In this document: piece by piece, positions 1 to 64,000 of the stretch | Position numbering within the stretch: the first letter of the stretch is position 1 | Layout of the letters: each line of letters starts with the position of its first letter | IMG/VR virus record: IMGVR_UViG_3300043568_000902 | DNA: 64,000 bases | Direction: 5' to 3' (one strand) | DNA from: an uncultured virus (IMG/VR IMGVR_UViG_3300043568_000902) | Taxonomy: Duplodnaviria; Heunggongvirae; Uroviricota; Caudoviricetes | Program-made: the position numbers and the translations under genes | The notes under the pieces: model-generated | What the model saw: only the letters and a program-made list of their open reading frames with translations | Told to the model about the DNA's origin: nothing | The model's database searches: none

Positions 1-2
1 TA

Positions 3-1094
3 GGTTACGGTGGAGCATCATGGTTCTGTATTGCTAACGTAGGTCCTACCGCTACTGTACCTTCAGCGGATCCTACAAAATGGGCATTACTTGCTGCACA
101 AGGAGCTACTGGAGCTACAGGTGCTACAGGATTACAAGGTCCAACTGGAGCAACAGGTCCCTCAGGAGCAACAATGCTTTTGACTACAACTGGTACAGGT
201 GGTAACTCATCATTTGCATCGGGCACTTTAAACGTACCTGTTTACCAAACACAGATTCCTCATTTAGAATATAATCTTACCGAGAAAACAGTTTGGAATA
301 ACGGTTTAGGTAACATTTTAAGTAGCACAAGTTTTGGTCAATTTGCTCTTAATAATGCTAATGTATTTAACTTTGAGAACTCAGCTTTTGGAGCATATGC
401 TTTATCAAATATTAGCCAAGGTTACAGTAATACAGGTATTGGTTATACAGCTTTGTATAATGTAACCACAGGGTATCAAAACACAGCTGTTGGAAAAGGT
501 GCTTTGTATCTTAATTCTGCTAATGGTAATGTTGCTATAGGTCACAATGCCTTAAATGTAAGTACAACAGCAACAGGTAATGCTATTATTGGAACATTTG
601 CTGGAAATAACTTAGGGGCAGGGTCTTATAATTCTGCTGTTGGTGTCAGTGCTCTTACAGGAGTAACAACCGGTAACTACAACGTTGCAATGGGTTGGAG
701 TGCAATGAGCAGTGGCAATGGTTCACAAAACATTGCTATTGGAGTTGGTACACAAGCGGGATTAGGAACTCCTACACAAAACGTTGCTATAGGTTACCAA
801 GCCCTGGGTAGTAATTCAGGTAATGAAAATACAGCTGTGGGTAATTCTGCTTTAATTGGAAATACCACAGGTAGTAAAAATACAGCAATTGGTTGGTTAG
901 TTAACAATGGTAACTTTAGCGAGTGTGTAATTATTGGTGCAGGTGCTACCGCAACAGGTAGTAACCAATTTGTTGTAGGTTCTTCTACATATAACGCAGG
1001 ACTTGTTGCTACGGAAACAATTGTTGCTAATAGAACATGGCTTGTTAGAATTAACGGAGCTAACTACAAAATCCCAATGGTGCTTATACCATAA
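3..1094 (+). CDS. Tail fibre/adhesin-like protein, 5'-truncated; collagen-like G-X-Y stretch followed by NTAxG..AL beta-roll repeats
   Basis: The frame of ORF 174..1094 stays open to the window edge (GYGGASWFCIANVGP...WALLAAQ-GATGATGATGLQGPTGATGPSGAT-MLL); many repeats such as NSAFGAYAL, NTGIGYTAL, NTAVGKGAL, NVAIGHNAL. Confidence 0.7.
   Translation, partial: GYGGASWFCIANVGPTATVPSADPTKWALLAAQGATGATGATGLQGPTGATGPSGATMLLTTTGTGGNSSFASGTLNVPVYQTQIPHLEYNLTEKTVWNNGLGNILSSTSFGQFALNNANVFNFENSAFGAYALSNISQGYSNTGIGYTALYNVTTGYQNTAVGKGALYLNSANGNVAIGHNALNVSTTATGNAIIGTFAGNNLGAGSYNSAVGVSALTGVTTGNYNVAMGWSAMSSGNGSQNIAIGVGTQAGLGTPTQNVAIGYQALGSNSGNENTAVGNSALIGNTTGSKNTAIGWLVNNGNFSECVIIGAGATATGSNQFVVGSSTYNAGLVATETIVANRTWLVRINGANYKIPMVLIP
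102..173 (+). repeat. Collagen-like (Gly-X-Y)8 repeat
   Basis: GAT GAT GAT GLQ GPT GAT GPS GAT read directly in frame. Confidence 0.85.
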
Positions 1095-1106
1095 TTATAG
1101 TATACT

Positions 1107-1658
1107 ATGGATATCCTTAACTGGCTAGGCATAAAGAAACAAAACTTAATCAGAACCACACTAGATAGTCCACAAGACTTACTAGTGCTTGGTGCTGATG
1201 TATCATTCCAAAAACGGGGTGATAAGTATCAATCTTATGCTATGCCTGCAAAGGATTTTATTGAAGCAGGGCTAATTGCTAATACTGCTCACTATGAGTT
1301 AGATATTGCAGCTACTAGTGTTGTAACAGTAAACACTATTCGTGGTATTATTGATATTGTCAATATGGGAACATCTGCTCCTTTAACTCCTGGTGCAGCT
1401 TATGCTAGTTCAGTTTCTTTCTTGATTGATAATCCAGATCTAGACCTTACTATAACTAACAGAGATAACGTATATGTACAATACTCAGTGTATTACAAAA
1501 ACACTATAACTGATAATGTTATCCCTCATTTAATTGCTACAGGAGTTTCAAACGGATTAGAGTTTAATCTTTATAACGCTAATCCTACAATAGCTGGGGT
1601 TAATAACTGGGATGGTGATTTGTACGTTTATTATGAACTTTACACAATAAATAACTAA
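1107..1658 (+). CDS. Putative virion accessory/fibre protein, paralog A
   Basis: Shares an N-terminal ~50 aa with the next gene; beta-rich C-terminus. Confidence 0.5.
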   Translation: MDILNWLGIKKQNLIRTTLDSPQDLLVLGADVSFQKRGDKYQSYAMPAKDFIEAGLIANTAHYELDIAATSVVTVNTIRGIIDIVNMGTSAPLTPGAAYASSVSFLIDNPDLDLTITNRDNVYVQYSVYYKNTITDNVIPHLIATGVSNGLEFNLYNANPTIAGVNNWDGDLYVYYELYTINN

Positions 1659-1659
1659 C

Positions 1660-2310
1660 ATGGATATATTAAACTGGGTATACCTACTCAAAAACAAACT
1701 AGTAAAAACTACAGTACAAGATCCTACACAAGATCTTGTAATTCTTGGTAACAATGTATCTTACGCTAAACGCGGAGACAAGTACCAGTCTTATGGTATG
1801 ACCGTAGAAGATTTTGCTGCATCTATAGTACCTGCTCCAGGTACTCAAATGAACTATGTAACGGGTATATTAGATCCAGAAGCAGAAAGTGATTTTATAC
1901 AGTTACCTGATACTATTACAACTGATAATGGTGACCTACTTAATACTTATAAATTAGGTGGTATTGTAAACTTTAATGTACCAGGTCAATCTTCTTATTC
2001 ATACCTAATTGGTGTAATATCAGGAGACCAGAAACTTAGATTAATTAATGACGCTAGTGTAATTGGCGCAAAGGGGGTAACTACATATAATGGAGTATCT
2101 GGTAAGTTTACAGTAAATGCTTTAGTAAAAAACGCAAGTACGGGAGCAGCTATACCACTTACATTTGCAACGATTGTACTGGATAATACAATAGCAGGTC
2201 TTGATGACTACTTTGTATCCATTGTAGCAACTGCTGGAGCATCTTGGGTAGGCATAGCATACATAGATATTGAGTTCATGTCTGACCAAACACTATCTTA
2301 CTTTAACTAA
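1660..2310 (+). CDS. Putative virion accessory/fibre protein, paralog B
   Basis: MDILNW...DL..LG..VS..KRGDKYQSY.M...DF shared with the previous gene. Confidence 0.5.
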   Translation: MDILNWVYLLKNKLVKTTVQDPTQDLVILGNNVSYAKRGDKYQSYGMTVEDFAASIVPAPGTQMNYVTGILDPEAESDFIQLPDTITTDNGDLLNTYKLGGIVNFNVPGQSSYSYLIGVISGDQKLRLINDASVIGAKGVTTYNGVSGKFTVNALVKNASTGAAIPLTFATIVLDNTIAGLDDYFVSIVATAGASWVGIAYIDIEFMSDQTLSYFN

Positions 2311-2324
2311 TAAAACTTAAACAT

Positions 2325-2507
2325 ATGTCATTAAGAAAAGGATCATTAGAAGAATATTATAACAGTGTACCTGGTATGAAATCTGCAGGATGCCGTACTC
2401 CTAAACCTGGAGATAGACCAACATGTTATCAGGATAAGGTAGAGCCTGATACACGGGCAAAGTTAAATCTTTATGCAAATCCTCAAGATGCTTCAAGAGA
2501 AGCTTAA
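2325..2507 (+). CDS. Small hypothetical protein
   Basis: Fills the gap between genes; A-rich leader. Confidence 0.55.
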   Translation: MSLRKGSLEEYYNSVPGMKSAGCRTPKPGDRPTCYQDKVEPDTRAKLNLYANPQDASREA

Positions 2508-2521
2508 AAAATTATAAAACT

Positions 2522-3022
2522 ATGTCACTAGGAAACGGTAACCCAAAAAGTGGAGATAAAGGCTCTAACTTTAACTACGAGTTAAAAGTATTGCAAGGAC
2601 TTCAATGTGCTTGTGATCAACTTAAAGCAATTAATATAGACACTGATGACTTAGAACAGTTATTAGCAGATCTTATTGCAGAGCTTCAAGCAGGTATAGA
2701 TGTTACTGTAGTAAACGCTGCAGGAGCAGCTGCAGTAAATATACAAGATGGTGGTAACTCTATTACTGTAGATGGCGGAACAGGTGTTCAAAGAACCCCT
2801 ACTTTCCTTAGACCCGCAGGACTATCTGGTACTATACCAGCAGGTAGATACTCAATGTCATTTGCTAATGTAGGAACCATTAATGCAACAGTTGGTGGTA
2901 TTACATTAAAGCCTGGTGAAACAATGAACTTTGACGCAGGAGCTATTAATAATACACTGGGTTCTGTAGCTTACAATGCTACAGGCGCAGGTGGAGAGTT
3001 ATTAATTATCTCACTTACATAA
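2522..3022 (+). CDS. Putative tail/fibre-associated protein (short coiled coil plus small beta domain)
   Basis: Heptad-like segment LEQLLADLIAELQ followed by a G/T/N-rich beta region; fibre-gene context. Confidence 0.45.
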   Translation: MSLGNGNPKSGDKGSNFNYELKVLQGLQCACDQLKAINIDTDDLEQLLADLIAELQAGIDVTVVNAAGAAAVNIQDGGNSITVDGGTGVQRTPTFLRPAGLSGTIPAGRYSMSFANVGTINATVGGITLKPGETMNFDAGAINNTLGSVAYNATGAGGELLIISLT

Positions 3023-3024
3023 TT

Positions 3025-4266
3025 ATGAGTACTATAATATCTACTTCTAGCGTATCTAATCAATCAATAGTTGCTAATGATCCAATGTTAGCAGATGCGT
3101 TCGGTAGACTAAGAATAAGTGAACCATTTACATTATTTGACTCTAGTCATAGATTTGCAGATAATAATTTGTGGTCAACAGCTACTGCTGTAAGTGGGTC
3201 TGCTACATTTGATGCTAATGAAGGTTTAATAAACTTAGGTGTAACAGCAGCATCAGGTTCTGAAGTTATTAGAGAAACCACAAAGGTGTTTTCTTATCAA
3301 CCTGGTAAGAGTCTTCTTGTTCTTAATACATTTGTAATGAATGCTGCTAAGACAGGGCTTAGACAAAGAGTGGGTTATTATGGGGCATCTAATGGATATT
3401 ATCTAGAACAAAATAGTAGCGCAGTAAGTTTTGTTGAAAGAAGTTCTGTTTCAGGATCATTAGTAAATAATCCGGTTGCTCAAGCAAATTGGAATGTAGA
3501 CCCTATGGATGGATCAGGCCCTAGTGGTATTACACTTGACTTAACAAAAGCTCAGATCTTATTTATGGATTTAGAGTGGTTAGGTGTAGGGACAGTTAGA
3601 ATAGGGTTTATTATAGATGGAAATTATTATGTTTGTCATAGATTCAACCATGCTAACTTAATCACATCTACATATATTACTACAGCTTCTTTGCCTCTTA
3701 GATATGAAATAACAAATACAGCTGCTACAGCTTCATCAAGTAGATTAAAACAAATATGTTCTACTGTAATATCTGAAGGAGGATATGAACTTCGTGGCTT
3801 ACAACAGGCTGTAGGTACGCCAATAACAACACCTAAGACCTTAACTACGGCAGGCACATTGTATCCTATAGTTTCATTAAGATTAAAATCAACTAGATTA
3901 GATGGAATAGCTATAGCTACAGCTGTTTCTATAATAGGGAATACAGCTGCTAATTTTAATTGGCAATTAATATCATCAGGAGCAACTACAGGTGGAACTT
4001 GGATTAGTGCAGGAGCGAATACTTCTGTAGAATATAACTTAACAGGGACTGCTTTTGCGGGAGGAAGAATAATAGCATCAGGATATTTTACGGCTACAGC
4101 AAGCACAAGCGTATCTATTGATATATTAAAGGCAGCATTGTTTAGTAATCAATTAGAAAGAGACGGATTAACAGGAACTCCTTATGAGTTCACAATAGCT
4201 TTAACGGCAGGTACAAATAATGAAAGCGTATTTGCATCAATGGATTGGGAAGAAGTAAGTAGATAA
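3025..4266 (+). CDS. Conserved phage beta-rich structural (tail/fibre) protein
   Basis: DAFGRLRISEPFTLFDS...DLEWLGVGTVRIGF motifs typical of a family common in environmental phages; S/T/G-rich. Confidence 0.5.
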   Translation: MSTIISTSSVSNQSIVANDPMLADAFGRLRISEPFTLFDSSHRFADNNLWSTATAVSGSATFDANEGLINLGVTAASGSEVIRETTKVFSYQPGKSLLVLNTFVMNAAKTGLRQRVGYYGASNGYYLEQNSSAVSFVERSSVSGSLVNNPVAQANWNVDPMDGSGPSGITLDLTKAQILFMDLEWLGVGTVRIGFIIDGNYYVCHRFNHANLITSTYITTASLPLRYEITNTAATASSSRLKQICSTVISEGGYELRGLQQAVGTPITTPKTLTTAGTLYPIVSLRLKSTRLDGIAIATAVSIIGNTAANFNWQLISSGATTGGTWISAGANTSVEYNLTGTAFAGGRIIASGYFTATASTSVSIDILKAALFSNQLERDGLTGTPYEFTIALTAGTNNESVFASMDWEEVSR

Positions 4267-4277
4267 AACATATTAAT

Positions 4278-4829
4278 ATGAGTACACAAATACAAATACC
4301 ATCTATTAATCAGTTACCTATAGCTGCCGTATCTGATACAACGTTTACAACTTTAACAGGAACATTAACTCAAACTATTGTAAAGACTTTAACTATACCT
4401 GCTAATACGTTAACGATTGGTAATTATTGGAATGTAGGAAATAAAGATTTTGGAAGTGTAGAAGCAGCTATAAACTATGCGGGAACAGGTGCTACAAGCA
4501 TGCTGGTTTATATGAACAATACTACTAATTTATCAGGTAGTCCTATTCAATTAGGTGGTGGACTAAGTGCCGCAGCTTCAACTGGTACCGCAGCTTATGC
4601 ATTTGGTATTAATCCTACATCAGCGGGTGTGGGTAATACTATGACTCGTATTACAAGTAATACTAATGTGCAAAATACTTCAACAGCAACATTACCTGGG
4701 GGATATACGAACTCGACTATTTTTGATATTACACAACCGATATATATTATTTTTGCTGTAACTTTAAATAATGTAGGAACAACACTTTCTATGGGACCAG
4801 CAATTATCAACCCTCTAAAGAAATTATAA
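4278..4829 (+). CDS. Putative fibre tip/decoration protein
   Basis: T/N/G-rich with few charged residues; TIPANTL and FDITQPIYIIFAV motifs. Confidence 0.45.
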   Translation: MSTQIQIPSINQLPIAAVSDTTFTTLTGTLTQTIVKTLTIPANTLTIGNYWNVGNKDFGSVEAAINYAGTGATSMLVYMNNTTNLSGSPIQLGGGLSAAASTGTAAYAFGINPTSAGVGNTMTRITSNTNVQNTSTATLPGGYTNSTIFDITQPIYIIFAVTLNNVGTTLSMGPAIINPLKKL

Positions 4830-5182
4830 TGGGATCAGCAGAAGCGTGGGTATTTACTACTAAAGATGTTATCTGGATAGTGATGACAATAGGTGCAGGT
4901 TTATCAGCATATTATGCTCTTAAGCAGGAACTAGGGAAGTTGAAAGGGAAAGTAGATAAACTCGCAAGTGATATGGACTCCCTAGAAACAGATCTCATGG
5001 CTAAAGAAACAAGCATCTATAATAGAATGGAAATACTTAAAGAAGATCAGAAAGCTGCTCACGAGAAGCTTGATCTAAAGATGGATAACCTTACTACGCA
5101 TATGACTCAGTTGAGTACTAACATTGCAGAGTTAACGGGATATATAAAGGCTAAGAGAGAAGAAGACGGTAAACGCGCTTAG
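4829..5182 (+). CDS. Holin-like membrane protein (one TM helix plus coiled coil)
   Basis: VIWIVMTIGAGLSAYYAL hydrophobic helix followed by heptad repeats; last gene before a terminator. Confidence 0.5.
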   Translation: MGSAEAWVFTTKDVIWIVMTIGAGLSAYYALKQELGKLKGKVDKLASDMDSLETDLMAKETSIYNRMEILKEDQKAAHEKLDLKMDNLTTHMTQLSTNIAELTGYIKAKREEDGKRA

Positions 5183-5212
5183 TTCTTGTGGTTAATATGA
5201 TTTAGGTTAAGT

Positions 5213-5254
5213 ACCCACCGGCATACCGTGAGATCTGCTAGTGGGTCTTTTTTT
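5213..5254 (+). terminator. Rho-independent terminator
   Basis: ACCCAC...GTGGGT stem (extended by GGCA/TGCT) followed by T7. Confidence 0.65.
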
Positions 5255-5263
5255 GTTTAAATG

Positions 5264-5293
5264 TTGTAAGTTTAAACTTTTTATCTATATTTG
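5264..5293 (+). promoter_or_regulatory. Bacteroidota sigma70-type promoter (TTG-N19-TAnnTTTG)
   Basis: TTG at 5264-5266 and TATATTTG at 5286-5293, directly after the terminator and before ATG 5318. Confidence 0.6.
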
Positions 5294-5317
5294 TGTAAAC
5301 TTAAATATTTAAAAGTT

Positions 5318-5587
5318 ATGTCAAACCAACAAGAAACGTTTACTCCTGAACAAATTGAGGAGAAGAAAGCTGAGTTAATGGCTTTTTACAAAGAGCAAAT
5401 TGAAGTTCTTCAATTGCAAAAAGATTATGAAACACTTGCTACTGAGATTGAAGAATTGCGCGCAAGACGTTTAATGGCTCAAATGCGTCAAGCTCAAATC
5501 GTTGCACCTGCTCCAGATGAAGATGGTCCTGAGACTGCTGAAGAAACAGCTGAGATTAAGAAGCGTGTTTTAAGAAAAGAACAATAA
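5318..5587 (+). CDS. Small coiled-coil protein
   Basis: ATG 5318 (MSNQQETF...) preferred over the track's TTG 5291, which overlaps the promoter. Confidence 0.7.
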   Translation: MSNQQETFTPEQIEEKKAELMAFYKEQIEVLQLQKDYETLATEIEELRARRLMAQMRQAQIVAPAPDEDGPETAEETAEIKKRVLRKEQ

Positions 5588-5593
5588 GAAATC

Positions 5594-5998
5594 ATGGCAG
5601 TAGTAAATCAAGTTCAGAAAAAAGTACGTATGAACCTATGGGACGTAGTACGCTTTCAGCTTAATGTGCATTGCCATTTGAAAAACATTTCAGTATCAGA
5701 CCGTGACCTTAATTGCCTTACATATTTGGCAATTTCAGGTGAAAAGGAGCTTGCGGATTTTTGTAATGCTGTTGCCGATAACAATATCTTCGGCAATAGC
5801 CAATCCGTAAGAAATGCAATATCAAAAGGACAGCGTCGTGGTCTAGTTAATGTATTTAAGAATGGTAAAGCAAAGAAGCGCATTAAGCTGAATCCAGAAA
5901 TAATGATACAGACTAATGGTAATATCTTGTTAGATTATAAAATTGTAAGAGTTGAATCCCAAGAAAGCGAAGACCCTTTACAGCGAAGTATCAACTGA
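5594..5998 (+). CDS. Putative winged-HTH DNA-binding protein
   Basis: SDRDLNCLTYLA...QSVRNAISKGQRRGLV...KRIKLNPE resembles a wHTH pattern. Confidence 0.45.
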   Translation: MAVVNQVQKKVRMNLWDVVRFQLNVHCHLKNISVSDRDLNCLTYLAISGEKELADFCNAVADNNIFGNSQSVRNAISKGQRRGLVNVFKNGKAKKRIKLNPEIMIQTNGNILLDYKIVRVESQESEDPLQRSIN

Positions 5999-6341
5999 TC
6001 TTAATCTAGATGAGAATCTAGTAAAAGATGTATTGGATTTCTACTGGAGCGATTTGCGAAAGCAAATGGCAAATCTTACATCACCAAGATTAGATGTTAT
6101 CAATCTAGGAACATTTGAAGTAATGCCTAAAACATTAGAAAAATGTATAGAAGCTTATCAAGAGTATCAAAAGATGCCAGTTCCTAAAACCTTTACAAAG
6201 TACCAAGCTTACAGTGTAATTGAGGGAAGACTTAAACGCCTCCTAGAAATACAACAAGAGCTACAAAGCTATAAGCAAATAAAACAAACCGTTATAGAAA
6301 AACGTTATGGTAAGCAAGATCAAGAAAATCTGGAAGAATAA
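5952..6341 (+). CDS. HU/IHF-like DNA-binding protein
   Basis: VSTDLNLDENLVKDVLDFYW helices then LDVINLGTFEV (compare HU V.L.GFGTF.V); TTG start. Confidence 0.55.
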   Translation: MNPKKAKTLYSEVSTDLNLDENLVKDVLDFYWSDLRKQMANLTSPRLDVINLGTFEVMPKTLEKCIEAYQEYQKMPVPKTFTKYQAYSVIEGRLKRLLEIQQELQSYKQIKQTVIEKRYGKQDQENLEE

Positions 6342-6633
6342 GTGGCTCATCCTTGAGGGGATGTTTAACTACTACTTTACTCGCAAGAAGATTGAGAAGA
6401 TAGCAAGCTACAGAAATGATATATGTAGCACATGTCCTCTTATTGATTTAAAAGGTGATAAGTGTGAGGTGCCGGGTACTCAACCTTGTTGCGGTGATTG
6501 CGGATGTTCACTTAAGTATAAAACTTACAGCATGTCTTCCGCATGCCCTCAAGGAAGATGGTTTGCTGTAATGACAGAAGAAGAAGAAGATGATATGAAT
6601 GCTAAACTAGAAAATCATGGCAATACTATTTAA
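6307..6633 (+). CDS. Cys-rich putative zinc-binding protein
   Basis: R..ICSTCP...C...CCGDCGCSL..KT...SACPQGRW. Confidence 0.6.
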   Translation: MVSKIKKIWKNKWLILEGMFNYYFTRKKIEKIASYRNDICSTCPLIDLKGDKCEVPGTQPCCGDCGCSLKYKTYSMSSACPQGRWFAVMTEEEEDDMNAKLENHGNTI

Positions 6634-7438
6634 AGCTGATACACATACTTATACAAGTATAGATCCTAGTGAGAATATCACATGGACTAGTGTAACTGGT
6701 ATTATATCTAAGCATAAGAAACCATTTGATGCTGATGCAATAGCAGCTAAATCTGTTAAGAACAATTGGAGCAAATGGTATGGTATGACAGAAACTGATG
6801 TTAAAGAAGCTTGGAGGAATGAATCACAAAAAGCTGTTAATCTTGGTACATGGTATCATAACCAAAGAGAGCTTGCTTATACATCATGTAGCACCATAGA
6901 AAAAGATGGTTGTATAGTACCTATTTTTAAACCTGTTGAAATTGATGGAATTAAGAATGCACCGGATCAAAAACTTGTAGAAGGTATATATCCTGAGCAT
7001 ATGACGTATCTTAAGAGTGCGGGGCTATGTGGTCAAGCGGATAGAATAGAAGTAATTAATGGAAAGGTCAACATATATGATTACAAAACTAATAAAGAAA
7101 TCAAAACAAAGTCTTACATTAATTGGGAAGGAGTTAGTGATAAAATGCTTGATCCAGTCAATCATTTGGATGATTGTAACCTTAACCATTATTCGTTGCA
7201 GTTAAGTTTTTATATGTATATGATTCTTAAACACAATCCCAGATTGAAACCGGGTAAAATGATTATTGAGCATATACTATTTGAGGAAGCTGGTAAAGAC
7301 GCGTATGACAACAGAATTGTGAAATATGATGATTTTGGTGAGCCAGTTGTACAAGAAATTGTACAATATGATGTACCATATCTTAAAACTGAAGTTATAA
7401 ACATTATTAATAGATTGAAAGAAAATGTCAAAGCTTAA
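6617..7438 (+). CDS. PD-(D/E)XK (RecB/Cas4-like) nuclease
   Basis: SVT, GTWYH, E, GQADRI, IYDYKT and YSLQLSFY motifs. Confidence 0.85.
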   Translation: MAILFKADTHTYTSIDPSENITWTSVTGIISKHKKPFDADAIAAKSVKNNWSKWYGMTETDVKEAWRNESQKAVNLGTWYHNQRELAYTSCSTIEKDGCIVPIFKPVEIDGIKNAPDQKLVEGIYPEHMTYLKSAGLCGQADRIEVINGKVNIYDYKTNKEIKTKSYINWEGVSDKMLDPVNHLDDCNLNHYSLQLSFYMYMILKHNPRLKPGKMIIEHILFEEAGKDAYDNRIVKYDDFGEPVVQEIVQYDVPYLKTEVINIINRLKENVKA

Positions 7439-8066
7439 TGAAAATATAGAACTTTTTAAGTGTTATGTAAAAGCATCACATTTTACAAAAGATGACGCCG
7501 ATAGCAATACTTATCATAAAGCTTATGCATTTGCTGTACAATCCTTAGCTGGTAAAATACTAACGTTTCACGTAATGACTGATTATGGTATGCTTAGATC
7601 AAGGGTGCCTATTTCAGAAATATACATGGAAATACCTAAAGCTGATATTCCATTTCACTTTAAACAACTATGGGATTGCTTTTCAGAAAATATATCTGTT
7701 ATTACATATGATTATCTATATGAAAAACGCTGTCAAGTAGTTTTAAAAGATGGTAGTATGATATGGGCTACATATTTAATGACAGTAGATTGGTATAAAA
7801 ATCCTTACTCTGATGAGCCATCTGATTATAAATGTGGGCATATTTTAATTGCAGATGATGGTTATTTACTTTGTCAACCTAATAATAGAATATACTGGAG
7901 AGATTCTAATTGGGTTACAAAGCCATTTCCTGTAGAACCTTCTACATTTAAAGTAGATACGCATATAGAGTCCGTTGAGGCCCAATCTGATAAGTGGGTA
8001 TCTGAAGATTCTAATAGTTATTATTATGAAATAAAAAAGATTGAAGATGATAGTCAAACTATTTGA
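7425..8066 (+). CDS. Conserved phage hypothetical protein
   Basis: QLWDCFS...YLMTVDW...EPSDYKCGH...QPNNRI motif set. Confidence 0.6.
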   Translation: MSKLNENIELFKCYVKASHFTKDDADSNTYHKAYAFAVQSLAGKILTFHVMTDYGMLRSRVPISEIYMEIPKADIPFHFKQLWDCFSENISVITYDYLYEKRCQVVLKDGSMIWATYLMTVDWYKNPYSDEPSDYKCGHILIADDGYLLCQPNNRIYWRDSNWVTKPFPVEPSTFKVDTHIESVEAQSDKWVSEDSNSYYYEIKKIEDDSQTI

Positions 8067-8565
8067 TATACAAAATGGTGTAATGTTGCCAAGCGAAAGC
8101 TGCTACACATTACCAACACTTAAGAAAATTATGGATGATTATCCTGATATGCATTTAAAAATATATCAGTATATCTTCTACATGAGTTGTCCGAACCCAG
8201 ATATTAATCCTTTTTTCCATATTGCTGATGATGACAAAGAAGAGATTATATTAGCAGAAATAGATGCAGATTTTAGTCCTGAGGATGATGGCATTCCTGG
8301 AGCATTAGAGTTCTGCAAAAAATTATATGAAACACCAACCTCCAGAGCTTACAATGGTATTAAGCAAATGCTTGATAGACTTGGTAGGTATATGGAAACA
8401 ACAAGTATAACCGATGGAAGAGATGGCAACCTCACAGCGCTCGTTAACGCAGCATCAAAGTATCAACAAATCCGAGAAGCCTACAAAGGCGCGTACAAAG
8501 ACCTCCAGGAAGAGCAGGCGGGCCGTGCTCGAGGCGGGGCGGGGCTTGCATATGACCAAATGTGA
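8047..8565 (+). CDS. Helical protein upstream of TerL; candidate terminase small subunit
   Basis: ATG 8047; size, position and C-terminal coiled coil ending RARGG; assignment rests on synteny only. Confidence 0.4.
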   Translation: MIVKLFDIQNGVMLPSESCYTLPTLKKIMDDYPDMHLKIYQYIFYMSCPNPDINPFFHIADDDKEEIILAEIDADFSPEDDGIPGALEFCKKLYETPTSRAYNGIKQMLDRLGRYMETTSITDGRDGNLTALVNAASKYQQIREAYKGAYKDLQEEQAGRARGGAGLAYDQM

Positions 8566-8734
8566 TTATCTATACGACTACATGTTGCACTATAATATCT
8601 ATAATGAGAAATGGTACGCTGTGCGTAGAGAAGATCTAGAAGGTTATCTAAATGGTGAACTTAAACCAAGAGGGTTTAAAGAACTTAAAGACCTTTTACA
8701 CACACTAAAAAAGAAACATGCTCCAAAGCACTAA
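8552..8734 (+). CDS. Small hypothetical protein (MTKCDYLYDY...)
   Basis: In-frame ATG 8552 within track ORF 8414..8734 avoids a long overlap. Confidence 0.55.
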   Translation: MTKCDYLYDYMLHYNIYNEKWYAVRREDLEGYLNGELKPRGFKELKDLLHTLKKKHAPKH

Positions 8735-10931
8735 CATAGAAATTCCAACGTGGGAGAATGGCGAGTGGGGTATTACCACATTTGCTACCCGTGATGATTT
8801 TAAAGATTTTGCACTTAGCATTTTTAAAGAGCCTGGTCAATATCAGTTTGATGAAACTAGCAAAATGTTTAATGAACAAGCTAGACATTTTAATGAGTTT
8901 AACTTTTACTGTAAAGCTCCTCAAGGAACTAAAGATTTTATTCAATACTGGAATGACCAAAAGAATAAATGTAAAACCGGTGTGATATATAAAAATAATG
9001 GGAACGCGTGGTACATACCCCGTGACTATTATATGTGGCTAAACTTCCTACCGATATTCAACAAGGAGATTCAAAAGTTTGGTTTTGCCGATATTCGTGA
9101 TGCACAATATCATATGGCATTATATGAATGTTTAGCAGAGTTAAATTATAGACACGCTGCTATTTTAAAGAAACGTCAAATTGCATCCTCATATTTTCAT
9201 GCTGGTAAGATGATTAACCAGATATGGTTTGAGGAAGGTATTACCCTTAAGATGGGTGCTAGTCTTAAAGACTATATCAATGAGAAAGGTACTTGGAAAT
9301 TCTTAAATGAATACGAGGCTTTCTTAAATAAACATACTGCTTGGTACCGCCCTATGAACCCTAATAAGGTTATGATGTGGCAGCAGAAGATTGAGATGGT
9401 AGATCCTGTGAATAAACGTAAATCAGAAGTAGGTCTTAAAGGTGTACTACAAGGTATGTCTTTTGAGAAGGATCCTACTAACGGGGTAGGGGGTCCATGT
9501 AAATACTTCTTCCATGAGGAAGCTGGTATTGCTCCTAAGATGGATACAACATTTGAGTACATCCGTCCTGCTATGAAGTCTGGTTTTATGACTACAGGAA
9601 TGTTTATTGCTGCAGGATCTGTGGGTGACTTGTCTCAATGTGAGCCATTAAAAAAGATGATTACGCGCCCGGACGCGAATGATATATATTCAGTTGAATC
9701 TAACTTAATAGATGAAACTGGGGTTATAAATAAGACAGGATTATTTATTCCTGAACAATGGTCAATGCCACCATACATCGATGCATTTGGTAACTCTAAA
9801 GTAGAAGAAGCATTAGCGGCATTAGATGAGCAATTTGCTACCTGGAAAAAAGAATTGGACCCACAGGAATACCAACTCCGTATTTCTCAGCACCCTAGAA
9901 ATATCAAAGAAGCATTTGACTTTAGAACTGTATCAGTATTCCCATCTCACTTAGTAACTGCACAAGTAAGAAGAATAGAGGATAAACTTTATCCTTATGA
10001 GTTTTTAGATATTCACAGAAATGAAAAAGGTGAAGTTGCAGTTAGTGAAACAAACAAGTTACCTATTACAGAATTTCCTATTACTAAAAATACTGATGAT
10101 AAAACAGGTGTACTTGTAGTATATGAGCGTCCTGTTAAAGACCCTGAGTTTGGAATGTACTATGCAAGCATTGACCCCGTGGGTGAAGGTAAGACAACTA
10201 CCTCAGAATCACTGTGTTCCATCTATGTATATAAAGCTCCAGTTGAAGTAACTCGCAACGATGGTGAAAAGGTTGAGACCTTTATTGAAAATGATAAAAT
10301 AGTAGCTGCGTGGTGTGGCCGTTTTGATGATATAGTTAAAACTCACGAGCGTCTTGAGATGATTGTTGAGTGGTATAATGCATGGACAATTGTTGAAAAT
10401 AACATTAGTTTATTTATTCAACATATGATTCATAGAAAAAAACAGCGCTATCTTGTACCACGAAGTCAAATTTTATTTTTAAAAGATATTGGCGCTAATG
10501 CCAATGTGTTCCAAGAATACGGCTGGAGAAATACAGGTACTTTATTTAAAAGTCATATGATAAGTTATGCAATTGAATTCATACGAGAAGAATTGCACCA
10601 AGAAACTACAGATGACGGTAAAGTAATTAAAACAATTTACGGTATTGAGCGTATTCCGGACATCATGTTGATGAAGGAAATGCAGGCATACCGCGATGGT
10701 GTTAACGTCGATAGGCTTGTGGCATTTGCAGCATTGATTGCTTTTGCTAAAGTACAACAAGCAAATAGGGGTTATAAAAAACGCTATGAGGAGACCGGAC
10801 TTGCAAAAAACTTGGATAACCGCGATAAATTCAGTAAATTAAATAAGAGCCCTTTTCGTCATATTGGCAATGGGGGTCATACCTTTGAAGGCATGAAAAT
10901 GCCAAGAAACGCATTTAAAAATTTAAGATAA
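8718..10931 (+). CDS. terL: Terminase large subunit
   Basis: Walker A-like LKKRQIASSY, Walker B YFFHEEAG, RNase H-like YYASIDP and VDRLVA; 737 aa, directly before the portal gene. Confidence 0.93.
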   Translation: MLQSTNIEIPTWENGEWGITTFATRDDFKDFALSIFKEPGQYQFDETSKMFNEQARHFNEFNFYCKAPQGTKDFIQYWNDQKNKCKTGVIYKNNGNAWYIPRDYYMWLNFLPIFNKEIQKFGFADIRDAQYHMALYECLAELNYRHAAILKKRQIASSYFHAGKMINQIWFEEGITLKMGASLKDYINEKGTWKFLNEYEAFLNKHTAWYRPMNPNKVMMWQQKIEMVDPVNKRKSEVGLKGVLQGMSFEKDPTNGVGGPCKYFFHEEAGIAPKMDTTFEYIRPAMKSGFMTTGMFIAAGSVGDLSQCEPLKKMITRPDANDIYSVESNLIDETGVINKTGLFIPEQWSMPPYIDAFGNSKVEEALAALDEQFATWKKELDPQEYQLRISQHPRNIKEAFDFRTVSVFPSHLVTAQVRRIEDKLYPYEFLDIHRNEKGEVAVSETNKLPITEFPITKNTDDKTGVLVVYERPVKDPEFGMYYASIDPVGEGKTTTSESLCSIYVYKAPVEVTRNDGEKVETFIENDKIVAAWCGRFDDIVKTHERLEMIVEWYNAWTIVENNISLFIQHMIHRKKQRYLVPRSQILFLKDIGANANVFQEYGWRNTGTLFKSHMISYAIEFIREELHQETTDDGKVIKTIYGIERIPDIMLMKEMQAYRDGVNVDRLVAFAALIAFAKVQQANRGYKKRYEETGLAKNLDNRDKFSKLNKSPFRHIGNGGHTFEGMKMPRNAFKNLR

Positions 10932-10934
10932 GCT

Positions 10935-13691
10935 ATGGAAATATACAATGCCATGCAGGTAAAATCAGGGGCTAAGGTTGAGTACAACAAAATGGGTACT
11001 CTTAACCAGCCTATTCAGTTTTTACCTAAAGATAAAAAAGATAAAGACTGGGCTAACTGGAACTTGGACTGGTTAGAATGGCAAGGCTTACGCATAGTGC
11101 GTAGAAACGCACGTCGTTTATTAAAGAACTATAAACTTGCAAAAGGTATTATAGATAGAGGTGATTATATTGTTGAGGAAGATAATGAGTATGCGGATCT
11201 TATTGAAACGCTAACTAAGGAAGATGTATCAGCTCTAGAGCTTAAATTCTATCCTATTGTTCCTAATGTAATTAATACTCTTGTTGCAGAATTTGCTAAA
11301 AGAAATACTCGTGTAACATTTAGAGGAGTAGATGATCACTCTTATAATGAAATGCTTGAGTCTAAAAAGGCTGAATTAGAAAAAGCTATTATTGCAGATG
11401 CTCAAAGTCAACTAATGATTACCATGCAAGAAATGGGATTATCAGATGAGAGTGAAGAGTACCAACAAGCAATGTCCCCTGAAAATATTAAAAGCTTACC
11501 TCAAATTGAAAGTTTTTATAGCAAGACTTATAAGTCAATGGTTGAGGAGTGGGCGGAGCATCAAATGCAAGTTGATAGTGAGCGCTTTAAAATGGATGAG
11601 TTAGAGGAGCGCGGTTTCCGTGATATGTTAATTACAGACCGCGAGTTCTGGCACTTTAAGATGATGGAGGATGACTATAACATTGAGCTATGGAATCCTA
11701 TTCTTACATTTTATCATAAGTCTCCAGAGGTACGCTACATGTCAGATGCAAGTTGGGTAGGTAAGTTTGATATGATGACTGTTGCAGACGTTATTGATGC
11801 TTATGGCTGGTTAATGTCACAAGAGCAATTAGAAAGTCTTGAGGCTATTTATCCAGTACGTTCAGCAGGTTACCCTATTCAAGGTTATCAAAATGATGGT
11901 AGCTACTATGACGGTACTAAGTCACATGATTGGAATACACAAATGCCATCTTTAGGATATCGTCAATATACTTCTATGTGGGATAACACATTAGTAGGTG
12001 GTGATATTGTTAACTGGATTATGCGTGAGAATGAAGACTTCTATGACTTTGGACAAGTTAACTTATTACGTGTTACTACAGCATATTGGAAATCACAGCG
12101 TAAGATTGGACACTTAACTAAAATTTATGATGATGGTACAGTATTGCAAGATATTGTAACAGAGGATTATAAAGTTGTAGATAAGCCAGTTTATAATACG
12201 CGTCTTATTAAGAATAAGAGTAAGGATAATTTAATATTTGGTGATCACATAGATTGGATCTGGATTAATGAGGTATGGGGTGGAGTTAAAATTGGTCCGC
12301 ATCACCCATCATTCTGGGGAACTAAATCTCCTGGGGGTATTAATCCTATATATTTAGGAATAAACCAAAACAATATTGCACCAATGAAGTTTCAATTTAA
12401 AGGTGATGAATCACTTTATGGTTGCAAACTTCCTGTAGAAGGCTCCGTGTTCTCAGATCGTAATACAAGATCTGTAGCACTTGTAGACTTAATGAAGCCA
12501 TTTCAAATTGGATATAACATTGTTAATAACCAAATTGCAGATATACTTGTAGATGAACTTGGTACTGTAATCTTGTTAGACCAAAACTCTTTACCTCGTC
12601 ACTCATTAGGAGAAGATTGGGGAAAGAACAACTTGGCCAAGGCTTATGTGGCAATGAAGAACTTCCAGATGTTACCATTGGATACTTCTATTACTAATAC
12701 TGAAAACCCATTAGCTTTTCAACACTACCAGAAACTTGACCTTGAGCAAACTAATCGTTTAATGTCTCGTATTCAGTTGGCTACATACTTTAAGCAACAA
12801 GCATTTGAGGTAATTGGTATTACACCACAACGTATGGGTCAGCAAATTGGGCAAACTAATACCGCAACTGGTATTGAGCAAGCTGTAGCTGGTTCATATG
12901 CGCAAACTGAAATGTACTTTGTACAACATAGTGATTACCTAATGCCACGTGTACATCAAATGCGCACGGACTTGGCCCAGTATTATCATTCAACTAACCC
13001 GTCATTACGCCTTAGATATATCACAAACACAGAAGAAACAAAGAACTTTGAGATGAATGGTACAGATCTTCTTATGCGAGATCTTAATATCTTCTGTACT
13101 ACTAAGGCTAATCATAGAGCTGTTCTAGAACAACTTAAACAATTAGCTATTCAGAATAATACTTCTGGTGCTTCAATCTTTGACTTAGGTAACATCATTA
13201 AATCTGAGTCTATTGCTGAAGTTGATAGTATTCTTAAGAAGTCTGATGAGCGCACGCAACAGCAAAAACAAGCTGAAATGCAGCAACAACAACAAATGCA
13301 AGAGCAAATGCTTCAAGCTAGAGCTGAAGAAGCTCGCATGAAGATGGAGTTTGAGGCTAGCGAAAATCAAAAAGATCGTGAATCAAGAATTGTTGAGGCT
13401 CAAATTAGATCAGCAGGTTATGGCTCTATGCAAGATCTTAATCAAAACATGCAAAGTGATTATGCTGATATGCTTGGTCAAATTCAAAAATCTGAGGAAT
13501 ATAAAGATTCAATGAACTTGCAACGTGAAAAAGAAATGTCAAGAGGAATGCAACATGATGATAAATTAAATCTTGAAAGAGAGAAGTTGCAAGTCCAAAA
13601 ACAAATCTCAGATAACCAATTAGCTATTGCAATGGAGAATACAAATAAGTTTGATTTACAAAAAAAGAATAATGCAAAGAAGAAGAAATAA
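10935..13691 (+). CDS. Portal protein
   Basis: Follows TerL; YPIVPNVINTLVAEFAKR, IGITPQRMG and TATGIEQAV motifs; Q/E-rich C-terminal barrel coiled coil. Confidence 0.9.
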   Translation: MEIYNAMQVKSGAKVEYNKMGTLNQPIQFLPKDKKDKDWANWNLDWLEWQGLRIVRRNARRLLKNYKLAKGIIDRGDYIVEEDNEYADLIETLTKEDVSALELKFYPIVPNVINTLVAEFAKRNTRVTFRGVDDHSYNEMLESKKAELEKAIIADAQSQLMITMQEMGLSDESEEYQQAMSPENIKSLPQIESFYSKTYKSMVEEWAEHQMQVDSERFKMDELEERGFRDMLITDREFWHFKMMEDDYNIELWNPILTFYHKSPEVRYMSDASWVGKFDMMTVADVIDAYGWLMSQEQLESLEAIYPVRSAGYPIQGYQNDGSYYDGTKSHDWNTQMPSLGYRQYTSMWDNTLVGGDIVNWIMRENEDFYDFGQVNLLRVTTAYWKSQRKIGHLTKIYDDGTVLQDIVTEDYKVVDKPVYNTRLIKNKSKDNLIFGDHIDWIWINEVWGGVKIGPHHPSFWGTKSPGGINPIYLGINQNNIAPMKFQFKGDESLYGCKLPVEGSVFSDRNTRSVALVDLMKPFQIGYNIVNNQIADILVDELGTVILLDQNSLPRHSLGEDWGKNNLAKAYVAMKNFQMLPLDTSITNTENPLAFQHYQKLDLEQTNRLMSRIQLATYFKQQAFEVIGITPQRMGQQIGQTNTATGIEQAVAGSYAQTEMYFVQHSDYLMPRVHQMRTDLAQYYHSTNPSLRLRYITNTEETKNFEMNGTDLLMRDLNIFCTTKANHRAVLEQLKQLAIQNNTSGASIFDLGNIIKSESIAEVDSILKKSDERTQQQKQAEMQQQQQMQEQMLQARAEEARMKMEFEASENQKDRESRIVEAQIRSAGYGSMQDLNQNMQSDYADMLGQIQKSEEYKDSMNLQREKEMSRGMQHDDKLNLEREKLQVQKQISDNQLAIAMENTNKFDLQKKNNAKKKK

Positions 13692-13803
13692 GGGTATAGC
13701 CATATAATGCGCGCTTTTTTTGACTTTGATAAAACTTATTAAATTTATTTAGATACATTTGCGTATATTGTTAATAAGACATTAATACTAAAAACCAACT
13801 ACC

Positions 13804-15009
13804 ATGTCTACAGAAAAAGAAACTACAGAGGTTTCACAAGTTGAAGTTAACCTCGATGAATTATTGGGAATTCCAGGAGCAGATAACGTAATGCTTCCTG
13901 AAGAAAAAAAGCCGTCGGTGTTCACGGATCCCAAAGTTGACACCTCGTTCCTTGACACTCCTAATGAGGAGGATGATGAAGAAAAAGAAAAAACTATTTC
14001 TAAAACAGAAGTAGATAATCTTTTAGATGAACCACTTAAAGATGAAAATGATGATACTGATGCACCAAAAGTAACAGGTCGTCCTAAGTTAGATAAAAGT
14101 GGTACAGCGGAACTCGTAAAGAAACTTATTGACAAAGGACAAATTGTACCCTTTGATGATGATAAGCCAATTGAAGAGTATACAATAAAAGATTTTGAAG
14201 AACTTCTTGAAGCAAACTTCAATGATCGTGAAAACAAAGTTCGCCAGGATACTCCTCGTGAATTCTTTGACGCATTACCTGAAGAGTTGCAAGCCGCTGC
14301 TAAATATGTAGCAGACGGTGGAGAAGATCTTCGCGGATTATTTAGAATTTTGGCGGAAGTTGAAGAACATCGCCAACTTGATCCTAGAGATAAAAATGAT
14401 CAAGAATATATAGTACGTGAATACTTAAGAGCTACCAACTTTGGTAACGAAGACGAGATTGAAGAAGAAATTGATCAATGGCGTGATCGCGGAGACTTAG
14501 AGTCAAAAGCTCTTAAGTTCAAGCCAAAGTTAGATAAAATGCAAGAACATGTTGTTGCTCAAAAGCTTGCTCAACAAGAGCATATGAAAAAGCAACAACA
14601 CCAAGCAGCTCAAGCTTATATGCATAATGTATATGAGACACTTAAGAATGGTGAACTTGGTGGATTAAGATTAGATAAAAAGACACAGGGTATGTTATAT
14701 GCTGGTCTTGTACAACCTAATTACCCATCTATTTCAGGTAAGCCAACAAACATGTTAGGACACTTATTGGAGAAATACCAATACGTTGAACCAAGACATG
14801 ACTTAATTGCTGAAGCTTTATGGTTGCTTTCTGACCCAGATGGTTACAAAGCAAAGATTAAAGATGTAGGTAAACAAGCACAAGTTGAAAAAACTGTGCG
14901 CCAATTGAAAACCGAGGAAGCACGACGCACTGTAAGTTCTCCAGTAGTTGAAAGCGAGGAGAAAGTACAACGCCGTATTCCTAGAAATGATAGCTTTTTT
15001 AAACGATAA
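13804..15009 (+). CDS. Acidic scaffolding-like protein
   Basis: D/E-rich and helical; sits between portal and MCP, the conserved crAss-like position. Confidence 0.6.
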   Translation: MSTEKETTEVSQVEVNLDELLGIPGADNVMLPEEKKPSVFTDPKVDTSFLDTPNEEDDEEKEKTISKTEVDNLLDEPLKDENDDTDAPKVTGRPKLDKSGTAELVKKLIDKGQIVPFDDDKPIEEYTIKDFEELLEANFNDRENKVRQDTPREFFDALPEELQAAAKYVADGGEDLRGLFRILAEVEEHRQLDPRDKNDQEYIVREYLRATNFGNEDEIEEEIDQWRDRGDLESKALKFKPKLDKMQEHVVAQKLAQQEHMKKQQHQAAQAYMHNVYETLKNGELGGLRLDKKTQGMLYAGLVQPNYPSISGKPTNMLGHLLEKYQYVEPRHDLIAEALWLLSDPDGYKAKIKDVGKQAQVEKTVRQLKTEEARRTVSSPVVESEEKVQRRIPRNDSFFKR

Positions 15010-15034
15010 TTAACCCTTAAATAAATAAAAAAAC

Positions 15035-16675
15035 ATGGCAACTCCAGTTTTAAACAATGGTATATTTCTACGCGATACCAACTACGCAGCTAGTTCACAC
15101 GTAGATTCTTACCACTTGGTTAACATGCTCAAGAATGCTGAACCTATGGATTTAGGACCAGTAGATCTTTGGGCAATGGCACAAAAGGTAGAAATGCCTT
15201 TGTACCAAATGTCTAGCTTTGGTGGAAAGAACGTAATTAATGTTGATAATGCTCGTGGAGAGTACAAGTGGCAAACGCCAATTGTAATGGATCTTCCTTA
15301 CATTGTTGACGAAGTTTTAACATCAGATCGTGAAGGTGAATCATTAACACTTGGTGCTGATGGTACTACTTTCCAAATCAAAATTTCACGTCGTGAATTT
15401 GGACATGGTGATATCATCACTTATGACAAGTACAACGGTGCTGAGATGTACATCACTGTTGATGACATTGTTCCAGTAGGTGACGGTTTTGTTTACACCG
15501 TACAATTAGTAAACAATGATAATAGTTATGGTTTGGATACTTCTATCCTTGCACCAGGTACTAAAATCTTCCGTAAAGGTTCTGCACGTGGCGAGTATGG
15601 AGAGCGTTTCTCAGACATCGTTACTGCAACAGGTTTCCGCGAGTTCTACAACTTCGTAGGAGGAGCTGAGGCACACGTACACTATTCTATTTCATCTCGC
15701 GCAGATCTTATGATCAAGGGTGGTATGAATGCAGATGGTACTGTACCAGTAGTAGAAATCTGGCGTAACTTTGACAAGAACATTGATCCATCTATCGCTA
15801 ACCTTGACAACATGGTTTCTCGCATGGGTAAGGATTATGTTAAGCGTGCAATGGGTAATGGTTCATTGTCTCGTACTTTCATGACTACAATGGAAGCAGC
15901 TCACTTGACTAAAGTAGCTAATGACATCGAGACCTACTTAATGTGGGGACAAGGTGGACGTGTACGTCAAGACGGTCCAGATGACTTGCGTTTATCTGTG
16001 GGTCTTTGGAAGCAATTGGATAACTCATTCAAGCGCATCTACAACAAGTCTAACTTCAACCTTGACTTATTCCGTTCTGAGCTTTACAACTTCTACGCAG
16101 GTAAGGTTGAATTCCAAGGTCCAGATCCTAAGCGTCAATTGATTGTACAAACCGGTATGGGCGGTATGCGCATGGTTAACGAAGCAATCAAGCGTGAGGC
16201 TATGGCTTCAGGATTGTTGATCCAAGCTGCTGAAAACAACGGTATTGGAGCAATCACTGGTAAAGGTATGGACTTGAACTACGGATTTGCATTCACTTCT
16301 TATGTTATCCCATTCTTGGCTAACGTGAAGTTTGTGTTGAACCCAGCGTTTGATAACCTACACACCAATGACATTGAAAACCCAATCATTGATGGTTTCC
16401 CATTGTCTTCTTACTCATTCATTATCTTTGATATCACTGATAACACTAATGACAACATCTTCTTGTTGAAGTTATCTTGGGATAATCAATTGAAGTGGTG
16501 GTACCAAAACGGAACTATGGATTACATGGGACGTACCCAAGGTTTCCAAAGCTCTGGACAATTCAACGGATACCGCGTATTCATGACACAAACAATGCCT
16601 GCGATCTGGGTTAAAGACCCAACCAAAGTATTGAAGATTGTTATGCGTAACCCAATCACTGGCGGATCATTCTAA
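15035..16675 (+). CDS. Major capsid protein
   Basis: 546 aa; high-expression codon bias (TTC, AAC, ATC, CGT); EYKWQ, LMWG, GLWKQL and VKDPT motifs; followed by a terminator. Confidence 0.9.
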   Translation: MATPVLNNGIFLRDTNYAASSHVDSYHLVNMLKNAEPMDLGPVDLWAMAQKVEMPLYQMSSFGGKNVINVDNARGEYKWQTPIVMDLPYIVDEVLTSDREGESLTLGADGTTFQIKISRREFGHGDIITYDKYNGAEMYITVDDIVPVGDGFVYTVQLVNNDNSYGLDTSILAPGTKIFRKGSARGEYGERFSDIVTATGFREFYNFVGGAEAHVHYSISSRADLMIKGGMNADGTVPVVEIWRNFDKNIDPSIANLDNMVSRMGKDYVKRAMGNGSLSRTFMTTMEAAHLTKVANDIETYLMWGQGGRVRQDGPDDLRLSVGLWKQLDNSFKRIYNKSNFNLDLFRSELYNFYAGKVEFQGPDPKRQLIVQTGMGGMRMVNEAIKREAMASGLLIQAAENNGIGAITGKGMDLNYGFAFTSYVIPFLANVKFVLNPAFDNLHTNDIENPIIDGFPLSSYSFIIFDITDNTNDNIFLLKLSWDNQLKWWYQNGTMDYMGRTQGFQSSGQFNGYRVFMTQTMPAIWVKDPTKVLKIVMRNPITGGSF

Positions 16676-16695
16676 TTTTAAACTATATGTAAACT

Positions 16696-16724
16696 GGGGG
16701 AGAGTTGAAAGCCTCCCCCTTTTT
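16696..16724 (+). terminator. Rho-independent terminator after MCP
   Basis: GGGGGAG...CTCCCCC stem followed by T5. Confidence 0.85.
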
Positions 16725-16764
16725 ACTACCTTTACAAAAACCAATAAAATAAAACCAACAAGTT

Positions 16765-17784
16765 ATGAGCTTTACTTTAGTAGAAAAGGTGTCACACCTT
16801 AAGAAAGGTCCTATTGCGATTAGACCTTATTTTAGCAATCAAAACTCAAACATGGGTCTTGAGAAATATGGTTTAACACTTTTTGAAGGTGTATCCCATG
16901 AAGAGCAGTTAGCATGTCTTGAGAATAATGGTGTAAAACGTTATTTAACAGGACTTAATGAATTTGCTCCTGAGATTAAAAAAATTGCTGATGCTGAAGA
17001 GCGTGAAGCAAAAGTTAAAGAAATTAGAACAGTTGTATCTGAGCTTGAAAAAGAATTAGCTGCAAATGTTGTAAGTCCAGAAGATACTGATTTCTGGAAC
17101 AAAATTAAATTATTACGTCCAGACAATGATGAGTTCTGGAATAAAATAACAATACGTTGTGGTAACGACCCCGTATTTTTAGAGCCTGAGAAAGATGCTT
17201 ATGATCTTATCAAACTCTACGCAATTAACGCCGGAGGATTTAGCATTATAGCAAAAAGCTATGATGATGCTAAATTAAAAATGAATAAGAACGCACGTTT
17301 TTATTTAGACAAGTACGAGGAAACAGCTTCAACTAAAACTGAAGTTAAAAAACTTCGTAACAAAGCTCTTGCTGAATTGCAAAAACTTTATGATAAGAAC
17401 ACCAACAAGTTGTTCTATGTTGCGAAAGTTGTTGACATTGCGAGTGCCCAGTATAAAAAGTCTACTCCTAATGATATCATTTACGATATTATGGATAACT
17501 TTATTAATGGGGAAAGCACAGAAAGAAATCCTGTACGTGCTGCACAAACATTCTTAGATACTGCAAACGCTGACATGGAAACACTTAAAGTTAAAGCAAT
17601 TGTAAAAGATGCTACTTATTATAAGTTTATTGTTGCAAAAACAGATGGAATTATATACACTAGAGAAACTAATACAATGTTAGGAAGAAACCAAGCCGAG
17701 ATTGTAGAGTTCTTTAAAAACCCACTTAACGAAGATGTTTTAGTACAAATTTCTAAAAAAGTGGAGAAGTATTGGAATATGTAA
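16765..17784 (+). CDS. Conserved crAss-like protein downstream of MCP
   Basis: Synteny; YLTGLNE and FWNK motifs; helical. Confidence 0.6.
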   Translation: MSFTLVEKVSHLKKGPIAIRPYFSNQNSNMGLEKYGLTLFEGVSHEEQLACLENNGVKRYLTGLNEFAPEIKKIADAEEREAKVKEIRTVVSELEKELAANVVSPEDTDFWNKIKLLRPDNDEFWNKITIRCGNDPVFLEPEKDAYDLIKLYAINAGGFSIIAKSYDDAKLKMNKNARFYLDKYEETASTKTEVKKLRNKALAELQKLYDKNTNKLFYVAKVVDIASAQYKKSTPNDIIYDIMDNFINGESTERNPVRAAQTFLDTANADMETLKVKAIVKDATYYKFIVAKTDGIIYTRETNTMLGRNQAEIVEFFKNPLNEDVLVQISKKVEKYWNM

Positions 17785-17809
17785 TTATCTTTATATTAAA
17801 CATACTAAA

Positions 17810-17995
17810 ATGAAAAAAGTGAAAAAAATGATGACTGGCGGTGTTAAAAATCCTAATGCTGCAGTTATGGTACAAAAAACTGCTGGTGGACGTGTTGGTG
17901 GCGGTAACGCTGCTGCACAAGTTCAACGTGTGGCTAAAGGTCGCACTGGTGGTGGTAATACATCAGCTACGGTTAACCCAAAGCGTAAGGGATGA
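17810..17995 (+). CDS. Tiny basic Gly-rich protein
   Basis: 61 aa with no acidic residues; internal repeat V.K/R.A.GR.GGGN. Confidence 0.7.
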   Translation: MKKVKKMMTGGVKNPNAAVMVQKTAGGRVGGGNAAAQVQRVAKGRTGGGNTSATVNPKRKG

Positions 17996-18117
17996 ACTCG
18001 CTGCTAAAGCCTGAAGAAAAAAAGAAAATGATTTCATATGGAAAACCTAATGGTACCACCTATAAAAAAGGTGGTACTACAGGTTCCAAGAAATCTGGCT
18101 GTGGCTGTAAAAAATAA
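17992..18117 (+). CDS. Tiny basic protein, 41 aa (not in ORF track)
   Basis: ATGA overlap with the previous stop; MNSLLKPEEKKKMISYGKPNGTTYKKGGTTGSKKSGCGCKK. Confidence 0.6.
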   Translation: MNSLLKPEEKKKMISYGKPNGTTYKKGGTTGSKKSGCGCKK

Positions 18118-18122
18118 TTGCT

Positions 18123-18263
18123 ATGGCTAAAGACAAGAAGTGGATTCAAAAGGCTGTTAATCCTAAACACAAGGGTTACTGTACTCCTATGACTAAAGCT
18201 ACTTGTACACCTAAACGTAAAGCGTTAGCTAGAACATTTAAGGCTATGGCTAAAAATAAATAA
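18123..18263 (+). CDS. Tiny basic protein, 46 aa (not in ORF track)
   Basis: MAKDKKWIQKAVNPKHKGYCTPMTKATCTPKRKALARTFKAMAKNK; fits the gap exactly. Confidence 0.75.
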   Translation: MAKDKKWIQKAVNPKHKGYCTPMTKATCTPKRKALARTFKAMAKNK

Positions 18264-18264
18264 T

Positions 18265-18663
18265 ATGGCAAAGCAAATGATTAAACGCAAGGACGGAAGT
18301 GTATCCCAGAGAGGTCTTTGGGATAACATCCGTGCTAATAAAGGTTCTGGAAAAAAACCTACTAAACAGATGCTTACTCAAGAAAAAAAGATTAAAGCTA
18401 AATCTGTTAAGAAATACGATGAAGGTGGTATTTTTAAACAGAATGATCCTAATGCTACTTTTTCTGAAAACGTTAAGAAAAACTTCTTAACTAACAGAAG
18501 TGCCAATTTGGAAAATAGAGCAAGAAGTGCATATGAAAATAATAACTTTAACTTGGGGAATAGACTAGCTACTAAGGCCGGTCGTGCAGGAGATAAGCTT
18601 TCGATGTTAGATGCGCAAATACAGCATCGTAAAAAAGGTGGCTCAGTAAAAAAGAAGAAGTAA
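18265..18663 (+). CDS. Basic protein, putative DNA-binding core protein
   Basis: K/R-rich; RGLWDNIRA motif; KKYDEGG and HRKKGG motifs. Confidence 0.7.
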   Translation: MAKQMIKRKDGSVSQRGLWDNIRANKGSGKKPTKQMLTQEKKIKAKSVKKYDEGGIFKQNDPNATFSENVKKNFLTNRSANLENRARSAYENNNFNLGNRLATKAGRAGDKLSMLDAQIQHRKKGGSVKKKK

Positions 18664-18911
18664 TGGCTAAGAGTCCAGCATGGCAAAGAAAAGAAGGTAA
18701 GGCTCCAAGTGGAGGCCTTAACGCTAAAGGGCGTGCCTCGTATAATAAAGAAACTGGTGGAAACTTAAAAGCTCCACAACCAGAAGGTGGCTCTAGAAAG
18801 AAATCTTTCTGTGCTCGCATGTCGGGTATGAAAAAGAAACTAACCTCTGCAAAAACAGCTAATGATCCTGATAGCAGAATTAATAAGTCACTTAGAAAAT
18901 GGAAATGTTAA
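18663..18911 (+). CDS. Conserved small basic phage protein
   Basis: MAKSPAWQRKEGK..GGLNAKGRASYN...NLKAP...RKKSFCARM...SLRKWKC, a motif set widespread in aquatic phages. Confidence 0.75.
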   Translation: MAKSPAWQRKEGKAPSGGLNAKGRASYNKETGGNLKAPQPEGGSRKKSFCARMSGMKKKLTSAKTANDPDSRINKSLRKWKC

Positions 18912-18923
18912 AACTATAATACT

Positions 18924-19154
18924 ATGATTAACAAAAATTCTAAAAAAATAGGTTACATGGATTTAGGTGGGAACTTTGTAGATACAAGTAATATGTATAC
19001 AAAGGAGGAGCCGGTATCTGGTATGGGTACTATTTCTGAATCTTCTGAATCTGGGGATTGGCCTAAAAAAGGAAAAGGTTATGACTACAGAGCTCATAAA
19101 AAACGTAGTGGTTGTGGACCTAGTAGATGTTATAAAAAACATAACAAGTGGTAA
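18924..19154 (+). CDS. Small hypothetical protein with basic termini
   Basis: Tight packing with neighbours; YMDLGG motif. Confidence 0.55.
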   Translation: MINKNSKKIGYMDLGGNFVDTSNMYTKEEPVSGMGTISESSESGDWPKKGKGYDYRAHKKRSGCGPSRCYKKHNKW

Positions 19155-19157
19155 ATA

Positions 19158-19862
19158 ATGAACAATACTACCATACAAATAAAGATTAAGGAGCGACTCA
19201 ACAAGCTTGATAGCCAAGACTATGACAACTTTGAATGTTGGCAAATAGTTGAGGCTTTTAATAAAGCTCAAGTAGAGTGGGTGCGCCGTCAACTTGTTGG
19301 TAATAATATTCTTAAACAAGGAGATGAGCAGAGTAACCGCAGGATTGATGATCTTATGGTTATGCTTAAATCCGAAAATCTTGCTTTTACTTATGCCAAT
19401 AATCATGTTATTACGGAGACTATTCCTGTTGATTGGATGGAGTATAAGAGAATAGATGTAAAGGCAGTAAGTAAATGCTGCAATGAGGAAAAAGATATTG
19501 TGGTATATTTAGCAGAGGAAGCCAACGTTAGTGTTTTACTTAACGATTTTTTACGTAAACCAAGCTTTGAATGGCGTGAGACTTTTGCAACCATGATGTC
19601 AAATAAAGTTAAAGTGTACACCAATGATGAGTTCACTGTAAAATCTATTAAAGCAACTTATTATAAAATTCCAGCAAGAATTCAAATTTTGGGTTGTGCA
19701 GATCCATACACCCTACAAACATCAACAGAAGAAGTATTATGCGAATTTCCAGATGACGTAGTAGAAGTATTGGTAGATGTAGCAGCATCAATTCTTGCAG
19801 GAGATATAGAATCATTTAATCAATATACCCGGGAGTCTACAGCTTCTGAGCAAAATAACTAA
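19158..19862 (+). CDS. Tail ring/head-tail connector protein
   Basis: LNKLDS, AFNKAQ, RRIDDL and CEFPDDVVEVLVDVAA motifs; ~230 aa at the crAss-like ring-protein position. Confidence 0.7.
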   Translation: MNNTTIQIKIKERLNKLDSQDYDNFECWQIVEAFNKAQVEWVRRQLVGNNILKQGDEQSNRRIDDLMVMLKSENLAFTYANNHVITETIPVDWMEYKRIDVKAVSKCCNEEKDIVVYLAEEANVSVLLNDFLRKPSFEWRETFATMMSNKVKVYTNDEFTVKSIKATYYKIPARIQILGCADPYTLQTSTEEVLCEFPDDVVEVLVDVAASILAGDIESFNQYTRESTASEQNN

Positions 19863-19864
19863 TC

Positions 19865-20455
19865 ATGGCTGAACAACCAAGAAATTTATTAAAGAGAGAA
19901 GTTGTTGGTACAACAGCACCACAAACAACTTTAAAAAAAGCAATACCTACTAAAGGTAAGAATATACTTTTATCAGATGATTGTGTTGAGTATTTAAACT
20001 ATCGTGTTCAGCAAGAAGAATACTCAGGTAGAATTTACTTGGCTATGTCTATGTGGTTGGATAATAATGGTTATGTTAATGCTGCTAAACTATGGCGCAG
20101 ATATTCTAATGAGGAAATGGCTCATTCAGATATAGCACGTACTTACTTGCTATCTATGGGTGTACAACCAATGACTCCTAAGTTAGATGCACCTAACCAG
20201 AATTTTAATGGTCTTCCTGAAATTATAGAAATGTCTTATGAACATGAGATTACTATAACTAAACAAATCAAAGAGTTAGCTGGAGACGCTATGAAAAAAG
20301 CAGATCATATGTTATATGAGTTTGCTTTAGCTTATTTAAAAGAGCAGGTAGAAGAGCATAATAAAATGCAAAACTGGGTTGACCAGTTAAATGCATTTGG
20401 TACAGATCAGATAGCAATGCGCTTGCTTGATCATGAGATGAAAGATTATTTGTAA
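19865..20455 (+). CDS. ftn: Non-haem ferritin (FtnA-like) with ~35-aa N-terminal extension
   Basis: QQEEYSGRIYLAMSMW, EEMAH, YEHE and LKEQVEE reproduce the ferritin ferroxidase ligands. Confidence 0.88.
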   Translation: MAEQPRNLLKREVVGTTAPQTTLKKAIPTKGKNILLSDDCVEYLNYRVQQEEYSGRIYLAMSMWLDNNGYVNAAKLWRRYSNEEMAHSDIARTYLLSMGVQPMTPKLDAPNQNFNGLPEIIEMSYEHEITITKQIKELAGDAMKKADHMLYEFALAYLKEQVEEHNKMQNWVDQLNAFGTDQIAMRLLDHEMKDYL

Positions 20456-20523
20456 AAATTTGGAGAATTTAAAAGTTCTTCTTATATTATATATATATTT
20501 ATAACCCTTAAAAACAAAAAACA

Positions 20524-21879
20524 ATGGCTTATTTTAATCATGCCTTTCAAAAGATGTTTGTAGGAACCGATGGGTTTACTACAACAGGAGGTTTGTCTAG
20601 TTCGGCATTTACTCCAGAAAATCGTGCTGGACAATTTACTTTTGTGGATCCTAAGACTTGGGTAACACCAGCTGACTTAGCGGGACCAACAACTACAAGT
20701 TGTCCTCTAGTGTTAATTTCAACTTCTATTCACCCAAATGACAAGATTGGTAAATTCCACGGTGGATATTCTGAGACTGTAAAGTCTAAGACTATTAACC
20801 CTAAGTATGTATCATCTTTCTATGTTGTTGATGACTGTCCTGCTCAACAAGCTCAAATTACTGTTGGTGCTAACCAAAACAATTGGGATAATGATGGTCC
20901 TTGTAATGCAAATTCAGGAACTGTTGTTAACAAAACTTTCCTTTGTGGTGAAAACTACGATTTGCGTTTAGATATTAAAGGATCTCCAGCATTGCGTTTC
21001 TTAACTCGTAATGACTACTACACTACAAGTGCTTACACTGGATGTTGCCCTGATGATGTAATTGCACCAGTAGCTGTTAATCCATTGATTGTTTACTCTA
21101 AATGGGCTTATGATTTGTTGAATAGCCCACTTATTAACCCATTCATTCAAGTTGCAGTTACTTACTCAACTGATGGTGGAACTACATGGGAAGCTCTTGC
21201 TGCTATTAATCCAACTCTTGGACCAAACTACAACCCTAATGCATCGGTTGAAAACCTTCTTCCATATGTACTAGGTGGAACTGCTCTACCAGCTAATGCT
21301 ACTCCTGAAGATACTTTAGCAGGATTGATCATTACTGGAGCTTATGAAGATACTCGTTTTGGAGATTGTACTTTCTACCCAAATGATTCTATCATTGCTT
21401 TCTTAGAGCCAGTTAAGCTTTATGCTTCTGAAGTAGATAACAATGGTGATCCATGTACATTTGGTGGAGTTTGTGTATACAATAGCTGTGATGCACTTCA
21501 ATTAAAAGGAACAGGAGAAAATGTTATCCGTGACCTTATCTTAACTGAAGGTTACATGCAACAACCTTTCTATACTGGTCAAGACTTGCGTATCCGTGAG
21601 ATTACTAACGGTACAGATGTTTATGATGCAATTAGCAGAACATCATTCTATACTCGTTACTATATCCAGCACAATGTGCCACGTTTCAACAACCCAACTG
21701 GAACATTTGACAATGACCAGTACTTGTTAGAAATTGTAACAGATGGTCGCGATACAGATTTTGAAGATTTTGTAACAGCATGGTTGGAGAATGCAGGTTC
21801 AGGTTGTACAGTATTAACTGAGTATACTTGCCCAGACTACTGTACTCCAGTAGCTCCTGAAACTCCAGTACTACCTTAA
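20524..21879 (+). CDS. Auxiliary capsid/structural protein
   Basis: High-expression codon bias, own leader and terminator; position matches the crAss-like auxiliary capsid gene. Confidence 0.55.
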   Translation: MAYFNHAFQKMFVGTDGFTTTGGLSSSAFTPENRAGQFTFVDPKTWVTPADLAGPTTTSCPLVLISTSIHPNDKIGKFHGGYSETVKSKTINPKYVSSFYVVDDCPAQQAQITVGANQNNWDNDGPCNANSGTVVNKTFLCGENYDLRLDIKGSPALRFLTRNDYYTTSAYTGCCPDDVIAPVAVNPLIVYSKWAYDLLNSPLINPFIQVAVTYSTDGGTTWEALAAINPTLGPNYNPNASVENLLPYVLGGTALPANATPEDTLAGLIITGAYEDTRFGDCTFYPNDSIIAFLEPVKLYASEVDNNGDPCTFGGVCVYNSCDALQLKGTGENVIRDLILTEGYMQQPFYTGQDLRIREITNGTDVYDAISRTSFYTRYYIQHNVPRFNNPTGTFDNDQYLLEIVTDGRDTDFEDFVTAWLENAGSGCTVLTEYTCPDYCTPVAPETPVLP

Positions 21880-21896
21880 TCTTAACCAATACTTAT

Positions 21897-21940
21897 AAAA
21901 AAGGGAGGGAGCAAAAAAACTCCTTCCCTTTTTATTTTTT
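21897..21940 (+). terminator. Rho-independent terminator, possibly bidirectional
   Basis: AAAAAAGGGAGGGAG-loop-CTCCTTCCCTTTTT followed by a T run. Confidence 0.85.
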
Positions 21941-21966
21941 ACCTTATATCTTTGTAACTTAGTACT

Positions 21967-22524
21967 ATGGCACAACATCAATTAGCTTTAGAATTTCCAG
22001 ATACCTTAAGTAACTGTTTACTACGTATAGTAGACATGACTACCTATAATCAAAATGTACCAGTAGAGTGTCCTAAGTTGCAAATTACAGCACCTGGATT
22101 TACTACAAGTGCCGAGATTACTGACATGGGTACTGAGTTTGCAGTAAATCTTACTGCATGTGATTTAGGATTACAGCTTACAAACTGTGATACATATAGA
22201 AATGATATACCAGATGGGGTATATGTTATTCGCTACAGTGTGGCGCCTAATGATGTGGTATATGTAGAGTACAATCATCTACGTATATCTCAGGCATTAA
22301 ACAGAATTAATGATTTGCTTTGTTGCTTAGATGTTCCTAATTGCGAGCCAGTAGGACCTATTCAACAAAAGTTGCGGGAAATAAACCTCCTATCAACAAT
22401 GCTAAAAGCAGCTAAAGCAAAAGTAGAGTATTGTCATAATCCTACAGAGGGTATGGCAATATATACATACGTAATGTCTCAACTTAAAAAGTTAGCTTGC
22501 GGATGTGGATGTGGTACATGTTAA
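21967..22524 (+). CDS. Tail hub-like structural protein
   Basis: IPDGVYVIRYSVAP motif, helical C-terminus ending CGCGCGTC; synteny. Confidence 0.55.
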   Translation: MAQHQLALEFPDTLSNCLLRIVDMTTYNQNVPVECPKLQITAPGFTTSAEITDMGTEFAVNLTACDLGLQLTNCDTYRNDIPDGVYVIRYSVAPNDVVYVEYNHLRISQALNRINDLLCCLDVPNCEPVGPIQQKLREINLLSTMLKAAKAKVEYCHNPTEGMAIYTYVMSQLKKLACGCGCGTC

Positions 22525-22545
22525 TAATTTAAAAACCAACATATT

Positions 22546-22674
22546 ATGAAATGTGCAAATTGTGGAGCAGCCTTGAGTTGTGGCTGCCAAAAGAGAACAA
22601 GTAAAGATGGGAAACAAGTGTGTACAAAGTGTATACACTCCTATGAAGCAAAAAAGCAAGAAGCTAAAAAATAA
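22546..22674 (+). CDS. 42-aa Cys-rich micro-protein (CxxC-x5-CxC-x11-CxxC), not in ORF track
   Basis: MKCANCGAALSCGCQKRTSKDGKQVCTKCIHSYEAKKQEAKK; has the AAACCAAC leader and fills the gap. Confidence 0.7.
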   Translation: MKCANCGAALSCGCQKRTSKDGKQVCTKCIHSYEAKKQEAKK

Positions 22675-22677
22675 ATA

Positions 22678-24597
22678 ATGGGGACATATAGACTAAATGA
22701 TTGTGCTGGATTATTACCAGATATCTATACGGATAGTATATTAACACCTACTATAGATAGTTATGAAGGTAAGGTTATATATACCCAACAATATCCAAAC
22801 ACTTGTTGGGAAGTAATTAAAGATTCCGCACCTACACCAGAAACACTAGGTGTTTTATTTAGCTATGATATATGCCAAGATTGTTTAGATGCTTTAGATA
22901 CCCAATGCGGATGTCCACCTGGATATACCTATAACGTAGCTAATGAGCTATGTGAAAGCTCAACATCAGTATGTCCTGAAGGTTATACGTACAATGCTGA
23001 AACTGGATTATGCGAAGCTCCTGCAGAACCTTGTGAATTAGATTTAGCAATTGTAGTTGATAGGTCAGCTTCAATTAATTCAACAGAACTTGTTAGTTAT
23101 AAGTCATTTCTTGAAGCTATAATAAATGGTATACAGGACAATGGTGACACCAATAGAATTACTACTGACCAAATAAGAGTTGCTATAATTTATTTTGGCA
23201 GAACTTCTCCTATAACAACAACATCAACAATTGGATTAGCAAATATACCATTAGAAGTTGGAAGTGCTAGTGTATGGCAACCTGCATCAAATGGTGGTAT
23301 GTTAAAAGCTAGTGTGAGTGCAATGTCAACAACAACTGAAAGTACATGTACTTATTCAGGTTTAAGAGCTGCTTATGAAGAATTAGTATCAGGTACAAAT
23401 GCTAGAGTTGGTGCGGCAAAAAGAATTTTATTTGTAACAGATGGTTGGCCTAACTGGCATGATCTTAATCCTGTAGCAGCAGCTGGTATTAGTAGTACTC
23501 CAGTTACATTCAATGGTATTACACCCGCTAATATAAATTATTCAGATGCTGGTTGTACAAGTGAAGGTGGTGTAGTTGGATTAACAAGTAGTTCACCAGC
23601 ACCTTTAAATATTTGTCATAATATAACTGATTTATCAGGAAATCCGAATACCAGCACATTAGTTGTAAATAAAAGAAAAGCTTACACTGATGCCATGGAT
23701 TTAGCTCAAGATATTAAAAATGGTACTGGTGTAGATTGCACAATACCAATTCCTATAACATTAATTATTGTAGGAAGTGATTGCGATAGAACAGCTACAA
23801 AAGGGGCATTTGTAGGAGCAAATCCTACAGGTACAGATCCTAATGATTATTGCTATTTTAATGTAAACACATGGTCAACTTGTACTGGTACAACAACACT
23901 AAAATACTGGGACGCCTCCTATGAATACACAGATGGTGGTGGTAATTGGTTAAGATTTCCAAGTAATAATGCAGCAGGTACACCAGATTATTTTGAAACA
24001 GAATTTACATATAACTCTACCATTATTGATGGTATTTTAAGTAGTTTGATATGTATTGAAACAGAAGACCCAGCAGCATGCAATAGCCCTTGTGTATTAA
24101 ATGAAACTACAGGAGAGTGTGAATGTGTTACTACAAACTATGTAACTTGTTGCTATGATTTAATTAACTGTGAAGACGGTAGTGTTTACGCAACAGTAAA
24201 TACTAATAACTTAACCTATGATTTTCTTGCGCAATATGTAGGAAGCGTTATAACTTTTGAGGGTCTTCCTATTTGTTTATGGGTAGAAACTTCAGATAAT
24301 TGTTCTAACTCTACACCTATTGAGAATCTTGCTAATATTCAGCAATATGCTACTTGCCAAGAATGTCAAAGTATTAACTCTTGTTATTTATTAACTAACT
24401 GTAATAATCCAGAAGTTACTCTTTACACATATCAAGATTTAAGTCTTGTTTCAGGTAATGTAGTTGAGCTTTCAGATTATCCAGGATTATGTTGGACTGT
24501 ATTAAAAACATTCAATTGTCCTGGTCCATTTACTACAGTAGCAATAGTTAATACATATGAAGATTGTGAATGTTGTTTTCAATATCAATGCGTATAA
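22678..24597 (+). CDS. Cys-rich fibre protein with an inserted von Willebrand factor A domain
   Basis: DLAIVVDRSASI (MIDAS DxSxS), TYSGLRAA, ILFVTDGWPN; two CPxGYTYN...LCE repeats; three Cys-rich modules. Confidence 0.75.
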   Translation: MGTYRLNDCAGLLPDIYTDSILTPTIDSYEGKVIYTQQYPNTCWEVIKDSAPTPETLGVLFSYDICQDCLDALDTQCGCPPGYTYNVANELCESSTSVCPEGYTYNAETGLCEAPAEPCELDLAIVVDRSASINSTELVSYKSFLEAIINGIQDNGDTNRITTDQIRVAIIYFGRTSPITTTSTIGLANIPLEVGSASVWQPASNGGMLKASVSAMSTTTESTCTYSGLRAAYEELVSGTNARVGAAKRILFVTDGWPNWHDLNPVAAAGISSTPVTFNGITPANINYSDAGCTSEGGVVGLTSSSPAPLNICHNITDLSGNPNTSTLVVNKRKAYTDAMDLAQDIKNGTGVDCTIPIPITLIIVGSDCDRTATKGAFVGANPTGTDPNDYCYFNVNTWSTCTGTTTLKYWDASYEYTDGGGNWLRFPSNNAAGTPDYFETEFTYNSTIIDGILSSLICIETEDPAACNSPCVLNETTGECECVTTNYVTCCYDLINCEDGSVYATVNTNNLTYDFLAQYVGSVITFEGLPICLWVETSDNCSNSTPIENLANIQQYATCQECQSINSCYLLTNCNNPEVTLYTYQDLSLVSGNVVELSDYPGLCWTVLKTFNCPGPFTTVAIVNTYEDCECCFQYQCV

Positions 24598-24600
24598 AAT

Positions 24601-25647
24601 ATGGCAACTTGTATCGGAGTATTAACACCTTGTCCTAGTGGAGATCCAATCTATATAAGATTGGGTTTAGACACTACAAGCTTTTACAGTGCTTGGTTAG
24701 CATTTTTAAATAGTTCTATAACTATTGATGCTGTACCATTTACTGGTATTACATGGTATTTTGATTCTATATGCTGTGATGATGGTTCATGTCCAAACTA
24801 TGAAAGCTATAGTGCACTTGCTGTACCAGCTCCTGATCCTAATAAAGTTACAATATTTTCATCTGAGCCTTGTAATCAGACTACTATAGATACATGTTGC
24901 GCCTTATTAACAAATTGTGTTACTAATGAAACACTATATGTTACAGTTGGTCAAAGCGGCTCATCAGAATATGTTGGGTGGTCTGCATTAGTTGATACAC
25001 TAATTACAGATAACACAGAAACCTACTCTGGAACTTGGTATGTAGATGGTATTTGTTGTACACAAGCTGAAGTTGATCCATGCAATACACCTAACTCATG
25101 TTCACTAGGTAGTGTACTATTATCATATTTAGATACTACAAATGTTGGTAGTGGTGCATGTCCTCCAGTATGCTATAAAATAACAAACTGTAAAACAACA
25201 ATTTTTTATTATACGTTTACTAATTTATATGCATATGTAAATTCAGTAATTACCGTAGAAGAATATGAGGGCTGTTGGTCAGTAGAATTATCAGAAGGCT
25301 GTACTGAATTTAATACAGTGGATGTAACACTAATACAAGGTTATGACGACTGCTTATGTTGCCTTGGCCCAGAACCTCCTAAATATACCAGAATTATACC
25401 TGCTCCAAATAGAATATTCTATAAGACTCCTTCGCAATGTGATATTAGAACTAATACTCAATTTGCTGATGCTTATTATAGAATGTTTAAAAATTTAAAG
25501 TACGGTATCAATAGCGAATGTGACGTTAATATTGAAAGAATCACGATTAAAAAAGAGCTAGCTGACCTAGCGGCAACATATTACTTACCGGCTTGCGGCA
25601 AAATTCTCGTTGAGCCTACTCCAATTATTTGCCCAGAACCTAGTTAA
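24601..25647 (+). CDS. Cys-rich fibre/hub protein
   Basis: Three modules of the C..LTNC...W.V...C type, shared with the previous gene. Confidence 0.55.
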   Translation: MATCIGVLTPCPSGDPIYIRLGLDTTSFYSAWLAFLNSSITIDAVPFTGITWYFDSICCDDGSCPNYESYSALAVPAPDPNKVTIFSSEPCNQTTIDTCCALLTNCVTNETLYVTVGQSGSSEYVGWSALVDTLITDNTETYSGTWYVDGICCTQAEVDPCNTPNSCSLGSVLLSYLDTTNVGSGACPPVCYKITNCKTTIFYYTFTNLYAYVNSVITVEEYEGCWSVELSEGCTEFNTVDVTLIQGYDDCLCCLGPEPPKYTRIIPAPNRIFYKTPSQCDIRTNTQFADAYYRMFKNLKYGINSECDVNIERITIKKELADLAATYYLPACGKILVEPTPIICPEPS

Positions 25648-25676
25648 AACGTAAATTTTTTTGTAAATTATATATA

Positions 25677-27188
25677 ATGGCAACACCAATTCAACCGACA
25701 AATACACAAGCAGGATGTAATCCTGTTTCAAGTAACTGCGTAATCTGGCAGGGGCCAGATATTCCATGCATTACATTATGCAAAGGGGATAGCATTTCTG
25801 ATGTTACATATAAGCTTGCAACAGAGCTTTGTACTCTAGTTGATCAACTAGATATTACAGGATTTGATGTAAGTTGCTTTCCTCCTATTTGTCCTAAGCC
25901 TGAAGATATTCACGACCTTATTCAATTTATCTTAGATAAATTATGTGAGTTACAAAATGCACAGGGTGGAACAACTCCTGAGATTCCAGCATGTCCTGAT
26001 ACTTGTATAGTAACAGTTGCTCCTTGTTTTTACTACCCAAATCAATTTGGGCAACAAGTAACAACAATGACACTTACTGAGTATGCAACAGCTATTGGAG
26101 GTAAAGTATGTGAAATTTTAGATACTTTAGCAGCTAATGATATTTTTATAAAAAGCTTAGATAGTAGATTAAAAAACATTGAGGCTTGTGATCCTTGTAA
26201 TCCAGTTATTCCACCTTTATTAGTACCAGCTAGTTGTTTAACAGGAAGTACAAATACACCAATTGTAAGCTTTGTTCAAACTTTAGAAAATGAAGTTTGT
26301 GAATTAAAAGATGCAGTTGTGGGTAATGGTGCAATTGCACAAACTGTAGTAAATGCTGCATTAGCTCAACAATGTGAAGGCCTTGAAGGAACTGCTCCAT
26401 TATCGCAACCATATGGTGCAATGGGACTTATCCCAGGATGGGTTACTGCAGCAAGTGGTGATTTTACTACATTATCAGCGGCAGTGCAAAACTTATGGAT
26501 TACAGTATGCGATATGAGAACTGCATTACAAAATGTAGTTACTAATTGTTGTAATGCTTGTAATCAAGTTATGTTAGATATGAGTAACTCATCTTATGAC
26601 CCTGCTACATATACACTAACTGTAGATTTTGTAGGAAGCGTTCCTGGTACATTAACACCAATAGGAAATCTATTTATTACAATTAGAGATTGCGCTGGTG
26701 TTTCTTTCTCGTATGATACAGGTAGCGATCTTGTTACTTTACTAGGTACTAGTATCAGTTTAGACTTATCAGTTACCGCACCAGGAACTTTTAACTTAGG
26801 TTGTATTGGTTCAAATGCTTATATGATTTCTGTTACAAACGTTAATCTTATGACAACTCTATCTGGTGAAAAGTGTAATCTAGTATTTACAGAGTTTGTA
26901 GCAGGAGATGCTGTTCCAGCATTAACTATTACTCCGGTATCAAATACAGAACTTAGAGCTACATTTACACCTACATATACAGGTCCTGTAACTTATTACT
27001 TAGAGTTGTGGAATAATACATTTACTGGAATTGTTTCTAGTACAGTGATTAACAATCCTCCTACTGGAATAGCTTACAATCATACATTTGGTGGCTTAAC
27101 TACTGCAACCACATATCAAACTAGAATGACAATGGTAGCTGGTGCTTCGGCTGAAACCGGACCATTTTATTCTGGTACAACTTTATAA
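25677..27188 (+). CDS. Cys-rich tail fibre protein with a C-terminal FN3-like domain
   Basis: SNCVIWQGPDIPCI start, coiled-coil segments, HTFGGLTTATTYQTRM FN3 signature. Confidence 0.65.
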   Translation: MATPIQPTNTQAGCNPVSSNCVIWQGPDIPCITLCKGDSISDVTYKLATELCTLVDQLDITGFDVSCFPPICPKPEDIHDLIQFILDKLCELQNAQGGTTPEIPACPDTCIVTVAPCFYYPNQFGQQVTTMTLTEYATAIGGKVCEILDTLAANDIFIKSLDSRLKNIEACDPCNPVIPPLLVPASCLTGSTNTPIVSFVQTLENEVCELKDAVVGNGAIAQTVVNAALAQQCEGLEGTAPLSQPYGAMGLIPGWVTAASGDFTTLSAAVQNLWITVCDMRTALQNVVTNCCNACNQVMLDMSNSSYDPATYTLTVDFVGSVPGTLTPIGNLFITIRDCAGVSFSYDTGSDLVTLLGTSISLDLSVTAPGTFNLGCIGSNAYMISVTNVNLMTTLSGEKCNLVFTEFVAGDAVPALTITPVSNTELRATFTPTYTGPVTYYLELWNNTFTGIVSSTVINNPPTGIAYNHTFGGLTTATTYQTRMTMVAGASAETGPFYSGTTL

Positions 27189-27198
27189 AATATAAACT

Positions 27199-27756
27199 AT
27201 GGCTTGCTCAACTTGTAAATCAACAAATACCACATGCGGTTGTAAGGATGTTCCCCTTACAACTGCACCTTCATATACCTGTCCTCCTGATATCAAATGT
27301 CCGGATCCAACTCCATGCTATGAGACTATTCAGGATACCTGTGTAAAACACAGCTTAGATTATAGTATAGCAAACTTTGGTAGACTATTAGCTAATGGTG
27401 ATCCATATCCTACATTAGCAGCAGGAGCTTCTCTTGAGAATGCATATCAAGCTATGTCAGTAGAAATACTTGATGAGGCTTGCTTACCTCCTGTAAATGT
27501 TCATCCTAGTTATGTTGGAACTACAACAATAGTTTTAAACTGGGAAAACACAGGAGCTGGTTATTATATTGCAGCTATAGGAACTACAGAAACTGGCCCA
27601 TTTACACCAACAGTAAACTTATCTGCAACTACTTATACATTTGTAAACCTTAACCCAAGTACAAGATATTACTTTAAAGTACAATCATATTGTAATGGTG
27701 GTAGTGATTTTTCATTTGGAGCTACTATAGCAATAACTACAAAATCAGCATTATAG
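27199..27756 (+). CDS. Cys-rich protein with an FN3 domain
   Basis: PPVNV...TTTIVLNW...YTFVNLNPSTRYYFKVQS is a canonical FN3 pattern. Confidence 0.75.
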   Translation: MACSTCKSTNTTCGCKDVPLTTAPSYTCPPDIKCPDPTPCYETIQDTCVKHSLDYSIANFGRLLANGDPYPTLAAGASLENAYQAMSVEILDEACLPPVNVHPSYVGTTTIVLNWENTGAGYYIAAIGTTETGPFTPTVNLSATTYTFVNLNPSTRYYFKVQSYCNGGSDFSFGATIAITTKSAL

Positions 27757-27788
27757 TCCACGTTTGTTGGTTTAGCGTGACTAACCAA

Positions 27789-27822
27789 GAGAGACCCTCA
27801 AGCAAAGGCTTGGGGGTTTTTC
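27789..27822 (+). terminator. Terminator-like hairpin
   Basis: GAGAGACCCTCAAGC-AAAG-GCTTGGGGGTTTTTC. Confidence 0.75.
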
Positions 27823-27898
27823 ACTAATATTTGTTTCTCAATCGATTAAGTATTACTTTTAAAGCTGGAAGAAATTTTGTAAATTATAATAGGAGAAT

Positions 27899-28489
27899 AT
27901 GCAGGCTATAAGAAAACCAGACTTAAATGCTCCACGATTTAGAAAGCCCGTTACTAAAACGGTAACTGCTAAAACCTTAAAAGCTTTTAAAGAAAAGCAT
28001 AAAGGTTATGATAATGTTGACTATGAGACTTTTAAAAGTATTATAGCTACACATTGTGAAAAGATATGGAAAACGGTAATTAATACTAGAGATGGTATTG
28101 AGTTACCAGAAGGTATAGGATATCTTTTTATCGGAGCTTGTCCTGCTAGAAAGAAGCAGGTAGTTGACTACAAGAAGTCATTTGAGTATGGTTATAAAGT
28201 GAGCATGATGAATTGGGAAACAGATGGTACTATAGGTAAAATATTCTTCTCAAATTATAATGTAAAGTATAAGATTAGAGATAGGGAAATATGGGCGTTT
28301 AATGCGGTAAGACAATTTAAACGTGAGTTTGCTAAAGTATATCCAGAAAATTGGAAAACATACTTAAGCATTGATAAGACAAAGCCTGTATCTCAATTAT
28401 ACTTTAACCCAAGAAAGTACGTGGATAGAAATCCTGAGATTAAAACGGATGACTTCCTGCTTTCTATATATAACGAATTTGAATTTTAA
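27899..28489 (+). CDS. IHF-like protein of the crAss-like tail module
   Basis: GIELPEGIGYLFIG and WAFNAVRQFKR motifs; precedes ring and muzzle genes as in crAss-like phages. Confidence 0.6.
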   Translation: MQAIRKPDLNAPRFRKPVTKTVTAKTLKAFKEKHKGYDNVDYETFKSIIATHCEKIWKTVINTRDGIELPEGIGYLFIGACPARKKQVVDYKKSFEYGYKVSMMNWETDGTIGKIFFSNYNVKYKIRDREIWAFNAVRQFKREFAKVYPENWKTYLSIDKTKPVSQLYFNPRKYVDRNPEIKTDDFLLSIYNEFEF

Positions 28490-28494
28490 AAGAT

Positions 28495-29169
28495 ATGACA
28501 ACTATTGGAGAAGCAGTATCACGAGTTAGAAATGTAGTAAAAGGTTCTACCGAAGACGCATTCCTTACCGATAGATATATATTTAGTCTTATAATGAAAC
28601 ATGCCAAGTTTTTCATTAGAAAGCAAGACAGCTTAAATGAAATCCTTAGGTTCAATAGCTTCTTTAGAAGACTACCTTGCGTAGAACTTATTGAAGTAGA
28701 TAAGGTTGAAGCATGCTGTGATGTTAAATCTAACATTATGGTTAAACGCACTAAAGATAAAATACCGGGAGTTATGGATAGCTCCTATGGTCCACTATTT
28801 AGAACTGTAGCTTCAGTAGATGATTCTACACAAGTTTATAAAACTGAGCCTGCTTTGTATAACTCAATGGCTAAGACCTCAGGTTATAAGTATAACAAAC
28901 AAAAATACTATTGGTATCTTAACGGGTATCTTTACTTTCCTAATGTAAATTGGGATGCGGTATCTGTAGAAGGTATCTTTGAACAAGACCTTTCTCCTTA
29001 CACTTGTGACGTTCAAGGAGATTGTGTTAAAAGACAAGATCAAGCTCTTATTGTACCGGATTATTTGTTTAGCCAAATTGAAGCTCAAGTATACAATGAT
29101 CTTAGATTTAGCATGGCGATTCCTTCTGATTCTGCAATTGATGACAAACAAAGTTTATTAAGACCTTAA
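28495..29169 (+). CDS. Tail ring protein
   Basis: DAFLTDRYI, PCVELIEVD and YYWYLNGYLYFPN motifs; synteny. Confidence 0.65.
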   Translation: MTTIGEAVSRVRNVVKGSTEDAFLTDRYIFSLIMKHAKFFIRKQDSLNEILRFNSFFRRLPCVELIEVDKVEACCDVKSNIMVKRTKDKIPGVMDSSYGPLFRTVASVDDSTQVYKTEPALYNSMAKTSGYKYNKQKYYWYLNGYLYFPNVNWDAVSVEGIFEQDLSPYTCDVQGDCVKRQDQALIVPDYLFSQIEAQVYNDLRFSMAIPSDSAIDDKQSLLRP

Positions 29170-29170
29170 C

Positions 29171-30082
29171 ATGAACTACAATTACACTTTAAAATATAGA
29201 ACTTTTGAATCTTTACTTGAAGATGTAAAAGTTGATTTAAGAACTCTTACCCTTCAGAATAAAATTGAGCCTGCTCAGCTTATTAAGGTTGCAACGCGTA
29301 TTACTTATGACCTTGGTCTAAGAGTTAATATGACTAAAGAAACAGTTTTAAAAGTAGAAAAGGGTAGAGCTCGTTTACCAGAGGATTTCTTTGTAATGAA
29401 TTTTGCATTAGTAATGAATCAGGGTTATGATTTAATTGTTCCTGCACAAGGTACTAATGTTCAAGATGTTACACCAACCTGGAGACCTTGGGTTGAGCAA
29501 AATTATTGTAGTGATGCATCATTGCCTGAGCAACCAGTATGTTTTACAAAATGTGAAAAAACATCTGATTATCAGATTATTCAAATTGTAAATACTGAAA
29601 GACGAGCTTATAAAAACTTTTATCCTCTACGCTTTAGAAATTCTAAGTTTGTAGATTGTAACTGGCCAAACATGTTTCATTCTTATCATGATGAAGCTTG
29701 GGTTAAAGATGGTTGGTTGTATACAAGTTTGGAAACAGCTGATGTATATATTAACTATCAAGGTGATTTGACAAATGAGGATGGTGATTTACTTGTTCCT
29801 GATCATCCAATGCTTAATGAGTATTATGAATATGGATTAAAGAAAAGGATTTTAGAAGACTTGATAATGGATGGTGAAAATGTTACGGCGCAGTTTCAAC
29901 TTGTAATGAATGAGTATAGAGCAGCTCGCAATAATGCACTTACTATTGTTAATACTCCTAATTTCTCTGAGATGGAAAAACTATGGGCTATGAATCGTAA
30001 AGCAATGTATGCTAAGTACTATGACATGTTTAAGTCATATTATCCATATGCTCCAAACTATAGAACTAATAATGCAGTGTAA
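29171..30082 (+). CDS. Tail tubular/ring protein (P22 gp4-like position)
   Basis: V.KGRARLPEDF and YINYQG...DGDLLVPDHP motifs; directly before the muzzle gene. Confidence 0.65.
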   Translation: MNYNYTLKYRTFESLLEDVKVDLRTLTLQNKIEPAQLIKVATRITYDLGLRVNMTKETVLKVEKGRARLPEDFFVMNFALVMNQGYDLIVPAQGTNVQDVTPTWRPWVEQNYCSDASLPEQPVCFTKCEKTSDYQIIQIVNTERRAYKNFYPLRFRNSKFVDCNWPNMFHSYHDEAWVKDGWLYTSLETADVYINYQGDLTNEDGDLLVPDHPMLNEYYEYGLKKRILEDLIMDGENVTAQFQLVMNEYRAARNNALTIVNTPNFSEMEKLWAMNRKAMYAKYYDMFKSYYPYAPNYRTNNAV

Positions 30083-30084
30083 GT

Positions 30085-33000
30085 ATGGCTAAAAAGAATT
30101 CCAATCAAACCCAAATGAATGATGCGGCTACTAACACATTCAGTAAAGGTTTAATAAAAGATTATGATGATACATACTTTCCCGAAGGTAGTTGGTCACA
30201 TGCGCGCAATGCTGTAAATAATTCAACAGATGGTAATCTTGGAGTATTAGGTAATGAACCATCTAATATTCTTTGCGCACCTCCTGGTGCTGATACAACT
30301 GCACCTTACCAAATTAATGGTGCTATTTATCTTACTGAAGATAAATGGGTTATAACATCTGGTGATGGTAATAATTCTGAAGTGGGTTTATTTGTAGCGG
30401 ATCAATGCCAATACTATAAAATTGTAAATGACTCTTGCTTAAACTTTCAAAGTACCCATATTGTAATTGGTGTATCAAAACAAAATGCTGATTGCACATG
30501 GCAAGTGTATTTTGCAGATGGATTAAATCCAGATAGAAGTTTAAATATTGGAGATATATCTATGGGGCCATTTGCAGATCCTTGGCCAGGTGTTCCTTAT
30601 TTTTCAAGTGATATTATTCCTGGAGAATGTGAACAATGTGAGCCTATTGGTCCTCCTTACCAATTAGATTGTGAAAGATTGAGAATTGCTAAATTAATTA
30701 AGACTCCATCATTAACTCTTAATAGGAGCTTGACCGGGGGTACTTTGTTAAACGGTTCTTATTTTGCATCAATTGCATATGCAATGAATGGCGAGCGAGT
30801 AACTGATTATTTTGCACCTTCAAATGTTCAAGCAATTTTTGCTCATGATAATGTTGCTGGAGGTTTACAGTTAGTAATAAATGATATTGAAACTGATGTA
30901 TATAGCGAGTTTGAATTAGTTATAACTAAAGTAATTAATCAACAAACTGTTGCTAAAAGAATTGGTATATATAATACAAGTATTGGTCAAGTAGAGATAC
31001 CAGAAATCCCAGACGCATTAGAAACAATTCCCATAAGTAATATTATTATAAATAATGCTATTACTGAAAAGTCAAATGCAATGTTTGCCGTAAATGATTA
31101 TTTAGTTAGAATTGCGCCTAGTTCTAGATTTGACTTTAACTATCAACCATTAGCTAACTTAATTACTGCAAAATGGGTAGTTACAGAATATCCTTCTGAC
31201 TACTATTTTAAAGGTGGTAATGTTACCGGATATATGCGTGATGAGGTATACTCATTCTTTATTCGTTGGATATATAACACAGGAGATAAATCAAGTTCTT
31301 ATCACATTCCGGGAAGACCAGCTATTGCAGCATTAGATTTACCAACACCTAACTCACCATTAGATAACTTTGATAATAATGCCCAAAGATGGGAGGTTTA
31401 TAATACAGCCTATACAGTTAACCCTGGTCTAAATATTTCTCAACCAGATGGTGGTGTAATAGTTGCAAAAGGAAGAATGGGTTATTGGGAATCTACAGAA
31501 ATTTACCCTAACAATAAACCCGATGTGTGGAATGCAGACACATGGGGCCCGGTTGACACATTCCCTACCTATACATCAAATGTAAATGACTATAACTTAT
31601 GTGGTAAACATATAAGACATCATAAGATGCCAGCAGACGTTATTATGTTTTCACCAAATGGCTCTACTACATATGATGATAGTTATTCACACGTAAGAAG
31701 TAATGCTGATAATAGACCTACTAATATAAGAATATTAGGAGTTGAGTTTGATAACATACTTCCTCCTGTATATGAAGATGAGAATGGTAACAGAGTTGTT
31801 ATTCCAGGTGTTGTAGGTTATGAAATACTACGTGGATCAAGACAAGGTAATAAAACAGTTATAGCAAAAGGTATTGTAAACAATGCTAGATACTATGTTT
31901 CACCAGATGGTGAAGATCAAATATTGTATCAAAACTATCCTTATAATCCTTTGTATGATTCTAGCAATAGCTACATGTCAGAGTATCCTGATTTATCAGA
32001 ATCTGATGTACCGGGTGGACCAAGTAATAGTGAAAATGCAGCAGGAGCATTTCCTAGTGGAACATATAAGAAAAACATTTTTACTTTCCACTCTTTTGAT
32101 ACACAATTAATATCATCATACTTAGCTGTTCAAGAGTTAGTTGTTTATGGTGAACGTGGTTATGATGATAACGTATCAGGAAATTTTTCTGAGGTTCCAG
32201 GACATCCTAAGCATAAACTTCTAACAGATGCCGCATTTATATTATGTTTAATACTAGGACTTGCTGAAGCTTTTTATAAAATTAGAGGTACTAAAACTAG
32301 ATCGCAAAACGGACCTCGAGAATTACACTTAGGAATATTGGGTGGTGGCGCTCCTTTAGTAGGTGGTGGTGGACAACCATTAGCTCTTGCAAATGGTACT
32401 AGTGTTCCACCTACAGGTTGGGATCTTTTAATAAAAAGTCCAGCTTCTCCTTTACAATTTGGTACTATTGCGCAAGGTAATAAAATAGCAGGTGCTGTTT
32501 GGACAGGTGCTACAGGTGCTATAGATGCTGCTGAAGCCGGCGGAGCATGGGCAGGATATCTTATAGGAACAAGTCCCGACTTTGCAGCTTGGAAGACATC
32601 TCTTATTAATGCTACAACACTTAACCCTTCAAAGATTGGTTATCAAGAAGATTATGCATTGCAGATGTCTGGATTTAACATGTTACCTCAAACCATGCAA
32701 GCTGCAGGAGGTATTATTGCTTCTGTAGGATATTGGGCTCAAGGTGCAACCACAACTGTAAATTTATTTTTATCAGCAACAAAGTATAGACAATATGCAT
32801 ATAGATACTTATCGCACGGAGATTTAACTAAATTTAGTCGTGGTAATTCTGCTATTGCAAACTATAGACGTAAAATTACAAGAAGTTTTTACTTAGAAAA
32901 TCTTTTACAAAATTTTCCAGCATCTGATAGCACACAAACTAATTACACTGTAAATAATTTATTTAGAGGAAGATGTGTACTTCTTGAAACAGATAGAAAT

Positions 33001-35358
33001 GTTAACAATCCTAGTGGTTTAGACAACTCTTTAAATACAATAAAAAGTGCTAGTGCTGCAGGATATATTCAATTTCCTGGCCCAACAGCACCCGAGAAAA
33101 GAACTAGATTAGTTGAAGCGCTTTTTAATACAAATGCTTATTCTTATTATGTTGGTTTAAAAATTAAAAGACCAAATTTATATGGACAACTAAACAGTAT
33201 TATACAAGTAAATACTAATCAAAGAACATTAGTTAAACCACTACCTGATGGTGTTGACACTTGTAACAATAGTAATCTTGCAACTTTAAATAATACAGAT
33301 CTAGGTAGATCAGTAGTACCTACTATAGTTTATGGAGGTGATACTTATATTGGTCGCTATACAGAAAAAAATACTTTCTTCTATTTTAGAGATTGGTTAT
33401 ATGGTCAACCAGATGGTACTCAGTTTGACTACAGCACAAAGTACATGATTTCTTTTCCAAGATACTGGGCTAATTTTTCAGACTTTGATGGTAGTTCATT
33501 CTTAGGTAGTGTATTTTCAAGTTTAACAGAAGCTGTTGTAGGAACTGCAATGCTTAACTGGGATGGTGCATTAACAGAGGACTGGGATATACCAAGTAAC
33601 TTACACCACTTAGATCGTAACTTAAACTTTGGAAACTCATTATTATCCGTATTTGCATTAAGTGTTAAAAACGGATTTATGTATCTCTATCAATCAGGTG
33701 TTAGAGACTTTTATATGGAGTCTGAATATAATCTTGACTTAAGAGATTGGGGTAATGATGATGCTCAAAGATTTTATGATCCATATAGATTTACGGAACT
33801 TGAGACATTATTTGATCCTCCTATAATAAAGTCTGGTAATTACTTTAAGTATGATATATCTTTAGGGATAACCAAATTATACAAAGACCTTGTTACCTGG
33901 GGTAATCTACAACCTACTAGCTACAATCCTTTTGTAGCAGAAACTTGTTATACTTATTATCCTAATAGACTTATATATTCTTTACCACAAAATGCAGAAA
34001 GCATAAGAGACTATTGGCAAACATTTTTGACTTTTAATTACAAAGATTTTAGAACTAATGTAATGTCAATTAAGCCATATGACCAAAGTGGTGTTGTAAT
34101 TTTCTTTGATGGGGATAGTCCTGTTATGACACGTACAGTTGAAAATCTTCAATTAGATTTAGGTACAAAACTTAACATAGGAGATGGTAGTTTATTTTCA
34201 CAACCTCTTCAAAGTTTAAGTAATGCAGACACAGCTTACCAATACGGTTCTACACAAGATACACTAAGCGTTATTAATACACCACTTGGTATATATTACA
34301 TTGGTCAAAACCAAGGTAAAATCTTTAGAGTTGGTGAAGGCTTAGAAGAGCTGTCAAATGCTGGATTAAAATGGTGGTTTGCAAAATACTTACCATATAA
34401 ACTTTTAGAAGATTTTCCAGAGTTTGAATTAGTAAATAATCCAATTGCAGGTATAGGTTGTCAATCCTCATTTGATAATGAGAATCAGATTGTTTATTTC
34501 TCTAAACGAGATTTTCAATTAAAACCTGATGCACCTTATGCTTTACTATATGAGAAGAAGGATATCTTTAGGGTAATCCAAGGTGGTCAGCCGAGCGGCT
34601 TTACTGTTAAGTTGGGTGACCCATTGTACTTTGAAGATGCATCTTGGACGGTAAGCTATGATCCAAAAGCAAAAGCTTTCATCTCATTCCATGACTGGCA
34701 TCCTGATTTAATGATACCAGCAAAGACTAATATCTATACTACTAAAGTTGGAGGTATTTGGAAACACAATGAAAGTACTTCAAGCTATACTAACTTCTAT
34801 GGTATTGATTACCCATTTGAAGTTGAGGAAGTAGTGTCAACAGGTCAAACTGTTAACTCTATTAAGAGCATGGAATACATCCTTGAGGCTTATGTATATA
34901 GCGCCGATGGGTATGACAAGTTCCATGTACTTGATTACAACTTTAATAAAGCTATAGTATATAACTCTGAGCAAGTATCGGGAGAGCTGCGACTAAACCT
35001 GCATCCTAAAAATAACCCCGCAGCAGCAATGCAGTATCCAATAATAACTCCTACATATGTTGACATACTATATAGTAAGGAAGAGAACAAGTATCGCTTT
35101 AACCAATTCTGGGATCTAACACGTGACCGTGGAGAGTACACAGGATTTGTAACTCAAATGTGGGATACTCAAGCAAATGGTTATATATCTTTGTTAAACC
35201 CTAATAATATTAACTATGATAAATCACCATTCCAGCGTAAGAAATTCCGCCACTATGTAAATAGATTGAGACTTATTAGAGAAAATGCACCTGGTCAAAA
35301 TAACACCAAGATGCTTTATAAGATTAACAACATGAAACAAACTTTATCTCCTCGCTAA
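30085..35358 (+). CDS. Tail stabilisation/muzzle protein (P22 gp10-like)
   Basis: 1757 aa, beta-rich; GYMRDEVYSF, IRHHKMP, GYEILRG, GGDTYI and SWTVSY...FISFHDW motifs. Confidence 0.8.
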   Translation: MAKKNSNQTQMNDAATNTFSKGLIKDYDDTYFPEGSWSHARNAVNNSTDGNLGVLGNEPSNILCAPPGADTTAPYQINGAIYLTEDKWVITSGDGNNSEVGLFVADQCQYYKIVNDSCLNFQSTHIVIGVSKQNADCTWQVYFADGLNPDRSLNIGDISMGPFADPWPGVPYFSSDIIPGECEQCEPIGPPYQLDCERLRIAKLIKTPSLTLNRSLTGGTLLNGSYFASIAYAMNGERVTDYFAPSNVQAIFAHDNVAGGLQLVINDIETDVYSEFELVITKVINQQTVAKRIGIYNTSIGQVEIPEIPDALETIPISNIIINNAITEKSNAMFAVNDYLVRIAPSSRFDFNYQPLANLITAKWVVTEYPSDYYFKGGNVTGYMRDEVYSFFIRWIYNTGDKSSSYHIPGRPAIAALDLPTPNSPLDNFDNNAQRWEVYNTAYTVNPGLNISQPDGGVIVAKGRMGYWESTEIYPNNKPDVWNADTWGPVDTFPTYTSNVNDYNLCGKHIRHHKMPADVIMFSPNGSTTYDDSYSHVRSNADNRPTNIRILGVEFDNILPPVYEDENGNRVVIPGVVGYEILRGSRQGNKTVIAKGIVNNARYYVSPDGEDQILYQNYPYNPLYDSSNSYMSEYPDLSESDVPGGPSNSENAAGAFPSGTYKKNIFTFHSFDTQLISSYLAVQELVVYGERGYDDNVSGNFSEVPGHPKHKLLTDAAFILCLILGLAEAFYKIRGTKTRSQNGPRELHLGILGGGAPLVGGGGQPLALANGTSVPPTGWDLLIKSPASPLQFGTIAQGNKIAGAVWTGATGAIDAAEAGGAWAGYLIGTSPDFAAWKTSLINATTLNPSKIGYQEDYALQMSGFNMLPQTMQAAGGIIASVGYWAQGATTTVNLFLSATKYRQYAYRYLSHGDLTKFSRGNSAIANYRRKITRSFYLENLLQNFPASDSTQTNYTVNNLFRGRCVLLETDRNVNNPSGLDNSLNTIKSASAAGYIQFPGPTAPEKRTRLVEALFNTNAYSYYVGLKIKRPNLYGQLNSIIQVNTNQRTLVKPLPDGVDTCNNSNLATLNNTDLGRSVVPTIVYGGDTYIGRYTEKNTFFYFRDWLYGQPDGTQFDYSTKYMISFPRYWANFSDFDGSSFLGSVFSSLTEAVVGTAMLNWDGALTEDWDIPSNLHHLDRNLNFGNSLLSVFALSVKNGFMYLYQSGVRDFYMESEYNLDLRDWGNDDAQRFYDPYRFTELETLFDPPIIKSGNYFKYDISLGITKLYKDLVTWGNLQPTSYNPFVAETCYTYYPNRLIYSLPQNAESIRDYWQTFLTFNYKDFRTNVMSIKPYDQSGVVIFFDGDSPVMTRTVENLQLDLGTKLNIGDGSLFSQPLQSLSNADTAYQYGSTQDTLSVINTPLGIYYIGQNQGKIFRVGEGLEELSNAGLKWWFAKYLPYKLLEDFPEFELVNNPIAGIGCQSSFDNENQIVYFSKRDFQLKPDAPYALLYEKKDIFRVIQGGQPSGFTVKLGDPLYFEDASWTVSYDPKAKAFISFHDWHPDLMIPAKTNIYTTKVGGIWKHNESTSSYTNFYGIDYPFEVEEVVSTGQTVNSIKSMEYILEAYVYSADGYDKFHVLDYNFNKAIVYNSEQVSGELRLNLHPKNNPAAAMQYPIITPTYVDILYSKEENKYRFNQFWDLTRDRGEYTGFVTQMWDTQANGYISLLNPNNINYDKSPFQRKKFRHYVNRLRLIRENAPGQNNTKMLYKINNMKQTLSPR

Positions 35359-38300
35359 TGGCTAAAGTAAGTAAGTATGGACAATGGAAGTATCCTGGTG
35401 AGGATACAATAGTTCCAACACCGGATGGTCGTATAACAATGAAAGATGTACCTTACCCAGTATTAGGTATAGATAACAAAGGCAATCGTCAAATGATGAT
35501 GCCTGGTATGGATTACCAGTTTTCTGGCAAGTCTGTATATGAGATACCTATGGTTAAGAGTGGAGGAACTAGAAAGGTTAAGATTAAAAAATTACCTAAG
35601 GCTCAAATTATAGGAGGTATTGAATATCTAGGGGACGTTACTCAAGATGAGGATAATTACTGGGAGCAAAGTTATAACAAATGGATAGGTAAAAAACTGT
35701 CACCTGAAGAGGCTTATAATGCGGCAACAGCTGATGTAAATGCACGACGTGGACCATCTCATCCATATTATGTATATAATGCAAATAGCGGTTTACCAAA
35801 TGAAAATTCTGGAGTAGTTGTTCCAGCACAGAAACCAAACCCTTATAAGCATCTTCAAGATTGGCCGGATTTTAATGAATCTGGATCAGCGCAAGATTTT
35901 TATGGTAATACAGATGATGCAGTAAAATGGGAGAAACAATGGTATAGTAGAAGAGCAAATTTACCACAGTTTAAAGATATTGCTGAAAAAAGATTAAGTC
36001 TTGCTGACAGCATAGAGATGCAGCCTTGGAGTGCAGATAATTGGCAAAATTCTTTAAGTCCTTATGCAACTGGTTATTACTCATGGGATGATGCTACTGT
36101 AAATATACCTCAATCCTATTTTAGTAGACCTTCATTATACACTCATGAAAGAAGCCACTGGTATGACTATAATGCTCCTCAGGATAACATGGTAACTAGT
36201 TACTATAAAGGAAAACCAATTCCTCTATATAATGAGTATGATCCAATTTTAAATAATATTATACCTGATGAGTATATGACACCTGGTGGGGAAGGTGCAA
36301 CAAATGATGTTTATTCTAAAGAAGGTATATACTCACCATTTACCAATGATGATCCTAACTATGATGTTAACTATTATTATAATCCGACAGAGGTAAGGGC
36401 TCGCTTAAATGAATGGCGTAGAAGACTTAATATAGATCCTACAAAAAATTATAGTAATGATGAAATTCAGCAAATTATTGATAAGGATATAAATTCTGGA
36501 GATCGCGGTAGTTTTGATTTATACAAAGTTCTTAGAGGTAGAGGTGATTTATTAAAACAAATCAATGACTCTTATGTGTCTACAGGTGATAAAGAAAATT
36601 CTGATGAATTGCCTAAAGCTCAAAGAGGATTACGTAAAGCTCAAACTGTAGGTCAATTTTCTAATCCTAATTTTAAATCTAGTTATGATTGGAGAAAAAG
36701 TCCTGCAGAAAATGCTGAGCTTAATAGAAGAGCTGAAGCAGCTGGTCATAACTCTGTTGGTGAGTATGAAGCATCAGGTTGGGCATGGCAGCCAGAGAAA
36801 ACTCACTTTACTAAAGGACAAGGAACGGGTATAGGTATAATTAAAGCTCAACCACAACAGCAAACCTGGGACCAGCAAGTAATGCAAGGAATACCGGGAG
36901 TACCTGCAGCACCTCCTAAAGCAGCACCTAGTATAGAAGATCAAGTATATAGTGATAGATACAGAATTCCAGAAAATGAAAATGACATAGACTATTCAAC
37001 AGTTATAAAATCTAAAATTCCAGGATTGTCAAAGTCTACTCATCCTGATGTACAAATGCTGCAGCAAAAAGAAGCAGCTGATGTAGCAGAATGGGTAGAT
37101 ACTAAATATAAAGAAGAATCTCCAGAAGAGAAAGAACAAAGAAATAGAGAAAGTTTTATAAAATATAACACTACACCGGGTAAAGAAGATCTGGAAAAGG
37201 TAAACCCAGAAACTGGTTATGCAAAAGCTGCATATACAGGACGTCCTGGAGCTGGTCCAAAGTTAGGAGGAATGAGTTTATGGAATCCTGAAGATGTTGC
37301 AAATAGTGGAATAACTGATACTGATGTAAACGAATACTTAGAGGCCCTATATAATAATCAACAACAAGCAGATAGGGTAGCTCAAATAACACTTGATTTA
37401 GGTTTTTCAAAGGATGAAAAAGAAAAGGAACGTTTAAGTGCTGAATTAAAAGACAAAAAATATATTTTAGCTCAATCCGATAAAGTTCTTAATAATACAG
37501 CATTTACTAAAAAGCTTTGGGATTATCAGACAGGAAGACAAGAAGCCGCAAATAAGGCTAATATGATTGGTACAGCAACATCAACTATGGGACCTTTAGA
37601 TGCTGCAGTAGGTTTAGCGGCAGGTCTTCCTGCTTTATCCGCAACAATGGCTGCACCTATATTAGGAACTAGTCTTACATTAGGTAGTGCTGTTAATCCG
37701 TTTTTTTATGCGGCAGGTATCAATGGATTTTTAAATCCTAATTCTGATTTTAGTCAAGCAGCAGAAGCTTGGAGTAAAGGTAAGGGTAGCGGAACAGATG
37801 TTCTTTTGGAAGCAGGACTTAACACATTAAACTTTTTAGGATATAAGTCTGTACCTACAGATATTGGCAACTTTGGAAAAGCTTACAAAGAAATAGCTAC
37901 CGGAGAATCTATTATACCGTATGCATGGAAAAGTCCTGCAGTAGGTCTTTCTCAAGAAGCAAGTGCTGATATGTTTAACTCACTTCTTAACAGCGGTAAA
38001 ATGACACCTGTTGAAAGAAATATTGTTTTAGAATATCAAAATAATCCTAGTGCTTTTACAGGAAGATTTGGTAGTGTAGATCCTGTTAAAAGAAGTGCAT
38101 TAAATGATATAATAGGTAAATATGAATTACAGTTTCCGCAAAACTCTAATGCGATTGCTACAAGAAGATTTAATTTTAATCGGGGTAATCTTGGCGCAAA
38201 TATAGAAAATGGTAGAATAAATTTTGGAGATAGGCCCACATCATTTAGTGCTGGATTAGGTATAGAAGGATATAATGGTGCTCCTGATAGACTTGTAATA

Positions 38301-40361
38301 CCTAGTAGATATCTTCCAAAAATGAAGAATAATTTTATAACTCAGGAGTATAGTGCAATACCAAAAGAAAATTTAGAATTAATAGGTCAACCAAGTATGA
38401 CTTCAAGAGAGAAACTTATAGATTTTGGTTCGGGTATTGGAACTACAAATGAAGCTATAAATGCAGAAAGAGAGTTATTAGGTACAGGATTAGACTTTAA
38501 GCAAATAGGTAAAGTTAAAAATGATATTGGTGGTTTTGACTATGTAGTTAAACCAAGGAATATTAAACCTAAAATAGATACGAGTACAACACTTAAAGTA
38601 TTACCAGGATCTCCTAATTCAGCTCAATATCAAATTCGTGGATTAACAGGAACTAGTACAAAAACTGGTTTAACAGAAGAAAATGTTGCTGCTGCAATTG
38701 AGAGAGAAAAACAATGGATTCAATCTGATGAATATATAAGAAGACGCGCTGCTAATACAGGAGAAACAGTTGAACAAATTAAAGCTGATGTTGCTAAAAT
38801 TTTATCTACTGCAGAAGATGCAAGATTTAATTTAAATGCAAATATTACGGCTCAGGGTCAGATGACACCTAAAAGTCTTTTTAATAGAGTTCCTGGAGTA
38901 GAAGTAGCTAAGCATGCATATAATCCAATAAATACTCTTGAGCATGAAACGGGTCATTTATATTCACCAAGTATTCATGGTCAAACTGATGCTGCACTTC
39001 ATAAAGGAATGTTAGAAGCTGATGTTGCAAGTTTACCAGCTTCAGAAAGAGGTGTTTATGCTAATTATCCTACACTAGGAAAAGGATTTGACAAAACGTC
39101 AGATGCTATTAAGTTAGGAGCTGAAGAAAATTATTTAAACTTAGGATATGAACAACAAGTAAGACATTTAAATGCAAGAGCTGATATTTTAAAAGCTAAT
39201 AATTTACCACTTGAAGCTCACTTAACAGAAGCAGAAGTTAAACCTTTTGTAGACACTTGGGCTGAAAAGATGAGCAAGCTTGTAAAAGATCCTAAAAATC
39301 CTGATCTTCTTAAAGGTGAAATGGATTATGATGAACTATGGTTACAAGAAGCTTTAAAAATTAGAGAAGGTTTATTAAAGGAATATGGTGTAGCAGCAGA
39401 TTCAGAATTAACTGCTGCACAAAGACTAGTATATAAACAAAGAACCAGAGAAGAATTAACAAAAGTTATAACTGATGTTTTAAATAAAGCATGGATTGCA
39501 GTACCTGCTATTGGTGTAGGAGCAGGAATGCAACAAAAGAAAAGAGGCGGTGCTGTAAACGCTATCTCTAAATATAAAAACAAATTTGCAAGTAAAGTAA
39601 ATAATGATTTACCTATAGCTCAATCCGGAGCTGAAGTTGATTATTATATGTCATCAAAAAAACTTAATGATGAGAAGAACAGGATTGCTCAAATGAGAAA
39701 CAATGTTATTCCTATAAGTCTTAGTCATAGTGCTAGCTCAGATAATAAACCGTTTAATGTAAAGCTTCCTGAGGGCCAACATTATTGTACAACAAGAGCA
39801 TGTGAAATAGAACGTGAAGCAGGGTTTCCAATTAACCAAGTTGCATCCGGATATAAACTCATGAATGAAACAACTCCTGAGAATGGCTGGTACCCTACAG
39901 CATATAATGACTTACTTCCTGGAGATATTGCACAAATTATAAGAACTGTTGGAGGAGGTCATACTATGGTATCGGCAGGAGATGCTGGTAATGTGCCTTT
40001 ACAGTTTCGTGGAGAAGCGGATCCTAATCAAAAAGCATTTTATGCAGATAGTGGTGAGGGTAATAATTTTAACTTTTTATCTCCTAAATCAGAAAACACT
40101 TTAGCACGTTGGATGGATAATGTTAAAAAAATAAACTACTATACTTATAAAGGTAATCTTCCGCAGTATCAAAAAGAATTTCAGCAAGCTGCTCATAATT
40201 ATTTGCATGATACTTCAGAAGGAGACTATGGGCCTATGGCACCTATTGATGCAATACCTCATAAAAAACAAGGTGGTATGCAAAAAGCTAAAACTAGAAA
40301 AGATAAAGGGTTCCAAATTCTTACAGATGCTAATGGTAAGTACGTGTTTGTTAAAACCTAA
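35358..40361 (+). CDS. Multidomain virion cargo protein (zincin, hydrophobic segment, ART-like, zincin, NlpC/P60-like)
   Basis: HERSH 36144, R/SFS/ERE 38163-38474, HETGH 38943, Cys 39786 and His 39960 with LLPGD. Confidence 0.6.
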   Translation: MAKVSKYGQWKYPGEDTIVPTPDGRITMKDVPYPVLGIDNKGNRQMMMPGMDYQFSGKSVYEIPMVKSGGTRKVKIKKLPKAQIIGGIEYLGDVTQDEDNYWEQSYNKWIGKKLSPEEAYNAATADVNARRGPSHPYYVYNANSGLPNENSGVVVPAQKPNPYKHLQDWPDFNESGSAQDFYGNTDDAVKWEKQWYSRRANLPQFKDIAEKRLSLADSIEMQPWSADNWQNSLSPYATGYYSWDDATVNIPQSYFSRPSLYTHERSHWYDYNAPQDNMVTSYYKGKPIPLYNEYDPILNNIIPDEYMTPGGEGATNDVYSKEGIYSPFTNDDPNYDVNYYYNPTEVRARLNEWRRRLNIDPTKNYSNDEIQQIIDKDINSGDRGSFDLYKVLRGRGDLLKQINDSYVSTGDKENSDELPKAQRGLRKAQTVGQFSNPNFKSSYDWRKSPAENAELNRRAEAAGHNSVGEYEASGWAWQPEKTHFTKGQGTGIGIIKAQPQQQTWDQQVMQGIPGVPAAPPKAAPSIEDQVYSDRYRIPENENDIDYSTVIKSKIPGLSKSTHPDVQMLQQKEAADVAEWVDTKYKEESPEEKEQRNRESFIKYNTTPGKEDLEKVNPETGYAKAAYTGRPGAGPKLGGMSLWNPEDVANSGITDTDVNEYLEALYNNQQQADRVAQITLDLGFSKDEKEKERLSAELKDKKYILAQSDKVLNNTAFTKKLWDYQTGRQEAANKANMIGTATSTMGPLDAAVGLAAGLPALSATMAAPILGTSLTLGSAVNPFFYAAGINGFLNPNSDFSQAAEAWSKGKGSGTDVLLEAGLNTLNFLGYKSVPTDIGNFGKAYKEIATGESIIPYAWKSPAVGLSQEASADMFNSLLNSGKMTPVERNIVLEYQNNPSAFTGRFGSVDPVKRSALNDIIGKYELQFPQNSNAIATRRFNFNRGNLGANIENGRINFGDRPTSFSAGLGIEGYNGAPDRLVIPSRYLPKMKNNFITQEYSAIPKENLELIGQPSMTSREKLIDFGSGIGTTNEAINAERELLGTGLDFKQIGKVKNDIGGFDYVVKPRNIKPKIDTSTTLKVLPGSPNSAQYQIRGLTGTSTKTGLTEENVAAAIEREKQWIQSDEYIRRRAANTGETVEQIKADVAKILSTAEDARFNLNANITAQGQMTPKSLFNRVPGVEVAKHAYNPINTLEHETGHLYSPSIHGQTDAALHKGMLEADVASLPASERGVYANYPTLGKGFDKTSDAIKLGAEENYLNLGYEQQVRHLNARADILKANNLPLEAHLTEAEVKPFVDTWAEKMSKLVKDPKNPDLLKGEMDYDELWLQEALKIREGLLKEYGVAADSELTAAQRLVYKQRTREELTKVITDVLNKAWIAVPAIGVGAGMQQKKRGGAVNAISKYKNKFASKVNNDLPIAQSGAEVDYYMSSKKLNDEKNRIAQMRNNVIPISLSHSASSDNKPFNVKLPEGQHYCTTRACEIEREAGFPINQVASGYKLMNETTPENGWYPTAYNDLLPGDIAQIIRTVGGGHTMVSAGDAGNVPLQFRGEADPNQKAFYADSGEGNNFNFLSPKSENTLARWMDNVKKINYYTYKGNLPQYQKEFQQAAHNYLHDTSEGDYGPMAPIDAIPHKKQGGMQKAKTRKDKGFQILTDANGKYVFVKT

Positions 40362-40443
40362 ACTTCAAAAGTTAAAACTTTGACTATTAGGAAATTATTA
40401 AAGAAATCAGTATCTTATATAGTATAATGAGTATATTAGCATT

Positions 40444-43362
40444 ATGATAAAAAAGTATGACATGGGAGGCCCTTGGCAAGATATACTTGGAGAAGAGTTT
40501 GATAACTCATTAAATCATGTTGATTTAAATAATCCAGATATAAGCTTAAGCAAACCTGGTGGGATTAATCTTAAGCATGTTTATGATAACTTTAATATAA
40601 AGTTAAAGAAACCTGGTATGGGTGGTGCCGGTTTTATGGATAACCACCCATACTTAACTGATACTGTTCGCGGAGCAAAATCTTTACTGCAAATGGGATT
40701 AGACTCCCGCAACATGAATGCTGCTAAAGATGCTCAAAGAGATTACTTTAACGATGTTCGTAATCTTTATACTTCATATGATATGAAGAAGTATGGGCAA
40801 ACACCGTTCTTAAATCAAACTGCAACTAATGTGCAATTTCCAAATGAAATGGTGATTCCTTATGAGCAAGAAGTTGGTGGCTACCCTAGATATAATAAAC
40901 AATATCAAAATGTAAGACTTGCTAAAAAGGGCGGGTCTCAATTGTATCTAGCATTTCAAGGCGGAGGTCCTGTTAGTGAAACGGGATCTTTAGGAAATCT
41001 ACCTAAATATAAAATGGGCTCACTATCTCCAGTACAAAGAGTACTAGCGTTAGATGCACAACACTACGGAATACCTATGGCAAAAAACGGCGGAAACTAT
41101 TTTGTTCCAGAAAAGTTAACTAATAATACTGAGAACTTTGAGTATTATGAGAAACCTGGAAAATTCTTGGGCTATGTAAAAGATATGGCTCAAAACGCAA
41201 TCCTACAAGAAGCTTTAGGAAGAAAGCGTAAGGGTGAGATCGAAGATGATATGCCAATGGCACAAATGGGTATGGGCATTGGGAACTTTGAAGAATTTGG
41301 TTATGATAGCAATAATGAGTTAAATGATGCTTATGCTAGTATGTATAACCCTCAAACCCAAAAACAATTTAATCAAAGTGCGCCGGAAAATTTCTTGCGT
41401 TCTGCAAAAATGGCATTCTCTAAACCAATTGCTAATCGTCAAGAAAAACAAGCTGAGCAACAGCAACAAATCAATACTTTACTAGATATTTATAATAATA
41501 ACATGAATTATCAAACTGCACGAAACGGAGGTTTAAAAAGATATGAACTTGCCGGTATAACTAAACCAACTGCAACAACAGCAGCTGATTTTGAAAATTG
41601 GTATAACACTACTTTGGGTAACCTTATTCAAAGTGGTGCAGATCAAAACAAAATTAATTCCTTTGTTACACAAGCAAGACAATGGGCAGATGATGCTCGA
41701 AAATATCAAAATATAGGTGTTGACCCAAATCAAATGGGCTATAAAAACTTAAATCCAAATACTGTACAAGGATCAATGGATCCAGCATTTGAAGCTGACT
41801 TAGATAAAACTATAGCTGAATTTGAAGATAAATATGCAACAGCACAAGCTAATGGTGCAAGTCAAACTGAATTAGATAAGATTTTAGCTGATCAAGATGC
41901 TGCTGTTAAAGGTGTTGTTGGTGGTCAAAGTATTGATGCTTCTGGTAATATGACAGGTGGTTGGTCAGGTAAATACAATCCTAAAGTAAACAATGTACCT
42001 GCAGATTATTATGGTGCTCCTAATGTAACACAACCAGGTGCTACTCCTGGAGCTACACCAGGTGCAGCTACTACACCAGGCGCTACACCAGGAGCTGGAA
42101 CTAATCAGCAAAACTATAAACCAATGTTTGATCCAGCAGTAATGAATGTATTAGCTGCAATGGCTCAAGGATATACTAAAACTCCATTCCTTGGTTTTAG
42201 AAGCAATCGTAATATGAGAGCTATGTTGAATCAAGCTATGGCTCAATCATTATTAAACTATGTTCCTGGTGCTGGTACTCAAGTAGGACCACAAGGTGGA
42301 AACGCACCTGCAGGTACAGGTGCTGGTACTGGAACAGGTGCTGGAGCTGGCACTGCTCCTCAAGCAGGTATGGATTATAACTCATGGATTAAAGATAATA
42401 ATATCAATAGATATGATATTACTCAGCGTCCTAATGTATATAAGATGAGAATTAGAGCTAATCAAGCTGGTCAAAGTCTTGCACAAGTTGATGCTAATGG
42501 TAACCCAATTCCTGGTGCTGACTCCGGTCCAGGTTTATTTGAAAGACTACGTGAAAATAAACAAGAACGTGTATTAAATAGAGAAGAGCGTAAAGCAGAA
42601 AGACAAGCACGTAAAGACGGTAGAGGATCTTCTGAAATAAATCCTAGACGTATGGAGCGTCAAGTAAGAAGAGACTATAAAAAATTCATGGAGGATCAAG
42701 AAGCTGAAAGCACATATAGAAAAGATCCGAATTCATATAGCCCTGTACTAACAGAGCCAATGTATGATTTTCTTAATCCTCCTGCTGGTGCACCTCCTTT
42801 GATGCCAGGTTATGGCCCAGGTACTCCAATGGGACCAGTTGGTGTTGGTAATGTCATTCCTCCTCCAGGTTCTGCACCAGCTCCAGGATATTCCACACCC
42901 CCTATGAATATGGGACCTGGATATCAAAATACAAATCCTATTATGAGTGGTTCACCATACACAGGTACACCATTTGATCAAGGACGTGCTGGTCAAGTTA
43001 TGCAAAATGACATAGCAAAAAGAAATAGATTTACAGAAATAATGCGAGGAATGGGTAGCTCTGCGGCAGATACTGGTGAATATGGACCAATGGATCCTAA
43101 TACAGGAATGTATCCTAAAACGCCAGCTACACCTGCACCATCTCCAGCTCGAGTTCGTACAAGTTCATCAGGTCAAGGATCCGCTAGCCCAGCTGATATG
43201 GATGCTGCATGGGAAGAATACATGCGCAGTATGAATACAAAAGCATATGGCGGTAGTTATGCTATGGGCGGTATGTATCAACAAGGTGGTGTTTATGATT
43301 TAGATGATAGCACAGTAGAAGCATTAAGAATGCTTGGTTATGATATTGAGGACTTACAGTAA
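40444..43362 (+). CDS. Low-complexity (G/P/Q/M/N-rich) virion cargo protein
   Basis: Composition, many xxGG motifs, position in the cargo cluster. Confidence 0.55.
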   Translation: MIKKYDMGGPWQDILGEEFDNSLNHVDLNNPDISLSKPGGINLKHVYDNFNIKLKKPGMGGAGFMDNHPYLTDTVRGAKSLLQMGLDSRNMNAAKDAQRDYFNDVRNLYTSYDMKKYGQTPFLNQTATNVQFPNEMVIPYEQEVGGYPRYNKQYQNVRLAKKGGSQLYLAFQGGGPVSETGSLGNLPKYKMGSLSPVQRVLALDAQHYGIPMAKNGGNYFVPEKLTNNTENFEYYEKPGKFLGYVKDMAQNAILQEALGRKRKGEIEDDMPMAQMGMGIGNFEEFGYDSNNELNDAYASMYNPQTQKQFNQSAPENFLRSAKMAFSKPIANRQEKQAEQQQQINTLLDIYNNNMNYQTARNGGLKRYELAGITKPTATTAADFENWYNTTLGNLIQSGADQNKINSFVTQARQWADDARKYQNIGVDPNQMGYKNLNPNTVQGSMDPAFEADLDKTIAEFEDKYATAQANGASQTELDKILADQDAAVKGVVGGQSIDASGNMTGGWSGKYNPKVNNVPADYYGAPNVTQPGATPGATPGAATTPGATPGAGTNQQNYKPMFDPAVMNVLAAMAQGYTKTPFLGFRSNRNMRAMLNQAMAQSLLNYVPGAGTQVGPQGGNAPAGTGAGTGTGAGAGTAPQAGMDYNSWIKDNNINRYDITQRPNVYKMRIRANQAGQSLAQVDANGNPIPGADSGPGLFERLRENKQERVLNREERKAERQARKDGRGSSEINPRRMERQVRRDYKKFMEDQEAESTYRKDPNSYSPVLTEPMYDFLNPPAGAPPLMPGYGPGTPMGPVGVGNVIPPPGSAPAPGYSTPPMNMGPGYQNTNPIMSGSPYTGTPFDQGRAGQVMQNDIAKRNRFTEIMRGMGSSAADTGEYGPMDPNTGMYPKTPATPAPSPARVRTSSSGQGSASPADMDAAWEEYMRSMNTKAYGGSYAMGGMYQQGGVYDLDDSTVEALRMLGYDIEDLQ
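42034..42102 (+). repeat. PGAT peptide tandem repeat
   Basis: PGAT PGAT PGAATT PGAT PGAGT. Confidence 0.8.
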
Positions 43363-43370
43363 ATAAACAT

Positions 43371-46073
43371 ATGAAGAGAGTTAGAATTAAAGGTTTACCA
43401 CAAGCAAAAAAAGGTGGTTCAAAGTATCCTGATATTTATTTTCAAGCAGCACCTTGGGCTCTTCATAATACTGCAGGAGATCCACCAACTGAGGCTCGTA
43501 AATCTGTTCAGCGAGATGATGAAAACCCCAACCTTGAGGCTGAGGGTGGCGAGACTGAATTAACTACTATTGGTGGTTTACCAGCACATTTTAATATTAA
43601 TGGTCCGTCACACGCTGAAGGTGGTGTACCTATGCGTGCCACCGAAGATTCTTTTATCTTTAGTAAATTCCTAAAGATGCCAAAGGACTTAGCAGAATAC
43701 TTTGGGTATCCTATTAAAAAGGGTAAGTCACAAACTTCTAAATATTCTTATGCAGATGCTGCTAAGAAATATGGGGGCGTTGTAAATGACGCAAGACAAA
43801 TTATGGCAGATCCTAATGCTACTAAGATGGATATTACTACTGCAGAGTTAAACATTAAAAACTCTATTGATAAGCTGGGTCAGATTGCCCTAGCTCAAGA
43901 AAGTAGTAAAGGTCTTAAAGAAATACCATCTTTAGCAATACCTTACTTAATGCGCGTGGGTGCAGACCCTGCAGCTTTAATGCCATTAGCAGATAATGAA
44001 GGCGCGGAGCAGCAACCAGGTAATGAAATGGCTGAAGGTCAAGAAATGCCAGAAGCAAGATATGGCGGATTACCAATTGCACAAACTGGTAAGATGCGTA
44101 GAATTCAACGCCGCATTAACAGATTAAAAGGAGCTCAGGTTCAACCTCGTATTATTGTTGATCCATACACTGGAATGACATATAATGTTGATGGATATGG
44201 AAATATCATTAATGCTCCATTTGGAGGCCAAGGTAATTTCATGAATCCAAATCTTGAAAGAAATAGAACAACTCCTGTTACAACACAAGAGTTAAGTGAT
44301 GCTTGGGCAAGGATGTCAAATCAGCAAAGTGCGCAACAACCTAGAAGTACTACAACCACTATTAAGTATCAACCTCCAAAAGGAGCTATTGTTATTACTA
44401 GGACTGAGGGTGAAAGTGATGAGGCATTCCAAGCTCGTTTAAAAGAAGAATTTAAAAAGGCTTCAAATAAAAACTTAGTTTATACTGTAACTCCTTCCGG
44501 TGGCTATCAAAAAGTAACTGCAAAAAAAATTGCAAAAGCTTTACCTTCTTCTTACACAGAAGATCCAAGACTTGGTAAACTTAATAATAACTATGCATAC
44601 GTTGAAAGTTTATTAAGTGATCCTAAGAATGATGATATAGTAACTAAGATGTATGAAAACTACAAGGCTGAAATCAACTCTAGTTCTAAAATTACCAGTG
44701 CTGAAAAAGCAAAACTATTAAAGTTAGATAAGAAACAAGTTCTTGACTTATTTATGAAAGCTCAAAAACAAGTATTTGCAATACATGAAGGAGAGCAAAG
44801 TGGTAAGGTAGAAACCCCTATTACAAAAGATGTTAATGACATTTGGGATAAGAGTGGTAATGCTGAGTATAAAAAAACTATGAAAGCCCTTGGGTTTTCA
44901 GATGATGAGATATTTGATACAGATAACATTGTTGCTTTCCAAGCTGCCTATAGAGGTCTTCAAAAAGCATCAATAGATGATTCAGCTATTGCAGAAAAGC
45001 TAAAAGAATTTGACTTAATACCTAGAGGTATGCGTGATAAAGGAGACTATGATCCTTTAAATGACCCAATGGGAAGACAAATGTCTGGTGTAGATAAAGT
45101 ATGGGGTAACACAACTGCTGGTCAAGGTTTATTTGCAAAAGGTAATTTAGAAGATGAGATCTTAGATCTTAAAGATATTAACGATCAAACTAAAACTGAA
45201 TATCCTTTAGAAGATATACCTGAGCTACCTGAGTACACAGCTCCGCATGAGTTACAGTATTTGGGACCAGATGTAAATAACATGGTTGCTAACTTGGCTA
45301 TTATGGCTAATCAACCTAATGTTATGCCAATGCCAGGTGTTACACCAAGTGTTCCTATACAAGGGGCTTATTTAGATCCAAGTAGAGAGATTGCTGAAAC
45401 TCAAGGTTTAGGATCTACAATAGTTCGTGGATCAGGTGTATATGGTAAACCACAAGCTTATGCTGGTGCAACCGGAGATATTCAAGGTAAAGTTTCAGAA
45501 GCTATTGCTAATACATTAGGTAAATTCTATAATGCTAATAATGAAATCTACGATAATCTAGGAAAACTTAGATATGATAGAGATTTTAAAGTAGGATTAT
45601 TGGGTGCTGAAAATGCTAAAACTTACTATGATGAGTTAACGCAAAAGATTCAAAACCAAAAAGATATTCAAAATCAAGCTATTGCACAAACAGCACAGCT
45701 GAAAAATGCTATGGATGTTAATGCCGCTGATATATATAATCTTGAGGAGATGAATCAAAACAGGTACCTTATAGATAAACCAAGCGGAGTAGTATATTTC
45801 AACAAACCTAGAAAACTTACAGGTCAAGTAGATCCTCAGCAATTTGAACAAGATCTTGAAAGAATTCAAGAACTTATGAGAACTGGTGTTAGTGCTGACC
45901 AAGCAGCTAGATCTGTTATGGGTACTAAGGGCGCAACCGAATCTGAAGATGCTAGTGGTATTGCTGCTATAAATAAAGTATTACAGCAACAAGCTATGGC
46001 TGCTCAACTTAATCCTAGCATGATGCAAGCTTACATGCAAGCTGGTACAGGTGCAATGCCTTATCCATATTGA
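43371..46073 (+). CDS. Virion cargo/ejection protein (crAss cargo C1-like)
   Basis: NLEAEGGE...GPSHAEGGV...SFIFS N-terminal motif characteristic of crAss-like cargo proteins; C-terminal coiled coil. Confidence 0.65.
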   Translation: MKRVRIKGLPQAKKGGSKYPDIYFQAAPWALHNTAGDPPTEARKSVQRDDENPNLEAEGGETELTTIGGLPAHFNINGPSHAEGGVPMRATEDSFIFSKFLKMPKDLAEYFGYPIKKGKSQTSKYSYADAAKKYGGVVNDARQIMADPNATKMDITTAELNIKNSIDKLGQIALAQESSKGLKEIPSLAIPYLMRVGADPAALMPLADNEGAEQQPGNEMAEGQEMPEARYGGLPIAQTGKMRRIQRRINRLKGAQVQPRIIVDPYTGMTYNVDGYGNIINAPFGGQGNFMNPNLERNRTTPVTTQELSDAWARMSNQQSAQQPRSTTTTIKYQPPKGAIVITRTEGESDEAFQARLKEEFKKASNKNLVYTVTPSGGYQKVTAKKIAKALPSSYTEDPRLGKLNNNYAYVESLLSDPKNDDIVTKMYENYKAEINSSSKITSAEKAKLLKLDKKQVLDLFMKAQKQVFAIHEGEQSGKVETPITKDVNDIWDKSGNAEYKKTMKALGFSDDEIFDTDNIVAFQAAYRGLQKASIDDSAIAEKLKEFDLIPRGMRDKGDYDPLNDPMGRQMSGVDKVWGNTTAGQGLFAKGNLEDEILDLKDINDQTKTEYPLEDIPELPEYTAPHELQYLGPDVNNMVANLAIMANQPNVMPMPGVTPSVPIQGAYLDPSREIAETQGLGSTIVRGSGVYGKPQAYAGATGDIQGKVSEAIANTLGKFYNANNEIYDNLGKLRYDRDFKVGLLGAENAKTYYDELTQKIQNQKDIQNQAIAQTAQLKNAMDVNAADIYNLEEMNQNRYLIDKPSGVVYFNKPRKLTGQVDPQQFEQDLERIQELMRTGVSADQAARSVMGTKGATESEDASGIAAINKVLQQQAMAAQLNPSMMQAYMQAGTGAMPYPY

Positions 46074-46148
46074 ACCTAAATTTTAAAAAGTTAAACTTTT
46101 TAAAGTTATTAAATTTTAAAAGTTTTTCGTATATTTACAGTATAAACT

Positions 46149-47696
46149 ATGGCAACGTACTTACAAGGAAGCAATAAATACATACCGCAGATACAACCGT
46201 ATCAGCCGGATCTTAATTTTTATAAGACTGTACTTGAGACAAAATCAGCTCAATATGATCAGGGCTATACCCGTGTTAATAATATTTACGGTACTTTATT
46301 AAACTCACCTCTTAGCAGACAAGATACTGCGCAAATGCGAAATGATTTCTTTTCAAAAGCTAATAATGAAATACAAAGGTTAGCGGGTATGGATTTATCT
46401 TTAGAGGAAAACCAAAACGCAGCTTTCAAAGTATTTAAACCATTGACAACCAACCCTTTATTTGCAAAAGATATTGGCTATACTAAGAACTTACAAAAAG
46501 CATTTGATAGAGCAGACTACTTTAAAAATTGTTTAAATCCTAAAGAATGTGGTGATAAGTATTGGGAAGAGGGTGTTGCTTATTTAAATTATCAAGCTCA
46601 AGATTTTGCTAATGCTGATGCTGATAAAGCATTAAGAATGTCATCTCCTGAGTATGTGCCATTTGTAAATATTGCTAAAGAGGCCCTTAAGTATTTAGGT
46701 GATAGTAAATTTGAAATGCAAACCATACAAAGTGATGGTAGATATAACTACACAATTACTAATGGTGTACCTGCAGAAGCTCCTTTACATAACTATCTTT
46801 TAGCAATGTACGGGAATGATGCTAATCTTCAAAAGATGTATAAGGTTTCAGCATACTTGCAAAGAAAACAATATGGTGAAGAACATGCAGAAGAATTTGG
46901 CGGAACTCAAGAAGCTGAAAGAGATTATATAGGTAAAGTTCTTAAAGCGCAAGATGAAACATTGCGCTCATATAAAGAAGAGGTTGCTAGTAGACAAAGA
47001 GAAATTAATGCTAAAAAATCTGTAGCTGATAAGTATATTCAAAATGAAGGTGTTGATCCTGATGCGGATCAAGACTTTGTAAAATATTATCAATCGTTAA
47101 ATTCTGATTTACAAGCTACAACTGCTACAGATGATTATTATTCATCAGCTTTAGATGATACATTACCATCGGCAGTAGAAAGCTTAGACTTTGATGTACT
47201 TGCAGAAAGAATAGATAATATGTTAGGCATGTCTATTCTTGATTCTGATATGGCGCAGATTGCATCAGCTTATGCAACAACTACACAAAAGATTGAAAAA
47301 GAAGTTGACGAAATTTATTTAACTCAGCTTAAGCATCAGAACTCTTTATCTGAGATTGCAGCAAGAGGTTCTGTACAACAAAGTTTAGAAAAAACTAGAC
47401 AAGCTAATAGACTAGAAGAATTATATTGGGAGTCTAAATTAGGTGTTGGTAGAAGTTCAACTACAAATAAAGACGGTACTCCTAAGATTAATAAAACTAC
47501 AACACCAGGATTAGAGTTTTTAACAGACGCTGAAATTTTACAATATAAAGATAATATAAATAAAAACTCACAGCGTGAAGAAGGCTGGTCTGTAAAAGGA
47601 ACGGATCCTTATGCAGAGGGTAAAGATTATGAGTTATCAGAAGAAGATATTAAAAGGCTTGAAGAACAAGGTTATGTTTTTGAAGAAATTGAATAA
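46149..47696 (+). CDS. Virion cargo/ejection protein
   Basis: MATYLQG...QIQPYQPD start; helical; cargo-cluster position. Confidence 0.6.
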   Translation: MATYLQGSNKYIPQIQPYQPDLNFYKTVLETKSAQYDQGYTRVNNIYGTLLNSPLSRQDTAQMRNDFFSKANNEIQRLAGMDLSLEENQNAAFKVFKPLTTNPLFAKDIGYTKNLQKAFDRADYFKNCLNPKECGDKYWEEGVAYLNYQAQDFANADADKALRMSSPEYVPFVNIAKEALKYLGDSKFEMQTIQSDGRYNYTITNGVPAEAPLHNYLLAMYGNDANLQKMYKVSAYLQRKQYGEEHAEEFGGTQEAERDYIGKVLKAQDETLRSYKEEVASRQREINAKKSVADKYIQNEGVDPDADQDFVKYYQSLNSDLQATTATDDYYSSALDDTLPSAVESLDFDVLAERIDNMLGMSILDSDMAQIASAYATTTQKIEKEVDEIYLTQLKHQNSLSEIAARGSVQQSLEKTRQANRLEELYWESKLGVGRSSTTNKDGTPKINKTTTPGLEFLTDAEILQYKDNINKNSQREEGWSVKGTDPYAEGKDYELSEEDIKRLEEQGYVFEEIE

Positions 47697-47710
47697 TTAA
47701 AAATTGGATT

Positions 47711-50119
47711 ATGCCCAAAGTTAGAGTATTAAAAGCACCAGGTGCTCCAGTAAAAGCTACACAAGGTATAGACCAGAGTACTGGTTTACCAATTCGTGTA
47801 TCTAGTGTATATACAGGAACTCCTGATACAACATTTTTTAATCCTGCAAATAGAGGTGTAGGATCACAAATGTTTGCGGGTAATGTGCAAAGTGAAGAAT
47901 CTAAAGCGGTATCAAACCCATTTAGTCTTAAGAATCCTTACATGGAGACTAAGCAAAAGACTGGTGACTTTGTAAGAAATATTCACAACTTTTACATGGA
48001 TAAGGCTAAAAGTACTACAGATCAAAATGAAAAACTTTCTGCTATTGCATCAATTAAAAAGATGTTTCCTAAATCAGACATTGATCCTAATACCGGTGAG
48101 CTTATAAAAGAATTCAAGATGCCAGAAGTTCCTGGAGTTACTTCAGCATTTGATGCATTAAAAGTAAAGTATCAAGTAGATCCACTTGAACCAGATGTTG
48201 TAAAAAAAGGTGAGTATGAATCTACATCTCAAAAGAGAGCTAAACAAGGAGTAGACCCATACGTAGCTTTAAATGTTTTAGAAAATCCAGACTCTAAAAG
48301 AATTTTTGATAACGTAGTTAGTACATATAAAAATGATGTATTAAGTAAGAATGATCCTAATCGCATTTCTCTTTTGCAAGAAGCAGATAGAGTAGGAGAA
48401 GAATTTACCAAGACTTCCGCTAAATATACTATTGATCAAATTAATGTTGGAAAAGTATTTACTAAACTTGATCAAAATTTGGGATCAACTGCAGGATTAT
48501 ATAAGCAATGGTTTTATGAGGATAAAGGTAATTCAGGAAGCGGTTTAGCTAAAGGTAGTATTATAGATCAAGGAGGTTATCAAAGTAAACTTCGTTCAGA
48601 CGAATTAGTAAATGATTATGCTGACATGTATGTTGATTGGGCTATTAATTCATCAAGTAGTAATTTCTATTTTAATGGTAGACAGGCATCAAGTCATTTA
48701 ACAGATGTTGCAGATGAGTTTCATGAGTTTGCTCAAGGACAGTTAGGTCTTAACTGGGCGCAACAAATGTGGTATGGTCAAGAAAATACAGATGACCTTA
48801 TAAGAATGTTAGATGAAAGAGGTGCTAATGGTAAAAAAATGTTTAAAAAATTTGTAATAGATTACTGGTCTAAGAACGGTATGGACATTTATCAAGGTAT
48901 GGATGAAACAATGTCTACAGATCGTGGTGCGGAAAGTATTGAAAGTAATTACCCGTTCATGGCTGCACCAAGTGCAACATCATATGCGGACATATTTACA
49001 GCGGCTTATCAAAGTAAATATGGTACTAAGGGTGTAATATTAGCAATGGATAATGCACAAAAGCTTTCTAAATTACCAGGCTATGATAGCTTTTATAAAG
49101 AATACAGCAAAGCTGCTGTAGATGATAAAAATGACTTACTTTCATATAATCCAAAAGGGTTAGGTGAAGTTACAGGAGAAGGACAAGGTGCTAAGTTTGC
49201 TCTTCCTTATACAATTAATTATGATGCTTCTTTACCAACTACAGGAGAGTTATTTTTAGGAGATCGGCCTGCACAACAAGATTTATCTGGTAATGCATTC
49301 TTACCCAGTGTGTTAAATAACTTTTTTGACATTAATAGTCAAACTGCCGCAAGTAGAGATAACCTAACGTTTTCAGATAAACCATACTTATTTGATGGTG
49401 ATATGAATGCGCTATTAACAGAGTTAGATATTACAGATTCCCCTGCAAAAAATTGGGATTGGGACAACACAATTTCTACAAACCTTGACGACAAACATGA
49501 CGAGGCTATAGATGCAAACTCCCTAGATATAATCAAGGCTTATTTAAAAGATACAAATAACTATTATGGGAAACAAAGTGAGGATGCAAGACCTAAAGGA
49601 GAAATTAAAATATTTCCATTAGGAGCATCAACTGATTTATTTTCTGGTTACCAAATAAGTATAAATGGAAAGTGGTTAAAATCAAAAGGTTATCAAGAAG
49701 ATGAGAATGATAAAACCTATTCTATGTTAATACCTACAGGTAAAACTAATAATAAGGCATATAATTCAATTAGAAAATCAGATTGGGTAGACATGGTTAT
49801 TCAAGCTGACGGTGGTATTTCATATAATCTAGATGGTGTTGGTAACTTTAAAATTGGAACTAAAATTATTAAAGGTAAAGAGTATTACACAGTTAACTCA
49901 AGCTATTATAATTTAGATGCTACAACAGGAAGATTGAAACAAGATAACTTTAGAGAGCGTATATTTGAAAAAGGTTTTTATAGTGGTGAAATGTTATACG
50001 AGCAACTTAAAGAAAAGTTTTTAAGTACGCAGTATAGCAATGAAAACACCAAAATGGAAGCTAAGCGCAATAGCACAAATCTTATCTTTGACCCTAGTCA
50101 ATTATTACAAACGCCTTAA
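47711..50119 (+). CDS. Putative virion cargo/ejection protein
   Basis: Long ORF in the cargo cluster; no Cys seen. Confidence 0.5.
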   Translation: MPKVRVLKAPGAPVKATQGIDQSTGLPIRVSSVYTGTPDTTFFNPANRGVGSQMFAGNVQSEESKAVSNPFSLKNPYMETKQKTGDFVRNIHNFYMDKAKSTTDQNEKLSAIASIKKMFPKSDIDPNTGELIKEFKMPEVPGVTSAFDALKVKYQVDPLEPDVVKKGEYESTSQKRAKQGVDPYVALNVLENPDSKRIFDNVVSTYKNDVLSKNDPNRISLLQEADRVGEEFTKTSAKYTIDQINVGKVFTKLDQNLGSTAGLYKQWFYEDKGNSGSGLAKGSIIDQGGYQSKLRSDELVNDYADMYVDWAINSSSSNFYFNGRQASSHLTDVADEFHEFAQGQLGLNWAQQMWYGQENTDDLIRMLDERGANGKKMFKKFVIDYWSKNGMDIYQGMDETMSTDRGAESIESNYPFMAAPSATSYADIFTAAYQSKYGTKGVILAMDNAQKLSKLPGYDSFYKEYSKAAVDDKNDLLSYNPKGLGEVTGEGQGAKFALPYTINYDASLPTTGELFLGDRPAQQDLSGNAFLPSVLNNFFDINSQTAASRDNLTFSDKPYLFDGDMNALLTELDITDSPAKNWDWDNTISTNLDDKHDEAIDANSLDIIKAYLKDTNNYYGKQSEDARPKGEIKIFPLGASTDLFSGYQISINGKWLKSKGYQEDENDKTYSMLIPTGKTNNKAYNSIRKSDWVDMVIQADGGISYNLDGVGNFKIGTKIIKGKEYYTVNSSYYNLDATTGRLKQDNFRERIFEKGFYSGEMLYEQLKEKFLSTQYSNENTKMEAKRNSTNLIFDPSQLLQTP

Positions 50120-50121
50120 TA

Positions 50122-53100
50122 ATGGATCAAAACGTACAAAACAACCTTGACACTGATGTTAGCTCATTAGACCAACTTGCTGCGAGAATTAGTACCTTAA
50201 GACAAACTGAATCACCTACAAGTATTAAGATAAATACACCTGGTAGTAGTGCAGGTTTAAGTACAATAAATGCATCAAGTGCTCAAGATTTTGATAATTT
50301 TTTAAATGGTTTAAATAACCAAGCTTATGATCCTCTTAAGTTTAACAGAGTATCTAATTCTGCATTTCAACCATTACTTCGTTATAGATTAAATCCTGAG
50401 TATGATAGTCAAGGTTATAACCCCTTTTCGGATAATGAAGCGGTTTATAATACCAATACAACTTGGGTGTCAGATATGGGTAGGGCAAGTAAATTAATAT
50501 TGCCTGCTATTGGAGATTTTGCTTGGGAAACTATGACTAACTATGACCTAACGGATTGGTCATCAGACATAGAAGGTGCAAAAGAATACTCAGATAAAAT
50601 GGACTTAATGATGTCCAGTAGGGGTGGTGCAGGTGGTTTTGCTGTAAATCTTTACGCTCAATTAGCTCCTACATTAGGTGTATTAGCTGGTATTGGTGCT
50701 GAACAAGTTATAGCAAAAGGTCTTGAATTTGGAGCATCTCGTTTTCCAGGTTTGCAAGGATTAGCTCCTGTTGCTGAAGGTCTAGAAGCAAACTCTGCAA
50801 GACAATTATTTAAACTACCAAAACTAGTATCATCTTTAGGAAAAGCTAAAGATTCTTTTAATGCATTTAGGACTTTAGATAGCGCTGCTAAAATTAGAAG
50901 TATTTATACAGGAGCTGCTAAAGGCGGTATGTCTCTTATAAAAGGTATCAATCCTTTATCTAATACTTTTAAAGCATATCAAAATATTAGAAGTGGTGCT
51001 GCTGGTGTAGCTTTAGCTGGTGATATGGCTAAGCTTTATAAAACAGCTGGGGGACTTTGGCGAGATGTACAAAACTATCGTGTTGTATTAAATGAAGCAA
51101 ACCTTGAAGGAGGTTTAGCTATAAACGAGCATATTAAAAATAAGCGTGAGGAATATATTAAGACTTACGGTTATGAGCCTATGGGCGATGATGCTTATGC
51201 AATATATGAGGAAGCTCAAGCTATAGGTAATGCTACTCAAATGATTAACATGGGTATTATTCACCTTACTAATTCATTTGGTTTTAATCGATTAGTGGAT
51301 AAAGCTATTTCTCCTAGAGCAGCAGCTGCTAAAACATTTGCTGAAAAGTTTAATGCATATATTGTTGAGACCGGTGCTAAAGGTGCTGGTAAAGCATCAT
51401 ACAAATTATTAGAAAATAATTTTAAAAAGTGGGGTAGCAAAGCTTACTATAAGCACATGCTTACTTCAGCACCATCTGGTTTATTATCATATTTTGGTAA
51501 TAACTTAATGGAAGGTACTCAAGAACTTTTACAGGAATCTATTGTAAACGGTGTTACTCATTATTATGATAACATGTATACAGATCCTATTAAGTTCCAT
51601 AAAGCAACAATGGGAGAATCTATTAAATATGGTTTAGGTTCTCAATTAGATGCTAAAGGAGCTGAGGTATTCTTATCAGGATTTTTAACAGGTGGTGCAG
51701 CAAACGTGGTTACCGCACCAATGCTTTCTGTATTTACAAAAGCAAATAAGATCATTGACCCTGAGGGTTATAAGAAAGCATTAGAATTATCTAATGAGCA
51801 AAAGAACCGTATTCTAACTTCTGCTAATTATGTAGCAGATAATAGACAAGAGTTCTTTAGCATGCTTGATAAAAGAGCTGGTGAACAATTAAACTACGCT
51901 AGATCTGGAGAAATTGCACAAGCACTTGGTGATGAAAAAACTGCTAGGGATATTAAAGATGGTGCTACATTTTCACATGTTTACAATCTTTATAAAGCTG
52001 GTCGAGTAGATATTATTAAAGATCAGCTAAATGGTTTATTAGAATTAGAAGATAATGAATTAGCTGATTCATTAAATGAAACTGTACAAGGTGATTATGG
52101 ATATGCTAATCTTAGAGATCGTGTTAAAACGACAATGAAGAGAGTAGACAATATTCAAAAAACTGTAGATAAGATTAATGATGTTTATGAGAATCCATAT
52201 CAACCTTGGGAGATAAATAAAAAAGTTAATCCTGATAAGTTTAATGAAGAGTACGCAAAGTGGGATGCATATGAAGATGCTAAGTACTTTGCAGCATTTG
52301 CTACGGACTCATATTCAAGAGCTGTAGAAAGAATGTATTCTATTACTAATGAAATGTCCAGCTCTCCTGTTTTCCAAAATACTGCGGGTATGGGTGTAGG
52401 TAGAATGTTTTCTGTTAATCAACTACAGGATGACGCTTCTAATCTAAGAACACAGGCTAAAATATATAGGGAGAATAATGAGTCTACTAAGGCTAATGAG
52501 CTTGAGGAGCGAGCTAATAGATATGACAACCTTGCAAAGAACTCAAACTTATACTCTAAGTTTTTACAATTTGTAGGTAAGTCCGAAACATTAAATGCTG
52601 AGGAGGCTAGAGATTTAGAAAAGGTAAAAGAAAAATTAGTAGAGCAAGGAATTAATGTAGAGGATCTTACATTAGATAATGTAGATGATATCGAAGCTCT
52701 TTTAAAAGACTCTTTCAATGAGTATGTTAAAGACCTTGCTAAAGATAACCCAAGTGCACTTCTAGACTCAAACTTAGATGAAGTATTTGCTCCTTATAGA
52801 GATTGGCATAAACTAGGAGATGACACAACTGTAATGGCTAAGTGGGTAAACCATTTATCTGACCCAGCTGGATTTAACAGAGTTCAAGATACTATCAAGA
52901 CTGCTAAAGATGAAGTCTATGCAAATAGAAAAAGAATCTTAAAAGAGCAAAAGGATAGATACATGAAAGGTCTTATAAAAGATAAACTTTTAAAAGATCT
53001 TTATGCTATTGGTGTTATGGTATCTAAAGAGGATGAGGATGCTTTCTTAAACGAGAAGCGCTATCCTAATCTTGTTGATGCTAAAACTATGGAGCCCATT

Positions 53101-56100
53101 AAAAGTAATGATCCAAGGATAGCAAACATTATAGATATCTTTGACCAGTATGAAGAGCTTAACGATGTATTGGTAAATGATAAACCTATTTACGATGCTT
53201 CAACTGAAACTATACTCGCCAACTCATTAACAGATGCTGCAGGTAGAACTAAGTCAGAAAAAGATACAAGAACATATTCTGATTTTGTTGAAGCTTTAGG
53301 TATAGATAATACAAAGGATGAACAGGAGGTAGAGATTAGTACTCTATACGATTACATTTTAGATAGTAAGTTTTCTACACCGGCTGAGAAAAAACTTGTT
53401 CAGCGTATTAAGGACAAGTACAAAAAGGCTAAGATAACTATAAGTAAAAACCACAATGCTCCTATTTCATATGATGAAACAAATGGTCTTATTATAGACT
53501 TGCGTTATGCATCAGATGAATACAAGGCTGGTAAAATGAGATCAGAGTTCCTTATGTTAAAAGGAATTATGACAGCGATGACCTTTAACTTTCTTGAATC
53601 AGATTCTAAGTTTGAAACTGAGGTAGAGGAAATGCGTAATGCTGTTAAAGAAGCTGTTTCAAAAAATTCTGATTTACTAGCAGAGTATAATGGTAGAATT
53701 CCTAGGGCGTTAGAATCTAACAAAGATTTTATTAATGATATCATGACCAACTCTTTATTTCAAGGTGTTGCGTCAAGAATTAAGTCTACAAAAGAAACAA
53801 AGAAAAGTGTTTATGCAGACTTTATAAAATCTATTAAGCAGTTCATTGGTAAATTATTAGGAATTAAAACTACAAGAAGTTCTATTTTAGATCAAGCTGT
53901 AAATCTTGTTGGATCTAAAATTCAAGATACTGATTACACTAAGCCGTTTAAAAAGGAAAAACCTAAGGCTGAAAAGAAAGCAGATGAAGCTCCAGAAGAA
54001 GGCGCTGAAGAAGTTAGTGAAGAAGATGCGATTGATGCTATAAATCAAAAAGTTAGCATAAAAGATATGCCGCAAAGTTTGGTAGATATTTTAGATGCTG
54101 AGTTTAAAAAAGTAATTAGTCTTTCAGATGCTCCTTACACTAAAACAGGATTTACAAAGTTTGTTGCTACAAGTCCTAAAGCTGCTTCACTTATTGAAAA
54201 ATGGAAGAAGAGTGAAAAGGCACGTTTGAAAAAAGAGGCTGAAGAATCTACTAAGAAAAAAGAAACTAAAAAGAAAAAGGTAGAAAAGGTTGAGGATGAT
54301 GAAGAGCCAGTTGAATTAACCGATGATGATAAAGAAGCTTTATATGAGTTAGGTTATAGCAGATCCGATATTAATGGTATGGGTGAATTAGCTGCTGAGG
54401 TTTTAGTTGAGAAGATGGCTAGAGATGAAAATCCTATGTTTGCTGCAGCTGAAGGTGATTTTACAGAGGCTGATAAAAAGGTAGCAGATCTGCGTAAAAA
54501 GGTTCTTGAACGAAATCTTCAACTTACTGCAGACCAAAAACAATACGAGCCTAAAAATAAAAAGAAAGCAAAAGAGGAAGGTAAGCCATTACTCTATCGC
54601 CGTATAAGTGAGCTGTTAGGTAAAGATAGTGATAGCATAAACCCTGTTAGTGCAGAGCGTGGTAATGTTACCGATGAAATCTACAGAGATTTTATGGGTG
54701 GCAGAATAAATAGTATTCCAGAACTAAGAACTGCTTTAGAAAAAGCTAGTGCTAAGAAAGGTCTATTTAAATATAACGATGACTTTGTAGTAGATCTTTA
54801 TGATACTATGCAATTCATTAGAGACTACTTGACTAATGCAGGTTTTAAGATTGTAGCAGACTTCCCAACACTATCAGGTGATATAGGTGGTCCAATTGCA
54901 GGTACTATTGACTTCTTAATCTATGATGAAGAAGGTAATATATCATTTATAGATTTAAAGACATCTACAGCTAATCTTAGAAAGAAGTATGCTAATCCTG
55001 AAAAGGATGAATATCAATACAAAGTTGGACATACCATTCAACAGAATGGTTATAGAGAATTGTTTAAACAACAAACTGGTGAGTCTGTAGATAATCTTCT
55101 TATTTTACCATTACAGATTTTTACAAACAGGGCTGGTATACACACTGGTATAAAATTAGAAGGTGCCGAGAATGATAAGGGAGACATGACTTACACCCTA
55201 CCTATATCAACTGCACGAGATATTTATCAGTTAACTGGTATTGGTAAGAGTAAAGTAACTGAAAAACCCGTTACTACTGATACCACTATTACTAAAGAAA
55301 TGTTTGCTGTGGACAAACTCTTTAAAGGTAAAGAGTCAGGTGACATTCTTAAAGTTATTGGTTATACTAAGAACGGGGTTAGATTTGAAGTACAAACTGA
55401 AGGGTTAAAGCCTACAAAAAATTTACCTTTTACAGAGCTTGAGAGATTACTTAAAGAAGGTAAACTAGAACCTTTAGAAGGTACTAAGCCTACTACAGAT
55501 AAAAAACCTGTTACTACTGAAAAAACTACTCAGCAAGCAATAGATGACCTAAGAGCTAGGGAACAAGTAGAGCTTCGTAATGCTATACCTAATATAGAAA
55601 GCTATAAAGATGCAGAAGGTAATTTAGATAAGAGCAAGTTTTCTCCTCTTGAACTTCAGTTCTATAATGAGATCTATGGAAAATATGATAAGCTTATTAG
55701 CCCATTAATAGCAGATGCTAAAGCTGATATAGAAAGAAGGAGACAAGAAGATCTATTTACTAAAAAAGGAGAAGATAATAAATTCGGTTTTGTTGAGGGA
55801 TTGATAAAAAACATGCCGGAAGTTGTCTTAGACATAATCAATTTTGCAAAAGCAGGACTTGTTGCAGAAAGCATATCAGATGAGTTGAATAAACTGCACC
55901 CTTCTTCATTTCCTTTCACTAGAGAAGATGTTAAAGAGGTAAGAAATTATTTAGGGATACCTAGGAACGGGGTGTCAGCAATGTCTGCGGGGCTGCTTCC
56001 TATGGATATGGGTTATGAAAAAGAAGAGCTGGAAAAAGCTAAAACCGTATTTAAAGAGTGGGTTGAATCCATAGATAAAATTAATGCTAGATACAATGAA

Positions 56101-58911
56101 GAACTAGCTGCTTTAGAAGGTAAACCAGCAGCTAAACCTGCTACAACTACTAAAGATACTGAAGTCAAAGGTTTTAAATTATCTATTGATAAAAAAGGAA
56201 AAGATCAAGGTAAAGCTGATTTAGCAAATAGATTTATTGGTTATGGTGTTAAAGGTACTAGTACTTATCAATATGAACAAGATGCTATAAAAGCAGGAAT
56301 CCCAATAAATTACGAAGGTAAAATAGATAAAAATACAGTAGCTTTTGTAAGTGTTAATGGTAATAATAAAGCAGATAAAAACGCTATATTTGAAACTATT
56401 GAAAACGCAAGAGAAGTCCTTGAGAATGGTGGTACAGTAATTATGGACTCAACAGAAGATGCTAATAGATCTTGGAATAAAAAAGGAGAAGCTTTAGTAC
56501 AAGAAGGTATTGGTAAGCCAACCGGTCAGACTTCAAAAGGTTATAATTACTGGGGAAGTAATCCTGAGGCTATAAAAGAAACTCTTAAAACTAAAGCTCC
56601 AAAAACTAAAACTGAAAAAAAAGCTGCTACCAAAGAAAAGATTGAGAAGACTAAGGTTGAGAAAAAAGCTAAGGCTCCTACACCTAAGAAATCTACAGCT
56701 AAAACAAAAGAAGAACTTACTAAAGAGCGTGATGACTTAATCAAACCTTTAGAGGATGAAAAAGCTGAGCTTGGTAGAATTCTAGAAACAGAACAAAGCA
56801 AGCGCCTTGTTAGAGATACCGTTAACAACGAGATTACTCCAGAGGAGATGACGTCTCTTCAAGAAGAACTTGGAACTAGCGAAGAAGGAGTAAAAGCACA
56901 AGTTGTAAGTGAGGTTATAAATCAGATGAATGATAAGAAACCTACACGTGCAAAAACACTTTTACAAAAGGTAGCTAAGCGTATAAAAAGGATCTTGTTA
57001 AATGTAATGATAGGTACAGTACTATTTAATAGTATGTCCTTTACATATAATCCTAAGGCTCAAGTACTTACTTATCAAACAGTTGATGTTGAAAACCTTG
57101 AGAGCTTTGATAGCGCGTTACTAGATCAAGAAGCTACAAACAAACTAGATAACTTAAACATCATTACTAAATCATTTGAAGATAGTAATGAGACTTACTT
57201 GATTGTAGATAAGCCAAATGCGCTGGCCCACTTATTCCAGGGAGATTCTCTTATAGATACCTTTGAAGTAGGTACAGGACGTAAAGTTGGTGACGCCCAA
57301 ACTAAAACCGTAATTAAAAATGGTAAGGTATTATGGGAGCAAGGTAACCAACAAACTGGTGCTGGTATTTACACTGTAGGTGGTATTGGTAAATATAAAT
57401 CATCCCCTTCTTATACTCTAAGAAATGAAGAGGGTATTGAAGTACCTACCGTATTACATGAGACATTAGATAATCGTAAAAAGTTATTTGCTGACAATGA
57501 TGTAAGCAATAATAGAATGTCTTTTGGTTGTGTAAACTTTAAAGCCGAGTCTTTAAATAAACTTGGTAGCTACACAAACTTCAATGCTGGTAGTAAAGTA
57601 TTTGTACTACCTGATGATAGTACTAATAAGTTCCAAATTATTGATGGTGACTTAAGATTTATATCTCAAGACACTAATGTTAATAGGACGATCAAGGGAT
57701 ATACTGCACAACCTATTGCAATTAAGGCGGGTAAAGAGTCTAGAGAAGTTAACACCTTTGTTAATGCGATTGCTAATAACAAGGCTGAGTTAATGCGTCT
57801 TTACCCAACTATCTCTAATGCAACTTACAACCAGATTGCAACTGTTGCTTATGGCATCATGGGTCAAGAAAGTTCTTTTGGAACTTTTGGTGGGCTACGT
57901 GGTCAATATGGTAAGTTAAGAGATGATGGACAAGTTATGATTGGTTATGGTGTACCATCAGTTGGTGTTACTCAAATCCGTTTTACATCTGTAAACAATA
58001 AGATTAAAGATGCATTTGGTATAACAAAGCAAGAAGACATTAAAGATAACGTTGATAAAGCTGCAATAGCTACAATGAGCGTCTTACTTGATGTTTATGA
58101 AAATGAAATACCTGCTAATTTAAAACAAGACTTTAAATCTCTTTTACCTTTAGCTTACTCAAATAGAACTGAGTTTGCAAAAGCACTTAAAGGTGATACT
58201 AGTACCTATGATAATCAATATGTTAAGAATGTAACTAATTATAGCGAAGGTGTTGAAGTATACCAAGGTGTAGCATCTGAGACTACAAAAGAAGAAAAAT
58301 CTGAAAAAGCTCCTATTCAAACAGCAGCTGTAGGATTAATAGGATTAGCTTCACTTTATAGAAGAAGACAAGAGTCTGGAGAAGCTTTAAGCGATGTTGA
58401 TTTACAAGGTATTCAGGATCAGATTAATGATATCAATAAAGAGATTTCTAGAATTAAAACTGAGTACAACTCAAAAATAAGAGGAGCTCTATCTGAGTCT
58501 AGAAAAAAAGCGGAAGATATTACAAAAGAAACTGAGAAAGAGCCTACATTTGTAAGTAAGGGTGACGTGATAAAGATGGCAGATGGATCTATTGTTCAAG
58601 TAACAAAAGTTTCCAAAAACAAAATAGAAGTTGTACCTTATATGCAACAGGATGGTGATACTATGATAATCAATCAAGAAGATATGGATCAAGGAAAAGC
58701 AATAGTTGTTAAGCCAGGTCAGAAGGTTGAGGCTCAAGAAGTTACTCCTGAAGATACCGAAATGCTTACTGAAAGTGTATCTAGTGCTAATACAATAGCA
58801 AATGATAAAGAAAATCAACTTGCTGTTGCTAATAAAGCAGAGAGCCAAACTTCAACCGAGCGTGTAAGTTCATTTAAAGACAAACTTAAAAACCGTTGTA
58901 AATCTAAATAA
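50122..58911 (+). CDS. Giant ejection protein: membrane segments, degenerate zincin, PD-(D/E)XK nuclease, L,D-transpeptidase and lytic transglycosylase-like domains
   Basis: 2929 aa; EGTQELLQE; GTIDFLIYD...IDLKTS; LHE...SFGCVN; QESSFG...GVTQ...AYS...YVKNV. Confidence 0.7.
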   Translation: MDQNVQNNLDTDVSSLDQLAARISTLRQTESPTSIKINTPGSSAGLSTINASSAQDFDNFLNGLNNQAYDPLKFNRVSNSAFQPLLRYRLNPEYDSQGYNPFSDNEAVYNTNTTWVSDMGRASKLILPAIGDFAWETMTNYDLTDWSSDIEGAKEYSDKMDLMMSSRGGAGGFAVNLYAQLAPTLGVLAGIGAEQVIAKGLEFGASRFPGLQGLAPVAEGLEANSARQLFKLPKLVSSLGKAKDSFNAFRTLDSAAKIRSIYTGAAKGGMSLIKGINPLSNTFKAYQNIRSGAAGVALAGDMAKLYKTAGGLWRDVQNYRVVLNEANLEGGLAINEHIKNKREEYIKTYGYEPMGDDAYAIYEEAQAIGNATQMINMGIIHLTNSFGFNRLVDKAISPRAAAAKTFAEKFNAYIVETGAKGAGKASYKLLENNFKKWGSKAYYKHMLTSAPSGLLSYFGNNLMEGTQELLQESIVNGVTHYYDNMYTDPIKFHKATMGESIKYGLGSQLDAKGAEVFLSGFLTGGAANVVTAPMLSVFTKANKIIDPEGYKKALELSNEQKNRILTSANYVADNRQEFFSMLDKRAGEQLNYARSGEIAQALGDEKTARDIKDGATFSHVYNLYKAGRVDIIKDQLNGLLELEDNELADSLNETVQGDYGYANLRDRVKTTMKRVDNIQKTVDKINDVYENPYQPWEINKKVNPDKFNEEYAKWDAYEDAKYFAAFATDSYSRAVERMYSITNEMSSSPVFQNTAGMGVGRMFSVNQLQDDASNLRTQAKIYRENNESTKANELEERANRYDNLAKNSNLYSKFLQFVGKSETLNAEEARDLEKVKEKLVEQGINVEDLTLDNVDDIEALLKDSFNEYVKDLAKDNPSALLDSNLDEVFAPYRDWHKLGDDTTVMAKWVNHLSDPAGFNRVQDTIKTAKDEVYANRKRILKEQKDRYMKGLIKDKLLKDLYAIGVMVSKEDEDAFLNEKRYPNLVDAKTMEPIKSNDPRIANIIDIFDQYEELNDVLVNDKPIYDASTETILANSLTDAAGRTKSEKDTRTYSDFVEALGIDNTKDEQEVEISTLYDYILDSKFSTPAEKKLVQRIKDKYKKAKITISKNHNAPISYDETNGLIIDLRYASDEYKAGKMRSEFLMLKGIMTAMTFNFLESDSKFETEVEEMRNAVKEAVSKNSDLLAEYNGRIPRALESNKDFINDIMTNSLFQGVASRIKSTKETKKSVYADFIKSIKQFIGKLLGIKTTRSSILDQAVNLVGSKIQDTDYTKPFKKEKPKAEKKADEAPEEGAEEVSEEDAIDAINQKVSIKDMPQSLVDILDAEFKKVISLSDAPYTKTGFTKFVATSPKAASLIEKWKKSEKARLKKEAEESTKKKETKKKKVEKVEDDEEPVELTDDDKEALYELGYSRSDINGMGELAAEVLVEKMARDENPMFAAAEGDFTEADKKVADLRKKVLERNLQLTADQKQYEPKNKKKAKEEGKPLLYRRISELLGKDSDSINPVSAERGNVTDEIYRDFMGGRINSIPELRTALEKASAKKGLFKYNDDFVVDLYDTMQFIRDYLTNAGFKIVADFPTLSGDIGGPIAGTIDFLIYDEEGNISFIDLKTSTANLRKKYANPEKDEYQYKVGHTIQQNGYRELFKQQTGESVDNLLILPLQIFTNRAGIHTGIKLEGAENDKGDMTYTLPISTARDIYQLTGIGKSKVTEKPVTTDTTITKEMFAVDKLFKGKESGDILKVIGYTKNGVRFEVQTEGLKPTKNLPFTELERLLKEGKLEPLEGTKPTTDKKPVTTEKTTQQAIDDLRAREQVELRNAIPNIESYKDAEGNLDKSKFSPLELQFYNEIYGKYDKLISPLIADAKADIERRRQEDLFTKKGEDNKFGFVEGLIKNMPEVVLDIINFAKAGLVAESISDELNKLHPSSFPFTREDVKEVRNYLGIPRNGVSAMSAGLLPMDMGYEKEELEKAKTVFKEWVESIDKINARYNEELAALEGKPAAKPATTTKDTEVKGFKLSIDKKGKDQGKADLANRFIGYGVKGTSTYQYEQDAIKAGIPINYEGKIDKNTVAFVSVNGNNKADKNAIFETIENAREVLENGGTVIMDSTEDANRSWNKKGEALVQEGIGKPTGQTSKGYNYWGSNPEAIKETLKTKAPKTKTEKKAATKEKIEKTKVEKKAKAPTPKKSTAKTKEELTKERDDLIKPLEDEKAELGRILETEQSKRLVRDTVNNEITPEEMTSLQEELGTSEEGVKAQVVSEVINQMNDKKPTRAKTLLQKVAKRIKRILLNVMIGTVLFNSMSFTYNPKAQVLTYQTVDVENLESFDSALLDQEATNKLDNLNIITKSFEDSNETYLIVDKPNALAHLFQGDSLIDTFEVGTGRKVGDAQTKTVIKNGKVLWEQGNQQTGAGIYTVGGIGKYKSSPSYTLRNEEGIEVPTVLHETLDNRKKLFADNDVSNNRMSFGCVNFKAESLNKLGSYTNFNAGSKVFVLPDDSTNKFQIIDGDLRFISQDTNVNRTIKGYTAQPIAIKAGKESREVNTFVNAIANNKAELMRLYPTISNATYNQIATVAYGIMGQESSFGTFGGLRGQYGKLRDDGQVMIGYGVPSVGVTQIRFTSVNNKIKDAFGITKQEDIKDNVDKAAIATMSVLLDVYENEIPANLKQDFKSLLPLAYSNRTEFAKALKGDTSTYDNQYVKNVTNYSEGVEVYQGVASETTKEEKSEKAPIQTAAVGLIGLASLYRRRQESGEALSDVDLQGIQDQINDINKEISRIKTEYNSKIRGALSESRKKAEDITKETEKEPTFVSKGDVIKMADGSIVQVTKVSKNKIEVVPYMQQDGDTMIINQEDMDQGKAIVVKPGQKVEAQEVTPEDTEMLTESVSSANTIANDKENQLAVANKAESQTSTERVSSFKDKLKNRCKSK

Positions 58912-58913
58912 TA

Positions 58914-61900
58914 ATGGCTAGTGTTATTTGTAGTATATCAGAAGAAGAAGTAAATGATTTATTATCAGTTGTTTATGGAGATTTCTATGATGCCTATAAG
59001 GCTGGTACACCGTTAAGTGTAAATGGTGAACCGGTATCTATAGAAAGCTATATGAGAAACTTTGTGGCAGAGAACTTTAGATCAGTGCTTGACAATGATC
59101 TAGAGGTTGAGGCATTTACTCAAATACTTCCAGGGATTATGGCCCAGGCTGCTACAATTAAAAACGATGTCATGCAGCATTTATTTGCTACAAACTTTGA
59201 TATTGGTGCTGTAGCTAAACTTAGCAATGAGTTTAAGGACCATGCAAAAGTTCAAGAGTTTTTAGGTACTGGTGTAAAAGCTGCAGAAGATGCCGAAGAA
59301 GCTGCTGAAGAAGGATTAAAGAAATCTAAAAAGGGTAATACTCTTATTGTTCAAAAAGAGGAAATCATTAATCAGTTTAGCTACATTACAGATAGCATGT
59401 ACAGTACAACAGGGTTGCAAAACCTTATTGATTCTAGTACAAAACTTGAAGATCATTTACCAGATCCTAAAAAGGATTTCTATTATAACTTCTTAAAGTT
59501 TGCATTAGATAACGCTAGCTCAGATAATAAGTTTTCATATAGCATTACTGCAGTACCAATTAAGGCCATTAAAGATATGGACCCTACTGGTAGTAAAAAA
59601 TATATTTATACACCTAAAGTTGCTGACTTAAAGCAATTAAGAGGTGACCTATTAGTGCTTGCCGTTACAGATACATTTGGTAATATATTACTATTTGATA
59701 ATGAGTATAAGATTACCGACAAGGGTAAGCCTATTTATTTTCAATCTAGATCAGGTAAAAGAGCAAAAGAAGGTAAAGGACCTTTATTATTAAGACCTGA
59801 TCAAATTGCAAAGCGTCAAGGAATTACTGTTGACCAAGCGCAAAAGATTCAAGATGATCAGATTCAATTCATGATTAATCTTGAGCAGTATACAAAAGCA
59901 AATATTAGCAAGTCTGAGAACTGGATAACATTTCCAATCTCTGGTGTTTCATTAGGTGCTTTTTATATTGACTATAATGTACTTACTAATTTAAATGAAG
60001 TACAGAACTTTACTAGAACGCCATTTGTACCATACATCCTTAGTCAGAAGAATGAAGACCTTGGTGTAGAATCTTATGCTGTATTTGAATTGCCAGGTAT
60101 TACTGGACAAATTCCAATTATTGCTCGAGGTATGAGCGAGGATATTGCACAAAAGTTTGCTAAGTTATTAGTAAATCCAATCTACAAAAAAAATCCTCTT
60201 GGTAAAACTAGAGAGCTTAACTATAAAGAAAAGTCTGATTTATTCAATATATATTTTTACGATCAAGAAACTGGCATTGCACTTACATCAAAAGCTATAA
60301 GCGTTGATGGTAAGAAACTTGATCTTACTAATCCTGAAGAGGCGGCGAAAGCATTATATGAACACTTGTATGTAAACCATTATCTAAGTGGCGTTAAGGT
60401 TTCTAAAAAAGAAATTGAAAACGGTTTTCTTGATGGTGTTACAATTGTACCATATGATAAAGAAGGTGCCTATAAATCTAAGTTAGGTCCTAAAACAGTT
60501 GTTGCTAAAGGATCTAAAGAGAAGCCTACTTACTATAAAGTATATAAAAGAAGACTTAATATAGATAAGAAAACTTTATCTGACCCGGAAAGACAATTCA
60601 ATGATTTTAAAATTGTTGAAGAGGGTGATAAGCTTATGCTACAAGATAATATTGTAGACTATGCTGACTTTATTAAGAATAATTTCTACATAAACTTCCC
60701 ACTTAATAAAAACAAAGAACTTGTTGGGTTAAATGGGTATATCAAATTTGCACCATCTGCGGAAACTTTAAGTAAGATGCTATCCTATAAAAAGGAAGAT
60801 CCTAAAGAGAAGGCTGCTAAAAAGACTGAGACTAAGAAGAAAGCCGAAGAGGTTAAAAATAAAGTGATTAGCAAACTTGCTACACCTAACTCAAAAGACC
60901 TTGTAAAAAATATTCTAAAAAATAATAAGTTTAGAGGTCTTTCTAAAAATAAAAAACAAGCTGCTCAATTTGTGGAGCAATACGGTATCAACTTTGAACT
61001 TACTCAAATGACACCGGAAGAGGTTGAGCAAAAGCTTGCAGATGCTGAGACATGGTTTGACGACAGTGTATTTAGCAAACACTTTAAGTTCATTGAGCTA
61101 TTTGATTATGTAAATACTAGTGACCCAGATACAATTGCTAGCCTTACTGAAGATGCAATAACATTGTGGGCCGGTTCTGATTACTCAGACTTGTACCATG
61201 AGTCATGGCATGGCTTTACACAGTTCTTCTTAAATGAAGCTGAAAGAAAATCATTATACGATAAGACAAGAAAGAGAACTGGTAACTTCCGTACATATAA
61301 AGGTGTGTATAGAGATTTTGCTAAAGCTAGTGACCTTGAGCTTGAAGAATTCTTAGCGGAAGAGTTTAGAGCTTATATGCTTTCTGATGGTAAAATGAAG
61401 ATAGAAGATCGCACTCAAAGTAATATCTTTAAGAGGATCTTTAATTTCTTACTAGACCTATTTGGATTTGCTGATCTTCAAAGCTTTGATGCTAATCAGG
61501 ATGCGCTTACATATGTAAACGAGCTTTACACAAATCTTAAAATGGGGGATCTTAAGAACTACACGTTTAGTCGTGAGAATGCCCCTGCAGATTTCAAAGC
61601 CTTAAATAAAGGAATGGAAGCTACTAATACAGATGAAGCTATTCCTACCTTAAGTACAAGAAGTTCTCTTGCATTAGTTGATACTATAGACTCATTAGCG
61701 TCTGACTTTGTTAATACAATGGTAGCCGCTGTTGATGATGAGGGAAATATATCAGGTGAGAACACATACTTTACAACTTCAATGGTTACTACTATTGAGG
61801 GTAAAGAAGCAATGTTTGATTACATTAAAGAAAAGATTGATGAACGCATAGAGCTATATGATGAAATTATTAGCGAGATGCAAGATGAGGAAGATGCAGA

Positions 61901-64000
61901 TAGACAAATCCAAAGCCTCCTAAATATACAGGACACTCTTAATTGGGCTCTAAGAAACTGGGATTCAAAAGATGACAAAGGTGTATTAGATTACTACTAC
62001 AGAAAATCTAAGTTCATTGAGTTTGGAAAGCGCTACGATAAAGTAGTTACTTTATTTGAAGATATTGAGGACCCTAACTTTAAAAAAGGCCGTGAAGGTT
62101 ATGATAGAAAAGGTAATGAGGCTTCATTAACAGAACTTGCTAATGAAAAAGTTATCTACTTAATTAGAAGTTTACACGGTATTAACCCAGATGGTTCAGA
62201 AGTTTTAAATTCATTAGGCTTTAATAGTTTAATGGACTTCCCAATGGCTTGGAATAGATTAGCTAAAACCTTAGATGGTGCTAACTCTGTACAAGAAATG
62301 TATAGAAGACTTGATAGCTCAAAAGAAGATTATCCATTTTTCCAAGAGCTTTTGCTTAAGTTAGGTAATCCAGATACACAAATGGATGCTTATTCTCAAA
62401 GCATGTGGACATCATTCTTACAAGCATTTGGATTAAGTAGAGTACCGTTAATTGCAATGGTTGTTGACCAAAGCGATATCAAAGAAAAAGATGAGGACGG
62501 TAAAGTAAGTGTAGTTGATGTTGAGTTCTCAGCTGTTGTAGGAGGTGCGTCCGTTGCGGATAAAAAAGTAGGTAGAGACTGGAGTGACCACTTTAAAACT
62601 ACTACTAGCCGATTTATTAAACAAGACGTAGAGGGTAATAACTATTTAGATGTACCTGAGCTATTAAGTAAATATCCAAATGGTGTTTCAAAAACAGATA
62701 GATGGGAGTTCTTTAAAGATATCGGCCTTAACTTTAGTAATAAAGATAAAATTAGACAAGAGTTAAATAGCTTAAGACACAATCCAGCTATTACATTCTT
62801 CAATAGAATTATTGATTTATATAATGCATACGAAGAAGGGCGTGTAGAAAAGCCTATTATAATTCGCGATATTAAAGACATTGTAGCTGAAAGAGATTAT
62901 AAGAACTTTGATGTAGTATCTTTAGCTACAGATTATAATACATTACAATCTATTGAAGCTAAGCACTCTGATGACTACTCAGACTTCATGGTACTTAACG
63001 CTGCCGGAGACGCGCAGTATGAGTTTATGCTGAATAGCACTCTTACTCAAATGATTAAAGAGTTAAATGATGCTCCTTCTTACAACGAGCTCATTTCTAA
63101 TCCTGAGATGAATCACTTATCAAGTGACCGTAATCCTTGGGCAAGTATTAATCCAAAGAGTAACAGAAAACGCTTAGTTACTTTATATGACATGTTTGAT
63201 ATGGCTGCCCCAGGTGGTCCAAAGAGAGCATTAAATCCTGAGTATGGTTCAACTGAAAAAGTTTCTATTGATATCAATAACATGGCTGGGGTATCATTTA
63301 CCATTAATGGAATTTCCAATACTGGTATTACTGCAGCCGATGCTGATGAGGTAACTAAAAGACTTAGTGACTTCCATGTAAGTACATTATATGGTTTACC
63401 AATGGGTACAACACCTGCGGATAAATCAACAATCTTAATGTATCATCTATCAAATAGAAAATACTACGTTAATCCTAAATATTTTGTAAGCAAGGAGTAT
63501 TCGGATAGAGGTAACTTAGATGCATACCAGATTATGCTAGGATACCTTGAGGGTGAATTAGATCGCATTTATCAAGTAAGCAATCTTGATGCAAACTCAC
63601 CAGAAGCCTTAGTACCCGTAGGTAAAAAGAAATATGGTGAAACAGGTAAAGAGTTTGTAATATTTGCGGACATGCTTTCAAAACCTACAAAGGACGCATT
63701 GATGGCTATTCCTGATGAGTATAAGCAAAACTTACGTGACTACTTAGATACCGAAGAAGGTGCTACACTCAATAGAGATATCTATAGGGATATCATGAAG
63801 AAGTACTTCCCTGCTAAAGTTGCGGAGTTTGATTCTAGACTAAGAGAAGCTGAATATATTGATAATAATATTCATAGGAAGATCCGTGATTTAGCTGGCA
63901 ATAGAAGACTTAGCAAAGCAGATACTAGAGAGGCTGCTGTAAAAGCACACGTAATTAATAGCTTTATTCACAATGTGGAAACTGTGTTATTATACCACGG
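58914..64000 (+). CDS. Giant virion RNA polymerase-containing protein, N-terminal part (3'-truncated; missing from ORF track)
   Basis: ATG 2 nt after the previous stop (MASVICSISEEE...); same frame confirmed at start, middle and end; LYHESWH 61197 with EEFLAEEF zincin; ends NSFIHNVETVLLYHG; crAss-like synteny. The catalytic DxDxD was not seen and presumably lies beyond the window. Confidence 0.7.
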   Translation, partial: MASVICSISEEEVNDLLSVVYGDFYDAYKAGTPLSVNGEPVSIESYMRNFVAENFRSVLDNDLEVEAFTQILPGIMAQAATIKNDVMQHLFATNFDIGAVAKLSNEFKDHAKVQEFLGTGVKAAEDAEEAAEEGLKKSKKGNTLIVQKEEIINQFSYITDSMYSTTGLQNLIDSSTKLEDHLPDPKKDFYYNFLKFALDNASSDNKFSYSITAVPIKAIKDMDPTGSKKYIYTPKVADLKQLRGDLLVLAVTDTFGNILLFDNEYKITDKGKPIYFQSRSGKRAKEGKGPLLLRPDQIAKRQGITVDQAQKIQDDQIQFMINLEQYTKANISKSENWITFPISGVSLGAFYIDYNVLTNLNEVQNFTRTPFVPYILSQKNEDLGVESYAVFELPGITGQIPIIARGMSEDIAQKFAKLLVNPIYKKNPLGKTRELNYKEKSDLFNIYFYDQETGIALTSKAISVDGKKLDLTNPEEAAKALYEHLYVNHYLSGVKVSKKEIENGFLDGVTIVPYDKEGAYKSKLGPKTVVAKGSKEKPTYYKVYKRRLNIDKKTLSDPERQFNDFKIVEEGDKLMLQDNIVDYADFIKNNFYINFPLNKNKELVGLNGYIKFAPSAETLSKMLSYKKEDPKEKAAKKTETKKKAEEVKNKVISKLATPNSKDLVKNILKNNKFRGLSKNKKQAAQFVEQYGINFELTQMTPEEVEQKLADAETWFDDSVFSKHFKFIELFDYVNTSDPDTIASLTEDAITLWAGSDYSDLYHESWHGFTQFFLNEAERKSLYDKTRKRTGNFRTYKGVYRDFAKASDLELEEFLAEEFRAYMLSDGKMKIEDRTQSNIFKRIFNFLLDLFGFADLQSFDANQDALTYVNELYTNLKMGDLKNYTFSRENAPADFKALNKGMEATNTDEAIPTLSTRSSLALVDTIDSLASDFVNTMVAAVDDEGNISGENTYFTTSMVTTIEGKEAMFDYIKEKIDERIELYDEIISEMQDEEDADRQIQSLLNIQDTLNWALRNWDSKDDKGVLDYYYRKSKFIEFGKRYDKVVTLFEDIEDPNFKKGREGYDRKGNEASLTELANEKVIYLIRSLHGINPDGSEVLNSLGFNSLMDFPMAWNRLAKTLDGANSVQEMYRRLDSSKEDYPFFQELLLKLGNPDTQMDAYSQSMWTSFLQAFGLSRVPLIAMVVDQSDIKEKDEDGKVSVVDVEFSAVVGGASVADKKVGRDWSDHFKTTTSRFIKQDVEGNNYLDVPELLSKYPNGVSKTDRWEFFKDIGLNFSNKDKIRQELNSLRHNPAITFFNRIIDLYNAYEEGRVEKPIIIRDIKDIVAERDYKNFDVVSLATDYNTLQSIEAKHSDDYSDFMVLNAAGDAQYEFMLNSTLTQMIKELNDAPSYNELISNPEMNHLSSDRNPWASINPKSNRKRLVTLYDMFDMAAPGGPKRALNPEYGSTEKVSIDINNMAGVSFTINGISNTGITAADADEVTKRLSDFHVSTLYGLPMGTTPADKSTILMYHLSNRKYYVNPKYFVSKEYSDRGNLDAYQIMLGYLEGELDRIYQVSNLDANSPEALVPVGKKKYGETGKEFVIFADMLSKPTKDALMAIPDEYKQNLRDYLDTEEGATLNRDIYRDIMKKYFPAKVAEFDSRLREAEYIDNNIHRKIRDLAGNRRLSKADTREAAVKAHVINSFIHNVETVLLYH

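What the first reader, a model, noticed from the sequence alone, without database searches (positions are those of the whole stretch)
43276..47740. Candidate head-to-tail docking system chaining consecutive ejection proteins
Two otherwise unrelated proteins end in an ungapped 28-aa acidic module: YQQGGVYDLDDSTVEALRMLGYDIEDLQ* (43276-43362) and YAEGKDYELSEEDIKRLEEQGYVFEEIE* (47610-47696), with 8 identities and a beta-alpha-beta pattern. In both cases the next gene begins with a matching basic strand: MKRVRIKGLP (43371) and MPKVRVLKAP (47711). A third strand, RKVKIKKLP, is near the N-terminus of 35358..40361, and a third partial acceptor, VELTDDDKEALYELGYSRSDI, is inside the giant protein (54310-54372). 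Inference: strand-complementation docking pairs, analogous to NRPS/PKS docking domains, that link cargo proteins in gene order for co-packaging or sequential ejection. I know of no description of this.
Basis: partly seen in the sequence, partly recalled or inferred. Interest (0 to 1): 0.8.

Follow-up and report, generated by a model that had tools for sequence, protein, structure and literature searches.

The report
Docking tags joining phage cargo proteins
In this crAss-like phage, and in many uncultured relatives, a gene for an injected particle protein often ends in a short acidic tail and the next gene begins with a short basic strand; the two tags appear where a protein is split into two genes and are missing where it is fused, so they most likely clip the two halves together.

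Summary
Both acidic C-terminal modules (A; 43255-43359 and 47586-47693) and the basic strands that open the next genes (B; 43371, 47711) are there. A third B lies inside the 35358 protein. The proposed third acceptor in the giant protein (54310) is not an A module.

A is a widespread module. A profile of it finds 1140 protein clusters, and in 147 of the best 150 it sits at the C-terminus. No Pfam family covers it.

Among 261 non-redundant gene junctions from relatives, 37 of 40 A-ended genes are followed by a B-started gene. Of 221 other junctions, 5 are.

The 515 and 802 aa proteins are one unsplit protein without A or B in 57 relatives. Only the 3 split forms carry A and a basic strand. Two natural fusions of the 972 and 900 families keep the flanking sequence but lack A and the B strand.

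AlphaFold2 models a natural protein with B at its start and A at its end as disordered except for these two parts: a strand, and strand-helix-strand.

Best reading: non-covalent docking joints between adjacent cargo proteins. Binding itself is not shown. In this window they make two separate pairs, not one chain. My two full-text searches found no published description.

The parts
40444..43362 (+). Gene for a 972-aa, largely low-complexity cargo protein that ends in module A
   Evidence: ORF list. No Pfam or PHROG family. It lies in the block downstream of the crAss muzzle gene 30085-35358 (PF25731).
43255..43359 (+). Module A, copy 1: acidic C-terminal strand-helix-strand module, directly before the stop codon
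   Evidence: Profile hit E 5.7e-14. Aligned with 33 orthologous C-termini (A2). AF2 on A2: the last 30 residues have pLDDT 72-87, with a helix at residues 43-51 of 60.
43371..43421 (+). Module B, copy 1: N-terminal basic strand followed by LPxAxxGG, at the start of the 900-aa protein, 8 nt after the stop of the upstream gene
   Evidence: Profile hit E 1.5e-6. Aligned with 33 orthologous N-termini (A3).
43371..46073 (+). Gene for a 900-aa cargo protein that starts with B
   Evidence: No Pfam or PHROG family.
46149..47696 (+). Gene for a 515-aa protein: the N-terminal half of a protein that is unsplit in most relatives
   Evidence: Homologues. Fused forms of 1492-1595 aa and unsplit forms of 924-1176 aa. 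Tree.
47586..47693 (+). Module A, copy 2: C-terminal acidic module of the 515-aa protein
   Evidence: E 3.2e-11 with the full profile. E 1.5e-4 with the profile built without it. Conserved in homologues at 45-92% identity.
47711..47764 (+). Module B, copy 2: a divergent N-terminal basic strand opening the 802-aa protein, 14 nt after the stop of the upstream gene
   Evidence: Weak profile score (E 0.069; E 4). The alternating basic/hydrophobic N-terminus is kept in the partners of the other split lineages.
47711..50119 (+). Gene for an 802-aa protein: the C-terminal half of the split protein
   Evidence: BLASTP to residues about 800-1491 of the fused L002/L005 proteins.
35571..35603 (+). Internal copy of B (aa 72-82 of the 1667-aa first cargo protein), preceded by Gly-Gly
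   Evidence: Profile E 0.015. The same position holds a B in the L002 orthologue.
54310..54372 (+). Segment of the giant protein proposed as a third acceptor; not an A module
   Evidence: Not among the ten best hits of the A profile (tenth E 43) and absent. It is conserved only as part of the giant protein's own sequence in orthologues.

Best explanation
A and B are two halves of a small non-covalent joint. A is a C-terminal module of about 30-36 aa: Gly-Gly, strand, acidic amphipathic helix, Gly-Gly or Gly-Tyr, strand, then the end of the protein. B is a 7-10 aa strand of alternating basic and hydrophobic residues, usually followed by LPxAxxGG. It sits at the very start of the protein encoded by the next gene.

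I propose that the B strand inserts beside the two short strands of A, forming a three-stranded sheet packed on A's helix. This would hold the two adjacent gene products together one-to-one. It would work like the docking domains of PKS/NRPS subunits, or like donor-strand complementation in pili.

In this window it would join 972 with 900, and 515 with 802. The second pair are the two halves of a protein that is a single chain in most relatives.

What is shown:
- The motifs are real and widely conserved.
- A is almost always at a C-terminus.
- A-ended genes are followed by B-started genes.
- A and B go together with the split state.
- AF2 predicts the expected secondary structure.

What is inferred:
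- Direct A-B binding.
- That the joint keeps cargo proteins paired for packaging into the particle and for ejection.
For: 1. A is a real, widespread C-terminal module.
- A profile of 34 orthologous C-termini finds 1140 representative proteins at E<=1e-3 and 126 at E<=1e-10 among 1.84 billion.
- In 147 of the best 150, A ends within 6 residues of the C-terminus. Two of the other three are repeat proteins that I read as false positives.
- A sits on different protein families, such as M23-peptidase proteins P0141 and P0168 and the glucosaminidase protein P0128.

2. Adjacency.
- Of 261 non-redundant same-strand gene junctions in 80 metagenome loci plus the window, 40 upstream genes end in A. Of these, 37 are followed by a gene whose first 9 residues match the basic-strand pattern. 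A 38th (L068) has a variant that the pattern missed.
- Only 5 of the 221 junctions without a terminal A have the basic-strand pattern (Fisher p 6e-36, but the rows are related by descent).
- The gaps seen run from 1 to 106 nt and the frames differ.
- In 11 further IMG/VR loci found through A alone, all 10 with downstream sequence start with a B-like strand.

3. More than one junction class.
- 972|900 in most loci; 515|802 in the window, L001 and L010/L011.
- First cargo|972-like in L045 and L067.
- L092 has a run of three proteins. The middle one, an M23-peptidase protein, has a B-like start and A at its end, and the next gene starts with B. I had expected this arrangement from P0141 before fetching the locus.

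4. A and B go with the split state.
- In the 515 family, the tree has 57 non-redundant unsplit rows. One search found no A inside any complete unsplit gene and no B on the gene that follows. The 3 non-redundant split rows have A and a basic strand.
- The split rows are nested in a clade with 100% SH-aLRT support among unsplit ones, so the split is derived.
- Two natural 972-900 fusions (P0173, 1605 aa; P0174, 1730 aa) keep the conserved sequence on both sides but lack A and the B strand.

5. Joint decay. In the L044-L075 clade, A is truncated or degenerate and the next protein starts without B.

6. Constraint is on the protein. Conserved positions use several synonymous codons and conservative swaps (I/V, Y/F, K/R).

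7. Structure.
- AF2 of P0093 (297 aa, B at the N-terminus, A at the C-terminus, 8-row alignment) is below pLDDT 50 everywhere except two parts. Residues 1-10 have pLDDT 79 with a strand at 2-8. Residues 268-297 have pLDDT 80-83 with strand 274-277, helix 279-287 and strand 291-294.
- The trimmed model aligns over 36-42 residues at rmsd 1.9-2.5 A to compact chains 38-145 residues long. These alignments span model residues 1 (or 2) to 294-297, which implies that the two parts are packed together in the model.
Against: 1. No binding has been measured or confidently predicted.

2. B is more common than A and is not confined to N-termini.
- It occurs internally after Gly-Gly: window aa 72 of the 35358 protein, and about aa 225-235 of the 900 family in L013, L014 and L072.
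- It occurs at extreme C-termini of the protein upstream of the 972 family in 10 non-redundant loci, and at the end of the 900 family in L088.

3. Exceptions to pairing.
- L003 and L005 have a B-started gene after a gene without A.
- L041 keeps a recognisable A but the next gene has no clear B.

4. Most adjacency rows are one orthologous junction inherited by descent. The independent events are few: roughly three or four junction classes, one or two fissions, two fusions and one joint loss.

5. The window's second B scores poorly against the profile (E 4).

6. The AF2 result is a cis model from a shallow alignment. The tool gives no contacts, so the pairing is inferred. In the monomer model of A alone, the flanks are not assigned as strands.

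7. In L010/L011, A is followed by a further 44 residues, so a free C-terminus is not strictly needed.
Confidence: 0.6

Rival explanations
1. A and B are independent address tags that do not bind each other. Each would be read by a third party such as the portal, the capsid interior, a scaffold or DNA, to load cargo proteins into the particle. This would resemble the N-terminal capsid-targeting sequence of T4 internal proteins. They lie next to each other only because each marks a protein end.
For: B occurs without a neighbouring A, internally and at C-termini. B-started genes follow A-less genes in L003 and L005. A sits at the C-terminus in 147 of 150 top hits, as expected of a tag that needs a free end. 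B is strongly basic and could bind DNA.
Against: Independent tags do not explain why both vanish together in the fused 972-900 proteins. A fused protein would still need loading. They also do not explain why both are absent from the unsplit 515-802 family (57 non-redundant rows in the tree), nor why both appear at the one point where that protein is split. AF2 makes the two parts the only ordered elements of P0093, apparently packed together.
Confidence: 0.2
2. A and B are proteolytic processing signals. The Gly-Gly motifs that bound both modules would be cleavage sites, as for adenain at (M/I/L)-X-G-G|X or for double-glycine leader peptidases. A and B would be pro-peptides removed during maturation.
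For: Both modules are bounded by Gly-Gly, and Gly-Gly motifs punctuate these proteins. A's helix followed by Gly-Gly recalls double-glycine leaders; this resemblance is recalled, not tested. Earlier notes of this scan raise the same idea for Gly-Gly junction tags.
Against: No protease family was found in the cargo proteins scanned against Pfam and PHROGs. Cutting after A's second Gly-Gly would release only a 6-residue peptide. The link between A/B and the split state of genes is not explained by processing. No cleavage data exist.
Confidence: 0.08
3. The A-stop-start-B unit is a recombination cassette or footprint that splits genes when it lands in them. It would be kept for expression reasons, such as translational coupling or an A-rich start region, with no role for the peptides themselves.
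For: A and B appear together at a derived fission point. A is modular and sits on unrelated proteins. B starts with Lys/Arg codons that are A-rich.
Against: Conservation is at the amino-acid level, with synonymous and conservative changes. It extends over about 36 plus 17 residues, well beyond any start-site context. The gap varies from 1 to 106 nt and the frames differ. The two window junctions share only 8 of 28 residues, so neither is a recent copy of the other.
Confidence: 0.07
4. Chance similarity between low-complexity acidic tails and lysine-rich starts.
For: The two window copies share only 8 of 28 residues, and the second B is weak.
Against: Profile E-values in the window. 1140 database hits, almost all C-terminal among the best 150. 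The adjacency table.
Confidence: 0.02

Closest known systems
Docking domains of modular PKS/NRPS subunits (knowledge recalled, not from a call)
   Same: A short C-terminal element on the upstream subunit pairs with a short N-terminal element on the subunit encoded next. Separately translated proteins thus assemble in gene order, and fused and split versions of the same assembly line exist.
   Different: No sequence relation: no Pfam family matches the window's cargo proteins. The context is phage particle cargo, not a biosynthetic assembly line. The predicted joint is one strand plus strand-helix-strand. Binding is unproven here.
Donor-strand complementation in chaperone-usher pili (recalled)
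   Same: An N-terminal strand of alternating hydrophobic residues from one subunit completes the sheet of the neighbouring subunit, giving head-to-tail linkage.
   Different: The pilus acceptor is an incomplete Ig-like domain of more than 100 aa. Here it is a 30-36 aa module. Pili are homopolymers or ordered polymers, whereas these are pairs or short runs of different proteins.
Cargo proteins C1 (gp45) and C2 (gp46) of Bacteroides phage crAss001 (Bayfield et al. 2023, PMC10172136; passages read)
   Same: Same genome block downstream of the muzzle gene, and the same presumed role as proteins stored in capsid and tail and ejected before the DNA. The paper says that the order of extrusion is likely to be controlled by packing and by mutual interactions.
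   Different: The passages I read describe no terminal docking motifs. I found no sequence match between this window's cargo proteins and the deposited phage records, so I could not test whether crAss001 has A or B.
Gly-Gly 'junction tags' in crAss-like cargo proteins noted earlier in this scan (AI notes, unpublished)
   Same: Same protein class. Both A and B are bounded by the hydrophobic-x-x-Gly-Gly peptides described in those notes.
   Different: As summarised, those notes concern joints within a chain. The present finding is a complementary pair across a gene boundary that replaces a covalent link.

Membership tests
PKS/NRPS docking domains | C-terminal element on the upstream subunit and N-terminal element on the subunit encoded next | tested here: met
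   37 of 40 A-ended genes are followed by B-started genes. Window junctions at 43359|43371 and 47693|47711.
PKS/NRPS docking domains | Sequence membership in a known docking-domain family | tested here: not met
   No Pfam family at E<=0.01 on the 972, 900, 515 or 802 aa proteins. 42 of 43 A-bearing representatives have no Pfam family, and the one hit is a glucosaminidase domain elsewhere in the protein.
PKS/NRPS docking domains | Direct, specific binding of the two elements | not testable with these tools
   Needs pull-down, ITC or NMR. The single complex-prediction job gave no verdict (see Tried and rejected).
Donor-strand complementation (chaperone-usher pili) | N-terminal extension strand with alternating hydrophobic residues | tested here: met
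   B consensus in A3. AF2 assigns a strand at residues 2-8 of P0093, with mean pLDDT 79 over residues 1-10.
Donor-strand complementation (chaperone-usher pili) | The acceptor is an incomplete Ig-like domain | tested here: not met
   A is 30-36 aa and predicted as strand-helix-strand.
Split inteins | Conserved nucleophile (Cys/Ser/Thr) at the first intein residue and at the +1 extein residue, terminal Asn, N-part of about 100 aa | tested here: not met
   A2 and A3 have no invariant Cys, Ser, Thr or Asn. The only invariant or nearly invariant positions are Gly, Ile and Val. The modules are about 36 and about 17 aa.
T4-type capsid targeting sequence | Short N-terminal peptide on internal proteins, removed by the prohead protease | tested here: inconclusive
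   B is N-terminal at the junctions, but it also occurs internally and at C-termini. No protease family was found in the proteins scanned. Cleavage cannot be tested here.
Adenain-type or double-glycine processing sites | Gly-Gly cleavage motif together with a cognate cysteine protease | tested here: inconclusive
   Gly-Gly bounds both modules. No protease family was detected in the 12 window proteins scanned against PHROGs or the 9 scanned against Pfam. The rest of the genome is not held.

The most novel reading that the evidence does not exclude
crAss-like phages have a modular 'protein-level splice'. Giant cargo polyproteins can be cut into separately translated genes and are re-joined after translation by interchangeable end-tags. 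The A|B strand joints described here are one kind, and Cys-Cys ends at the giant-protein junction are another. The injected proteins would then be loaded and expelled as ordered pairs or threads that follow gene order. Extra B copies would let the mostly disordered cargo proteins cross-link into one packaged body.
Probability: 0.3. Interest if true: 0.85.

Novelty: new variant of a known kind. Interest (0 to 1): 0.74.

Why it matters
It is an open question how podovirus-like phages choose, count and order the proteins they pack into the head and inject ahead of the DNA. The crAss001 structure paper says only that the order probably depends on packing and mutual interactions (PMC10172136, passages read).

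A conserved pair of end-tags that tracks where genes are split gives a concrete handle that can be mutated. One could test pairing in vitro, swap tags to re-wire partners, and ask whether pairing sets copy number or ejection order.

It would also help annotation. A C-terminal A or an N-terminal B flags cargo proteins in uncultured phages that have no other recognisable family. A|B boundaries show which neighbouring ORFs act as one unit.

If binding is confirmed, a heterodimerising pair of roughly 36 aa and 10-17 aa would be a compact protein-engineering tool.

Tried and rejected
- Complex prediction. The last 60 aa of the 972 protein (alignment A2) against the first 60 aa of the 900 protein (A3) scored 0.23 and 0.24 against a mark of 0.32. 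The tool's verdict was no answer, and the controls were not run. I count this neither for nor against binding.
- Deposited phage genomes. tblastn with the 515-aa protein, the 900-aa protein and a 60-aa A-bearing C-terminus found nothing. I therefore could not check cultured crassviruses for A or B.
- IMG/VR scans with the 515-aa protein, P0157, P0072 and P0168 found no relatives. Alignment A2 was too variable for that tool. A narrower alignment, A4, worked.
- A scan of IMG/VR with a DNA pattern for the end of A was not carried out (one search failed on pattern length, and I dropped the approach). The adjacency test on A-bearing genes of other families therefore rests on few loci (L092, L093).
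- No whole genome is held for this window.
- I first read the segment around the internal B of the 35358 protein as a fused A-B-A remnant. I dropped this because the flanking residues belong to a conserved N-terminal domain and are not kept in the L002 orthologue.
- Residue-level covariation between A and B. Inspecting 44 pairs by eye showed only clade-level differences that are confounded by descent. I made no claim from it.
- Fold search with the P0093 model gave only Z 2.5-3.5 matches to many unrelated small proteins. No fold is assigned.
- Split intein, sortase-like LPxTG and readthrough/frameshift fusion were considered. They were rejected on the lack of catalytic residues and on the varying gaps and frames.
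- Literature. Two full-text searches and passages of PMC10172136 gave no description of these motifs. For the other papers I saw only the search listings and the start of each abstract. No supplements were looked at.
Full report
CONTEXT. The window is a crAss-like phage. It carries a terminase (8718), a portal (10935) and a major head protein (15035) (PHROGs), and a Crassvirus muzzle protein (30085-35358, PF25731). Downstream of the muzzle gene, seven large co-directional genes follow (35358, 40444, 43371, 46149, 47711, 50122, 58914). None has a Pfam or PHROG family. In Bacteroides phage crAss001 this block encodes the cargo proteins that are stored in the particle and ejected before the DNA (PMC10172136, passages read).

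THE OBSERVATION. The C-termini share 8 identities over an ungapped 28 aa.

I built profiles from the orthologous 972|900 junction of other phages, leaving out the 515|802 sequences, and ran them over all 772 six-frame ORFs of the window.
- The 515-aa C-terminus is the second-best A hit (E 1.5e-4). The next hit is E 0.73.
- The internal copy in the 35358 protein is the second-best B hit (E 0.015).
- The 47711 N-terminus scores poorly (E 4).
- The segment in the giant protein (54310) is not among the ten hits listed (the tenth has E 43). It is a conserved part of that protein in orthologues, but not an A module.

MODULE A IS WIDESPREAD AND C-TERMINAL. Homologues of the 515-aa protein at 45-92% identity keep the module. 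One scan of metagenome contigs with that family returned 80 loci with 10-kb flanks.

In these loci, the protein two genes upstream of the 515 family (the 972 family) nearly always ends in the same module. The module reads: Gly-Gly, an aromatic residue, Gly-Gly (or Gly-Asp), a short strand, an acidic helix, Gly-Gly or Gly-Tyr, a short strand, then the end of the protein.

A profile of 34 such C-termini, searched against 1.84 billion representative proteins, gave 1140 hits at E<=1e-3 and 126 at E<=1e-10.
- Of the best 150, 147 carry A within 6 residues of the C-terminus.
- Two of the other three are repeat proteins that I read as false positives. In the third, A stops 10 residues before the end.
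- Most hits are 972-family orthologues, but A also ends unrelated proteins. Examples are the M23-peptidase proteins P0141 and P0168 (my reading of their sequences) and the glucosaminidase protein P0128 (PF01832).
- No Pfam family covers A: 42 of 43 representatives scanned have no family at all.

ADJACENCY. I called genes on the + strand of all loci and listed every gene that ends in A (43 rows including near-duplicates). By eye, 40 are followed by a gene that begins with the basic strand. The three exceptions (L041, L050, L051) have degenerate or weak A modules.

A stricter count used non-redundant junctions and a four-residue pattern within the first nine residues:

| | B-like start | no B-like start |
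|---|---|---|
| upstream gene ends in A | 37 | 3 |
| upstream gene does not end in A | 5 | 216 |

- One of the three A-only cases (L068) has a B variant that the pattern missed.
- Of the five B-only cases, L070 follows a divergent A that the profile missed, and L010 follows an A that lies 44 residues from the end.
- Fisher's p is 6e-36, but the rows share ancestry, so this number overstates the evidence.
- For the orthologous 972|900 junction alone: 43 non-redundant cases, 34 with both, 6 with neither, 2 with A only and 1 with B only.
- In 11 IMG/VR loci found through A alone, all 10 with downstream sequence begin with a B-like strand, at gaps of 3 to 106 nt.
- Gaps and reading frames vary. 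Conserved positions use several synonymous codons and conservative replacements. The constraint is therefore on the peptides, not on a nucleotide signal.

INDEPENDENT JUNCTIONS. The pairing is not confined to one orthologous boundary.
- In marine loci L045 and L067, the first cargo protein also ends in an A-type module and the 972-like protein begins with a B variant. This gives two consecutive joints.
- Proteins P0141, P0168 and P0093, and five others, carry B at the start and A at the end. From this I expected an A-ended gene upstream and a B-started gene downstream.
- Locus L092, fetched afterwards, fits. Its gene order is as follows.
  - A 796-aa protein with an A-like end (seen by eye only; not found by the profile).
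  - A 654-aa M23-peptidase protein with a B-like start and A at the end (E 1.3e-13).
  - A 765-aa protein with a B start (E 0.18).
  - The 515 family.
- L093 shows one further pair (A at E 0.047, B at E 0.07).

A AND B GO WITH THE SPLIT STATE. This is the strongest evidence.

(a) The 515|802 junction.
- One search listed 81 copies of the 515 family. Only the window, its close relative L001, and L010/L011 are split into a 513-571 aa gene plus an 801-866 aa gene. Two further short rows (L038, L054) look like fragments. Every other complete copy is one gene of 924-1595 aa, with no A inside it and no B on the gene that follows.
- BLASTP shows that the 1492- and 1507-aa proteins of L002 and L005 contain the 515-like part (residues 1-436). 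A low-complexity linker of about 350 aa follows. The 802-like part occupies about residues 800-1491. Neither motif is present.
- A tree of 68 non-redundant N-terminal regions puts the 3 split rows in a clade with 100% SH-aLRT support, together with 7 unsplit rows of 1492-1595 aa. All the other 50 unsplit rows lie outside it. This was the quick search; the three-way split inside the clade is unresolved, and the root is at the midpoint.
- The split is therefore derived. It arose once or twice, and A plus a basic strand are found exactly there.
- The partners in the three split lineages all start with alternating basic and hydrophobic residues.

(b) The 972|900 junction.
- A search for longer relatives of the 900-aa protein found two proteins, P0173 (1605 aa) and P0174 (1730 aa). 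In both, the conserved region that normally follows B lies in the middle of the chain.
- Upstream of it they keep the conserved segment that normally precedes A. P0173 also keeps the LPxA part that normally follows the B strand.
- The strand-helix-strand of A and the basic strand of B are both missing.

(c) Joint decay. In the clade around L044-L075, A is truncated and the next protein starts without B.

STRUCTURE.
- AF2 on the window's own A (60 aa, 34-row alignment) gives pLDDT 72-87 for the last 30 residues. It assigns a helix at residues 43-51 and no strands.
- AF2 on P0093, a natural 297-aa protein with B at its start and A at its end (8-row alignment), has mean pLDDT 40.7. It is below 50 throughout residues 15-267. 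Residues 1-10 have pLDDT 79 with a strand at 2-8. Residues 268-297 have pLDDT 80-83 with strand 274-277, helix 279-287 and strand 291-294.
- The tool returns no contacts. However, a seven-residue strand needs a partner. Also, the model trimmed to its confident parts aligns over 36-42 residues at rmsd 1.9-2.5 A to compact chains of 38-145 residues. These alignments span model residues 1 (or 2) to 294-297 (rows 2, 11, 28, 33, 45). The two parts therefore lie together in the model.
- The Z scores (2.5-3.3) are too low to name a fold.
It is a cis model from a shallow alignment, not a test of binding in trans.

WHAT DOES NOT FIT A SIMPLE ONE-TO-ONE CHAIN.
- B outnumbers A. It also occurs internally after Gly-Gly, at the extreme C-terminus of the protein upstream of the 972 family in 10 non-redundant loci, and at the C-terminus of the 900 family in L088.
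- L003 and L005 have a B-started gene after a gene without A.
- L041 keeps A without a clear B.
- In this window the tags make two pairs, 972 with 900 and 515 with 802. The 900|515 and 802|2929 junctions carry no tag. 'Chaining consecutive ejection proteins' therefore overstates the case here, although runs of three do occur elsewhere (L045, L067, L092).
- The extra B copies may bind A in trans, or B may have a second partner. I cannot tell which.

MECHANISM. My best reading (confidence about 0.6) is that A and B form a small non-covalent joint by strand addition. The joint would replace a peptide bond wherever a cargo protein is encoded in two genes.
- Placing A last and B first at tightly spaced genes would favour pairing as the second protein emerges from the ribosome. 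This step is inference.
- That the joint keeps partners equimolar in the particle, or orders their ejection, is a further inference.
- The rivals are: independent loading tags (0.2), processing signals (0.08), a gene-splitting cassette with no peptide function (0.07) and chance (0.02).
- The independent-tag rival is hardest to exclude. Its weak point is that fused and unsplit proteins lack both tags although they would still need loading.

COMPARISON AND NOVELTY.
- The joint works like PKS/NRPS docking domains and like donor-strand complementation in pili (both recalled from general knowledge). It is a member of neither: there is no family match, and the acceptor is a 30-36 aa module rather than an Ig-like domain.
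- It is not a split intein, because no conserved nucleophile or Asn is present.
- Two full-text searches and the crAss001 paper (passages) gave no description of it.
- Earlier AI notes of this scan describe Gly-Gly junction tags in the same protein class and terminal cysteines at the giant-protein junction. These are leads, not evidence. I checked the cysteine rule in my own loci; it holds in 19 of 20 non-redundant junctions.
- I rate the finding a new variant of a known kind: docking between products of adjacent genes, with a new module pair in a new biological setting.

Noticed in passing
window 58897-58899 (Cys 2926 of the 2929-aa protein) and 58929-58931 (Cys 6 of the next protein); the same junction in L002-L077: The giant protein has only 2 Cys in 2929 aa, one of them four residues from its end. 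The next protein has 1 Cys in its 1695 visible aa, at position 6. In 19 of 20 non-redundant relatives, a Cys lies within the last 9 residues of the giant protein and within the first 9 of the next protein, and these proteins have 1-2 Cys in total. This looks like a second kind of head-to-tail link (a disulfide?) at a junction that has no A|B tags.
   Followed up: partly
window 36609, 39609, 41071, 41251, 43395, 44070: A short [LMI]-P-x-A-[QK]-x-G motif, the second half of B, recurs six times in the 35358, 40444 and 43371 proteins and nowhere else in the six frames. It is often preceded by Gly-Gly. Aromatic-x-x-Gly-Gly peptides punctuate these low-complexity proteins, as earlier notes of this scan describe.
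   Followed up: partly
L011, L012, L015, L018, L019, L022, L023, L029, L056, L058 (end of the gene upstream of the 972 family); L088 4083-6911: The B strand also occurs as the last 15 or so residues of a protein (Gly-Gly, basic strand, LP, four to five residues, stop). It is followed by a gap of about 40 nt and a gene without B. Its partner is unknown.
   Followed up: no
window 35358-40361: The 1667-aa first cargo protein corresponds to two or three separate genes in relatives (L005: 967+ aa and 418 aa, the second starting with B). In the window's fused form only a degenerate B remains near aa 1417. The protein also contains an HExxH motif and a Cys/His-containing C-terminal region that may be cell-wall hydrolase domains (seen by eye; no Pfam hit).
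   Followed up: no
window 18265-18663: A 132-aa lysine-rich ORF in the head-gene block carries the same kind of basic-x-x-Gly-Gly peptides and ends in Gly-Gly-Ser-Val plus four lysines. It may be another small internal protein with these tags. No family was found.
   Followed up: no
window 20524-27756: Several Cys-rich proteins in the tail-fibre region (for example 21967-22524, which ends in a run of Cys-Gly repeats, and 22678-25647) contrast with the almost Cys-free cargo proteins.
   Followed up: no
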